From Ktedonobacterales bacterium (GTDB lineage: Bacteria > Chloroflexota > Ktedonobacteria > Ktedonobacterales > JADMIN01), in contig CP126532.1 in assembly GCA_030167145.1 (NCBI GenBank), positions 3,450,001 to 3,482,000 of the forward strand: DNA of 32,000 nt, written 5' to 3'. The notes beneath the pieces are model-generated. The model saw only the letters and a list, made by a program, of their open reading frames with translations. It was not told the origin of the DNA and did not search any database. This document shows positions 1 through 32,000 of this stretch, piece after piece. The translations under genes were made by a program, and so were the position numbers. Position 1 is the first letter of the stretch, and each line of letters opens with the position of its first letter.

Positions 1-514
1 TCGCCAGCGTCGGTCCGCCGGTGAGCAGGGCGCGCCAGCGGTGCGCATGCACCACCTGCGCCTTCCAGCCGCGTCCCGGCATGCCGGGGATCAACGCCAT
101 GTTCGAGGGCGGCGACGCGCCAAAGAACCATACGGCGTCGGGCAGGCGTGGGATGCCACCGCCGAGGGTGAGCGGATAATTCCAGAAGCCGAAACCGACC
201 GTGCCGCACAGATAACGCTGCTGGCCGCGCTCGTCGTGGTCGCCGTCTGGGCCGAGCGCTGGCGGGCAGATGGGATGCGACATGCGGGCGCGCAGCTCCA
301 TCCGCAGCGGCGGACGCCACGGGAAGCGCGCGAGGCGCAGGCCGGTGTAGTCGTCTATCTGCGCGTCGGCATACCTGCCCGCGACCGCGCTAGGGAGTGC
401 GAGGCGCAGGGCGGAACCCGCGAGGGCGAGCGTGCCGCCCCCGGTGAGGGTGCGCCGCCAGCGCTGGTCCAGCGGGCCAGTGAAATCGTCGCGTATTTCG
501 TCTGTCTGCCGCAT
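1..514 (-). CDS. hypothetical protein, N-terminal part only (gene runs off the left edge)
   Basis: Absent from the ORF track because it has no stop inside the window. Hand translation of the minus strand from ATG (complement of 512-514) gives [80 protein letters not shown]...[13 protein letters not shown]... It stays open for 171 codons to position 2. AAGGAG lies 12 nt upstream. No family recognised. Confidence 0.6.
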
Positions 515-555
515 CGCCGTTTGGCACTCCTTTCGCCGCGCATACATGTCGTCTT

Positions 556-609
556 CATCCTACACGGGCGTGGGGCTACGCTGCCAGCCGGTCGCGTTGA
601 TGTAGGATG
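556..609. repeat. perfect 9-bp inverted repeat CATCCTACA (556-564) / TGTAGGATG (601-609) with a 36-nt spacer, intergenic
   Basis: Read directly. Lies between the stop of the lipoprotein gene (636) and the start of the next minus-strand gene (514). No U-tract follows it on the minus strand, so it is not a canonical terminator. Confidence 0.4.
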
Positions 610-635
610 TGGGCGACAGCGCGGCGGCATCCCGT

Positions 636-1859
636 CTATGGCACAGACAGAACGGGCAGTGTATTGGTGTCAACCGCATACAGTGTTGGGGTGGGATCCC
701 AATGCGGTGGATCCTTTGCCGACTGCGCTTCGGATTCACGATCCAACCATACTAGCGTATGCCCACTGACCCAGGCCCACAAGTTGCCGTTGATGACGGG
801 CAGGATCACGATTCGATGTTCCGCGCGGTCATAGACCTCGGTGATATTGCTGGCCTGCCAGGCAAAGATGCGGTCATTCATCGAGGGGAATTCAGGATAG
901 TTTGGGTAAGGGTTAGGAGTCAGACGCACAGGGTGCGAGATACCCTGTGTGAAGTCGTCTACCATGTAGAGTGCGCCATCCTGAATATATCCCATGCTAA
1001 CGCCTGCAAGCGCGAGCGACTGCGGTCCTTCCGCTTCCTGGAGTGTCTGACCTGTCTGGAGATTCTCGAATGCGAGATACCCACTTGTGCCGCTGGTCTG
1101 CTGTCCCCAGCATACCCACGGCCAGGAGAAGCTCGGACCGGCAGCTTTAGTTGCTAGCGTGGTGATCTTGCCAGTCGTGAGATCAGCCATGCGGACGATC
1201 AGGTTTGTATAGTCGCCGCTGCCAATAGGGCCGATTGCCTGCGCCCATATGACGAGGTTGTGATCCACTTCTGGCCACGGATATGGCCCATCCACTGGCT
1301 GGCCATTTACCCTCGCGGCCTTGGCAAGTTGGGTGACTTGCCGCGTCTGTCGGTTATACGCGAAGAGCACCCAATTGGAAAAGCCAGGTTGGTTATCGGC
1401 TTCGGACCAGACGACCCAGTCGCCATCGCTTGCCGCTTGCAATATCTGGCTCTGCGGCGCGAGCAGCTTATGCATGGTCACAATCTGGCCTGAGGCGATG
1501 TTATAGAGCACCGCATAGGATGGCTGGGTCGTATTGTCCATCAAGTCGCGAGGTGCGATAGCGCCCACCAGCCATTGCCCATCTGAGGTGACGGCCTGAT
1601 CGAAGACAAACACGCGGTCACTACCCATTGCGGTTGGGATTGAATGCACAGGCACATTGCCCCAGGCGCTCCGCATGTCGAGCGCTTTCGGATACACCGC
1701 AGGGCTTCCCGCTGGCGAAGGCGCACGTGTCGCTGTTGCTGAGGGCGCGGATACGCTCGCTTGCGTGCAGGCGGTCGCCAGCACGAGTATGCATGCAAGG
1801 AGCAGAGAGCAGGGCCAAAATGGCCCCGCTCCGAAGCGCTTTCCGCTTCTCATCACCAT
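636..1859 (-). CDS. predicted secreted/lipoprotein with beta-propeller-like repeats (function unknown)
   Basis: Internal start of ORF 636..2420 at ATG 1859 (MVMRSGKRF...). The 187 codons upstream overlap the peptidase gene in another frame. N-terminus: basic residues, then a hydrophobic stretch, then LATAC (lipobox-like). The body has recurring ...W-ending blades (SDGQWLVG, SDGDWVVWSE, HNLVIWAQ, PWVCWG, RIFAWQ, HTLVWLD). The start overlaps the upstream stop by 7 nt (ATGGTGA). Confidence 0.7.
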   Translation of the reverse strand: MVMRSGKRFGAGPFWPCSLLLACILVLATACTQASVSAPSATATRAPSPAGSPAVYPKALDMRSAWGNVPVHSIPTAMGSDRVFVFDQAVTSDGQWLVGAIAPRDLMDNTTQPSYAVLYNIASGQIVTMHKLLAPQSQILQAASDGDWVVWSEADNQPGFSNWVLFAYNRQTRQVTQLAKAARVNGQPVDGPYPWPEVDHNLVIWAQAIGPIGSGDYTNLIVRMADLTTGKITTLATKAAGPSFSWPWVCWGQQTSGTSGYLAFENLQTGQTLQEAEGPQSLALAGVSMGYIQDGALYMVDDFTQGISHPVRLTPNPYPNYPEFPSMNDRIFAWQASNITEVYDRAEHRIVILPVINGNLWAWVSGHTLVWLDRESEAQSAKDPPHWDPTPTLYAVDTNTLPVLSVP

Positions 1860-2854
1860 ACCAACCCCATGTTGTTGGCCAAGGTCGCCATGTCGCTGCT
1901 GGAGATCGTGTAGTACGGAGACGTTACGCTCTGGTACCAACCAACCGACGTGGCGCCATAAACCGAGTCGGCATAAGTGGTGTTGGCCCCAGAGTTGATG
2001 TAACCCTTGATGGCGATCCAGTGCCAGATATCCTGATTGCTCCGATGGCCTGGCAAATGCAGGCCATTCTTGGGCTCGTACACATTGCCAGCCAGCGGCC
2101 AGCCGGTGGAGATGTCGGCGGTGAGATCGGACTCGAAAATGGAGGTGGTGATCGGGGTGCTCGCACCGGTCCCCGATCCGCTCAGTGGCACATGAAAGGT
2201 TGTATTTAAGATAGTGTTGAGCGTGTTGGGCACGACGTGTGGATTCCAACTCGTGCCAGTTACCGAACTCGTGTTCAGGAAACTGGAACCAGCCAGATAG
2301 CCTTGAGAATGGGTGATCCCTTTCTCCTTGAGGATTTCCGCAACGGTCGCCGGACCGCAGTAGTAGTTGGTGGTTTGTGGCTGCTGCACGACATTCAGCG
2401 AAGCAGAGGTCGGCGGACACGTGTCTGTACAGCTAAAGGGCGAAACTGAGAACTGGGGCGCTGGCCAGCCAAACTGGCGCGCGAGTTGCCGCGCAGCATG
2501 CTGGAACGCCGCCATCGGTAACTTTCCCGCCAATACCCGTCTGAACTCTTGGGCGAGCGCCGTTTTCTTGGCGAGGATTTCTCGCTGCCGTGCTGTCAGA
2601 ATAATAGGTCTACTCACGCATTCCGCGCCCGCGATTGCAACGCTGCCACAGGCAGCGCCTGATACAGTTGTTCCTTGCGCACGTGCAATACTTGCCCCAC
2701 CTCCGCCAACCTGCATCGCTAGTAGTAACACGACAAGCGCACCGCATACCAGACCACTGACCAGGAACCACAAGACAAACGCCGGGTTGCAGGCGAGCCA
2801 TCTCGCCATCCATGAGCCAGATTCACTGTGTTTCCCTTTCCTCTCCACAACCAA
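1853..2854 (-). CDS. membrane-anchored papain-fold cysteine peptidase, C39-like
   Basis: 333-aa ORF. One N-terminal TM (AFVLWFLVSGLVCGALVVLLLAM). QQPQTTNYYCGPATVAEIL resembles the Gln/Cys catalytic motif of C39-like peptidases, and DIWHWIAIKGY resembles the His motif. The start is uncertain: TTG at 2854 has GAGGAA 10 nt upstream, and the alternative is ATG at 2809. Confidence 0.6.
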   Translation of the reverse strand: MVVERKGKHSESGSWMARWLACNPAFVLWFLVSGLVCGALVVLLLAMQVGGGGASIARAQGTTVSGAACGSVAIAGAECVSRPIILTARQREILAKKTALAQEFRRVLAGKLPMAAFQHAARQLARQFGWPAPQFSVSPFSCTDTCPPTSASLNVVQQPQTTNYYCGPATVAEILKEKGITHSQGYLAGSSFLNTSSVTGTSWNPHVVPNTLNTILNTTFHVPLSGSGTGASTPITTSIFESDLTADISTGWPLAGNVYEPKNGLHLPGHRSNQDIWHWIAIKGYINSGANTTYADSVYGATSVGWYQSVTSPYYTISSSDMATLANNMGLVW

Positions 2855-2947
2855 ACAACACGGTTTCCTCGGAGCACCATCCTCTCCTGCGAGGGCTGGG
2901 TGGCAAGTGCGCGCATCTTTGCCTCACCTTCCCTCTGCCGTGAAGAG

Positions 2948-2974
2948 AGTATCCGCTAGCTGAAGTTTTGTCAA
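2948..2974 (-). promoter_or_regulatory. candidate sigma70-type promoter for the peptidase/lipoprotein pair (TTGACA-N15-GATACT)
   Basis: The minus strand reads tgacgcTTGACAaaacttcagctagcgGATACTctc. The -35 is perfect, the spacer is short, and the site is about 90 nt upstream of the TTG start. Confidence 0.25.
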
Positions 2975-3165
2975 GCGTCAGTTTCGCCGTGTTGCAGAAA
3001 TTGGCGAAGATAGCGTTGCGAGCAGCGATTTCATCGGGAAGCGGGCTGGCGACCAGGCGAGGATGTTGGCGTATACTTGTGTTAGATGGCTCGCCCTATG
3101 AGCGTATATGGGCGCGTGATATGGGCCACAGAGTGATAGGACGAAGAATTAGGAGCGGGTGGCGC

Positions 3166-3603
3166 ATGGCGACGAAAGAAATGTCGGCCTCAGCGGTGTA
3201 TGCCGGTGGGATGCGGTTCGATGTGACGGGTAGCTCGGGATTCAGCCTGGTGCAAGATACGAGCGTCGCGGATGGCGGCGCGAACAGCGGCTTTCGGCCC
3301 ATCGAACTGCTGCTGGTGGCGCTGGCAGGCTGCACGGGGATGGATGTGATTTCGATTCTGAAGAAAAAGCGCCAGGATGTGCGCGCCTATGAGGTGAAGG
3401 TGCATGGCGTGCGCGCGCCGGAGCATCCAATGGTCTTCGTAGACATCACGGTGGAGCATGTGCTGACCGGCCACAACATTGATCCGGCGGCGGTGGCGCG
3501 GGCCATTGAGCTATCGGATACGAAGTATTGCGGCGTGGGCAACACGCTGGATAAGACGGCGAAGATCACCAGCACGTATCACATCGTCGAGAGCGGCGAG
3601 TGA
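3166..3603 (+). CDS. OsmC/Ohr-family peroxiredoxin-like protein
   Basis: Internal ATG at 3166 preceded by AGGAG. The 145-aa product has GFRPIELLLVALAGCTGMDVISILKKKR and SDTKYCGVGNTL, the two conserved Cys regions of OsmC-family proteins. Confidence 0.85.
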   Translation: MATKEMSASAVYAGGMRFDVTGSSGFSLVQDTSVADGGANSGFRPIELLLVALAGCTGMDVISILKKKRQDVRAYEVKVHGVRAPEHPMVFVDITVEHVLTGHNIDPAAVARAIELSDTKYCGVGNTLDKTAKITSTYHIVESGE

Positions 3604-3728
3604 CGAGTGACGCCGTAGCTCCCTAGAATACGCGCCGCGGTCATCTATTGCTCGCACATAGGCACGAGATACATACGAGTGGCATATGTATACAGCCAGG
3701 CTCATGACCATAGCGGGAGGAGCCACGC

Positions 3729-4607
3729 ATGCCAGACATGCTGAGTGAAGCAGAGGCATTGGGGCGTATCGTGGTGTGGGCGGCGCAGCATCCGCTGGTG
3801 CGCGCCGTGGTGCTGCAAAGCTCGCGCGCCGTTGAGCAGGCTGTTCTCGACCGCTTCTCCGATTACGACATCCTGCTGGTCGTCTCCGATGTGCGCCCGT
3901 TCGCCGAGGACAACGCCTGGCAGCGCTTTTTCGCGGAACCACTGGTGCGCTTTGGCGACGCCGGTCAGGTGTTGGAAATTGAGACCTATGCCCGCCTGGT
4001 ACTCTATCAGGATCACACCAAAGTTGACTACACCATCTGGCCGGTCGAACTGCTACGGCGCGTGGTGGAACGCCAGGAATCCACAGAGTTGCTGGACTGG
4101 GGTTATCGTGTGCTGCTCGATAAGGACGGCCTGACGGCTGGCTTGCCCGCGCCCAGCCGCAGCGCGCACATTCCGCCGCGACCCACGGAGAAGCAGTATC
4201 AGGCGCTTATCGAGGAGTTCTGGTGGGAAACGATCTATGTCGCGAAGAATCTCTGGCGCGACGAGCTGGTCTTTGCCCAGTACAACCTGGACGTGGTGAT
4301 GCGCTTCGAACTCCTGCTGCGCATGCTCGAATGGCGCATTGAGCTTGACCATGACTGGTCATGGAAGCCAGGGGTGGTGGGAAGAGGACTGAAGCGACAC
4401 CTGCCGCCTGATCTCTGGTCTGCGCTGGAGCGCACCTATGTGGGGCCGGAGATCGAACAGAACTGGGAGGCGCTCTTTGCGATGACGGCGTTCTTCAGGC
4501 GAGCGGCGATGGAGGTCGGGCAGGCGCTAGAGTACGGATATCCCGTGGAGTTGGATCGCGGCGTCAGCGCGTACCTGGAAGAGGTGCGCCGCCTGCCCCG
4601 CTCTTGA
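3729..4607 (+). CDS. aminoglycoside 6-nucleotidyltransferase, ANT(6)/AadK-like
   Basis: 292 aa, with GGGAGGAG as SD. Block-by-block resemblance to AadK-type enzymes: VVLQSSRA...DRFSDYDILLVVSD, VLLDKDG, EEFWWETIYVAKNLWRDELVFAQ, LLLRMLEW. Confidence 0.8.
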   Translation: MPDMLSEAEALGRIVVWAAQHPLVRAVVLQSSRAVEQAVLDRFSDYDILLVVSDVRPFAEDNAWQRFFAEPLVRFGDAGQVLEIETYARLVLYQDHTKVDYTIWPVELLRRVVERQESTELLDWGYRVLLDKDGLTAGLPAPSRSAHIPPRPTEKQYQALIEEFWWETIYVAKNLWRDELVFAQYNLDVVMRFELLLRMLEWRIELDHDWSWKPGVVGRGLKRHLPPDLWSALERTYVGPEIEQNWEALFAMTAFFRRAAMEVGQALEYGYPVELDRGVSAYLEEVRRLPRS

Positions 4608-4756
4608 ACGCATGGTAAACAGCAGCAGTGGCGGGGCGACACATTCGGCGCATCCGGCGTACCATCCGGGCGGACGGTGGCGACGTAGCCCGATTTCTGC
4701 TGGCGCACGAGTCACTGCATGTCTTCGGTGAGAATAGGCATGGCTGTTCTTCACTG

Positions 4757-6406
4757 CTACACGGCGACCTGCGTGGTGCGGTTGTAGATCACGTTGGGAT
4801 CGGTGAGCACGTTGACGCAGGCGGGTCTGCCGGAGGCGAAGGCGCGCTCGATGGCCGGGCGTATCTCTTCGGGGCGCGTAACCAGTTCGCCGTAGCCGCC
4901 GAGCGCCTCGACCATGCGGTCGTAGCGGATGCCGGGGGTGAGGTCGGCGGCGGTGCTGTGGCCGAGCATCGCTTTCTGCGGGTGCTTGATCTGCGCCCAC
5001 TGGCCATCATTGCCGATGACGCCAACAATCGGTAGATTGTGGCGCACCATTGTTTCGAACTCCATGCCGTTCAGGCCGAATGCGCCATCGCCGAAGAGAA
5101 TCGCCACCTGCTTATCTGGTCGCGCCAGCTTGGCGGCAATCGCGAAGCCTGTACCCGCGCCCAGTGTGCCCATCGGCCCGGCGTCGAGCCAGTGGCCCGG
5201 CTCCCACGCCTGAAGCACGCGTGCGCCGTAGCTGACGATGTCGCCGCCGTCGCCGACGACATAGGCGTCGTGGTCCAGCGCATCGCGTAGTTCGCGGCAG
5301 AGGCGCATCGGGTGGATTGGCGTCGCATCAGAGCGCATCAGCGCCTCCTCAGCCTCGCGCGCCTTCGCTTCGGCTGCGCGCACCTGCGCCACCCATGCGC
5401 TATGGTCCACCGGCTTGGCGAGCGCGGCGTCGAGCTGGCGCAGAATCGCGCCGACATCACCGGCGATGCCGACATCCGCGCCCCGATTCACGCCGATGTC
5501 CTCGCCCAGCGTATCTAGCCAGACGATCTTCGCGGCGGCGGGCACTAGCGGCGGCTGGCCGTAGTTCAAGCGGAAGTCGAGCTTCGTGCCGACCAGCAGC
5601 AACAGGTCCGCGCCGCCCAGGGCGGTGCGCCGCGCCAGCGAGTAGTAGAGTGGGTGGTCCGGTGGCAGGCTGCCGCGCCCGCCGCCGTTGAGGAAGACCG
5701 GCGCGTTGAGCCGCTCGGCCAGCGCGCGCAGTGGGGCCGCCGCGTCATCCCACCAGACGGCGGTTCCCGCGAAGATCACCGGGCGCTCGGCATGTGCCAG
5801 CAGCGCCGCCGCGCGTTCCACCGCCGCCGGGTCGCCCTGGGGCTTCGATGCGGTGCGATAGCCAGGGCCGGGGATGGTCGCTTCGGCGGTGGGGATCAGC
5901 GCGTTCAGCACATCCATCGGGCATTCGAGGAAGACCGGACCAGGCCGCCCTGCCGTCGCCTCACGAAATGCGGCGGCGGTATATTCGGCAAGCCGCGAAG
6001 TCTGCGTGACGGTGCGCGCCCATTTGGTGATCGAGCCGACGAGGTCGAGATGCCGTAGCTCTTGCAGCGCGCCCTGATCCCAGTTGGCAATGGGCGCCGC
6101 GCCGCCGAAGACGAGGATAGGACTGCCCGCCTGATAGGCGTTGGCGATGCCGGTGATGCCATCGGTGACGCCCGGCCCCGCCGTCAGCAGCGCCACACCG
6201 GGCTGGCGTGTCACCTTGGCCCAGCCTTCCGCCGCGTGGACGGCGACCTGCTCATGGCGGGTATCCATCACGCGAATGCCGCGCCGCAGGCAGCCATCAT
6301 AGATCGCCGCCACGTGGCCGCCGCTCAGCGTAAACACCACCTCCACGCCCTCGCGCTTGAGCATCTCGGCGATCAACAGCCCCCCATGCGCCATCACCTC
6401 GTCCAT
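4757..6406 (-). CDS. thiamine-diphosphate-dependent enzyme, acetolactate synthase large subunit-like
   Basis: Internal ATG at 6406 after GAGGAGG. 549 aa. The N-terminal Pyr domain has [26 protein letters not shown] and [19 protein letters not shown]. The C-terminal PP domain has [16 protein letters not shown]...[15 protein letters not shown]. The exact reaction cannot be assigned. Confidence 0.85.
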
Positions 6407-6535
6407 CGCGTCCTCCTCGCTTTCCCGCGCCTGTATGCCAGTGTCTCGTCTCGCTGCTAGGGGCAGCATATCACGGCGCGGGAACAACATGGCGCACCTG
6501 TGTTTCCGCTGACGGGTAAGCCGCGTATATGAATC

Positions 6536-6556
6536 CATGTGTGATACACTGACATG
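6536..6556. promoter_or_regulatory. inverted repeat CATGT-N11-ACATG about 35 nt upstream of the TA-like pair (candidate operator)
   Basis: catgtgtgatacactgacatg read directly. It contains an inner GTGT/ACAC repeat. Its position fits an autoregulatory operator, but the arms are short. Confidence 0.2.
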
Positions 6557-6589
6557 GAGTAGGCGAGCCTGGAAAGCGAGGAAGTTCGT

Positions 6590-6925
6590 TTGACAGCGAC
6601 ATATGTGCAAGCACGTGATGGCAACCTGTACGCAGGTTCGACACGAATCACCGTGGAAACGATCATCAGAAGCTGGCAGTCTGGCCGGACACCTGAAGAG
6701 ATAGCCACGAGCTTTCCAAGCGTTCCTCTAGCAACTGTTTACGGCGCCATAGCCTACTATCTCGAACATAAAGATGAGATGGATGCGTTCTTCCAGGAGA
6801 CGGAAGAGCTAGACAACGCTCGCCAGGCATCTGATGAAGCCGCGGATCCCGAGTTTTACGCGCGTATGCGGCAGCGCGTCGCGGAAGCGCGCGTCCAGCT
6901 GAATCTGGAATCGCCAGTGCCATGA
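6590..6925 (+). CDS. DUF433-family protein (putative antitoxin-like partner)
   Basis: TTG start with GAGGAAG 5 nt upstream. GSTRITVETIIRSWQSGRTPEEIATSFPSVPLATVYGAIAYYLEH matches the DUF433 pattern. Its stop overlaps the next start (ATGA). Confidence 0.75.
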   Translation: MTATYVQARDGNLYAGSTRITVETIIRSWQSGRTPEEIATSFPSVPLATVYGAIAYYLEHKDEMDAFFQETEELDNARQASDEAADPEFYARMRQRVAEARVQLNLESPVP

Positions 6926-7296
6926 GCAGCGCTGATTCCGACGATCAGGTGCGCTTTTTGGCAGATGAGAACTTCGAGCCTGCGATTGTGACGGGATTAC
7001 GGCGCAGAGAGCCGCGAATAGACATCGTAACCGCTGTGGAAGCAGGTATCCTTGGCCTCAAAGATCCGGAGTTGCTCGCCTATGCTGCCCAACAAGATCG
7101 TATTCTTGTGAGCCATGACAAGCGCACACTGCCGGGTCATTTCGCGGAGTTCCTGATTGCCGGGCTTCGCAGCCCAGGAATCATGTTACTCTCTCCTAAC
7201 CTCTCCATTGGGCAATCTATCGAGGCGCTCCTGCTTATCTGGGCAGCCAGCCGCCATAGCGAGTGGTGTGATCGCATTACGAGGCTGCCGCTTTAA
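6922..7296 (+). CDS. DUF5615-family PIN-like protein (putative toxin partner)
   Basis: 124 aa. VRFLADENF...LVSHDKR is typical of the Mut7-C/PIN-like proteins that pair with DUF433. 4-nt overlap with the upstream gene. GC is visibly lower than in the neighbours. Confidence 0.7.
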   Translation: MSSADSDDQVRFLADENFEPAIVTGLRRREPRIDIVTAVEAGILGLKDPELLAYAAQQDRILVSHDKRTLPGHFAEFLIAGLRSPGIMLLSPNLSIGQSIEALLLIWAASRHSEWCDRITRLPL

Positions 7297-7420
7297 TCAG
7301 CCATTGTCGTGCAGCACGCGCGGCGGGGGCACACTCTCGCTCTCGCGCTCCTGCAGCACCGTCACCACTTCATGGCGCAGGTCGCTCACCACCTTGTGCT
7401 AGTTGCGATACATCCGCAGC
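7297..7420 (-). pseudogene. decayed 3' fragment of a DUF2382 (YsnF/AvaK) paralogue
   Basis: 7307-7400 aligns with 9863-9956, the 3' end of the intact gene, at roughly 80% identity, including a 41-nt perfect block. The minus strand reads ...ARRLALRMYRN*HKVVSDLRHEVVTVLQERESESVPPPRVLHDNG* versus ...EYLRIRKDLVREQHEVVSDLRREVVTVTEERESESVPPPRVLHEPR... in the intact copy. It has an in-frame TAG and no N-terminal part. Confidence 0.75.
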
Positions 7421-7473
7421 GCCAGCCGCCTGGCTCACCGGCTTTCGAGGATTCGCGTCGGCTTCCGCACTCC

Positions 7474-8355
7474 TCAGATGTGGGCGAGTTTTTCCGGGTT
7501 GGCAAGGATGCGAATCGCCTGAATGTGTCCTTCATCCACATCAATGGTCAGGATAGAGAACGCTTGACCGCCAACGTAGACGATCAAAGCCGTTTGGCCG
7601 TTGACCTCCCCTGGCGCGACATGCGCGTTATCTGGCCAAAAGCGTCGCGTGCCCAGGATAAAACGCGCCACGGCGTCGCGTCCGAAAACGGGGCGCGTGG
7701 CTGCTCCTCTGGTTTTGCCGCCGCCATCGGCCCACAGCGTGACCTCTTCGGCCAGCATGCCCGTCAGGGCGGCCATGTCACCCCCCTGAACCGCGCGCAA
7801 GAAACCCGTGAGCAGTTGCCGGTGGGTATCAGGAGAGGCCGGGAAGCGTGGCCGGTGCGCTTGCAGATGGAGCTTAGCCCGACTAAAGGAGCGGCGACAG
7901 GCCGTTTCACTCTTGTCGAGCATATGCGCAATCTCGCCAAACTCGTAGGCAAAGACTTCGCGCAGCAGGAAGACCGCGCGCTCGAACGGCTGAAGCTGTT
8001 CCAGCAGCATGAGAAAGGCGAGCGAGATTGATTCCTGCATGTCCACACGCTTTTCCGGGTCACCCATTTCAGCCATCTCAGCCATTTCGGACGTTTCTGC
8101 CGTGAGAATCGGCTCTGGCAACCAGGGTCCCACGTATGTCTCGCGCTGCCGATGCGCAAGCTGAAGTTGATCCATGCATAAGCGCGTGAGAATCGTGGTG
8201 AGGTACGCTTTGAGCGAGCGGATGGTTTCCGGCGGCGTGGCCTGATAACGCAGATAGGTCTCCTGCACCATATCCTCAGCATCCATCGCACTGCCGAGCA
8301 TGCGGTAGGCGATAGCAAAGAGGTAGTGCCGGTAGCTTTCAAATGTTTCTTCCAT
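7474..8355 (-). CDS. ECF sigma factor, ECF41/SigJ-type, with a C-terminal SnoaL-like extension
   Basis: 293 aa. AYRMLGSAMDAEDMVQETYLRY is region 2. ETYVGPWLPEPILT is the linker hallmark of this group. A roughly 100-aa C-terminal extension follows region 4. No anti-sigma gene is adjacent. Confidence 0.85.
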   Translation of the reverse strand: MEETFESYRHYLFAIAYRMLGSAMDAEDMVQETYLRYQATPPETIRSLKAYLTTILTRLCMDQLQLAHRQRETYVGPWLPEPILTAETSEMAEMAEMGDPEKRVDMQESISLAFLMLLEQLQPFERAVFLLREVFAYEFGEIAHMLDKSETACRRSFSRAKLHLQAHRPRFPASPDTHRQLLTGFLRAVQGGDMAALTGMLAEEVTLWADGGGKTRGAATRPVFGRDAVARFILGTRRFWPDNAHVAPGEVNGQTALIVYVGGQAFSILTIDVDEGHIQAIRILANPEKLAHI

Positions 8356-8382
8356 GGTCTCTCATACTCCTCCCTGCTCCGC

Positions 8383-8841
8383 TTACGCGTCCCGCAATAC
8401 GAACACAGGATGGCGTAGTGCGGCTGCTTCAAGCCCCTCACGCGAAGATTTCGCGGTGATTTCAAAGTATTTCACAAGGAATGCGGGAATGCTGCCATCC
8501 GCCAGACCGCGTTTCAGAACCAGTGCCGCTTCGCCACCTGGCAGTTCTGTTGCCCGCACCGCTTGCGTGCGACGCCCGCGCGTGAGGGTGGCCGCACCCG
8601 CCGCCCGCAGATTGCGTACCCAGTCCACCACGCCAAATGGCGCGAGCAGATAGCGCTTGCCATCCTGCTCGATGACCACGATGGGGGTGGTACGCGGCTG
8701 ACCGCTTTTGCGTCCGCGCACCGTAAGCAGGTAGGTGGGAACGTGATTGGGTCCAACTACGTTGAAGCCCGCGCGCAGCAATGTCCTGGTGAGTATGTTG
8801 CCCAAACGCACAAACCTCGGGATTTGAGATACCTTTGCCAT
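8383..8841 (-). CDS. deazaflavin(F420)-dependent nitroreductase-family oxidoreductase (DDN-like)
   Basis: ATG at 8841 preceded by AAGGA. YLLTVRGRKSGQPRTTPIVVIEQDGKRYLLAPFGVVDWVRNLRAAG matches the family core. Confidence 0.75.
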   Translation of the reverse strand: MAKVSQIPRFVRLGNILTRTLLRAGFNVVGPNHVPTYLLTVRGRKSGQPRTTPIVVIEQDGKRYLLAPFGVVDWVRNLRAAGAATLTRGRRTQAVRATELPGGEAALVLKRGLADGSIPAFLVKYFEITAKSSREGLEAAALRHPVFVLRDA

Positions 8842-8896
8842 ATCATCCTTCAAATTCTATGACGACCACGGGAATGCCTTGCGATTAGCTCGGCGA

Positions 8897-9598
8897 TTAG
8901 CTCGCCTGACGCTGGAATGCCTCTGCCCCGAAGAACTGGAGCAATGTGGGGTGCGCTGAGAATGTTGCCACCGCTACGGCCTTGTGCAGGAAACGATCAT
9001 CGGTGAGCTGTTGGAGCATACAGGCCGCCAGATCGGCCCTGGAGGTGAATTGCCGGCGTATGTGGTCTTCGGCCATCTGATAGTCGGTGACGGCTGGCGT
9101 CTCGAAGAGACCGGAGGGGCGGACGACGGTCCAGTCAAGCTGGCTCTTCATCAAGAGCGTTTCCATTCGCTTCATATCCGCATAGGTCGTCTTCCCAATG
9201 GTGGACAGCACAATCGGTTGCAGTACTTTGTCAAAGATGAATCCTGCCCCGGTATCGTGGTTCGTGCCAACAGCACTTGAACTCACGCAAATAAGGCGGC
9301 GCACGCCGTATCGCTGCATTGCCTGCACAATATGCGCGGTGCCTTGCGAGTAGACGGTAATCGGTTTGCGCGTAAAGGGGACGCCGAGGGTTGAGAGGAC
9401 GGCATCCTGTCCGGCTACCGCCTGTTCCACCGATGAGAGATCGAACACGTCTCCATACATCACCCGCAGATGCTCATGATGGAGCGAGAAAGTCTCTGGA
9501 TGGCGGGTGACGGCTGTCACCATATGTCCCTCGGCAAGCGCCTGCTTCGTCAAGAGGTGTCCTGTTGGACCATTCGCCCCAAAAATGGCAATCTTCAT
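8897..9598 (-). CDS. NAD(P)H-binding atypical SDR (NmrA/BVR-B-like)
   Basis: Internal ATG at 9598 after GGAGGA. MKIAIFGANGPTGHLLTKQALAEGHMVTAVTRHPE is a classic Rossmann N-terminus. 233 aa. Confidence 0.8.
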   Translation of the reverse strand: MKIAIFGANGPTGHLLTKQALAEGHMVTAVTRHPETFSLHHEHLRVMYGDVFDLSSVEQAVAGQDAVLSTLGVPFTRKPITVYSQGTAHIVQAMQRYGVRRLICVSSSAVGTNHDTGAGFIFDKVLQPIVLSTIGKTTYADMKRMETLLMKSQLDWTVVRPSGLFETPAVTDYQMAEDHIRRQFTSRADLAACMLQQLTDDRFLHKAVAVATFSAHPTLLQFFGAEAFQRQAS

Positions 9599-9792
9599 CG
9601 TGTTCCTCCGATGCGTAGTTCTGTTGCTGTCATGACCAATATCTGCGATCATCACTACTGAAGAGGGTTGAGCCATCCATTTTGGGACAGGTACGCCCAC
9701 CCAGCTTGGCGTATGCCAGACGCATCGTGCTGCCATTGCTGGCACATCTGAGGCAGGTGGTGTAGTGTGGGGTGCGGGCTAAAGAACACAGT

Positions 9793-10605
9793 CTATTCGG
9801 CAGTTCCCGGACTATCACTGCCTTCAAGATGTGCATGCCTCTCGGCGTCTGTGGCGCGAGGCTCGTGCAGCACGCGCGGCGGGGGCACACTCTCGCTCTC
9901 GCGTTCTTCCGTCACCGTCACCACTTCGCGGCGCAGATCGCTCACCACTTCGTGCTGCTCGCGAACCAGATCTTTGCGGATCCGCAGATATTCGACGATC
10001 ACCGCCTCCTTGCGGATGACTAGCCGCTCTTCGATGACCGGAATCAGCACTTCATTGGGGTTCGGCGACGGCATGCCATCGTACTGATCGGCGGCGATAT
10101 GCTCGATCACGGCTTGCTCGCGATACATCGGCAGCGACATGCGCTCCTGCCGCGTCTCCACATCCTTGTGAACATGCACTTTGCCCAGCCGCACCGGCTC
10201 CTTGCGTACAATCATCTCTTCCGCCGCCACCGGCGCCCGCAGCACGGGCTGTTCGTCGCTCGCCACCGGCTCGGCGCGTGGCGCGCTGACTGGCGCGCTG
10301 GGCGACGAGCTGGGCGGCGTGGTCGCACGTGCGACCTTCGGCGGGATCGCTTCGACGATGTAATGCGTTAGCTCATCGGGGCGAATCTGTACCTGCACCA
10401 GCGGATGAAATGCGCCCTGCGTCACGGAGTTGATGAACATCAGCGGAATGCTGTAGCGCCAGCGGCCGTCGTCCGAGCGCACCACCATGCGGTCGGGCAG
10501 TTCGTCATCGCTGGTCCAGTGATGTTCGAGCCGTTCTACCGTGCCGATGAAACCGCTCTCGCCGCGCACGCGCGCTCCCGGAAGTAACGATGCGTAACTA
10601 CTCAT
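9793..10605 (-). CDS. DUF2382 (YsnF/AvaK) domain stress-type protein
   Basis: Internal ATG at 10605. The C-terminal half has the repeated pattern EEMIVRKEPVRLGKVHVHKDVETRQE and VIEERLVIRKEAVIVEYLRIRKDLVREQHEV, typical of DUF2382. A Pro/Ser/Ala linker sits in the middle. Confidence 0.7.
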   Translation of the reverse strand: MSSYASLLPGARVRGESGFIGTVERLEHHWTSDDELPDRMVVRSDDGRWRYSIPLMFINSVTQGAFHPLVQVQIRPDELTHYIVEAIPPKVARATTPPSSSPSAPVSAPRAEPVASDEQPVLRAPVAAEEMIVRKEPVRLGKVHVHKDVETRQERMSLPMYREQAVIEHIAADQYDGMPSPNPNEVLIPVIEERLVIRKEAVIVEYLRIRKDLVREQHEVVSDLRREVVTVTEERESESVPPPRVLHEPRATDAERHAHLEGSDSPGTAE

Positions 10606-10738
10606 CGCGCGCCCCTTCCCAGGAGTCCCTGTTCGGTTCAGCGCCGACTTCGAATATCGTGGCGCTCTCTGGCTAGCCTGGCTCGCTCGCATGGTCCGCA
10701 CAGCCTATGCCAGTGGCGGATGTGAATGGCATGCGCAT

Positions 10739-11134
10739 TCAATGCAGCCGTACCTCTTCGATCTTGTTGAGCAGGTCATCTATATCGAAGGGTTTGGCCA
10801 GGAATCCTTCGACCCCCACCCGTGCCATGCGCGCCTGGGCCAGGGTATCGGCAGTGAGCACGATGATCGGAAACTCGTCGCGGCGGCCCAATCGCCGCAG
10901 TTCTTCCAGGAATTCGTAGCCATCCATGCGAGGCATCCGGACATCGAGCAGAATCGCCTTCGGCATCACCCGGTCGAGCTGGCGCAACGCATCAAGGCCG
11001 TCGCTTGCCATCGCGACGGTGTAGCCCTCTAGCTCCAGCAGCGATCGCAGCGTCTCACGCAAACCTGTGTCGTCATCAATGATCAGTATGGTTGTCGTCA
11101 ACATGGGCGGCGTTTCGATCTCACTCGTCAGCAT
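10739..11134 (-). CDS. single-domain response regulator (CheY-like receiver)
   Basis: ILIIDDDTGLRETL...ILLDVRMPRMDGYEFL...PIIVLTA...LAKPF is a complete receiver domain with no output domain. The start is ambiguous: in-frame ATGs lie at 11221, 11164, 11134 and 11104. 11134 has a weak GGGGA SD. No histidine kinase gene lies in the window. Confidence 0.85.
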   Translation of the reverse strand: MLTSEIETPPMLTTTILIIDDDTGLRETLRSLLELEGYTVAMASDGLDALRQLDRVMPKAILLDVRMPRMDGYEFLEELRRLGRRDEFPIIVLTADTLAQARMARVGVEGFLAKPFDIDDLLNKIEEVRLH

Positions 11135-11162
11135 GACGATCCCCTGGACTGTGCTCCGGCTC

Positions 11163-11238
11163 ATGGCGCTGCTGGCATGGCGCTGGCATGCGTTGGCAAT
11201 GCATTGGCATGGCGCTGGCATGGCGCTGGCATACACAG
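11163..11238. repeat. imperfect tandem array of an 11-nt unit (GGCATGGCGCT), about 6 copies
   Basis: Units at 11174, 11185 (10 nt), 11195, 11206 and 11217, plus partial units at 11163 and 11228. 11206-11227 is a perfect 22-nt tandem duplication. The array lies directly upstream of, or within the possible 5' extension of, the response regulator gene. Confidence 0.85.
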
Positions 11239-11251
11239 CACGACACGACAC

Positions 11252-11260
11252 ATCATAGCA
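11252..11260 (-). promoter_or_regulatory. candidate extended -10 promoter (TGcTATGAT) for the response regulator
   Basis: The minus strand reads gagcagTGcTATGATgtgtcg. There is no good -35. The site is upstream of the tandem repeat, so the repeat would be transcribed. Confidence 0.3.
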
Positions 11261-11334
11261 CTGCTCAGAGCGCAATCTTCGGGCCAGCAGTGGTGGTGCG
11301 CGCTGAGCGACGCGCTGTGAGTGCGCCTATGACC

Positions 11335-13560
11335 CTAATACTCGACTGTTACGACCACATCGCCCTCGCGCCGCAACACCGCCACGTGTGTTGTCGCCAT
11401 CTCACGCAGGTAGCGCAGATCCACGCGCGCCTGCCCAACATGGAGACCACGCACGGTGACGGTGGTGAGCCATTCCGGCAGGTGCGGGCGGGTGATGTGC
11501 AGCGTCTTAAACAGCGCGTGCGGCTCAAGCCCCAACGCCGATTGCAGCAGCAGTGGCAGCGCGCCCGCTGCCCACGCCTGCGGACTGCACGCCACGGGAT
11601 AGGTGACGGGACGGCGGTATTGATCCCGGCTGAAGCCGTCAAAGACCTCTGGCAGGCGAAAATGTGGGAAATGCGTCGCCGCCTGGAAGATGCCCGTGAA
11701 GACACGTTCCATTTGCTCCGCAAACCCCCAATGCCGTAACCCCAGTGCGATCAGCGCGTTATCATGCGGCCAGACCGACCCTACCTGATAGTCCAGCGGA
11801 TTGTAGGCCGCCTCTGTCTCGGCGAGCGTGCGGATGCCCCAGCCACAGAACATGTCGCTCTCCAGCAGCCGTTCCGCGATCGCCTTGGCGCGTTCATCGG
11901 GGACGATGCCAGTGAAGAGCGTATGCCCCGCATTCGATGCGATGGCCTCGGACCGCTTTCCGCCGCGCTCGATTGCGAGCGCATAATAGCGCTGCTCTTC
12001 CATCCAATAGGCATCATTGAAGCGCCGTTTCAGCGCCTCGGCCCGTTGCTCCAACGGCGCGGCGCGCTGGGCTTCGCCCAGGTCGCGCAGCAATCCCGCG
12101 ATACGATGCCATGTACGATAAGCATAGCCCTGCACCTCCACCAGGGCCACCGGTGGCTGCACCAGCGAGCCATCGGTGTTGACAATCGCATTGTCCGAAT
12201 CTTTCCAGCCCTGGTTTACGAACCCCCTTTCGGATTTAGTGCCGTAGGTGAAGAAACCGTTTAGCGTGCTTGTCTTCTCATTGTGATCCATCCAATCGAG
12301 CGCCCGCTCGACATTCTCGCGCAGTTCGACGAAGAGGCCGACGTCACCGGTCCAGCGCACATATTGCTCCAGCAGCATCAGAAACCACATGGTCGAGTCT
12401 ACGCTGCCGTAGTAGGGCGTCATCGGAATCTCGTGCAGATTTGCCGTCTCGCCCACGCGCAACTCATGCAGAATCTTTCCTGGCTCTTCGTCCTCATAGG
12501 CGTTGTGGCGTGTGCCCTGATAGTGGGCGAGCACGCGGAGAGTGCTGCGCGCCAGGGCAGGCTGGAAGGCGAGCGTCTCGAATGCCGTGATGCAGCTATC
12601 GCGCCCAAACAGCGCCACATACCACGGAATGCCCGCCGCGACATAGGCGTCCTGGCGGTCCACGGTGATCAGCATGCGTACATCATCGAACGAGCGTCGC
12701 AGCGCGCGGTCAAACAGCGCGTTCGAGGTTTCGATTTCGGGCAACTGCGCGAGTATCTGGTCAAACTCTGAATGCTGCTCAATCCCGGTCGTCATGGTCT
12801 GCATGCCCACTGGGCTGTGCGCCTCGTGCCGCACCTCATCGCTGAGTTCGAGCGTCAGCGTAATCGTTTGCCGCGCGTGTGGCGGCAGAGTCACCGTATA
12901 GTCAGCGACACCACCATGCAGTGACTCAGGAGCCGGTGTGAAACGGATCTGCGTCGCGCGGGCATGCCCATCCGCGCCGTTGTAGCCTAGCGTGAGCATA
13001 TCGCCATGCGCGTGCGACGTATGCAGCCTGCCGCGCTGCACCGGCTCGCGCACAAAACTGCGGACCACCATCATATCGTCGAACTGGCTTCCGAAGAGCA
13101 TCCGCAAAGGGAACGACACCGCTTCCCGTTCCAGGTTCCGCACCTCAATCTCCTGCGTAATGTCTTGCGCAATCGTATAGCTGCGCCGAATGCTCAGCGA
13201 CTGCTTGCGAATCTCTGTGCCGTCCGCCAGCACGAGATGGGGATTCGTTAACTCGAACACCGCCACCGAGCCTTTTTCCGCGTCCGCCAGCAGCGACACA
13301 GGTCGCTGCTCATTTAGTTGCAATTCCATGTGGTCGAGGTAGCGCATATCACGAAAATAGAGACCCTCGCCATTTGCGCCATGAGGTATGTCGCCGGTGG
13401 GCGAGAGCAACAGAAATACCTGATTATGCTTGACGGTAATCGTTCCTGAAATATCGCTGATATGCGCCCGGTGCGCATGCTTGCCGCTGTCCCGCTTCAA
13501 CTCGCGCTTATCTTCGTGCTGTTGTTTGCGCTCCAGGCGTTCCGCATGGCGTGTGGTCAT
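11335..13560 (-). CDS. amylo-alpha-1,6-glucosidase family protein (bacterial glycogen-debranching-enzyme-like)
   Basis: ATG at 13560 after AAGGAG. N-terminal VKHNQVFLLLSPTGDI...GLYFRDMRYL is GDE_N-like. AGIPWYVALFGRDSCITAFE and the six-hairpin C-terminal part (WPHDNALIALGL) fit the GDE_C family. 741 aa. Confidence 0.8.
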   Translation of the reverse strand: MTTRHAERLERKQQHEDKRELKRDSGKHAHRAHISDISGTITVKHNQVFLLLSPTGDIPHGANGEGLYFRDMRYLDHMELQLNEQRPVSLLADAEKGSVAVFELTNPHLVLADGTEIRKQSLSIRRSYTIAQDITQEIEVRNLEREAVSFPLRMLFGSQFDDMMVVRSFVREPVQRGRLHTSHAHGDMLTLGYNGADGHARATQIRFTPAPESLHGGVADYTVTLPPHARQTITLTLELSDEVRHEAHSPVGMQTMTTGIEQHSEFDQILAQLPEIETSNALFDRALRRSFDDVRMLITVDRQDAYVAAGIPWYVALFGRDSCITAFETLAFQPALARSTLRVLAHYQGTRHNAYEDEEPGKILHELRVGETANLHEIPMTPYYGSVDSTMWFLMLLEQYVRWTGDVGLFVELRENVERALDWMDHNEKTSTLNGFFTYGTKSERGFVNQGWKDSDNAIVNTDGSLVQPPVALVEVQGYAYRTWHRIAGLLRDLGEAQRAAPLEQRAEALKRRFNDAYWMEEQRYYALAIERGGKRSEAIASNAGHTLFTGIVPDERAKAIAERLLESDMFCGWGIRTLAETEAAYNPLDYQVGSVWPHDNALIALGLRHWGFAEQMERVFTGIFQAATHFPHFRLPEVFDGFSRDQYRRPVTYPVACSPQAWAAGALPLLLQSALGLEPHALFKTLHITRPHLPEWLTTVTVRGLHVGQARVDLRYLREMATTHVAVLRREGDVVVTVEY

Positions 13561-13582
13561 TCTTGCTCGCTCCTTTGCGGTC

Positions 13583-13620
13583 GCTGCCGCTCCGCGTGCT
13601 GTATGGAGACGCGCGGCAGC
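13583..13620 (-). promoter_or_regulatory. GC-rich stem-loop (8-bp stem GCTGCCGC/GCGGCAGC, 22-nt loop) 8 nt upstream of the glucosidase SD
   Basis: Read directly. No U-tract, so it is not an intrinsic terminator. It could be a 5' stabiliser or a translational element. Confidence 0.25.
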
Positions 13621-13703
13621 GTCCATCCGTAGTCCGCAAGATGTGCGCCGGGAAGTGGGTCAGGCAATCAGCGGCTCGCGGCAGGCGCAAAGAAGCGAAT
13701 CGG

Positions 13704-14648
13704 CTACCCGTTCTCGTCGTCGCGGCGTTCCGCACGGAGCAGCGCTTCCAGCGCCGCCGCGGCTTCCGGGGTCAGCGCGCCCTTTGCGCGGGCCAGCGGC
13801 AGCGCCAGCAACCCCAGCGCGCGGTAGGCGTCCAGCAGCGCCGCGCCTTCCGCGTTCGTTTCCGCCGCGTCGCGCAGCCAATCTAGGTGCGCCGCCACGG
13901 TGCCTACATCGCCGCGCGCCAGCGGACCCGTCAGCGCGGCGGGCAGCCCAGAGGTCGCGAGGCTTTCCACCGTCGCGCGCAGCAGCGGCAGCAGCGCGCG
14001 CAACGCCTCATCGCGCTCTACGCCGAACGCCCCCCACAGTTGCACCGCCGCGCCCGCGAGCGCCGCCACGTAATTCGACATCAGCACGCCGGAGATGTGG
14101 TACGGGATGCGATTTTCCGCCCGCAGCCGCACCACCTGCCCATCCAGCGCCGCCACCATCGCTTCAAGGTCTTCGCGCAGCGCCGCGTCGTCGCAATCCA
14201 GCGCCCACACGCAGCCCGCCATCCGCGCCAGCAGCGCCGCGACGGGGGTATCCAGCGGCAGACGCGGGAATGTCATCAGCGGATGCAGCGCGGCGATTCG
14301 CGCGCCGCGTTCCTGGGCTGCCGCCAGCGCGCCAGTGTGTTTCGCGCCGCTGAGGTGTACGGCCGCCTGGTCTGGTCGCCAGGGAAGCGTCTGCGCCAGG
14401 GGCGTGATGGCGTCATCGGCCACCGCCAACAGCACCAGATCCGCCGCCGCTACGACTTCCACCGCCGTTGTCGCAATGACCTGTCCGGGCAGCACAGCAG
14501 CCAGCGCCGCCGCATGCGCCTGGTCGCGCGCTGCCACCGCCGTCATCCGCGCGCCGCCCGCCGCCAGCGTCCGCGCGAGCGCCGAGCCAACCGCGCCCGC
14601 GCCGATCACGCCGACGCGCCCAAGTGTGCTGAGATCACTGGATTCCAT
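13704..14648 (-). CDS. Rossmann-fold NADP oxidoreductase-like protein with DUF2520 C-terminal domain
   Basis: GRVGVIGAGAVGSALARTLAAGG is a dinucleotide-binding motif. The C-terminal half has RIPYHISGVLMSNYV...LTGPLARGD, typical of DUF2520. The start is either ATG 14648 (GAGG upstream) or GTG 14669, which is 3 nt from the upstream stop. Confidence 0.7.
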   Translation of the reverse strand: MESSDLSTLGRVGVIGAGAVGSALARTLAAGGARMTAVAARDQAHAAALAAVLPGQVIATTAVEVVAAADLVLLAVADDAITPLAQTLPWRPDQAAVHLSGAKHTGALAAAQERGARIAALHPLMTFPRLPLDTPVAALLARMAGCVWALDCDDAALREDLEAMVAALDGQVVRLRAENRIPYHISGVLMSNYVAALAGAAVQLWGAFGVERDEALRALLPLLRATVESLATSGLPAALTGPLARGDVGTVAAHLDWLRDAAETNAEGAALLDAYRALGLLALPLARAKGALTPEAAAALEALLRAERRDDENG

Positions 14649-14672
14649 TCGTGTCGTCGCCTCGTTCACCTA

Positions 14673-15875
14673 TCAGAGCGGGCGGATGATGGTGAGATCA
14701 CGAAATACAACTTCGGATCCTGTGCCTGCCAACGCGATTTCTCCCGTCGCGTAGGATGTATCATCAGCGGTGCCAACTTGTACGCCGTTGACGAAGAACG
14801 TGAAGTGTGAGCCTTTCGCCTGCACTTCGAGGGTATTCGAGGTGTTCAGTCCGCCCTGGATCGCCGCGTTGGCCGTGACATCCACTACAGCCGTACATTG
14901 TTTCTTGATGTCATCGCAGGAATAGAATGCCCACTTGCCATTGCTGTCAATGTCAAAGTCATAGTGACTTTGGTTCTCGATTCCACGGAACACCAGACCG
15001 TAGGGATTCACGGTGGGTCCACTGAGTTGGATTACCTGCACTTTGATGTCCACATTGGCTTGATTGCCAATCGGGGCCACACAGTAGTAGTTACCTTTGA
15101 TATGATAGCCGTCGCTACGAAAGAAGCAATTTTGATTGTTGGGCCAGCCATCGGTCGCAGATGTCAGAGTATTCTGGTAGAGCACCGTCGGGCCAGGGGT
15201 GGTTGTAGCCTGCGCCCTGAGGCTGGCCTTGCCGATGGCATAGAGCAGGCCCACCGCGCTGACGAGCACGACAAGCACACCGACGACCACCGCCGAGATA
15301 ATACAGCCCGCGCGGCTTTTGCGCTGCTGCGTGGGCGCGGCGCCCATACGCGAATTCGGCGCTGGGAAGCCCTGCGGTATACTGTATGGCGCACCGAAAG
15401 GCGTGGTGGGCGGCGCGGCAGGCGGATACATCTGCCGCGAGTTCGGCGCGTATCCCGCTGGCGGAAAGCCTGCTTGCGCGCGTGGCTGCTGTGGCGGATA
15501 GTAGTCTTCCCGCGCTGATGGCGGATACTCTGAGCGAGACCGCGAGGGTGGATACCCCGCCTGAGATCGCGACGGCGGATAGTCCGCTGGATACCGTGCA
15601 TTGGAGCGTTGCCCGGACCCATAGCCGGAAGATGGCCCGCGCGCATAGGGCGGCGCATCGCCCTCTGGATACGCTTCGGGATACTCCGGCGGATAGCCCT
15701 CCGGGTAGTCGCGCGCAGAGCGGTCGCGCGGTCCACCTGACCTGCTGTGTGGGGCCTGCTGTCCGTAGCCCTGGCCGTATGGTGGCTGTGGCTGGCGGGC
15801 AAGCGGCTCGCCACAGCGCGGGCAGTGAGAGGGAATGTTCTGATAAAAAGCCAGACCGCAATTGGGGCAGCGCAT
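14673..15875 (-). CDS. zinc-ribbon / Pro-Tyr-rich linker / single TM / DUF1080-like (concanavalin-type) ectodomain protein
   Basis: ATG 15875 after GGAG. N-terminus MRCPNCG...CPRCG. About 170 aa of YPP/YPE-rich low complexity. TM AGCIISAVVVGVLVVLVSAVGLLYAI. The C-terminal domain has GLVFRG...YDFDIDSNGKW...NTLEVQAKGSHFTFFVNGVQVG...GEIALAG...VVFRDLTI, the pattern of 3-keto-disaccharide hydrolase/DUF1080 domains. Confidence 0.75.
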   Translation of the reverse strand: MRCPNCGLAFYQNIPSHCPRCGEPLARQPQPPYGQGYGQQAPHSRSGGPRDRSARDYPEGYPPEYPEAYPEGDAPPYARGPSSGYGSGQRSNARYPADYPPSRSQAGYPPSRSRSEYPPSAREDYYPPQQPRAQAGFPPAGYAPNSRQMYPPAAPPTTPFGAPYSIPQGFPAPNSRMGAAPTQQRKSRAGCIISAVVVGVLVVLVSAVGLLYAIGKASLRAQATTTPGPTVLYQNTLTSATDGWPNNQNCFFRSDGYHIKGNYYCVAPIGNQANVDIKVQVIQLSGPTVNPYGLVFRGIENQSHYDFDIDSNGKWAFYSCDDIKKQCTAVVDVTANAAIQGGLNTSNTLEVQAKGSHFTFFVNGVQVGTADDTSYATGEIALAGTGSEVVFRDLTIIRPL

Positions 15876-15937
15876 ACACAACTCCACTGATTCGCGCCTA
15901 TCCGCATACATTCAACAGCCAGGCAGGGTGCAGCGAC

Positions 15938-15966
15938 ATTATAGGCCAAACAAGGGCGGTTGGCTA
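15938..15966 (-). promoter_or_regulatory. candidate promoter TAGCCA-N17-TATAAT for the zinc-ribbon gene
   Basis: The minus strand reads cacTAGCCAaccgcccttgtttggccTATAATgtcgc. The -10 is perfect and lies about 60 nt upstream of ATG 15875. Confidence 0.4.
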
Positions 15967-16069
15967 GTGCTGGTGTATTTCTCTTAGCGGTGGCGTGGCG
16001 TGGAGGCGTGGCTGGCGGATATTCCCCTGTCTCGCGGCAGGAAAGCGGATAGGATGGAAGAACGCTGGC

Positions 16070-16999
16070 TCAATCCAGATATTCTTTGAGGATGCGGCTG
16101 GATGTCGGATGGCGCAGCTTGCGAATCGCGCGCTCTTCGATCTGCCGCACGCGCTCGCGCGTGACCTTCAGCTTCTTGCCCACTTCTTCGAGGGTGTGGT
16201 CGTGGTCATCCACCAGGCCGAAGCGCAGTTCGATCACCTGGCGCTCGCGCAGCGTCAGATTGTTCAGCACGCGCCGCACTTCTTCGCGTAGCAAGGCGCG
16301 CTCTGTCGAATCCGATGGGCCGGGCGCCTGGGTGTCTTCGATGATGTCCGAGAGCGAATTCTCTTCCTCATCGGAAAGTGGCGCGTCCAGCGAGAAGACT
16401 TTCTCCGCCAGCACCTGCAAGTTGATCACGCGCTCGGCGGGAATATCCAGCGCCGCGCCGATCTGCGCGGGTGTCGGCTCATGCCCGTATTCTTGATAGA
16501 GCTGGCGTGTCACCCGCTTGACGCGCATCACCTCTTCCATGATGTAGACCGGCAGACGCACAGTGCGCGTCCCTTCCAACAGAGACCGCGTGATTGCCTG
16601 TTTGATCCACCACGTGGCATAGGTGGAGAAGCGGAAGCCCTTCTCCGCGTCGAATTTGCCCACCGCGCGAATCAAGCCGATATTGCCTTCGCCGATCAAG
16701 TCTTCCATCTGCAAGCCCTGGCCAGCATAGCGCTTGGCGATACTCACCACCAGCCGCAGATTCGCCTCGATCAACTGATTGCGCGCCTCGCGTTCGTTGC
16801 GTGCGACGCGACGGGCAACCTCCAACTCGCTCTGCGCCGAGAGCAGCGGGATGCGCGAAATCTCGCGCAAGTAGAGGCGCAGGCTGTCGCTGGAAGCCAG
16901 TGCGCTCATATCTGATGTGTCTGCATCCACGATTGGCTCGCGCTCAGTGCGCGCCGCTCGTTCCGCTTCATAGGCCGCTGCGCGGTCGTCCATATTCAT
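16070..16999 (-). CDS. RNA polymerase sigma factor, RpoD/SigA family (regions 1.2-4.2)
   Basis: 309 aa. [58 protein letters not shown], and [29 protein letters not shown]. Confidence 0.9.
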
Positions 17000-17034
17000 G
17001 AGTTACCGCTCGTTCCTCTGGGACCACTGCGCGG

Positions 17035-17063
17035 CAGTATAGCACTCTCACTACCCTGCCGCA
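17035..17063 (-). promoter_or_regulatory. candidate promoter TTGCGG-N17-TATACT (with TGc extended -10) for the RpoD-like sigma gene
   Basis: The minus strand reads tgggcacTTGCGGcagggtagtgagagTGcTATACTgccg, 36 nt upstream of the ATG. Confidence 0.45.
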
Positions 17064-17254
17064 AGTGCCCAAATGTCCGGTTTTCCGCAGATTTCCCCCT
17101 GTTTTGGGTCATTTGTCCTATGCGTGTACCGGGAAGTACCAGATGTCATGACCCGCTGTGGTCCGGCGCGCTTACTGCGCTACGATTGCTCGCCCGCGCT
17201 CATCCGCTGCTGCCAGATTGTCGTCAACTTTGCCAGCAGGTTTCAGGCCAGCCT

Positions 17255-17284
17255 TTGCGGCCATTTCTTGTCGCGACGTATACT
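17255..17284 (+). promoter_or_regulatory. candidate promoter TTGCGG-N18-TATACT for the acyl-CoA synthetase gene
   Basis: The plus strand reads cctTTGCGGccatttcttgtcgcgacgTATACTggcc, about 45 nt upstream of ATG 17330. Confidence 0.3.
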
Positions 17285-17329
17285 GGCCGTAAACAGCCGG
17301 GTACATATTGCTGAGAATCGAGGCTCTCT

Positions 17330-19012
17330 ATGTCGAACACGTTCAGCGGCGATACGGTTCCACAGCCCACTAAGGAGAACTACGCCGACGTGCGGCGCGA
17401 CTTCACCTGGACCGTTACCAATGACTACAACTTCGCGCTCGATACCATTGGTACGTGGGCCGAAGACGCCTCGCGGCTGGCGATGCTCTGGGTTGGACCC
17501 GACGGGCAGGAAGAACGCTATACCTTCGTCCACTTCGACGAGCAGAGCAGCCGCGCGGCCCATGCCTTCGAGAAGCTTGGCATCCAGAAGGGCGACCGCG
17601 TGCTGCTGATGCTGCCGCGTGTGCCAGAATGGTGGGAGGCGGTGCTAGGCCTGATGAAGCTGGGCGCGATTGCCATCCCCTGCACGACGCTGCTCACCCC
17701 CAAAGACATCCAGTACCGCGCGGAGCTATCCGAGGCTGTGGCGATGATTACCGACACCAGCGGCGCGGAGAAGCTGGCGCAGGTGCGCGCGCAATGCCCG
17801 ACAATTCGCGCCGCCGTGGTGGTGGATGAGCCGGGCGCGCCATGCCCTGAAGGCTGTGTCGGCTACCATCCACGCGTTGAATCGGCTTCGCCCGTCTGGT
17901 ACGACCGCCGCACCGTCGCCAGCGACCCTTGCATGATCTATTTCACCAGCGGCACGGTCGGCTATCCAAAGATGGTGCTGCACACCCACGCCAGCTATCC
18001 GCGCGGCCACACGCTCGTCACCGGGCGCTACTGGCTGGATCTGCGCCCCGGCGATCTGCACTGGAACTTATCCGAAACTGGATGGGCAAAGTTCGCGTGG
18101 AGCAATTTCTTCGGTCCCTGGGGCAATGGCGCGGCGCTCTTCATTCAGGATGCGCGTGGCAAGTTCAGCGGCAAAGACACGCTCGACATGCTCGCCAAAT
18201 ACCCCATCACCACGTTCTGCGCGCCGCCGACCGCGTACCGGCTGTTGGTGCAGGAAGACCTGAAAGGCTACCAGTTCGCCGCGCTGCGCCATTGTGTCGG
18301 CGCGGGCGAGCCGCTGAACCCCGAAGTGATAGACGCCTGGCGCGAGGCGACCGGCCTGACCATTCGCGACGGCTACGGCCAGACCGAGACGGTGCTGCTC
18401 TGCGGCAACTTCCCTGGCGTGGAGGTGCGCCCCGGCTCGATGGGCTTCCCCGCGCCGGGCTTCGATCTGGCGATTATCAACCACGACGGCACGGAGCTTG
18501 GCCCCAACCAGGAGGGCGACATCGCCATTCGCGTCAAGCCCAACCGCCCGCTCGGCCTGTTTCAGGAATACTGGCGCAACGCCGAAGCGATGGAGCGCTC
18601 CTTCATCGGCGACTGGTACATCACAGGCGACCGCGCCTACCGCGACGCCGACGGCTATTTCTGGTTCGTGGGCCGCGCCGACGACGTGATTATCTCGGCG
18701 GGCTATCGCATCGGTCCCTTCGAAGTCGAGAGCGCGCTGGTGGAGCATCCCGACGTGGTGGAGGCGGCGGTGGTCGCCAGCCCAGACGCGGTGCGTGGCG
18801 AGATCGTCAAGGCGTTCGTGATTCTCGCCCCCGGCTACACCGCGAGCGACCAGCTTGCCATTGAGCTACAAGACTACGTGAAGAGCGTCACCGCGCCGTA
18901 CAAGTATCCGCGCGAGATCGAGTTCGTCACCGAACTGCCGAAGACGATCAGCGGCAAGATTCGCCGCGTGGAGCTGCGCGACCGCGAACGCCAGCGCAAG
19001 CAGGGGCAGTAA
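17330..19012 (+). CDS. AMP-forming acyl-CoA synthetase (medium-chain/ACSM-like)
   Basis: 560 aa. YFTSGTVGYPKMVLHTH (AMP-binding motif I), GYGQTET, YITGDRAYRDADGYFWFVGRADDVI, and PKTISGKIRR. Confidence 0.9.
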   Translation: MSNTFSGDTVPQPTKENYADVRRDFTWTVTNDYNFALDTIGTWAEDASRLAMLWVGPDGQEERYTFVHFDEQSSRAAHAFEKLGIQKGDRVLLMLPRVPEWWEAVLGLMKLGAIAIPCTTLLTPKDIQYRAELSEAVAMITDTSGAEKLAQVRAQCPTIRAAVVVDEPGAPCPEGCVGYHPRVESASPVWYDRRTVASDPCMIYFTSGTVGYPKMVLHTHASYPRGHTLVTGRYWLDLRPGDLHWNLSETGWAKFAWSNFFGPWGNGAALFIQDARGKFSGKDTLDMLAKYPITTFCAPPTAYRLLVQEDLKGYQFAALRHCVGAGEPLNPEVIDAWREATGLTIRDGYGQTETVLLCGNFPGVEVRPGSMGFPAPGFDLAIINHDGTELGPNQEGDIAIRVKPNRPLGLFQEYWRNAEAMERSFIGDWYITGDRAYRDADGYFWFVGRADDVIISAGYRIGPFEVESALVEHPDVVEAAVVASPDAVRGEIVKAFVILAPGYTASDQLAIELQDYVKSVTAPYKYPREIEFVTELPKTISGKIRRVELRDRERQRKQGQ

Positions 19013-19020
19013 CCTCACCA

Positions 19021-19050
19021 TTGGTCGCTTGTGGGCAGGGGATGTATACT
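19021..19050 (+). promoter_or_regulatory. candidate promoter TTGGTC-N18-TATACT
   Basis: TTGGTCgcttgtgggcaggggatgTATACT, 70 nt upstream of ATG 19120. Confidence 0.3.
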
Positions 19051-19119
19051 CTTATGGAAGACCTGGGCGGGCGCCCAACGACGTGTATCAGCCTGCCCAT
19101 CATATTGAGGACTTATCGC

Positions 19120-19488
19120 ATGAGCGCGAACACCCCCACGCCAACCGGCGGCGAAAAGGCCGACGAGCGTGTCTTCGTCAAGATTCCCAAAGCTGGCCCC
19201 GGCCAGGGCTATCAGGCTCCACGCAACTTCCAGAACCCCTTTATGACCTTTATCTGGAAGGCTGCCACGGTGCTGATGTGCCTGTCGCTGCCACTGGTCC
19301 CTGGCATCATTATCGTGCTAATCGTCTTTCTTCCGGCAGCAGATGGCCATCAAAACGCCTTTCAGGAGGGGCTGCTCTGGCTGTGGATTCCGATGATTCT
19401 CTTCGTCGAGGCCATCGCCATCTTCGCCGCCTACAACATCGCCCGCGAGGCGCTCGGCTACTCCGGCGCGACAGATTACGAGCGCTAG
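19120..19488 (+). CDS. small membrane protein, 2 predicted TM helices (hypothetical)
   Basis: Internal ATG 19120 after GAGGA. 122 aa. Hydrophobic spans are AATVLMCLSLPLVPGIIIVLIVFL and LLWLWIPMILFVEAIAIFAAYNI. No family recognised. Confidence 0.55.
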   Translation: MSANTPTPTGGEKADERVFVKIPKAGPGQGYQAPRNFQNPFMTFIWKAATVLMCLSLPLVPGIIIVLIVFLPAADGHQNAFQEGLLWLWIPMILFVEAIAIFAAYNIAREALGYSGATDYER

Positions 19489-21186
19489 CTACGCGCCGGG
19501 AAGCCGCATGCGATACAGCGCGGAGCCGATGGTGCGCACCCAGAGGTACGCGCCTGCTGTTCCTTGCCCAACCGCGATATACGAGAGCCAGCAGTGATCG
19601 CTGCAACCAGGAAACGGCGTGGAAGACTGCGACCAGGGCAGCGGCAGCGGTGTGGTGAAGGCTGACCAGCGGTCGAGGCGCGGATCCCATTCCCACAGCC
19701 ATTGCTGGCTGAACTGCGTCATTGACACCGGCTGATCGGGCGCGGGCAGGCTGTCGTCTGGCCCGATGCCGAGCGCCAGTAGCTTGCCGTCCGGCGTTTC
19801 GCCGAGGATGGTGGTGATGCCCAGGCGTTCGCTGGACGTGCCGGGTACGGGCAGCGGCGGCAGCGGCGCGTAATGCTGGCTATTCGTCACCTGCGCCACC
19901 TGGATGCGGAAGAGATACCAGGGGATAGCAAGGCCGTTGGCGAGATAGAGCGGGTGAGCTACGGATGGCTCCGCTGTGTGAACACCAGGCGCGGTGAGAA
20001 TTTCGTAAGCTCCGGACTGTTCGAGTATGGCCATCCGCTGCCAGTTGTCGCCAGCATCGCGCGATTGCCAGAGGACGCTATTGCCGCTCTTCGGGTTGGC
20101 GGTGTCCGCGCCTGAGGCAATGATCGTCTCGCCATCCGCAAGTAGGGTCGGCATCCCTGACTGGTCAGGGAATTGCACACGCGCCCAGGTGCGGCCGCCG
20201 TCATCGCTGCGGGCGATAGCACCGCCACCAACAGTCGAAAATCCACTGCCCGGCGTCGTCTGCACGATACTGTACGAAGTAGTAAGAAACACATGGCGCG
20301 CGGTGATCCACACAAAGTGCGAGCAGATATAGACGAGCTGTGAGATGGGCGAGTAGACTGTGGGAGCCGTCTGCCATGTCGCGCCGCCATCCGCGCTGAG
20401 GACAAGGCTGTAATTGGTGCAATGCGTGTCGGTGTTGGGGCCAGGGCCGAGATCAACCAGCACGGCGATATGCTGTGGGGTATCCGAGGCCACCTGCACG
20501 TAACATCCCCAGCCCTTGATTTCGGGGAGCGGCGCTTTCGTCCAGTGCTGGCCAGCATCGTGGGTGAGCCAGAGTACGATGGTGTCCGGCTGGCCAGGGT
20601 TCGGCTGCCCCGGCTCCAAGGATTCCGGCGCATTGAGTACTGGTGGCGTGCCGCAGACATAGACCGTCGCCGGGTCGTTGGGCGCAGTAGTGTAATAGCT
20701 GTACCATCCTTGCGGCACGGGCGTGGTGACGTGCTGCCAGGTCGCGCCCGTGATGCGCCCGCCAGGCTGCGGCGCGAGAGTGATAGGAGTGAGGGTAGGT
20801 GGCGCGGCGGGACCGAACGCGCCGCGACCGAGCACCCAGGTGAACGCGACCACTACTAGCAGCGCCGCCGCGATGGCTATGAGTCCCTTTGACGAGCGCC
20901 GGAGGGCAGCAGGAATAGGCCAGTGCAGTGGCGTTCTCACTGGTTCGTCTTCTATGCGTTCGCATAGCTCGTCCCAATCGCTTGCGGGCGGCGCGAGGAC
21001 GGGTTGGGCGCGTAACACAGCATCCATCGCGTCGTAAGCGGCGAGTTGGCGCTGGCAGGCGGCGCAACTGGACACATGCGCACTGATGCGCTCGGCCTCG
21101 GTCGCGCTCACGCCCTGGGCGCGCCAGGTGGAGAGCGTGCGGGAGGTCAGCCCGAGCGCGCAGCGCGGCCCATCTTCAGCGATCAT
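19489..21186 (-). CDS. anti-sigma factor: zf-HC2 / TM / Asp-box (BNR) beta-propeller ectodomain
   Basis: Start ATG 21186 overlaps the sigma gene stop by 11 nt. HVSSCAACQ is H-x3-C-x2-C. TM GLIAIAAALLVVVAFTWVL. Four S/T-x-D-x-G-x-x-W motifs are present: THDAGQHWT, SADGGATWQ, SDDGGRTWA and SRDAGDNWQ. Confidence 0.8.
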   Translation of the reverse strand: MIAEDGPRCALGLTSRTLSTWRAQGVSATEAERISAHVSSCAACQRQLAAYDAMDAVLRAQPVLAPPASDWDELCERIEDEPVRTPLHWPIPAALRRSSKGLIAIAAALLVVVAFTWVLGRGAFGPAAPPTLTPITLAPQPGGRITGATWQHVTTPVPQGWYSYYTTAPNDPATVYVCGTPPVLNAPESLEPGQPNPGQPDTIVLWLTHDAGQHWTKAPLPEIKGWGCYVQVASDTPQHIAVLVDLGPGPNTDTHCTNYSLVLSADGGATWQTAPTVYSPISQLVYICSHFVWITARHVFLTTSYSIVQTTPGSGFSTVGGGAIARSDDGGRTWARVQFPDQSGMPTLLADGETIIASGADTANPKSGNSVLWQSRDAGDNWQRMAILEQSGAYEILTAPGVHTAEPSVAHPLYLANGLAIPWYLFRIQVAQVTNSQHYAPLPPLPVPGTSSERLGITTILGETPDGKLLALGIGPDDSLPAPDQPVSMTQFSQQWLWEWDPRLDRWSAFTTPLPLPWSQSSTPFPGCSDHCWLSYIAVGQGTAGAYLWVRTIGSALYRMRLPGA

Positions 21187-21835
21187 GGGATGTCTCCTCA
21201 GCGTTGTAGCGCGCCCGAAAGCGCTCACGTGCGCGCCAGAGCGTCGTCTTGGCCGCGCCCGGCGAGATGCCCAGCGTCGCGGCCAGTTCGGCGCAGGTCA
21301 TGCCATAGATCACGTGCAGCACCAGCGCGGCGCGCTCGCGTGCGGGCAGCGCCAGCAGGTTCGCGCGCACCGTATCGCGCAGGGCAATATCATCGGCCCA
21401 CTCGCGGGTCGTCGCCATCGGTTCGGGCGCAGGCAGCGGGCGCTGGCGCACGGCTTCATCCCGGCGATGGTTGAGCGCGAGATGGGTGGCGATGCGGAAG
21501 AGCCAGGCGCGCGGCTGCTCGTATGCGCGAATCTGGTCGAAGTGATGCCAGGCGCGCAGAAAGGTCTCCTGGGTGAGGTCGTGCGCGGCCTGCTCGTCGC
21601 CGGTCATGCGCCAGAGGTAGCCAAAGATGTCGCGCTGATGCTGCTCATAGAAGGCGCGGAAATCGCCCGCATCGGTATTGACATCAGATGTATTGTCGGA
21701 GAGGTCATCGGCATGTGATTGATTGCGAGTGGATGGGCGTTCACCAGCGGCGAGCGCAAGGAGGTGGGCGAGACGCGCCAATATGCTTCGCGCGCCAGAT
21801 AGTCGCGGGGATGATCGTGCGCCCGCCAGTGCCAT
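21176..21835 (-). CDS. ECF sigma factor with an N-terminal extension of about 55 aa
   Basis: FRAFYEQHQRDIFGYLWRMTGDEQAAHDLTQETFLRAW (region 2) and YGMTCAELAATLGISPGAAKTTLWRARERF (region 4). The only ATG upstream of region 2 is 21835, preceded by GGGAGG at 7-nt spacing. The Ser/Asp/Asn-rich extension therefore seems real. Confidence 0.85.
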   Translation of the reverse strand: MALAGARSSPRLSGARSILARLAHLLALAAGERPSTRNQSHADDLSDNTSDVNTDAGDFRAFYEQHQRDIFGYLWRMTGDEQAAHDLTQETFLRAWHHFDQIRAYEQPRAWLFRIATHLALNHRRDEAVRQRPLPAPEPMATTREWADDIALRDTVRANLLALPARERAALVLHVIYGMTCAELAATLGISPGAAKTTLWRARERFRARYNAEETSHDR

Positions 21836-21931
21836 TGTCCTACCTCCCTACCGCAATGCCTCTCTTCTAGCATACACACGGCAGGGAGGGTGAAGGTCAC
21901 AGAACCTAGAGAAAATCAAAAAGCAGGCGCA

Positions 21932-22186
21932 TCACCCGTATTTCTCACTCAAATAATCGCCGGCCAGCTTTTCTACTTCGGCATCCGTCGGGGCGGGCCA
22001 CGGTCCCGCAAGTATGCCTTCCGCGTCCGCGCCAGATACCGGCTTCCTGGTTTGCCGCTCGACCTCCGGCTCTAGTGTCTTCAGGATATCTTGTACGAGA
22101 TATAAACGCTGTGAACTAGTCCAGTGTCTGACGATTTCAAGCACCTCGTCATATCGCTGCTCATCTTGATGCGCCGCTCTGCTCAT
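21932..22186 (-). CDS. small hypothetical protein (84 aa), antitoxin-like helical N-terminus
   Basis: Internal ATG 22186 after GGTGAGGAG. The longer ORF form overlaps the upstream gene. WTSSQRLYLVQDILKTLE and C-terminal PTDAEVEKLAGDYLSEKYG resemble small addiction-module-component-like proteins. No toxin partner lies nearby. Confidence 0.45.
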   Translation of the reverse strand: MSRAAHQDEQRYDEVLEIVRHWTSSQRLYLVQDILKTLEPEVERQTRKPVSGADAEGILAGPWPAPTDAEVEKLAGDYLSEKYG

Positions 22187-22256
22187 ACTCCTCACCTCTT
22201 CCACCTGATGGGGCCGTCCAGCACATTGTACCCTGAAGGCGGCGCCGATGATAGCT

Positions 22257-23423
22257 TCACTCTTCTTCCGTCGCTTCCTCGCTCTTGGTGTCAGCCAGCG
22301 CGCCCTGGAGCGTGCGCGCGACATCGAAAGGGTCGCTGGCGACGACGCTGGTGCCGAAGAGTTCCAGCGCGGCGATATCGGAGGTGGGCGAGAGCGGGTT
22401 GCCGCGATCCACGAAGCGCGCCACCAGCGGGAAGCCCCGCCAGCGCGGCTCCGGCTGGCCCAGCGGCGGGCCGAAGACGGCGATGTTGAACGCGCGCACG
22501 CCCAGCTCGCCCAGCGCCGCGCGCAGTGTCGCCGCCAGCGGCTCGGCCAGCGCCGCTAGCTCCACCGCATCCATCGCGCCATCTTGATAGGTGGGGACCA
22601 GCGCGATCACCTCGCGCTCCTTCACTGGCGTCAGCGACGCGAATAGCTCCACCTTGTCGTCGCCGCCCGCTGCCAGCCCCAGCGCCCGATGGACCGTTGC
22701 CAGATCGGCGAAGTAGTCGCTCCCCGTCTCGGCGTGGTAGCGTTCGGCTGCCGCGCGCCAGAGTTCCACCCGCGCGTGCGCCGATTGCGGGCTGAGCGTC
22801 ATCTGCGTGTGCCCATGCACCAGCGATGCCCCCGCGCGCCACAGGCAGTTCCACAGCAAGAAGAAGTGGCGCGCCTCCGCGTCGGCCTCGCGCACCTGCC
22901 CCGCCCACTCGCCCGCGACCGCCAGCACGTCTTCCACCAGCGCCAGGTCGAGCGCCAGCGGATCGTGCCGGTCGAAGACGCCGACGCTGTGCCAGCCCTC
23001 CGCCTTGGCGACATTGGCCGCCGTCACCACGTGCCGCCCGCGTATGCGCCCGAAGCTGTCGGCGGGGGTGCGATGCTCCGGGTCGCAGAAGTCGTCGCCC
23101 TGGCTGCGCTCGATGCGCTCGCGTAGCTCCGGCGGATCGGCGGCGGGGGCCGCATGCGTCGTGCCGCTGCCCGGACGCCGCGCCCGCAGCGAATTGAAGG
23201 TCGCGCCCTCGAAGGTCCAGCGATTGGTGACGCGCACGATGCGCTGGCGCAGCGTCGCCTCCACCGAGCCGAAGGTGCGTTCCAGCCACGGCGTCATCTC
23301 CGGCGGCGGCACAATCGTTCCTTCGGTCGCGATCACGTCGAAGAGTCGCTCCGCCAGGGCGCGCTCATCGGCAGGCAGCGCCGCGATGGCAGCGGGCAGT
23401 TGGTCTATGCGCGTTTCGGGCAC
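22257..23423 (-). CDS. GalT-like HIT-superfamily nucleotidyltransferase/phosphorylase (substrate unknown)
   Basis: 388 aa. FNSLRARRP matches the GalT N-terminal S-x-h-R-x-x-RP motif. GWHSVGVFDRHDPLAL fits the h-e-V-i-x-x-x-x-H pattern. GASLVHGHTQM has the same spacing as GalT GCSNPHPHGQ (G-x-S-x-x-H-x-H-x-Q). The usual CxxC zinc site is reduced to a single Cys (DDFCDPEH). Confidence 0.6.
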   Translation of the reverse strand: MPETRIDQLPAAIAALPADERALAERLFDVIATEGTIVPPPEMTPWLERTFGSVEATLRQRIVRVTNRWTFEGATFNSLRARRPGSGTTHAAPAADPPELRERIERSQGDDFCDPEHRTPADSFGRIRGRHVVTAANVAKAEGWHSVGVFDRHDPLALDLALVEDVLAVAGEWAGQVREADAEARHFFLLWNCLWRAGASLVHGHTQMTLSPQSAHARVELWRAAAERYHAETGSDYFADLATVHRALGLAAGGDDKVELFASLTPVKEREVIALVPTYQDGAMDAVELAALAEPLAATLRAALGELGVRAFNIAVFGPPLGQPEPRWRGFPLVARFVDRGNPLSPTSDIAALELFGTSVVASDPFDVARTLQGALADTKSEEATEEE

Positions 23424-23473
23424 ACGAATCCCCCTCTAATCTCTAAAGCGATGAGCTGGCATTAGATAGGCGG

Positions 23474-25123
23474 TTACTGCGCGGCGGCCTCGCGTGGCGT
23501 GGCGCGTTCCGCTGTGATGCGCTGCAATTCCTGCGCCCGGCGATACAGCGCGACGTACTGCTCCGCCGAGGCGTCCCAGGAATAGTCGGCGAGCATCGCG
23601 CGCTGCATCAGGTCGCTCCATATCTCAGGAAACTGGAAGACTTCCAGCGCGCGCACCACCGCCGCGAAGAATTGGAAGGGATCGTAGCGCGCGAAGCTGA
23701 AGCCGTTGCCGGTGTTCTCCGCTGGATCGAAGTCCTGCACGGTGTCGGCGAGACCGCCGGTGCTGTGGACGATGGGAATGCTGCCGTAGCGCATCGCCAG
23801 CATCTGCGTCAGGCCGCACGGCTCGAAACGCGAGGGCATCAGCAACATATCCGAGCCAGCGTAGATGCTCTGGCTCATCTCCACATTGAAGGTCAAATGC
23901 ACCGAGACCTGCCGAGGATAGCGCGCGGCGAGGCGCTGGAACATCGAATGGTAGTGCTGGTCGCCGGTGCCGGAGACGACGAGTTGGATGCCCTGCTCTA
24001 GCAGCGGCACGGCAATCTGGTCCAGCAGGTCGAAGCCTTTCTGGTCCGAGAGACGCGAGATGATCGCCACTATCGGCGTCTGCGCGCTGACCGGCAGCCC
24101 CGAATGCTCTTGCAGCGTGCGCTTATTGGCAGGGCGCTTCTCCAACGAAAAGGCGTCGTAGTTCGCGGCGATGCGTGCATCAGTCGCGGGATCATATTCC
24201 TGGGTATCTATGCCGTTGAGGATGCCGTAGAGCCGGTCCTTGCGCTCGCGCAGAATTGGATGCAGCCGCTCGCCGTATTCGGGTGTGAGAATCTCGCGGG
24301 CGTAGCGCGGACTGACGGTGCTAACCACATCGGCGAAGAGAATGCCCCGTCCCATCAGATCCACCACGTTCGCCAGCTCTGGCAGCTCTGGATAGACGAA
24401 GCCGCCCTCGGCGACGCCCGCCACTTCGAGGATACGGTAGCCGAAGATGCCCTGGTAGGCGAGATTGTGGATAGTGTAGACGGTGGCGGTCTGCGCGAAA
24501 TGAGGATCGTCGCGGTAGATGGTTTTGGTCCAGTTAGGGATGATTGCCGTATGCCAGTCGTGGCAATGCAGGATGTCAGGCTGCCAATCGAGCGCGCGGG
24601 TGAGTTCCAGCGCGGCGCGGCAGAAGAGGATGAAGCGCTCGCCCTCGTCAGGATAGCCGTAAAGCTTCTCGCGCTGGAAGTAATGCTCGGTGTCCACGAA
24701 GTAGAATGGCACATCGCCAATCGGTGGCGATTCCAGCACGCTCACCGTCTCGAAGACCGAGTCCATCGGCACGCGAAGCTCCGGAATGAGCGGGCGCAGA
24801 TGCCAGCGTTCGGCGTCAATGCTCTTGTAGCGCGGCAGCGCCACGCGCACATCGTGGCCCATCCGCCGCAGCGCATGTGGCAGCGCGCCAATCACATCGG
24901 CCAGGCCGCCTGTCTTGGCGAATGGCACACCTTCCGAGGCGACGAACAGGACGCGCAACGGTTTGCCGCGCAGCGCCGCCTCCACATCCAATGGGGCGGC
25001 TCCGGGAGCAATCTCGTCTTCGGGCGCGGCGAGGATGGCAGGCAGCCCATTCAGCGGCAGCCGCGACGCGGTTGGGTATGATGGCAGCGTAGACGGGGGA
25101 TCTCCGGGCGAAATGCGAGACAT
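23474..25123 (-). CDS. glgA: glycogen (starch) synthase, GT5
   Basis: LRVLFVASEGVPFAKTGGLADVIGALPHAL is the K-T-G-G-L motif region. HCHDWHTA and the C-terminal PSRFEPCGLTQMLAMRYGSIPIVHSTGGLADTV are also present. ATG 25123 has GAGGGAGGA upstream and leaves a Pro-rich extension of about 55 aa. An internal TTG/GTG start about 45 codons downstream cannot be excluded. Confidence 0.92.
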   Translation of the reverse strand: MSRISPGDPPSTLPSYPTASRLPLNGLPAILAAPEDEIAPGAAPLDVEAALRGKPLRVLFVASEGVPFAKTGGLADVIGALPHALRRMGHDVRVALPRYKSIDAERWHLRPLIPELRVPMDSVFETVSVLESPPIGDVPFYFVDTEHYFQREKLYGYPDEGERFILFCRAALELTRALDWQPDILHCHDWHTAIIPNWTKTIYRDDPHFAQTATVYTIHNLAYQGIFGYRILEVAGVAEGGFVYPELPELANVVDLMGRGILFADVVSTVSPRYAREILTPEYGERLHPILRERKDRLYGILNGIDTQEYDPATDARIAANYDAFSLEKRPANKRTLQEHSGLPVSAQTPIVAIISRLSDQKGFDLLDQIAVPLLEQGIQLVVSGTGDQHYHSMFQRLAARYPRQVSVHLTFNVEMSQSIYAGSDMLLMPSRFEPCGLTQMLAMRYGSIPIVHSTGGLADTVQDFDPAENTGNGFSFARYDPFQFFAAVVRALEVFQFPEIWSDLMQRAMLADYSWDASAEQYVALYRRAQELQRITAERATPREAAAQ

Positions 25124-25341
25124 AGGGGCGTCCTCCCTCTGACCTCACGACGAACTGGCGCCAGCCATCCACGCGGCTCGTTGCGCGCGGACGCACGGCT
25201 CGCACGCATCGTCTTTACCGGCGGCTACCCATCCTCAGCAAGCCGCGCCGGGCGCATAGCCCACTGCCGGATGCGATGTATCCGCATTCTATCACCCACC
25301 GCAAGTGCTTTTGCTGGGCAATTCGGTTGGAATGGGCGCAC

Positions 25342-25382
25342 AAAAAAAGACGGCCCGCGACATGTATGCCAGGAGCCGTCTT
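25342..25382 (-). terminator. intrinsic (Rho-independent) terminator closing the cytochrome operon
   Basis: The minus strand reads AAGACGGC-tcctggcatacatgtcgcgg-GCCGTCTT followed by TTTTTgtg. That is an 8-bp stem, a 20-nt loop and a 7-T run counting the two stem Ts. It begins 14 nt after the stop at 25396. Confidence 0.75.
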
Positions 25383-25395
25383 GTATGCGGTAGGG

Positions 25396-27294
25396 TTAGC
25401 GCGTCACGACGAACGATTCAGCGCCGCCGTTCGCCTCGGCGTATTCGAGTTCTTCGTCGGGGCCAGCGGCGGTGTAGGCGAAGGCCCCGACCATCGCGAC
25501 GATGAACGCGGCGACGATCAGTTCAGGATACGGATTCGGCAGGTTGTAGATCACGATGCCAAAGGCCAGCGCGACCAGCGCCAGCGCGCCAATGGCGACC
25601 ATCCACGGGATCGAACTGGCCCGCCACGCGCCGTAGAGGCAGGTGGCGATACCGACGATCTCGAAGCAGATGCCCGCAACGAAAACCGCATGTCCGCCTT
25701 CCATCGCGTTGATGCCCTGGTCCAGCACGTTGTTGTGGAAGCCCTGAATTGCGCCCACCATCATCAACGCCACGGCCACCAGCATCGTCCACATCGCGAA
25801 CTTGCGCAGGTTGCTCATCGGCTTGCGGCGGATCAGCAGCGTCATCTGGAACCCCGCCAGGCCGCCCATCAGCAGCAGACCCCAGAAGGCGTCGTGCAGC
25901 AGGTTCGCCCCCGGCAGATACACCAGGGCCAGCGCCTCGATCTCGAAGAAGCTCGGCAGCGAGAAGACCGCGAAGCCGAACAGGTAGATCAAGAGCAGCG
26001 TGCCCAGCACCAGCCACTGCCCCGTGCAGCCAAGCTGCTGCGCGGAGGTTGGCGCGAATTCGCGTTGCGTGCCCCAGGTCCAGACGAACGCCACAATCAC
26101 GATGCTCGTGGCGATAATCATGCCGATGGCCAATTGCAGCGGGTCATCCACGTGAACCACGGTCGCGGCGAGCGCGACGTAGATCAGGCCGTAGGTGCCA
26201 CCCAGCACCACCATATCGCGGCGGCTGCTCCAGAAGAACAGCCCGGCGATCAGCAGGCCGAAGGTCATGCTGAAGACTATCGCGCAGATGATGTAGCCGG
26301 TGAACGGGGTGAAGCTGCAACTCGTGGGGATCTCGGTCTTCTGCGAACACTGCACCCACACCTGATTCGAGTCTATCCCGTGGACAAAGTTCACCACCGG
26401 ATAGACCAGCGCCCAGACGATGAGCAGCGGCACGCCGACGAAGCCGAGCAGCCCCACCACACCATGCAGGTAGTTGGCGGGCATGAAGCGCTGGCGATTT
26501 GTCGTCATCACCGGCAGCAGCCAGACAATCGTGCCGAAGAGCGCCAGCCCCAGCGCGAAGAACAGCACCACGTTGCCTGCTGGCCCGTGCAGCGTATCAC
26601 CCTTCGGCTGAAGTGTCTCCGGCGTGAAGGTGAGGATCGAGAGGTAGAGGGCGATGATGACGAACGAGAGTCCCAGGCTGAAGCGCACGATCAGGTCGCG
26701 CGTTGGCCCCACGAGACGCCCAGAGAGCACGAACGGATTCAGCACGGCGATGAAGAACATGCCCAGGCCGATCAGCAGGGCAATGTAGCCGACGGCGGCG
26801 ATGTCTATGCTGCCGGGCTGGAACCACGCCTGATGGAACAGATACGCCTGTCCATCCACCGGCCAGTAGCGAATATGCGCGCCCGCCGGGTTGCGAATGT
26901 CTCCGGGCAGGAACTCGAACCAGCCGGGTTTGCCGGTAATCACGCTCGTACCGCTGATGCCCACCATCACCTGATACACGAAGAATGCGCCAATCGCCGT
27001 GATGCCCGCGCCGACCAGCGCGAAGAGCGGCCACGGAATCAGCGGCTTGGGGTCGTAGAGGAAGGCGATCTCCAGCGCGATGACGCCGAAGCCGATGGCG
27101 AGCAGCGAGAGCGCCAGCGTACCCTGCTCGAAGCGCGCCAGCGTGGCGAGCGTGGAGATGGTGAAGATGTAGCTGGGCAACTGGCCGATGAGGATGGCGG
27201 TGAGAAAGAAAAAGCCGGTGGCGATAAGAACCGCCCGCGCCCATGACATTGGCTTTTCATGCTCGCGTATGGGCGCCGCTGCCGAAACTTGCAT
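25396..27294 (-). CDS. polytopic membrane protein, about 16 TM helices, no recognised family
   Basis: 632 aa. ATG 27294 has AAAGGGA 9 nt upstream. About 16 hydrophobic spans of 20-25 aa were counted by eye. No haem-copper oxidase, transporter P-loop or other motif was recognised. The antisense 656-aa ORF is rejected. Confidence 0.75.
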   Translation of the reverse strand: MQVSAAAPIREHEKPMSWARAVLIATGFFFLTAILIGQLPSYIFTISTLATLARFEQGTLALSLLAIGFGVIALEIAFLYDPKPLIPWPLFALVGAGITAIGAFFVYQVMVGISGTSVITGKPGWFEFLPGDIRNPAGAHIRYWPVDGQAYLFHQAWFQPGSIDIAAVGYIALLIGLGMFFIAVLNPFVLSGRLVGPTRDLIVRFSLGLSFVIIALYLSILTFTPETLQPKGDTLHGPAGNVVLFFALGLALFGTIVWLLPVMTTNRQRFMPANYLHGVVGLLGFVGVPLLIVWALVYPVVNFVHGIDSNQVWVQCSQKTEIPTSCSFTPFTGYIICAIVFSMTFGLLIAGLFFWSSRRDMVVLGGTYGLIYVALAATVVHVDDPLQLAIGMIIATSIVIVAFVWTWGTQREFAPTSAQQLGCTGQWLVLGTLLLIYLFGFAVFSLPSFFEIEALALVYLPGANLLHDAFWGLLLMGGLAGFQMTLLIRRKPMSNLRKFAMWTMLVAVALMMVGAIQGFHNNVLDQGINAMEGGHAVFVAGICFEIVGIATCLYGAWRASSIPWMVAIGALALVALAFGIVIYNLPNPYPELIVAAFIVAMVGAFAYTAAGPDEELEYAEANGGAESFVVTR

Positions 27295-27367
27295 GGATCA
27301 TGATCCCTTTCAGACGATGATTCCCGCTTCCGGGGCGGAGTCGCCACAGAACGGATGCGCGATACGT

Positions 27368-27402
27368 GCCGCCGCGCCCGATGCGAAACCGAACACGGCG
27401 GC
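27368..27402 (-). promoter_or_regulatory. intercistronic GC stem-loop (7-bp stem GCCGCCG/CGGCGGC, 21-nt loop)
   Basis: Lies in the 129-nt gap between the cyt c::cupredoxin gene and the 632-aa gene. It has no U-tract. Confidence 0.25.
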
Positions 27403-27423
27403 GCAGACAAGTGGAGACGACGT

Positions 27424-28464
27424 TTATGGCACCACAGTGATCCAGCCGACCATCGCCGGGTGGATGCCGCAGTAGAAGGGATATTCGCCAGGCGCCGTCA
27501 GCGTGACGGTGAAGGTCTGTGTGCTATTGGCGGGAATGATATTCGGGTCGCCGAACTTGCCATCAGGTGTGCCATTGCCGCTGAAGACGTTGTGCGGCGC
27601 GCTCGACTTATTGCCGAAGATGATCGTCGTGCCCGCCTTGACGATGATGTCGCTGGTCTGGCCGCTGGTAGCCTCTTGTGCCACCCAACCCCAGTTCGCC
27701 GTCGAAGTCGTCGCGGCGTCTTCCGCGTCCATATGCACCGTCGTGAGCGTTGACAAATCCGTGAACTGCGTCAGTGGCGGTTTGCTGCCGCCCTTCTTAT
27801 CTTCCTCGTACTGCGCGATCTGTGTCGGGTCGGTCAAGGTACCGAGCACGTAGCTGAAGCCATTGACATCGCCGAGATTGTTCGTGGCGCGGTACTGCGG
27901 ATCGCTGGAACGGATCAGCGCGACGAGATACGCGATGTCGTCGTCGGTGAGCGGGCCACCGAACGCCTCAGACCATGCGGGCATCGAGAACTTGGTCAGA
28001 TCGTCGGGGTTTGGCACGCCCGCCGAGATGATGCGCGACAGATCGTTGGTGGTGAGCTTATTGACGGAATCATTGTTGTTCAGCTTCGGGCCAGCTTTGC
28101 CGTTCCCCTGGAAGCCGTGACAACTGGCGCAATAGGTTGCGAAGAGCGCAGCGCCACGCTGAAGCGTCAACTGATACTGCGCGGAGGCCTGAGTGGCCTG
28201 CGCTTGCTGCTGGTTGACGATCAGCAGCGGAATGATGAAGGCAATGGCGATGATGAAGAGCAGCGCGCCGTAGCCGGTTTTCTCGACGGCATCGGCGCGG
28301 GAGTAGAAGATGTAGATCAGCGCCGAAACGACCAGCGCGATCACCGCCATGCCGAAGCCAATCCGAGCATCGAGCACGCCCGTGACGCCCAGCAGCGCAA
28401 ACAGCACCGCCAGCGCCACCCCGGCGGTGACGGCGAGCATGCCGGGATTCCGACTTGTTCCCAT
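27424..28464 (-). CDS. membrane-anchored monohaem cytochrome c fused to a type-1 copper cupredoxin domain
   Basis: 346 aa, with GAGGA as SD. Three N-terminal hydrophobic helices. CASCHG is the haem c site, and KFSMPAW is the likely Met ligand region. The C-terminal roughly 100 aa carry SSAPHNVF (His ligand) and FYCGIHPAMVGWITV (Cys-x2-His-x2-Met), as in amicyanin/plastocyanin-type proteins. Confidence 0.85.
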   Translation of the reverse strand: MGTSRNPGMLAVTAGVALAVLFALLGVTGVLDARIGFGMAVIALVVSALIYIFYSRADAVEKTGYGALLFIIAIAFIIPLLIVNQQQAQATQASAQYQLTLQRGAALFATYCASCHGFQGNGKAGPKLNNNDSVNKLTTNDLSRIISAGVPNPDDLTKFSMPAWSEAFGGPLTDDDIAYLVALIRSSDPQYRATNNLGDVNGFSYVLGTLTDPTQIAQYEEDKKGGSKPPLTQFTDLSTLTTVHMDAEDAATTSTANWGWVAQEATSGQTSDIIVKAGTTIIFGNKSSAPHNVFSGNGTPDGKFGDPNIIPANSTQTFTVTLTAPGEYPFYCGIHPAMVGWITVVP

Positions 28465-28523
28465 GAGCCTCTATCCTCGTGTCTAGTACAGTCCGTGAAC
28501 GTCCGCACGCTGGGCGCGGCTAG

Positions 28524-29213
28524 TTACGCATGGCAGGCAACGGTCGGCACCGCCAGGATGCGTGTGCTGGTATCGGGGCGCTGCACGGTTTGGTTCAGCT
28601 TGCCGGTATTGACCATCACATTGCCACTGCTGAAGAACATCACGAAACGGTCGAGGCTACGCGGCGCGGGGCCGTCGAGATACTCGCCGTCAATGTTGTA
28701 GTGCGAGCCGTGGCAGGGGCACTTGAAGCTTACGCAGTCGTTGCGGAACGGCACTTTGCAGCCCAGGTGGACGCAGACCTGATACAACGCCAGCCAGTAC
28801 GTGCCGTCGGCATCGTCTTTGAGCCAGTTCTCCGCATCCTGTTGATTGGTGAGCGTGACACCACTCAGCAGGAATTGCGCGCCCGCCGCCGTGAGATGCA
28901 TGATGTAGCTCTTGGCCAGCGGCTCGTAGAACATGCCCTGCTCATCAATGAGGAAGTCTTTCTGCGCGGCGGGCTTGTAGGCCGTCTTAGCTTTCAACTG
29001 GATGATCGAGCCGAACTGCCCCGCCAGATTCGGGTAGAACATGGTCAGCGCGGCATACGTGCCCGACGTGGCGGCCAGCGCCACCCCCAGGCCCGTCGCG
29101 CGGCGCAATAACTGGCGACGGCTCAGCCCCCGCCGTGCGACCTCCGCCGATTCGGCTCCGCCGCCCGACAGCACCTCGTACTCTTGGGGGGTACGCTTGG
29201 TATCAATGCTCAT
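28524..29213 (-). CDS. Rieske [2Fe-2S] subunit with twin-arginine signal
   Basis: 229 aa. RRGLSRRQLLRRATGLGVALAA is Tat-type. CVHLGC and CPCHGS are the two cluster-binding boxes. TGAGGGA is the SD. Confidence 0.92.
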   Translation of the reverse strand: MSIDTKRTPQEYEVLSGGGAESAEVARRGLSRRQLLRRATGLGVALAATSGTYAALTMFYPNLAGQFGSIIQLKAKTAYKPAAQKDFLIDEQGMFYEPLAKSYIMHLTAAGAQFLLSGVTLTNQQDAENWLKDDADGTYWLALYQVCVHLGCKVPFRNDCVSFKCPCHGSHYNIDGEYLDGPAPRSLDRFVMFFSSGNVMVNTGKLNQTVQRPDTSTRILAVPTVACHA

Positions 29214-29303
29214 GTGATGTCCCTCAATCGGTACTCTTCGCCCTCGTGATAACGCTCAAACCCGCCAAAGCGCGCCCGACACGCGGGCGCGCCATGCAAG
29301 CCG

Positions 29304-29828
29304 CTAGAGGTTGAAGTAGATGTGCTGCCACGGCCAGACCCACACCCAGCCGGAGCCACGGAAGAAGCTGCCCGCAAGCACGGTCACGGCAAAATAGATG
29401 GCAAAGATCGTGAAGAGCGTAATCGAAAGCTTGCGATCCTCGAACGCGCGGCTGGGGTTGCGGTCCACATACGGCAGCAGCGCCAACGCCACCAGCACAA
29501 AGCCCGGCAGCAGCACACCGGCCACAGTCGGCGGGAAGTAGTGCAGTTGTTCTTGCAGGCCGAGGAAGTACCACGGCGCCTTCGCCGGGTTCGGCGTCAG
29601 GTTCGGGTTCGAGTGCGCTTCCAGCGGCGCGTCAATCACGATGCTCGTGATCGTGAGCACGACGGTCATCAGTACGGCGGAAAGAAACTCGCGCACCAGC
29701 AAGTGCGGCCACACGAACACGGAGTCTTCGAGCTGCCGCTCAACGCGCGTGATGGCTTCCTGCTTGACGACGGCCAGCGTGCGATAGCGCTTCTGGGTCG
29801 CCGCCGTTCGCGGCTCTGTCGTTGCCAT
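29304..29828 (-). CDS. cytochrome b C-terminal part / subunit IV-like (PetD/QcrC-N-like), 3 TM
   Basis: ATG 29828 after AAGGAG. NPAKAPWYFLGLQEQL aligns with the PEWYFF Qo segment of subunit IV. Three hydrophobic helices. Confidence 0.85.
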   Translation of the reverse strand: MATTEPRTAATQKRYRTLAVVKQEAITRVERQLEDSVFVWPHLLVREFLSAVLMTVVLTITSIVIDAPLEAHSNPNLTPNPAKAPWYFLGLQEQLHYFPPTVAGVLLPGFVLVALALLPYVDRNPSRAFEDRKLSITLFTIFAIYFAVTVLAGSFFRGSGWVWVWPWQHIYFNL

Positions 29829-29901
29829 GGAAATCTCCTTGGGGTCCTCCGCCGGAGCAAAGCCAGATGCGCCATCGCGCCTTGCCCCGGCCAAGCAACA
29901 C

Positions 29902-30717
29902 CTAGTTCAGTGAGCCAACAGCAGCCACATCCTGCTGGGCGCGGGCCTGCTCAAGCTCGCGGCGCGATGGCGGTGGCGGACCCGCTTCACCACCATCTTT
30001 CCGAATGCGCCAGAAATGGACCGCCATCAGGATTGCGCCCACCAGCGGCAGCGCGATCACATGCAGCGTATAGAAGCGAATGAGCGTCGGCTGGCCCACA
30101 CCCACCGACTGACCGGCGAGCGCGTTGTGCGCCTGCACGCCGAGCAGCGGCGCGTAACTGGCCATGTTCGAGCCAACGGTGATAGCCCAGTAGCCAATCT
30201 GGTCCCACGGCAGCAGGTAGCCCGTGAAGCTGAGCAGCAGCGTGGTCAGGAAGAGCACCACCCCCACAACCCAGTTGAACTCGCGCGGCGGCTTATACGC
30301 GCCATGGTAGAAGACGCGAATCATGTGCAGCGTGACGGTGACGACCATCAAGTGCGCGGCCCAGCGGTGCATGTTACGCACCAGATTGCCGAATGCCACC
30401 GCGCTCTTGATCTGCTCGATGTCGGTGTAGGCGACCCGCTGCTCCGGCACAAAGTAGAACATCAGGAACACGCCGGTAATCGTCAACACCAGAAAGAGGA
30501 AGAAGGACATACCACCCAGGCACCACGTATAGGTGATTTTCATCGCCTTTCGGCTCACCTTGACCGGATGCAGGTGCAGGAAAACATTCCCCATCATCAC
30601 CAGCGATTGGTTGAGCGGGGTGTCAGGATAGCCGTGCCGGAAAATAGACCGCCAGATCTGGCTCTGCGTAATTGCCGCCGATGCCTTATCCAGCAGCCCC
30701 CGATTCATCGTGCTCAC
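29902..30717 (-). CDS. cytochrome b6-type subunit (PetB/QcrB-like), 4 TM
   Basis: 271 aa. Close block similarity to cytochrome b6: WCLGG, NMHRWAAHLMVVTVTLHMIRVF, FTGYLLPWDQIGYWA, and RFYTLHVIALPLVGAILMAVHFWRIRKDGG. GTG start at 30717 lies 4 nt after GAGGAGG; ATG 30708 is the alternative. Confidence 0.93.
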   Translation of the reverse strand: MSTMNRGLLDKASAAITQSQIWRSIFRHGYPDTPLNQSLVMMGNVFLHLHPVKVSRKAMKITYTWCLGGMSFFLFLVLTITGVFLMFYFVPEQRVAYTDIEQIKSAVAFGNLVRNMHRWAAHLMVVTVTLHMIRVFYHGAYKPPREFNWVVGVVLFLTTLLLSFTGYLLPWDQIGYWAITVGSNMASYAPLLGVQAHNALAGQSVGVGQPTLIRFYTLHVIALPLVGAILMAVHFWRIRKDGGEAGPPPPSRRELEQARAQQDVAAVGSLN

Positions 30718-30735
30718 ACTGCCTCCTCGGGGATG

Positions 30736-30758
30736 GCCGCGCGCCGATGATGCGCGGC
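30736..30758 (-). promoter_or_regulatory. GC stem-loop (7-bp GCCGCGC/GCGCGGC, 9-nt loop) 7 nt upstream of the cyt b SD
   Basis: Read directly. It sits inside the predicted 141-nt leader. Confidence 0.3.
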
Positions 30759-30864
30759 TGCAAAGTTGCGGAAAATCACCGAAAGTCGCTATAAAAGCAT
30801 GCCGAAACGTTCAACGCTAAGAGGGGCACATACACGGCGCCTCTGTTGAGAGCATAGCCAGACA

Positions 30865-30893
30865 AGTATAACAGAACAACGATATAGGCGCAA
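30865..30893 (-). promoter_or_regulatory. candidate promoter TTGCGC-N17-TATACT (TGt extended -10) for the cytochrome operon
   Basis: The minus strand reads tgggcaaTTGCGCctatatcgttgttcTGtTATACTtgtc. It shares TGGGCAnTTGCGs...TATACT with the RpoD-like gene promoter. Confidence 0.45.
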
Positions 30894-31085
30894 TTGCCCA
30901 GGTTGTCTGGCGGGCGCTCAGGGAGGCGTCGCGGTGTGGATCCGTGGACGGAACGCGCGGTATTGAGGAGAGCGCGCAACATCCGTGGCCAGATAGCGCC
31001 AACTCTATCAGATCAAGTGTACCGCAGAGTGTGGGCCACTCCTATCAGGTGTACACCTGATTTTTCATATGCGCCGCACGCTCGC

Positions 31086-31355
31086 TCATCCGCCGTGCCC
31101 ATTGTGCGCGTGAGTCTGTGATGCGCGATGCGCGCGAATGAGTGTGAAAAGTTGATCGAGAACGGTTATTTCATCAAGCTCGGCATCTTCTTCGGGAGTG
31201 AGGGCGCTAGCTTCATTCTTCTCCATCAGCGCATGCACTCGTTCCTGTGCCTGCTCGGAGATGCGGAAATTGGCAATGTCCTCCGCCGAAGGGCCGCGCG
31301 CCAGGAACTCCGCGACCTCTTCCGTCAGCGTGCGCCGGGGAAGCGTCTGACTCAT
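31086..31355 (-). CDS. small hypothetical protein (89 aa)
   Basis: Internal ATG 31355. IANFRISEQAQERVHALMEKNEASALTPEEDAELDEITVLDQLFTLIRAHRA resembles a widespread small helical protein family that I cannot name. The SD is weak. Confidence 0.45.
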   Translation of the reverse strand: MSQTLPRRTLTEEVAEFLARGPSAEDIANFRISEQAQERVHALMEKNEASALTPEEDAELDEITVLDQLFTLIRAHRASQTHAHNGHGG

Positions 31356-31445
31356 GCGTGAGCCGCCATTCGTTTTCTCGTGAACACATGGACTAGTCGG
31401 ATTGCCAGCCATGCGAGCGATGCCGCCACGTCACGATGTGTTCGC

Positions 31446-31454
31446 AGTATAGCA
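31446..31454 (-). promoter_or_regulatory. candidate extended -10 (TGcTATACT) upstream of the 89-aa gene
   Basis: The minus strand reads gcaggTGcTATACTgcgaac. GTGCTATACTGC is identical to the sigma-gene -10 region. No -35 is present. Confidence 0.3.
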
Positions 31455-31665
31455 CCTGCTAGCACCAGGCGAGGGAAAGACGATGCTCCGTCGCACGCTC
31501 GCCGTCCGGGCGGTTTCGCTTGACGTGCCCGGATCAGTCTGCTACCGTGAGCGGGTAGGCGAACGGCGCACGTCATGGGTGTACGCGCCGCAAACAGCCG
31601 GAACCGCGGGTGCGCGGTTGATACGACGCGACATCACGCGGGACGGAAAGAGGACGGTAGTTCGT

Positions 31666-32000
31666 ATGCGGCAGGTACAATGCGCTCGGTGCGGTCAGAT
31701 GGCTCAGGTCGAGGAGAATGATACAGCGGCGCTCTGCCCTCGCTGCGGCGCGCCGCTGTTTGCCATGGCGCCCCAACAGCCTGTACCCGCCGCCGACAAC
31801 ACGCAACCCGGCCAGATCGCGGCCTATCCGCAGGTTCCCACGACATCCGCGACCAGCGGACAAATGCCCACACAGATGCCGCCCATGCCGCCAGGCATGA
31901 CCGCTCCTTATATACAGCCTATGCCGCAACCCGGCATGACAGGCGTGTATCCCGCTCCGTATGGCTACCCACCACAGATGGGCTATCCACCAGCACCGGC
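31666..32000 (+). CDS. zinc-ribbon / Pro-rich low-complexity protein, N-terminal part only (runs off the right edge)
   Basis: Absent from the ORF track because it has no stop in the window. ATG 31666 after AGAGGA. MRQVQCARCGQMAQVEENDTAALCPRCGAPLFAMAPQQPVPAADN...PYGYPPQMGYPPAP has the same N-terminal architecture as the 14673-15875 gene. Confidence 0.65.
   Translation, partial: MRQVQCARCGQMAQVEENDTAALCPRCGAPLFAMAPQQPVPAADNTQPGQIAAYPQVPTTSATSGQMPTQMPPMPPGMTAPYIQPMPQPGMTGVYPAPYGYPPQMGYPPAP

Follow-up and report, generated by a model that had tools for sequence, protein, structure and literature searches.

The question raised by this locus is whether five adjacent genes, three of which code for the core of a Rieske/cytochrome b complex, belong to a single operon, and what kind of respiratory complex they might encode. 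Ktedonobacteria, aerobic bacteria that abound in soils and caves, have respiratory chains that are, to our knowledge, currently annotated by analogy only. The five-gene unit lies on the minus strand of positions 25342-30893 of the window, that is, the whole stretch of 32,000 nt analyzed here, which comes from a Ktedonobacterales metagenome-assembled genome (MAG). ORF calling and Pfam searches recovered the five same-strand ORFs in the order given by a first-pass annotation of this DNA (cytochrome b6, subunit IV, Rieske, cytochrome c::cupredoxin fusion, and a 632-aa protein), separated by exactly the gaps that it had listed (73, 90, 59, and 129 nt). The Pfam domains found across the unit are Cytochrome_B, Cytochrom_B_C, Rieske, and Cytochrom_C plus Copper-bind, the last gene having none. 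As also annotated, a stem followed by a U-tract is absent from all four gaps; the last of them embeds a 15-bp GC stem-loop devoid of a U-tract (27368..27402, minus strand).

The signals flanking the unit are in agreement with a single transcriptional unit. The promoter TTGCGC-N17-TATACT proposed in the first-pass annotation was read on the minus strand at 30893-30865, with the -35 box TTGCGC at 30893-30888, a 17-nt spacer ending in TG, and the -10 box TATACT at 30870-30865, thus forming an extended -10 element (TGnTATACT). A generic promoter scanner missed it; the motif nonetheless recurs before orthologous cytochrome b genes, since TTGCNN-N13-15-TGnTAnnnT occurs upstream of them in 24 of 34 loci, versus 0.05 expected in shuffled sequences. 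The same pattern has just two matches in the whole window, the second one preceding a sigma-70 family gene, and, among the five genes, it sits upstream of cytochrome b only. The 5' leader (30718..30864, minus strand) does contain the GC hairpin previously described (GCCGCGC...GCGCGGC, 30736-30758), its length being about 147 nt rather than the 141 nt or so first estimated, and the Shine-Dalgarno sequence GAGGAGG is located at 30722-30728. In the 34-locus alignment, the 5' arm GCCGCGC and GAGGAGGCAG are conserved at a level of at least 70%, and a CCGCGC-type hairpin is found 26-57 nt ahead of the start codon in about 20 of the 34 loci, the fold of the whole leader being unexceptional (z 0.34). 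At the opposite end, an intrinsic terminator (25342..25382, minus strand) consists of a bulged GC hairpin followed by U7 (dG -26.9 kcal/mol, z -4.4). It is indeed the only canonical one in the window, as had been claimed, because its T run (six or longer) has no second on either strand of the 32 kb; a comparable terminator follows the orthologous last gene in only 6 of 39 loci.

The first gene encodes a cytochrome b6-type subunit of 271 aa (29902..30717, minus strand; PF00033, 1.2e-46) with a GTG start. It harbors the four heme-ligand His in helices B and D, with a 14-residue spacing in helix D, and a CLGG heme ci cysteine motif; its closest solved relative is a cyanobacterial cytochrome b6 (E 4.7e-47), and all four heme ligands align with those of cytochrome b6 7r0w_I. 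The CxGG motif (CLGG or CMGG) was found in 38/38 loci. Cytochrome b is split, b6 (four TM helices) and subunit IV (three TM helices) being encoded by separate ORFs matching PF00033 and PF00032, respectively. The subunit IV-type protein (174 aa; 29304..29828, minus strand), whose ATG start at 29828 is backed by full-length tblastn alignments, carries the Qo motif APWY, which is shared by all 39 loci inspected. The third gene (28524..29213, minus strand) codes for a 229-aa Rieske [2Fe-2S] protein (PF00355) with a twin-arginine signal (SRRQLL) and the boxes CVHLGC and CPCHGSHY, both identical in 40/40 loci; the Ser and Tyr of box II are markers of high potential (PMC3509893).

On these sequence features, the b6/IV/Rieske core is a member of the known APWY clade. 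Indeed, the split cytochrome b of Ktedonobacter, with its heme ci cysteine, has already been placed in group A2, in subfamily G, and in the APWY clade (PMC3509893, PMC5600118, PMC4122944), none of whose complexes had been characterised at the time of the survey by Kao and Hunte (PMC4122944). The first-pass annotation regarded the unit as an undescribed variant of a quinol-oxidising module; this idea is supported by the class-wide synteny reported below, but not as far as the core is concerned, which was already known.

The novelty, therefore, would reside in the last two genes, for whose products no description was found in the literature searched. The fourth gene (27424..28464, minus strand) encodes a membrane-anchored fusion protein of 346 aa (PF00034 plus PF00127) with three N-terminal TM helices, a class I cytochrome c domain (a single CxxCH, CASCH, and the Met of an MPAW motif), and a cupredoxin domain with the type-1 copper ligands His291, Cys332, His335, and Met338, which are invariant in the alignments. 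The copper motif C-x2-H-x2-M lies near the C-terminus in 43/43 loci. The CxxCH heme site is present in most loci and replaced by CxxxCY in one sublineage, where the copper ligands are unchanged; copper would thus be the constant exit centre. The nearest solved cupredoxins are plastocyanin and amicyanin, and the c domains of QcrC are among the nearest solved relatives of the heme domain. Hence, the earlier suggestion that two of the products lack any counterpart holds for the 632-aa protein and for the fusion of heme c to type-1 copper, but not for the cytochrome c domain, which does have counterparts.

The last gene (25396..27294, minus strand) codes for a 632-aa polytopic membrane protein with 16 predicted TM helices, as roughly estimated before, and an N-in orientation according to the positive-inside rule. 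It represents an orphan family confined to Ktedonobacteria: neither Pfam nor NCBIfam gave a match, no PDB sequence was matched at E<=10, and a profile search of 1.84 billion representatives returned 63 matches, all of them belonging to its own family. The AF2 model is a confident one (pLDDT 89, pTM 0.89), and its Foldseek comparison with the PDB matched no solved structure (best match E 0.05, TM<=0.2); a search for an internal repeat found none. The family splits into a clade with 12 TM helices and another, that of the window, with 16, the shared core being 12; identity is 55-74% within the order and 35% between the two deeply diverged clades, across which 27 columns are invariant, so that the protein is, as judged from its conservation, under purifying selection. 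The conserved residues E56, D164, H305, H381, E451, E453, and D468, as well as a C316/C326 hairpin, all map to the predicted outer face, on which the Rieske, c, and copper domains also lie; the inner face has a conserved Cys-Gly motif. H381 is the sole His strictly invariant across both clades, H305 being conserved at 90% or more. The fusion protein has three or two N-terminal helices, and this number follows that of the membrane protein (16 or 12) in 66 of 72 loci, a correlation that constitutes weak evidence because essentially one split between the two clades underlies it.

The first-pass annotation had considered that the unit would be called into question if homologues of the last two genes were usually located far from cytochrome b and Rieske genes. 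The opposite was found, that is, a strict adjacency. Starting from the 632-aa protein, the order b6-IV-Rieske-fusion-membrane protein on one strand was retrieved in all 32 genome loci with enough flanking sequence, and six more full clusters from divergent or cultured relatives (L039-L042, L044, and L045) share it, the cultured carriers being Ktedonosporobacter rubrisoli and Tengunoibacter tsumagoiensis. When the fusion protein was used as the starting point in metagenomes, a Rieske gene was located upstream in 52/52 testable loci and the b6-IV-Rieske order in 40/40. Of 56 loci, 54 have the membrane protein gene no more than 600 nt downstream, and the remaining two have it within about 1 kb. 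The gaps range from 20 to 250 nt across orthologous loci (medians 75, 84, 66, and 118 nt), and the genes beyond the last one vary between loci. Based on this, we suggest that the five genes form one operon conserved across the class Ktedonobacteria, which would be co-transcribed and whose products might co-assemble.

As to its function, the reading that we favor, with moderate confidence, is that the operon encodes an APWY-clade, b6-type menaquinol-oxidising complex with a heme c to copper exit and a transmembrane partner; it would probably represent the complex III of Ktedonobacteria. According to this model, menaquinol would be oxidised at a Qo site built by cytochrome b6 and subunit IV; the first electron would pass to the Tat-exported, high-potential-type Rieske cluster, then to heme c of the membrane-anchored fourth subunit, and from it to the type-1 copper of the same polypeptide. 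The copper centre might act as a tethered plastocyanin/auracyanin-like carrier passing electrons to a terminal oxidase. The second electron would cross the membrane via hemes bL, bH, and ci to re-reduce quinone, completing a Q cycle that builds up proton-motive force. The direction of the electron flow, the acceptor, and every role assigned to the fifth protein are what we infer from these features. This protein is most likely a lineage-specific integral partner of the complex, which could dock the mobile periplasmic domains or connect the complex with the oxidase.

Different explanations of the fifth gene have to be weighed. It might code for a dedicated biogenesis factor working at the outer face at low stoichiometry, either in copper delivery or in heme/thiol handling for the c and ci sites, which would leave the reading of the core unchanged. 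The His, Asp, and Glu residues and the Cys pair conserved on the outer face, together with the inner-face Cys-Gly motif and the invariant copper ligands of the neighboring gene product, fit this idea, and so does the stem-loop ahead of the gene. A stem of 10-19 bp occurs there in about 30 of 42 loci, being missing where the gap is only 27-62 nt (about 10 loci), and it could lower the expression of the gene, as might be expected for a sub-stoichiometric factor more than for a core subunit. However, searches of Pfam, NCBIfam, and the PDB revealed no likeness to the copper chaperone, CopD, CtaG, Sco, Ccs, Res, or CCB families, both clades share just one strictly invariant His, and 12-16 helices are many for a chaperone; we thus consider such a factor unlikely, even though it retains some weight. 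That the gene is simply a conserved neighbor, transcribed from a separate promoter and unrelated to the complex in its membrane function, the operon stopping after gene 4, appears extremely improbable to us. The 129-nt gap with its strong stem-loop and, within gene 4 (27563-27536), a weak sigma-70-like match would speak for it; nevertheless, adjacency is maintained in every testable locus over two clades that share 35% identity, whereas the genes beyond vary, the conserved promoter motif of the lineage was not found in the gap when the window was scanned, the stem lacks a U-tract, and, in some of the loci with short gaps, the 27-44 nt available are too few to host an independent promoter.

Other explanations concern the complex as a whole. 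It might operate in reverse, with a periplasmic high-potential donor feeding electrons through the copper/heme c subunit and the Rieske protein uphill to menaquinone at the expense of proton-motive force. The APWY motif shared by all the loci is suggestive in this respect, given that Kao and Hunte tied it to complexes that may run in reverse (PMC4122944), and the high-potential type of the box CPCHGSHY is unusual in an organism using menaquinone. Yet the published proposal is a hypothesis resting on the gene context of Geobacter (PMC4122944), no gene for a donor enzyme is linked to the cluster among about 120 loci, conservation throughout a class whose members are aerobic heterotrophs is in line with a housekeeping complex III working forward, and ktedonobacterial genome surveys list aa3 oxidases, which need a high-potential donor (PMC13374853); we regard reverse operation as improbable. 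It might also be speculated that genes 4 and 5 encode a second enzyme, the c::cupredoxin protein being an oxidase subunit II and the membrane protein a new catalytic or ion-translocating subunit, in a SoxM-like supercomplex. The order of the two genes resembles coxB-coxA, the core common to both clades has 12 helices, and the predicted fold of the membrane protein has no PDB match. Against this, the cupredoxin site is of the mononuclear type-1 kind and not CuA, the heme-copper oxidase signature is absent from the membrane protein, no NrfD match was obtained, and no other cofactor motif is evident in it; such an enzyme is, in our opinion, very improbable. Indeed, the 632-aa protein was rejected as a heme-copper oxidase subunit I, as it gave no COX1 match at E<=5, lacks the six-His set, and reaches a TM of no more than 0.2 to qNOR and to the whole PDB. 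A broader version, in which the orphan protein would act, with an unseen fold, as a membrane redox or ion-translocating subunit of a new kind and would take the electrons of the copper centre in a self-contained quinol-to-terminal-acceptor supercomplex, is a long shot.

The favored complex, a forward-running menaquinol oxidase with a copper exit, can be compared with those already described. It resembles the cyanobacterial/chloroplast b6f complex (PetB, PetD, PetC, and PetA) in the split cytochrome b (4 + 3 helices), the CxGG heme ci cysteine, the His spacing in helix D, the Tat-type Rieske protein, and the blue-copper electron acceptor, which in b6f is plastocyanin. It differs from it in that a class I c-type domain replaces cytochrome f (gene 4 gave no match to the cytochrome f family in Pfam at an E-value threshold of 0.01), the copper protein is not soluble but fused and anchored, APWY replaces PEWY as the Qo motif, the order b-IV-Rieske-c is found in one operon, and an extra 12-16-helix protein is present; small Pet subunits were not identified. 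With the members of the APWY clade/group A2/subfamily G (Geobacter, Planctomycetes, Symbiobacterium, Rubrobacter, and Chloroflexi), it shares the split b, the ci cysteine, and APWY (PMC4122944, PMC3509893, PMC5600118); however, those described are tied to multiheme cytochromes, NAD(P)-binding iron-sulfur oxidoreductases, or p-cresol methylhydroxylase, and none is described with a c::cupredoxin fusion or a membrane protein of the 632-aa type. The Geobacter ExtP model of NCBIfam is the top match of the cytochrome b gene product, as a borderline pass (300.9 bits, cut-off 290); the Ext operon (selenite/tellurite reduction) was rejected, since ExtQ fails (52.6 versus a cut-off of 150) and no other ext genes occur at the locus.

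Firmicute and heliobacterial b6c complexes (Bacillus QcrABC and Heliobacterium PetCBDA), which are of the monoderm type, likewise have a split b with heme ci, menaquinol, and a membrane-anchored c-type cytochrome, but their Rieske gene comes first, their Qo motif is PDWY, and they lack a copper domain; heliobacteria use a diheme c, and Bacillus has subunit IV and the c domain in one fused protein. A QcrABC of the Bacillus type was ruled out by the separate 174-aa subunit IV, the c::cupredoxin fusion, and the third place of the Rieske gene. The Sulfolobus SoxM complex (with sulfocyanin SoxE) and the haloarchaeal halocyanin-Rieske/cytochrome b cluster also co-encode a type-1 copper protein as the high-potential partner of a Rieske/cytochrome b module, and in the latter cytochrome b is split too; these systems are archaeal, though, their copper protein stands alone as a polypeptide and carries no c-type heme, and one of the SoxM subunits belongs to a true heme-copper oxidase, unlike the 632-aa protein. 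In the actinobacterial bcc complex (QcrCAB, in the bcc-aa3 supercomplex), a built-in second redox domain replaces the diffusible carrier: QcrC is a diheme protein, and its second heme plays the part here proposed for the copper domain. This second centre is, however, a heme c, cytochrome b is unsplit and lacks heme ci, and the order is c-Rieske-b; a bcc identity was discarded in view of the one CxxCH of gene 4 and of its score with the QcrC model (32 bits versus a cut-off of 200).

The likely complex III of Ktedonobacteria would then be of an uncharacterised type, combining a heme ci b6 core and an unstudied APWY quinol site with an exit that would wire heme c straight to blue copper on one anchored polypeptide. 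It would also include a membrane protein of a new family, with a confidently predicted fold unlike anything solved and with a role linked to a machine that is itself well understood. Because two cultured species carry the locus, it offers a tractable system for a first biochemical look at an APWY complex and at its forward or reverse operation. In addition, since one sublineage has lost the heme site, nature itself offers a test of whether electrons require heme c to pass from the Rieske cluster to copper.

The predicted operon is made up of five ORFs, all read in one direction on the minus strand of positions 25342-30893 of the window. The first gene (29902-30717) codes for a cytochrome b6-like protein matching Pfam Cytochrome_B and has a GTG start with GAGGAGG before it; it is followed by a subunit IV-like gene (29304-29828; Cytochrom_B_C), a Rieske gene (28524-29213; Rieske), a gene for a cytochrome c::cupredoxin fusion (27424-28464; Cytochrom_C and Copper-bind), and a gene for a 632-aa hydrophobic protein (25396-27294), hereafter the TM protein, which has no family in Pfam or NCBIfam and an exact copy of which is annotated as a hypothetical protein in a Ktedonobacterales MAG. 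The gaps between them are 73, 90, 59, and 129 nt, the same values as in the first-pass annotation.

The comparative analysis of this gene cluster revealed a very stable organization. A scan for the TM protein in one genome per GTDB species yielded 38 loci, each of them in a MAG of Ktedonobacterales or Chloroflexota; the order b6, IV, Rieske, fusion, TM on one strand was found in each of the 32 with enough flanking sequence, and the six truncated contigs carry as much of the cluster as fits. The cluster is unchanged in the most divergent members of the TM family (35-41% identity) and in the cultured Ktedonosporobacter rubrisoli and Tengunoibacter tsumagoiensis, and in the 38 loci with a full set of genes the gaps have medians of 75, 84, 66, and 118 nt (range 20-250 nt). 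As for the metagenome contigs retrieved with the fusion protein, a Rieske gene lies immediately upstream in 52/52 testable loci, the order b6-IV-Rieske is kept in 40/40, and a TM gene starts within 600 nt downstream of the fusion gene in 54 of 56 loci, the best TM alignment beginning about 1 kb downstream in the remaining two. The genes outside the cluster vary. Thus, the homologues of the last two genes stay beside cytochrome b and Rieske genes, which is the opposite of the scattered distribution that the first-pass annotation had named as speaking against its promoter-to-terminator five-gene unit, and the idea of a single unit stands.

Two peculiarities emerged from these loci. In a subgroup of the short clade (L077, L095, L102, and L105), the TM gene measures about 572 codons, and about 1 kb apparently separates it from the fusion gene, which points to an insertion or to an extension of the N-terminus in this sublineage. 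Moreover, a contig labelled as a Proteobacteria MAG (L009, JAJPIU010000130.1) harbors a complete Ktedonobacterales-type cluster with 53-88% identity, the label being probably a binning or labelling error.

Concerning the core of the complex, the closest solved structure to the cytochrome b6 of the window is the cyanobacterial b6 (E 4.7e-47), with which all four heme-ligand His align, and a direct reading of the sequence places the His pair of helix D 14 residues apart, as in b6-type proteins. The same protein contains a CLGG motif, conserved in 38/38 loci, whose cysteine we take to be the heme ci binder of cytochrome b6. Subunit IV exhibits APWY instead of PEWY (39/39 loci), and the Rieske protein possesses a twin-arginine signal; its boxes, CVHLGC and CPCHGSHY, are unchanged in 40/40 loci, and the second of them contains the Ser and Tyr that serve as markers predicting a high midpoint potential (PMC3509893). 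On the basis of these motifs (ci cysteine, APWY, and Rieske boxes), the core falls in groups of published phylogenies: Baymann et al. placed Ktedonobacter racemifer in group A2, split and ci-cysteine-bearing (PMC3509893), Dibrova et al. assigned Ktedonobacteria to subfamily G (PMC5600118), and the APWY clade of Kao and Hunte takes in Chloroflexi, no member of this clade having been characterized and its complexes possibly running in reverse according to these authors (PMC4122944). The core family is already in the phylogenies, though uncharacterized. Our literature searches for a Ktedonobacterial complex III gave only phylogenetic listings of cytochrome b. The top NCBIfam match of cytochrome b is the Geobacter ExtP equivalog (300.9 bits, just above a cut-off of 290); we rejected it as a functional label, since the ExtQ model remains below its cut-off (52.6 vs. 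150) and the locus is devoid of other ext genes, the context being also different.

The fourth subunit has three helices in its N-terminal part. A class I c-type domain with a CASCH motif and the methionine of MPAW comes next, and a conserved linker joins it to a cupredoxin domain, whose ligands are His291, Cys332, His335, and Met338. The C-x2-H-x2-M spacing of the latter is amicyanin-like and mononuclear, so that the site is to be regarded as a type-1 rather than a CuA one. Among solved structures, its c domain is closest to those of actinobacterial QcrC and CcoP, and its cupredoxin domain to plastocyanin and amicyanin. The charge distribution around the helices suggests that both domains lie outside the membrane. 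The copper motif was found in all 43 loci examined and the heme motif in most of them. In K. rubrisoli, T. tsumagoiensis, and one MAG lineage (fusion subunits at L044:8897-9892, L045:8899-9909, and L040:6905-7894), CxxxCY replaces CxxCH and the MPAW methionine stretch is deleted; these proteins keep all four copper ligands, have gained an extra Cys pair, and appear to be a case in which the subunit has lost its heme c in nature. This is not a trait of the whole short clade, whose other members keep CxxCH and MPAW: CxxCH is present in 79/80 metagenome loci, including all 65 best matching the short-clade query, and it is accompanied by the MPAW Met in 12/12 inspected metagenome loci. Since the copper motif is invariant and the heme motif is lost in places, copper is the constant centre of this subunit, and heme c appears to be dispensable in at least one lineage. 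No description of a c::cupredoxin fusion as a subunit of a Rieske/cytochrome b complex was found in the literature searched.

The fifth protein belongs to a family that, at 90% identity, comprises more than 200 clusters of the long form (16 helices, as in the window) and more than 570 of the short one (12 helices); as the short form is devoid of the last four helices, the shared core is of 12, and 27 columns are invariant across both forms. Wherever a match carries a name, it comes from Ktedonobacteria or Chloroflexota. Among 1.84 billion representative proteins, a profile search retrieved just 63 matches, all members or fragments of the family itself, Pfam at E≤5 on 13 members gave scattered single matches only, and no PDB sequence was matched by a profile at E≤10. 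A confident AlphaFold2 model built from a 114-sequence alignment (pLDDT 89, pTM 0.89) comprises 16 transmembrane helices and two small beta-hairpins; neither this model nor another one with pLDDT 67 had a Foldseek match in the PDB below E 0.05 (TM≤0.2). The TM protein is, hence, an orphan family whose predicted fold is unmatched in the PDB. An internal duplication was rejected (hhalign of helix blocks, ≤8% probability), and heme-copper oxidase, NrfD/ActC, CcsBA, and CopD were dropped, no signature of them being seen; furthermore, H381 alone among the His residues is invariant, H305 being almost so, which rules out a heme-copper oxidase-like ligand set. The positive-inside rule indicates an inner N-terminus, and the predicted topology would place the conserved E56, D164, H305, H381, E451, E453, D468, and the C316/C326 hairpin on the outer face, and the YDPKP, R267-x3-M-x3-Y, and LGCxGxW motifs on the inner one. 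In 66 of 72 loci, a fusion anchor of three helices pairs with the 16-helix form and one of two helices with the 12-helix form, which is largely one split between two clades.

The question arises of what this assembly might do. Judging from its sequence, we read the locus as coding for a menaquinol-oxidising b6-type complex working through a Q-cycle, in whose high-potential branch the Rieske cluster would pass electrons to heme c and this in turn to type-1 copper, heme c and copper being carried by one tethered polypeptide; the tethered copper domain would stand in for a diffusible carrier. This reading fits organisms with anchored or fused carriers, of which Bacillus and Actinobacteria are examples. 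It also agrees with reports of aa3 oxidases in genomes of Ktedonobacteria (PMC13374853). The complex might instead run in reverse, as proposed for the APWY clade; we rate this possibility lower than forward operation, because the cluster was never seen linked to a donor enzyme and has been retained throughout a class of aerobes.

As for the TM protein of this presumably menaquinol-oxidising complex, its most likely role is that of an integral partner of the Rieske/b6 complex. That it acts as a biogenesis factor seems to us rather unlikely, even if worth bearing in mind, and we give still less credit to its being a separate catalytic module or a mere neighbour. Within the literature searched, the subunit composition and gene order of the operon are undescribed. 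Such an arrangement is no great surprise, given that the c-type module of bc-type complexes is interchangeable and that copper proteins can be acceptors. The locus offers a cultured, testable way into the APWY clade and connects a well-understood machine with a family of membrane proteins that is new.

The putative promoter TTGCGC-N17-TATACT, as proposed by the first-pass annotation, is present at 30893-30865; its spacer ends in TG and it therefore reads as an extended -10 (TGnTATACT), even though a generic promoter scanner did not call it. The alignment of the 260 nt upstream of cytochrome b from 34 orthologous loci revealed conserved columns corresponding to TTGC, TG-n-TAT..T, one arm of a hairpin (GCCGCGC), and the ribosome-binding site GAGGAGGCAG, the sequence between these blocks being free to vary. 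TTGCNN-N13-15-TGnTAnnnT occurs in 24/34 loci vs. 0.05 expected from shuffles, a figure to be read as phylogenetic footprinting and not as 24 independent events, since the loci are related. The 32-kb window contains just two matches, the second of which (17036-17064, minus strand; TTGCGG-N15-TGCTATACT) lies 36 nt 5' of a sigma-70 family gene (16070-16999, minus strand) of full length, in which regions 1.2, 2, 3, and 4 are all present; its position before such a gene points to TTGCNN with an extended -10 as the form that housekeeping promoters take in this lineage. The GC hairpin claimed for the leader is at 30736-30758, and similar hairpins exist in about 20/34 loci. A structured riboswitch-like leader was ruled out (whole-leader stability z 0.34), leaving a small conserved hairpin, and neither the leader nor the gaps matched a known RNA in Rfam.

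At the other end, a terminator at 25342-25382 (dG -26.9 kcal/mol, z -4.4) is followed by seven U, and the sole run of at least six T on either strand of the window is located there, in keeping with its having been described as the only canonical one. A comparable terminator follows the orthologous gene in only 6/39 loci; it is real at this locus without being a family trait. None of the four gaps contains a stem followed by a U-tract, as previously annotated. The 129-nt gap between the fusion and TM genes embeds a 15-bp GC stem without a U-tract (27368-27402, minus strand), and stems of 10-19 bp occupy this gap in about 30/42 orthologous loci, being missing where it is just 27-62 nt; they may set differential mRNA stability or the translation of the last gene.

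Upstream of the promoter, a 108-aa ORF (31086-31412) matches no family and has no equivalent in related loci. Between this ORF and the promoter lies a perfect 18-bp palindrome, ATCAGGTGTACACCTGAT (31044-31061), which is followed on the opposite strand by TTTTCA; it could be an operator or an opposite-strand terminator. About 0.4 kb upstream of cytochrome b, a divergent pair on the opposite strand, coding for a HisKA_3 histidine kinase and a GerE-type response regulator, was found only among L039-L045 (L039-L041, L044, and L045), that is, in the short clade plus L039, and is missing from the window and its close relatives; it is a candidate regulator of the operon in the lineages carrying it.

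Downstream of the operon is a glycogen synthase gene (23474-25123), which in other loci lies 0.1-6 kb off or is replaced. It is followed by a 388-aa ORF (22257-23423, minus strand) with an HGHTQ motif and without a Pfam match, which is kept beside glgA with 61-76% identity in at least 13 related loci and may code for a glycogen-linked enzyme of unknown family. Lastly, and unrelated to the operon, an ORF at 3729-4607 (plus strand) strongly matches the streptomycin adenylyltransferase family (PF04439, 1.6e-73).

What the first reader, a model, noticed from the sequence alone, without database searches (positions are those of the whole stretch)
27424..28464. Haem-c subunit covalently fused to an amicyanin/plastocyanin-type blue-copper domain
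One ORF carries three N-terminal TM helices, a CASCH haem-c site with a downstream SMPAW Met region, and a C-terminal domain with a complete type-1 Cu ligand set (APHNVF ... YCGIHPAMVGW, i.e. His, then Cys-x2-His-x2-Met). In characterised bc/b6f systems the haem-c subunit reduces a separate diffusible carrier such as cytochrome c, plastocyanin or another cupredoxin. Here the carrier-like domain is tethered to the complex. That suggests a hard-wired haem-to-copper relay, possibly towards a terminal oxidase in a supercomplex.
Basis: partly seen in the sequence, partly recalled or inferred. Interest (0 to 1): 0.65.

Follow-up and report, generated by a model that had tools for sequence, protein, structure and literature searches.

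The report
Cytochrome c fused to blue-copper domain
The gene is real: it encodes the third redox subunit of a respiratory Rieske/cytochrome b6 complex in Ktedonobacteria, with a haem-c domain and an amicyanin-like blue-copper domain on one membrane-anchored chain, and a sister clade has lost the haem but never the copper site.

Summary
The ORF lies on the minus strand (27424-28464, 346 aa). It has three N-terminal TM helices, a class-I cytochrome c domain (C112/C115/H116, Met161), a conserved helical connector and a cupredoxin domain. The cupredoxin's His291/Cys332/His335/Met338 align residue for residue with amicyanin's four Cu ligands.

It is not an assembly artefact. An independent assembly encodes the identical protein, and 120/120 listed homologues (53-69% identity) keep both ligand sets. 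In 45/45 Ktedonobacteria loci the gene follows cytochrome b6, subunit IV and Rieske genes and precedes an orphan ~16-TM membrane protein.

New here: in a sister clade (Tengunoibacter, Dictyobacter, Ktedonosporobacter) 120/120 proteins have lost the haem ligands (His to Tyr/Phe, Met to Ile/Val/Leu) yet 120/120 keep all four Cu ligands. No CxxCH gene lies nearby. Copper is therefore the indispensable centre.

Best reading: a tethered two-centre exit wire (Rieske to haem c to Cu to oxidase) replaces a diffusible carrier. The order of the centres, the acceptor and any supercomplex are inferred, not shown. Tethered carriers are already known, for example actinobacterial dihaem QcrC and Sulfolobus sulfocyanin, so this is a new variant of a known kind. 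The literature tools failed throughout, so I could not check prior description.

The parts
29902..30717 (-). Cytochrome b6-type subunit (271 aa, N-terminal half of cytochrome b). It carries a TWCLGG motif that aligns with FYCLGG of cytochrome b6. From memory, that Cys35 is the covalent attachment site of haem ci.
   Evidence: Pfam Cytochrome_B 1.2e-46. Best PDB sequence matches are cytochrome b6 of b6f complexes, E 5e-47, with the Cys aligned. 72-94% identical and syntenic in the Ktedonobacteria loci that reach it.
29304..29828 (-). Subunit IV (C-terminal part of cytochrome b, 174 aa from the ATG at 29828; the mechanical ORF extends to a TTG at 29894).
   Evidence: Pfam Cytochrom_B_C 6.6e-11. 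Called as a 174-aa gene in the independent assembly. Syntenic in the loci.
28524..29213 (-). Rieske [2Fe-2S] subunit (229 aa). It has a twin-arginine signal/anchor (SRRQLLRR...) and the cluster boxes CVHLGC and CPCHGS.
   Evidence: Pfam Rieske 3.3e-8; NCBIfam b6f/bc1 Rieske models at 3e-19 to 4e-15, all below their cutoffs. Sequence. Syntenic.
27424..28464 (-). The finding: a 346-aa membrane-anchored cytochrome c-cupredoxin fusion, the third redox subunit of the complex (the range includes the stop codon 27424-27426).
28201..28464 (-). Residues 1-88: three transmembrane helices (about 9-27, 35-53, 66-84). An N-in topology places the redox domains outside the cell membrane.
   Evidence: Hydropathy. 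AF2 helices 7-28, 33-56 and 59-111. The topology is inferred.
27895..28176 (-). Residues 97-190: class-I cytochrome c domain. The CASCH haem site (residues 112-116) is at nt 28117-28131 and the axial Met161 at nt 27982-27984.
   Evidence: Pfam Cytochrom_C 7e-12. C112, C115, H116 and M161 are invariant in 120/120 close homologues. The profile matches CcoP, fructose dehydrogenase cytochrome subunits and actinobacterial QcrC chains in the PDB.
27742..27894 (-). Residues 191-241: conserved, mostly helical connector (invariant N201, G202, F203, L210, T214, Q215, A217, P229), followed by a short segment of lower confidence at about 221-230.
   Evidence: Alignment A1. AF2 helices 189-194, 202-209 and 213-224, with block pLDDT 86-93 falling to 69.
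27427..27741 (-). Residues 242-346: amicyanin/plastocyanin-type cupredoxin domain. His291 is at nt 27592-27594 and the loop C332-G-I-H335-P-A-M338 at nt 27451-27471.
   Evidence: Pfam Copper-bind 1.2e-8. Profile against PDB: amicyanins at 1.5e-14 with ligand-for-ligand alignment. Foldseek top hits are cupredoxins, with TM-score normalised to target 0.56-0.77 among the single-domain cupredoxin hits. The four ligands are invariant in 240/240 homologues of both clades.
25396..27294 (-). Orphan polytopic membrane protein (632 aa, about 16 predicted TM helices) immediately downstream. It co-occurs with the four complex genes in every locus examined and is a candidate extra subunit or assembly factor.
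   Evidence: No Pfam, NCBIfam or PDB match. Present directly downstream in 45/45 loci. 59 positions are at least 95% conserved. Every named homologue is Ktedonobacterales and called 'hypothetical protein'.

Best explanation
The ORF encodes the third (high-potential) redox subunit of a Rieske/cytochrome b6-type quinol oxidoreductase of a Ktedonobacterium (phylum Chloroflexota). Three N-terminal TM helices anchor it in the membrane. On the outer face it carries a His/Met-ligated class-I haem c domain. A conserved helical connector joins that domain to an amicyanin-like type-1 copper domain. Electrons taken from quinol at the Qo site pass Rieske [2Fe-2S] to haem c to type-1 Cu. They then go to a terminal acceptor, most probably the CuA site of a haem-copper oxidase. 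The copper domain thus plays the role that soluble cytochrome c, plastocyanin or auracyanin plays elsewhere, but it is hard-wired. This is the expected solution in a cell without a closed periplasm, and it is functionally analogous to the second haem domain of actinobacterial QcrC. In the sister clade (the Ktedonobacteraceae-type proteins) the haem was lost once and the cytochrome-like domain became a scaffold, so there the copper centre alone links the Rieske protein to the acceptor.

Shown here: the domain architecture, the ligand conservation, the operon membership and the haem loss.

Inferred: the outside topology, the order haem before Cu, the oxidase as acceptor, and the absence of an outer membrane (the last from general knowledge of Chloroflexota).
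For: - Both domains pass Pfam gathering thresholds.
- All eight ligands are invariant in 120/120 homologues at 53-69% identity.
- The Cu ligands align onto the four amicyanin ligands with the same C-x2-H-x2-M loop.
- The AF2 model built with a 30-sequence alignment has mean pLDDT 83.6. It shows a helical class-I-cytochrome-like region and a beta-sandwich C-terminal domain, which Foldseek matches to cupredoxins.
- The gene order cytochrome b6, subunit IV, Rieske, fusion, 16-TM protein holds in every Ktedonobacteria locus long enough to show it. The fusion and the 16-TM gene are in 45/45.
- The cytochrome b is of b6 type.
- The identical protein occurs in an independent assembly.
- Among the 120 best relatives of the Tengunoibacter protein, H116 is Y/F and M161 is I/V/L in 120/120, while the Cu ligands are kept in 120/120.
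- No CxxCH ORF lies within about 6 kb in the three haem-less loci.
- In an NJ tree the haem-less group is nested, with the haem-bearing L038/L039 as its sister, so the haem loss is derived.
- The connector is conserved and predicted to be structured. That argues for a fixed two-centre module rather than a loose tether.
Against: - There is no biochemical evidence for haem or Cu occupancy, redox potentials or electron transfer.
- The order of the two centres is not established. The haem-less clade shows that the Cu domain can work without the haem, which is more simply explained if Cu, not haem, faces the Rieske protein.
- The AF2 pTM is only 0.52, so the inter-domain geometry is unreliable. Coordinates could not be inspected.
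- No terminal oxidase gene is in the window, so the acceptor is a guess.
- The distribution outside Ktedonobacteria could not be assessed. The top 150 of the representative search were swamped by multi-repeat cupredoxin and multihaem proteins.
Confidence: 0.6

Rival explanations
1. Same subunit and same complex, but the order is reversed. The Rieske cluster reduces the copper centre first, and the haem c is the downstream exit (Rieske to Cu to haem c to acceptor). The haem-less clade simply dropped the last relay.
For: Cu ligands are kept in 240/240 proteins, while the haem ligands are lost in the whole sister clade with no replacement cytochrome gene nearby. Losing a terminal element is easier than losing a middle one. 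In the characterised MADH-amicyanin-cytochrome c551i system, electrons flow from Cu to haem c (my knowledge, not checked here), and the Cu loop here is amicyanin-like.
Against: The haem domain follows the last TM helix directly and so sits nearest the membrane surface, where cytochrome c1/f-type acceptors meet the Rieske head. The Cu domain is distal, beyond a roughly 50-residue connector. In known tethered systems the domain next to the complex is the haem (general knowledge). No geometry is available to decide.
Confidence: 0.2
2. The copper domain is not a wire to the terminal oxidase. It is a branch or entry point that exchanges electrons with other outer-face enzymes (for example nitrite reductase or multicopper oxidases), or it accepts electrons from external donors.
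For: No oxidase gene is linked to the operon in the window or in the flanks examined. Cupredoxins serve many partners, and the best PDB sequence hit of the profile is a cupredoxin extension of a Cu nitrite reductase.
Against: The gene is strictly syntenic with the Rieske/cytochrome b genes in all 45 loci. It is the only candidate high-potential subunit of the complex, so it must at least carry the Qo-site electrons away. No nitrite reductase or similar gene is linked.
Confidence: 0.1
3. The C-terminal domain is a non-redox cupredoxin-fold module (copper chaperone, sensor or purely structural) and only the haem is functional.
For: Cupredoxin folds without redox function exist (general knowledge). 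Metal occupancy is untested.
Against: The complete type-1 set His...Cys-x2-His-x2-Met is invariant in 240/240 proteins and matches the amicyanin ligands exactly. In the sister clade the haem is gone while this site is kept, so it cannot be the dispensable part.
Confidence: 0.03
4. The fusion is an artefact: two adjacent genes joined by an assembly or sequencing error.
For: None found. Three related nanopore-derived MAG loci (L037, L040, L041) do show truncated ORFs, which shows that such errors occur in this kind of data.
Against: The ORF is uninterrupted. An identical 346-aa protein is encoded in an independent read-set assembly. All 120 listed homologues from many sources have the same architecture at full coverage, and the connector between the domains is itself conserved.
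Confidence: 0.01

Closest known systems
Actinobacterial dihaem cytochrome cc subunit QcrC of the bcc-aa3 supercomplex (e.g. PDB 6hwh, 6adq, 7e1v, 7q21)
   Same: It is the third subunit of a Rieske/cytochrome b complex and carries two tandem redox domains on one membrane-anchored chain. The second domain replaces a diffusible carrier. The haem domain of the window protein shows weak sequence similarity to QcrC (profile E about 1e-7; NCBIfam bc1_QcrC_actin 5.5e-8).
   Different: The second centre is type-1 copper, not haem c. The anchor is three N-terminal helices. The cytochrome b is split and of b6 type, not a long QcrB. The NCBIfam score of 32 is far below the cutoff of 200, so this is not a QcrC orthologue. 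No supercomplex has been shown here.
Firmicute b6c complex (Bacillus QcrABC) and cyanobacterial/chloroplast cytochrome b6f with plastocyanin
   Same: Split cytochrome b6 plus subunit IV. The conserved Cys aligns with the haem ci attachment site of b6. A plastocyanin-family cupredoxin acts as electron acceptor in b6f, and Bacillus has a monohaem class-I cytochrome c on a 3-TM anchor (general knowledge).
   Different: In Bacillus the 3-TM anchor is subunit IV itself, and there is no copper domain. In b6f the haem subunit is cytochrome f, an unrelated fold, and plastocyanin is a separate soluble protein. No Pfam cytochrome f or c1 hit was found here.
Archaeal Rieske/cytochrome b systems with membrane-bound blue copper proteins (Sulfolobus SoxM supercomplex with sulfocyanin SoxE; haloarchaeal halocyanin)
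   Same: A membrane-tethered type-1 copper protein links a Rieske/cytochrome b module to a haem-copper oxidase. This is especially close to the haem-less Ktedonobacteraceae form (my knowledge of these systems, not checked in papers here).
   Different: The copper protein is a separate polypeptide, there is no cytochrome-c-derived domain, and the systems are archaeal. No sequence relationship beyond the cupredoxin fold was tested.
Amicyanin (MADH-amicyanin-cytochrome c551i chain)
   Same: It is the closest solved relative of the copper domain (E 1.5e-14). The ligand spacing His...C-x2-H-x2-M is identical and it partners a c-type haem.
   Different: Amicyanin is a soluble periplasmic protein of methylamine oxidation. 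The TIGR02657 amicyanin equivalog scores 37 against a cutoff of 110, so this is not an orthologue.
Auracyanin with Alternative Complex III in Chloroflexus/Roseiflexus (same phylum)
   Same: A membrane-tethered blue copper protein acts as acceptor of the quinol-oxidising complex in Chloroflexota. Auracyanin appears among the fold matches (6kol).
   Different: ACIII is unrelated to Rieske/cytochrome b complexes, and auracyanin is a separate protein with a longer ligand loop.
Subunit II of caa3-type oxidases (CuA cupredoxin fused to cytochrome c)
   Same: The same two folds (cupredoxin plus class-I cytochrome c) are fused on one membrane-anchored chain to shorten the path between complex III and complex IV.
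   Different: The fusion is on the oxidase side, with binuclear CuA rather than type-1 Cu and the opposite domain order. Only one Cys lies in the loop here, so CuA is excluded.

Membership tests
Rieske/cytochrome b (bc1/b6f-type) complex operon | Adjacent genes for a cytochrome b with its two pairs of haem-ligating His, and a Rieske protein with CxH...CxxH cluster boxes | tested here: met
   Pfam Cytochrome_B 1.2e-46, Cytochrom_B_C 6.6e-11 and Rieske 3.3e-8 on consecutive minus-strand genes. The His pairs (HRWAAH...H and LHVIALPLVGAILMAVH) align with cytochrome b6. CVHLGC and CPCHGS are in the Rieske ORF.
b6-type (split) cytochrome b with haem ci site | Cytochrome b split into b6 plus subunit IV, with a conserved Cys in the N-terminal xCLGG motif | tested here: met
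   Separate 271-aa and 174-aa genes. TWCLGG aligns with FYCLGG of b6 in 7r0w and 6rqf. Actual haem ci binding cannot be tested here.
Class I c-type cytochrome | CxxCH haem attachment near the N-terminus of the domain, a distal Met ligand, and an all-helical fold | tested here: met
   PF00034 at 47 bits, above the cutoff of 21.3. C112, C115, H116 and M161 are invariant. The AF2 model shows helices typical of the fold.
Type-1 (blue) copper cupredoxin, plastocyanin/azurin family | Greek-key beta sandwich with an upstream His and a C-terminal Cys-xn-His-xn-Met loop | tested here: met
   PF00127 at 35.7 bits, above the cutoff of 21.2. The ligands align to the amicyanin ligands. Cupredoxin fold matches with probability 1.00. 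Ligands invariant in 240/240. Cu binding itself cannot be tested here.
Amicyanin (TIGR02657) / plastocyanin (TIGR02656) orthologues | Score above the curated equivalog cutoff | tested here: not met
   37.3 bits against a cutoff of 110.2, and 36.1 against 87.85. The domain is amicyanin-like in loop and fold but is not a member.
Actinobacterial QcrC (NF050122) | Dihaem cytochrome c (two CxxCH) scoring above the curated cutoff | tested here: not met
   32.4 bits against a cutoff of 200. There is only one CxxCH in the ORF.
Cytochrome c1 / cytochrome f | Match to the cytochrome c1 or cytochrome f family models | tested here: not met
   Neither family appears among the Pfam hits at E <= 0.1.
ExtP/ExtQ (NCBIfam 'selenite/tellurite reduction operon b-type cytochromes') | Both the ExtP and ExtQ equivalogs above their cutoffs | tested here: not met
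   The cytochrome b scores 300.9 against a cutoff of 290 for ExtP, but subunit IV scores 52 against 150 for ExtQ. The operon has a Rieske gene. I treat the ExtP hit as spill-over between b6-like proteins.
Respiratory III-IV supercomplex | Physical association of the quinol oxidoreductase with a haem-copper oxidase | not testable with these tools
   No oxidase gene is in the window.

The most novel reading that the evidence does not exclude
Ktedonobacteria run a bacterial Rieske/cytochrome b6 complex whose obligatory high-potential acceptor is a built-in blue-copper centre rather than a c-type haem. The haem c is an accessory relay that one whole family (Ktedonobacteraceae, including cultured Tengunoibacter, Dictyobacter and Ktedonosporobacter) has discarded, which gives a 'b6-Cu' complex with direct Rieske-to-copper transfer. 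The complex also contains a lineage-specific ~16-TM subunit and docks permanently onto the terminal oxidase.
Probability: 0.35. Interest if true: 0.7.

Novelty: new variant of a known kind. Interest (0 to 1): 0.55.

Why it matters
The third redox subunit is the evolutionarily variable part of Rieske/cytochrome b complexes. It has been recruited independently as cytochrome c1, cytochrome f, and mono- or dihaem cytochromes c.

Here a class-I cytochrome c is welded to an amicyanin-like copper domain. A sister clade keeps only the copper. Nature has thus supplied matched 'haem + Cu' and 'Cu only' versions of the same complex, and the Cu-only form occurs in cultivable organisms.

That makes several questions directly testable:
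- How a Rieske head donates to a copper centre.
- How intramolecular haem-Cu transfer is tuned.
- How cells without a periplasm wire complex III to complex IV.

It also shows that current automatic names ('c-type cytochrome', 'plastocyanin/azurin family protein', 'hypothetical protein') hide a conserved respiratory subunit. Its orphan 16-TM neighbour has no family assignment at all.

Tried and rejected
1. Single-sequence AF2 model: mean pLDDT 47.6, unusable. It was replaced by the model built on the alignment.
2. Model coordinates are not exposed to the script sandbox.
3. Literature: all nine paper search attempts failed (eight with database errors; one rejected for term syntax). Of the four paper reading attempts, two failed with database errors and two ids guessed from memory were not held. 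No statement here rests on a paper that I read. Prior description of this fusion could not be checked.
4. HMM search of 1.84 billion representatives. The top 150 hits are dominated by multi-cupredoxin and multihaem repeat proteins. Only the Ktedonobacteria-type clusters combine one haem and one Cu site over the full length. Distribution in other phyla therefore remains open.
5. The NCBIfam ExtP hit on the cytochrome b was considered and rejected as a functional label (see the membership test).
6. Promoter/terminator scan of 25000-31500: nothing above shuffle expectation that separates the genes, so it is uninformative.
7. PDB sequence search with the 632-aa neighbour: no hit.
8. I looked for a linked oxidase or a second cytochrome or cupredoxin in the window and found none.
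9. CuA, red-copper and chaperone readings of the C-terminal domain were rejected on the ligand pattern: a single Cys in a His/Cys/His/Met set.
Full report
**1. The observation**

The coordinates 27424-28464 hold an uninterrupted 346-aa ORF, but on the minus strand. The plus-strand frame is not open. Pfam places a Cytochrom_C domain at residues 102-187 (E 7e-12) and a Copper-bind domain at 269-344 (E 1.2e-8). Both are above their gathering scores. NCBIfam gives only sub-threshold similarity to CcoP, amicyanin, plastocyanin and actinobacterial QcrC.

All the quoted motifs are present:
- YCASCHG (C112, C115, H116)
- SMPAW (M161)
- APHNVF (H291)
- YCGIHPAMVGW (C332, H335, M338)

Hydropathy analysis and the AF2 model agree on three N-terminal TM helices. 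Across all six frames of the window there is exactly one CxxCH and one CxxHxxM in open stretches of at least 60 aa, and both lie in this ORF.

**2. Is it real and conserved?**

A search of 5.8 billion proteins returned 310 relatives. The best 120 all cover the full length at 53-69% identity and carry both Pfam domains. Where they are named, they come from Ktedonobacterales.

- A 30-sequence alignment shows all eight ligand residues invariant, along with a conserved connector (N201, G202, F203, L210, T214, Q215, A217, P229).
- In the full set, 120/120 keep CxxCH, the distal Met and the Cu ligands.
- The identical protein is encoded on a contig from an independent read set, Logan SRR22113990.

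The assembly-error alternative is therefore excluded.

**3. The copper site**

A profile of the family finds amicyanins as the best solved relatives of the C-terminal domain (E 1.5e-14). The alignment puts PHNV on amicyanin MPHNV and C-G-I-H-P-A-M on C-T-P-H-P-F-M. That is all four ligands, with the same minimal C-x2-H-x2-M loop. The residue numbers His53/Cys92/His95/Met98 are my own count on the amicyanin sequence.

The AF2 model built on the alignment has mean pLDDT 83.6. It has a helical cytochrome-like region and a beta-sandwich at 242-346. Foldseek matches that domain to plastocyanin, amicyanin, a Nitrosopumilus cupredoxin and auracyanin at probability 1.00.

I could not read the coordinates, so clustering of the four ligands is inferred from homology rather than measured. 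The single-sequence model was useless.

**4. Context**

On the same strand, in order, lie:
- a b6-type cytochrome b (29902-30717)
- subunit IV (29304-29828)
- a Rieske protein with a twin-arginine signal (28524-29213)
- the fusion
- a 632-aa protein with about 16 TM helices and no family (25396-27294)

These assignments rest. The cytochrome b is most similar to cyanobacterial and chloroplast b6 (E 5e-47). Its TWCLGG motif aligns with the FYCLGG that carries the haem ci cysteine.

A scan of one genome per species found 45 loci. All but one are labelled Ktedonobacteria, Chloroflexota or uncultured bacterium; L029 carries a 'Proteobacteria' label. Every locus with enough flanking DNA shows the same five-gene order.

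The fusion is the least conserved of the four redox subunits (33-65% identity, against 72-94% for cytochrome b). No terminal oxidase, other cytochrome c or other cupredoxin lies in the window.

**5. An unexpected comparative result**

Three distant orthologues lack CxxCH: L042 from the cultured Tengunoibacter tsumagoiensis, plus L044 and L045. They read C-x3-C-[Y/F] instead, and they lack the distal Met. They retain the full copper site.

A homologue search seeded with the Tengunoibacter protein found 652 relatives. The named ones are from Tengunoibacter, Ktedonosporobacter rubrisoli, Dictyobacter spp. and Ktedonobacteraceae MAGs. Their precomputed Pfam annotation shows Copper-bind or nothing, never cytochrome c.

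In a joint alignment of the 120 best hits of each search:

| Position | Window-type clade | Tengunoibacter-type clade |
|---|---|---|
| H116 | His 120/120 | Tyr/Phe 120/120 |
| M161 | Met 120/120 | Ile/Val/Leu 120/120 |
| H291, C332, H335, M338 | kept 120/120 | kept 120/120 |

The degenerate cytochrome-like domain is still about 52% identical within the haem-less clade, so it persists as a constrained scaffold. No CxxCH ORF lies within about 6 kb in the haem-less loci.

In an NJ tree the haem-bearing L038/L039 are sister to the haem-less group. That pair is nested against all other haem-bearing lineages, so the haem loss is a single derived event. The copper centre is therefore the indispensable element of this subunit.

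**6. Mechanism**

The best-supported reading is that this is the high-potential third subunit of a quinol-oxidising Rieske/b6 complex. It exposes a haem c and a type-1 Cu on the outer face, held together by a structured connector. This built-in two-centre wire replaces a diffusible carrier.

I favour the order Rieske to haem c to Cu to oxidase (CuA). The haem domain follows the membrane anchor directly and the copper domain is distal. The haem-less clade is a genuine argument for the reversed order (Rieske to Cu to haem), which I keep as the main rival at 0.2.

Several points are inferences:
- the outside topology
- the acceptor
- any supercomplex
- the link to the single-membrane envelope of Chloroflexota

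**7. Comparison with what is known**

These comparisons are from my own knowledge, because the literature tools failed throughout.

Tethered carriers are not new. Examples are actinobacterial dihaem QcrC, cytochrome cy, caa3 oxidases, Sulfolobus SoxM sulfocyanin, halocyanin, and auracyanin with ACIII.

What differs here is the combination of a class-I haem domain and an amicyanin-like type-1 Cu domain on one chain, inside a b6-type complex. The naturally haem-less sister form adds to this.

Membership tests place the domains in the broad cytochrome c and cupredoxin families. They do not place the protein among amicyanin, plastocyanin, QcrC, cytochrome c1 or cytochrome f orthologues. The ExtP label that NCBIfam would give the cytochrome b is probably spill-over.

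**8. Limits**

- The HMM search of representatives was swamped by repeat proteins. Only Ktedonobacteria-type clusters showed a full-length one-haem, one-Cu match in the top 150. Occurrence in other phyla is open.
- Prior publication could not be checked.
- The 16-TM neighbour is confined to Ktedonobacteria among the named hits and has no family. Its role is unknown.

**9. Verdict**

This is a new variant of a known kind, of moderate interest (0.55). The interest is raised by the haem-less clade, which makes the role of the copper centre experimentally tractable in cultured organisms.

Noticed in passing
L042 5938-6957; L044 and L045 5965-6966; proteins P0121-P0240: A large sister family (652 hits; Tengunoibacter, Dictyobacter, Ktedonosporobacter, Ktedonobacteraceae MAGs) has a degenerate, haem-less cytochrome c-like domain but an intact type-1 Cu site. 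CxxCH has become C-x3-C-[Y/F] and the axial Met has become I/V/L. These proteins also lack the first TM helix.
   Followed up: yes
window 25396-27294 (-): A 632-aa protein with about 16 TM helices and no Pfam, NCBIfam or PDB match lies directly downstream of the fusion in 45/45 loci. Among named hits it is found only in Ktedonobacteria. 59 positions are at least 95% conserved, including C316, C326, H381 and C423. The haem-less clade has a version shorter by about 130 aa. It may be an extra subunit or an assembly factor.
   Followed up: partly
window 29902-30717 (-): The cytochrome b scores 300.9 bits on the NCBIfam equivalog ExtP ('selenite/tellurite reduction operon b-type cytochrome'; cutoff 290). 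Automatic annotation may therefore mislabel a respiratory b6-type cytochrome. The partner ExtQ model is far below its cutoff.
   Followed up: partly
window 30520-30540 region (-), residues ~62-70 of the cytochrome b: The TWCLGG motif aligns with FYCLGG of cytochrome b6, the covalent haem ci attachment Cys. This suggests a b6f/Firmicute-like Qi site in a Chloroflexota complex.
   Followed up: partly
L038, L039, L042, L044, L045 (cupredoxin domain): The Ktedonobacteraceae-type proteins carry an extra conserved Cys pair (e.g. QC...TPACY) and an insertion before the Cu loop (e.g. NANANHVLYYYC). This may be a disulfide-stabilised, enlarged cupredoxin.
   Followed up: no
L037, L040, L041: The fusion ORF is truncated to about 170-190 aa in three MAG loci, although tblastn matches continue downstream. 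These are probably frameshift errors in long-read assemblies rather than real gene splits.
   Followed up: no
L029 (JAJPIU010000130.1): A MAG labelled 'Proteobacteria bacterium' carries the complete Ktedonobacteria-type five-gene cluster at 53-88% identity. The contig is probably mis-binned or the label is wrong.
   Followed up: no
window 11335-13626 (-), 23474-25123 (-): A glycogen debranching-type enzyme and a starch/glycogen synthase lie in the window. The synthase gene follows the respiratory cluster in many of the related loci.
   Followed up: no
window 636-2420 (-), 22257-23423 (-), 41-769 (+): Long ORFs (594, 388 and 242 aa) with no Pfam match at E <= 0.001.
   Followed up: no
window 8383-8853 (-): An F420H2-dependent quinone reductase family protein, next to an NAD(P)H-binding protein. 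This may be another route of quinone reduction in this organism.
   Followed up: no
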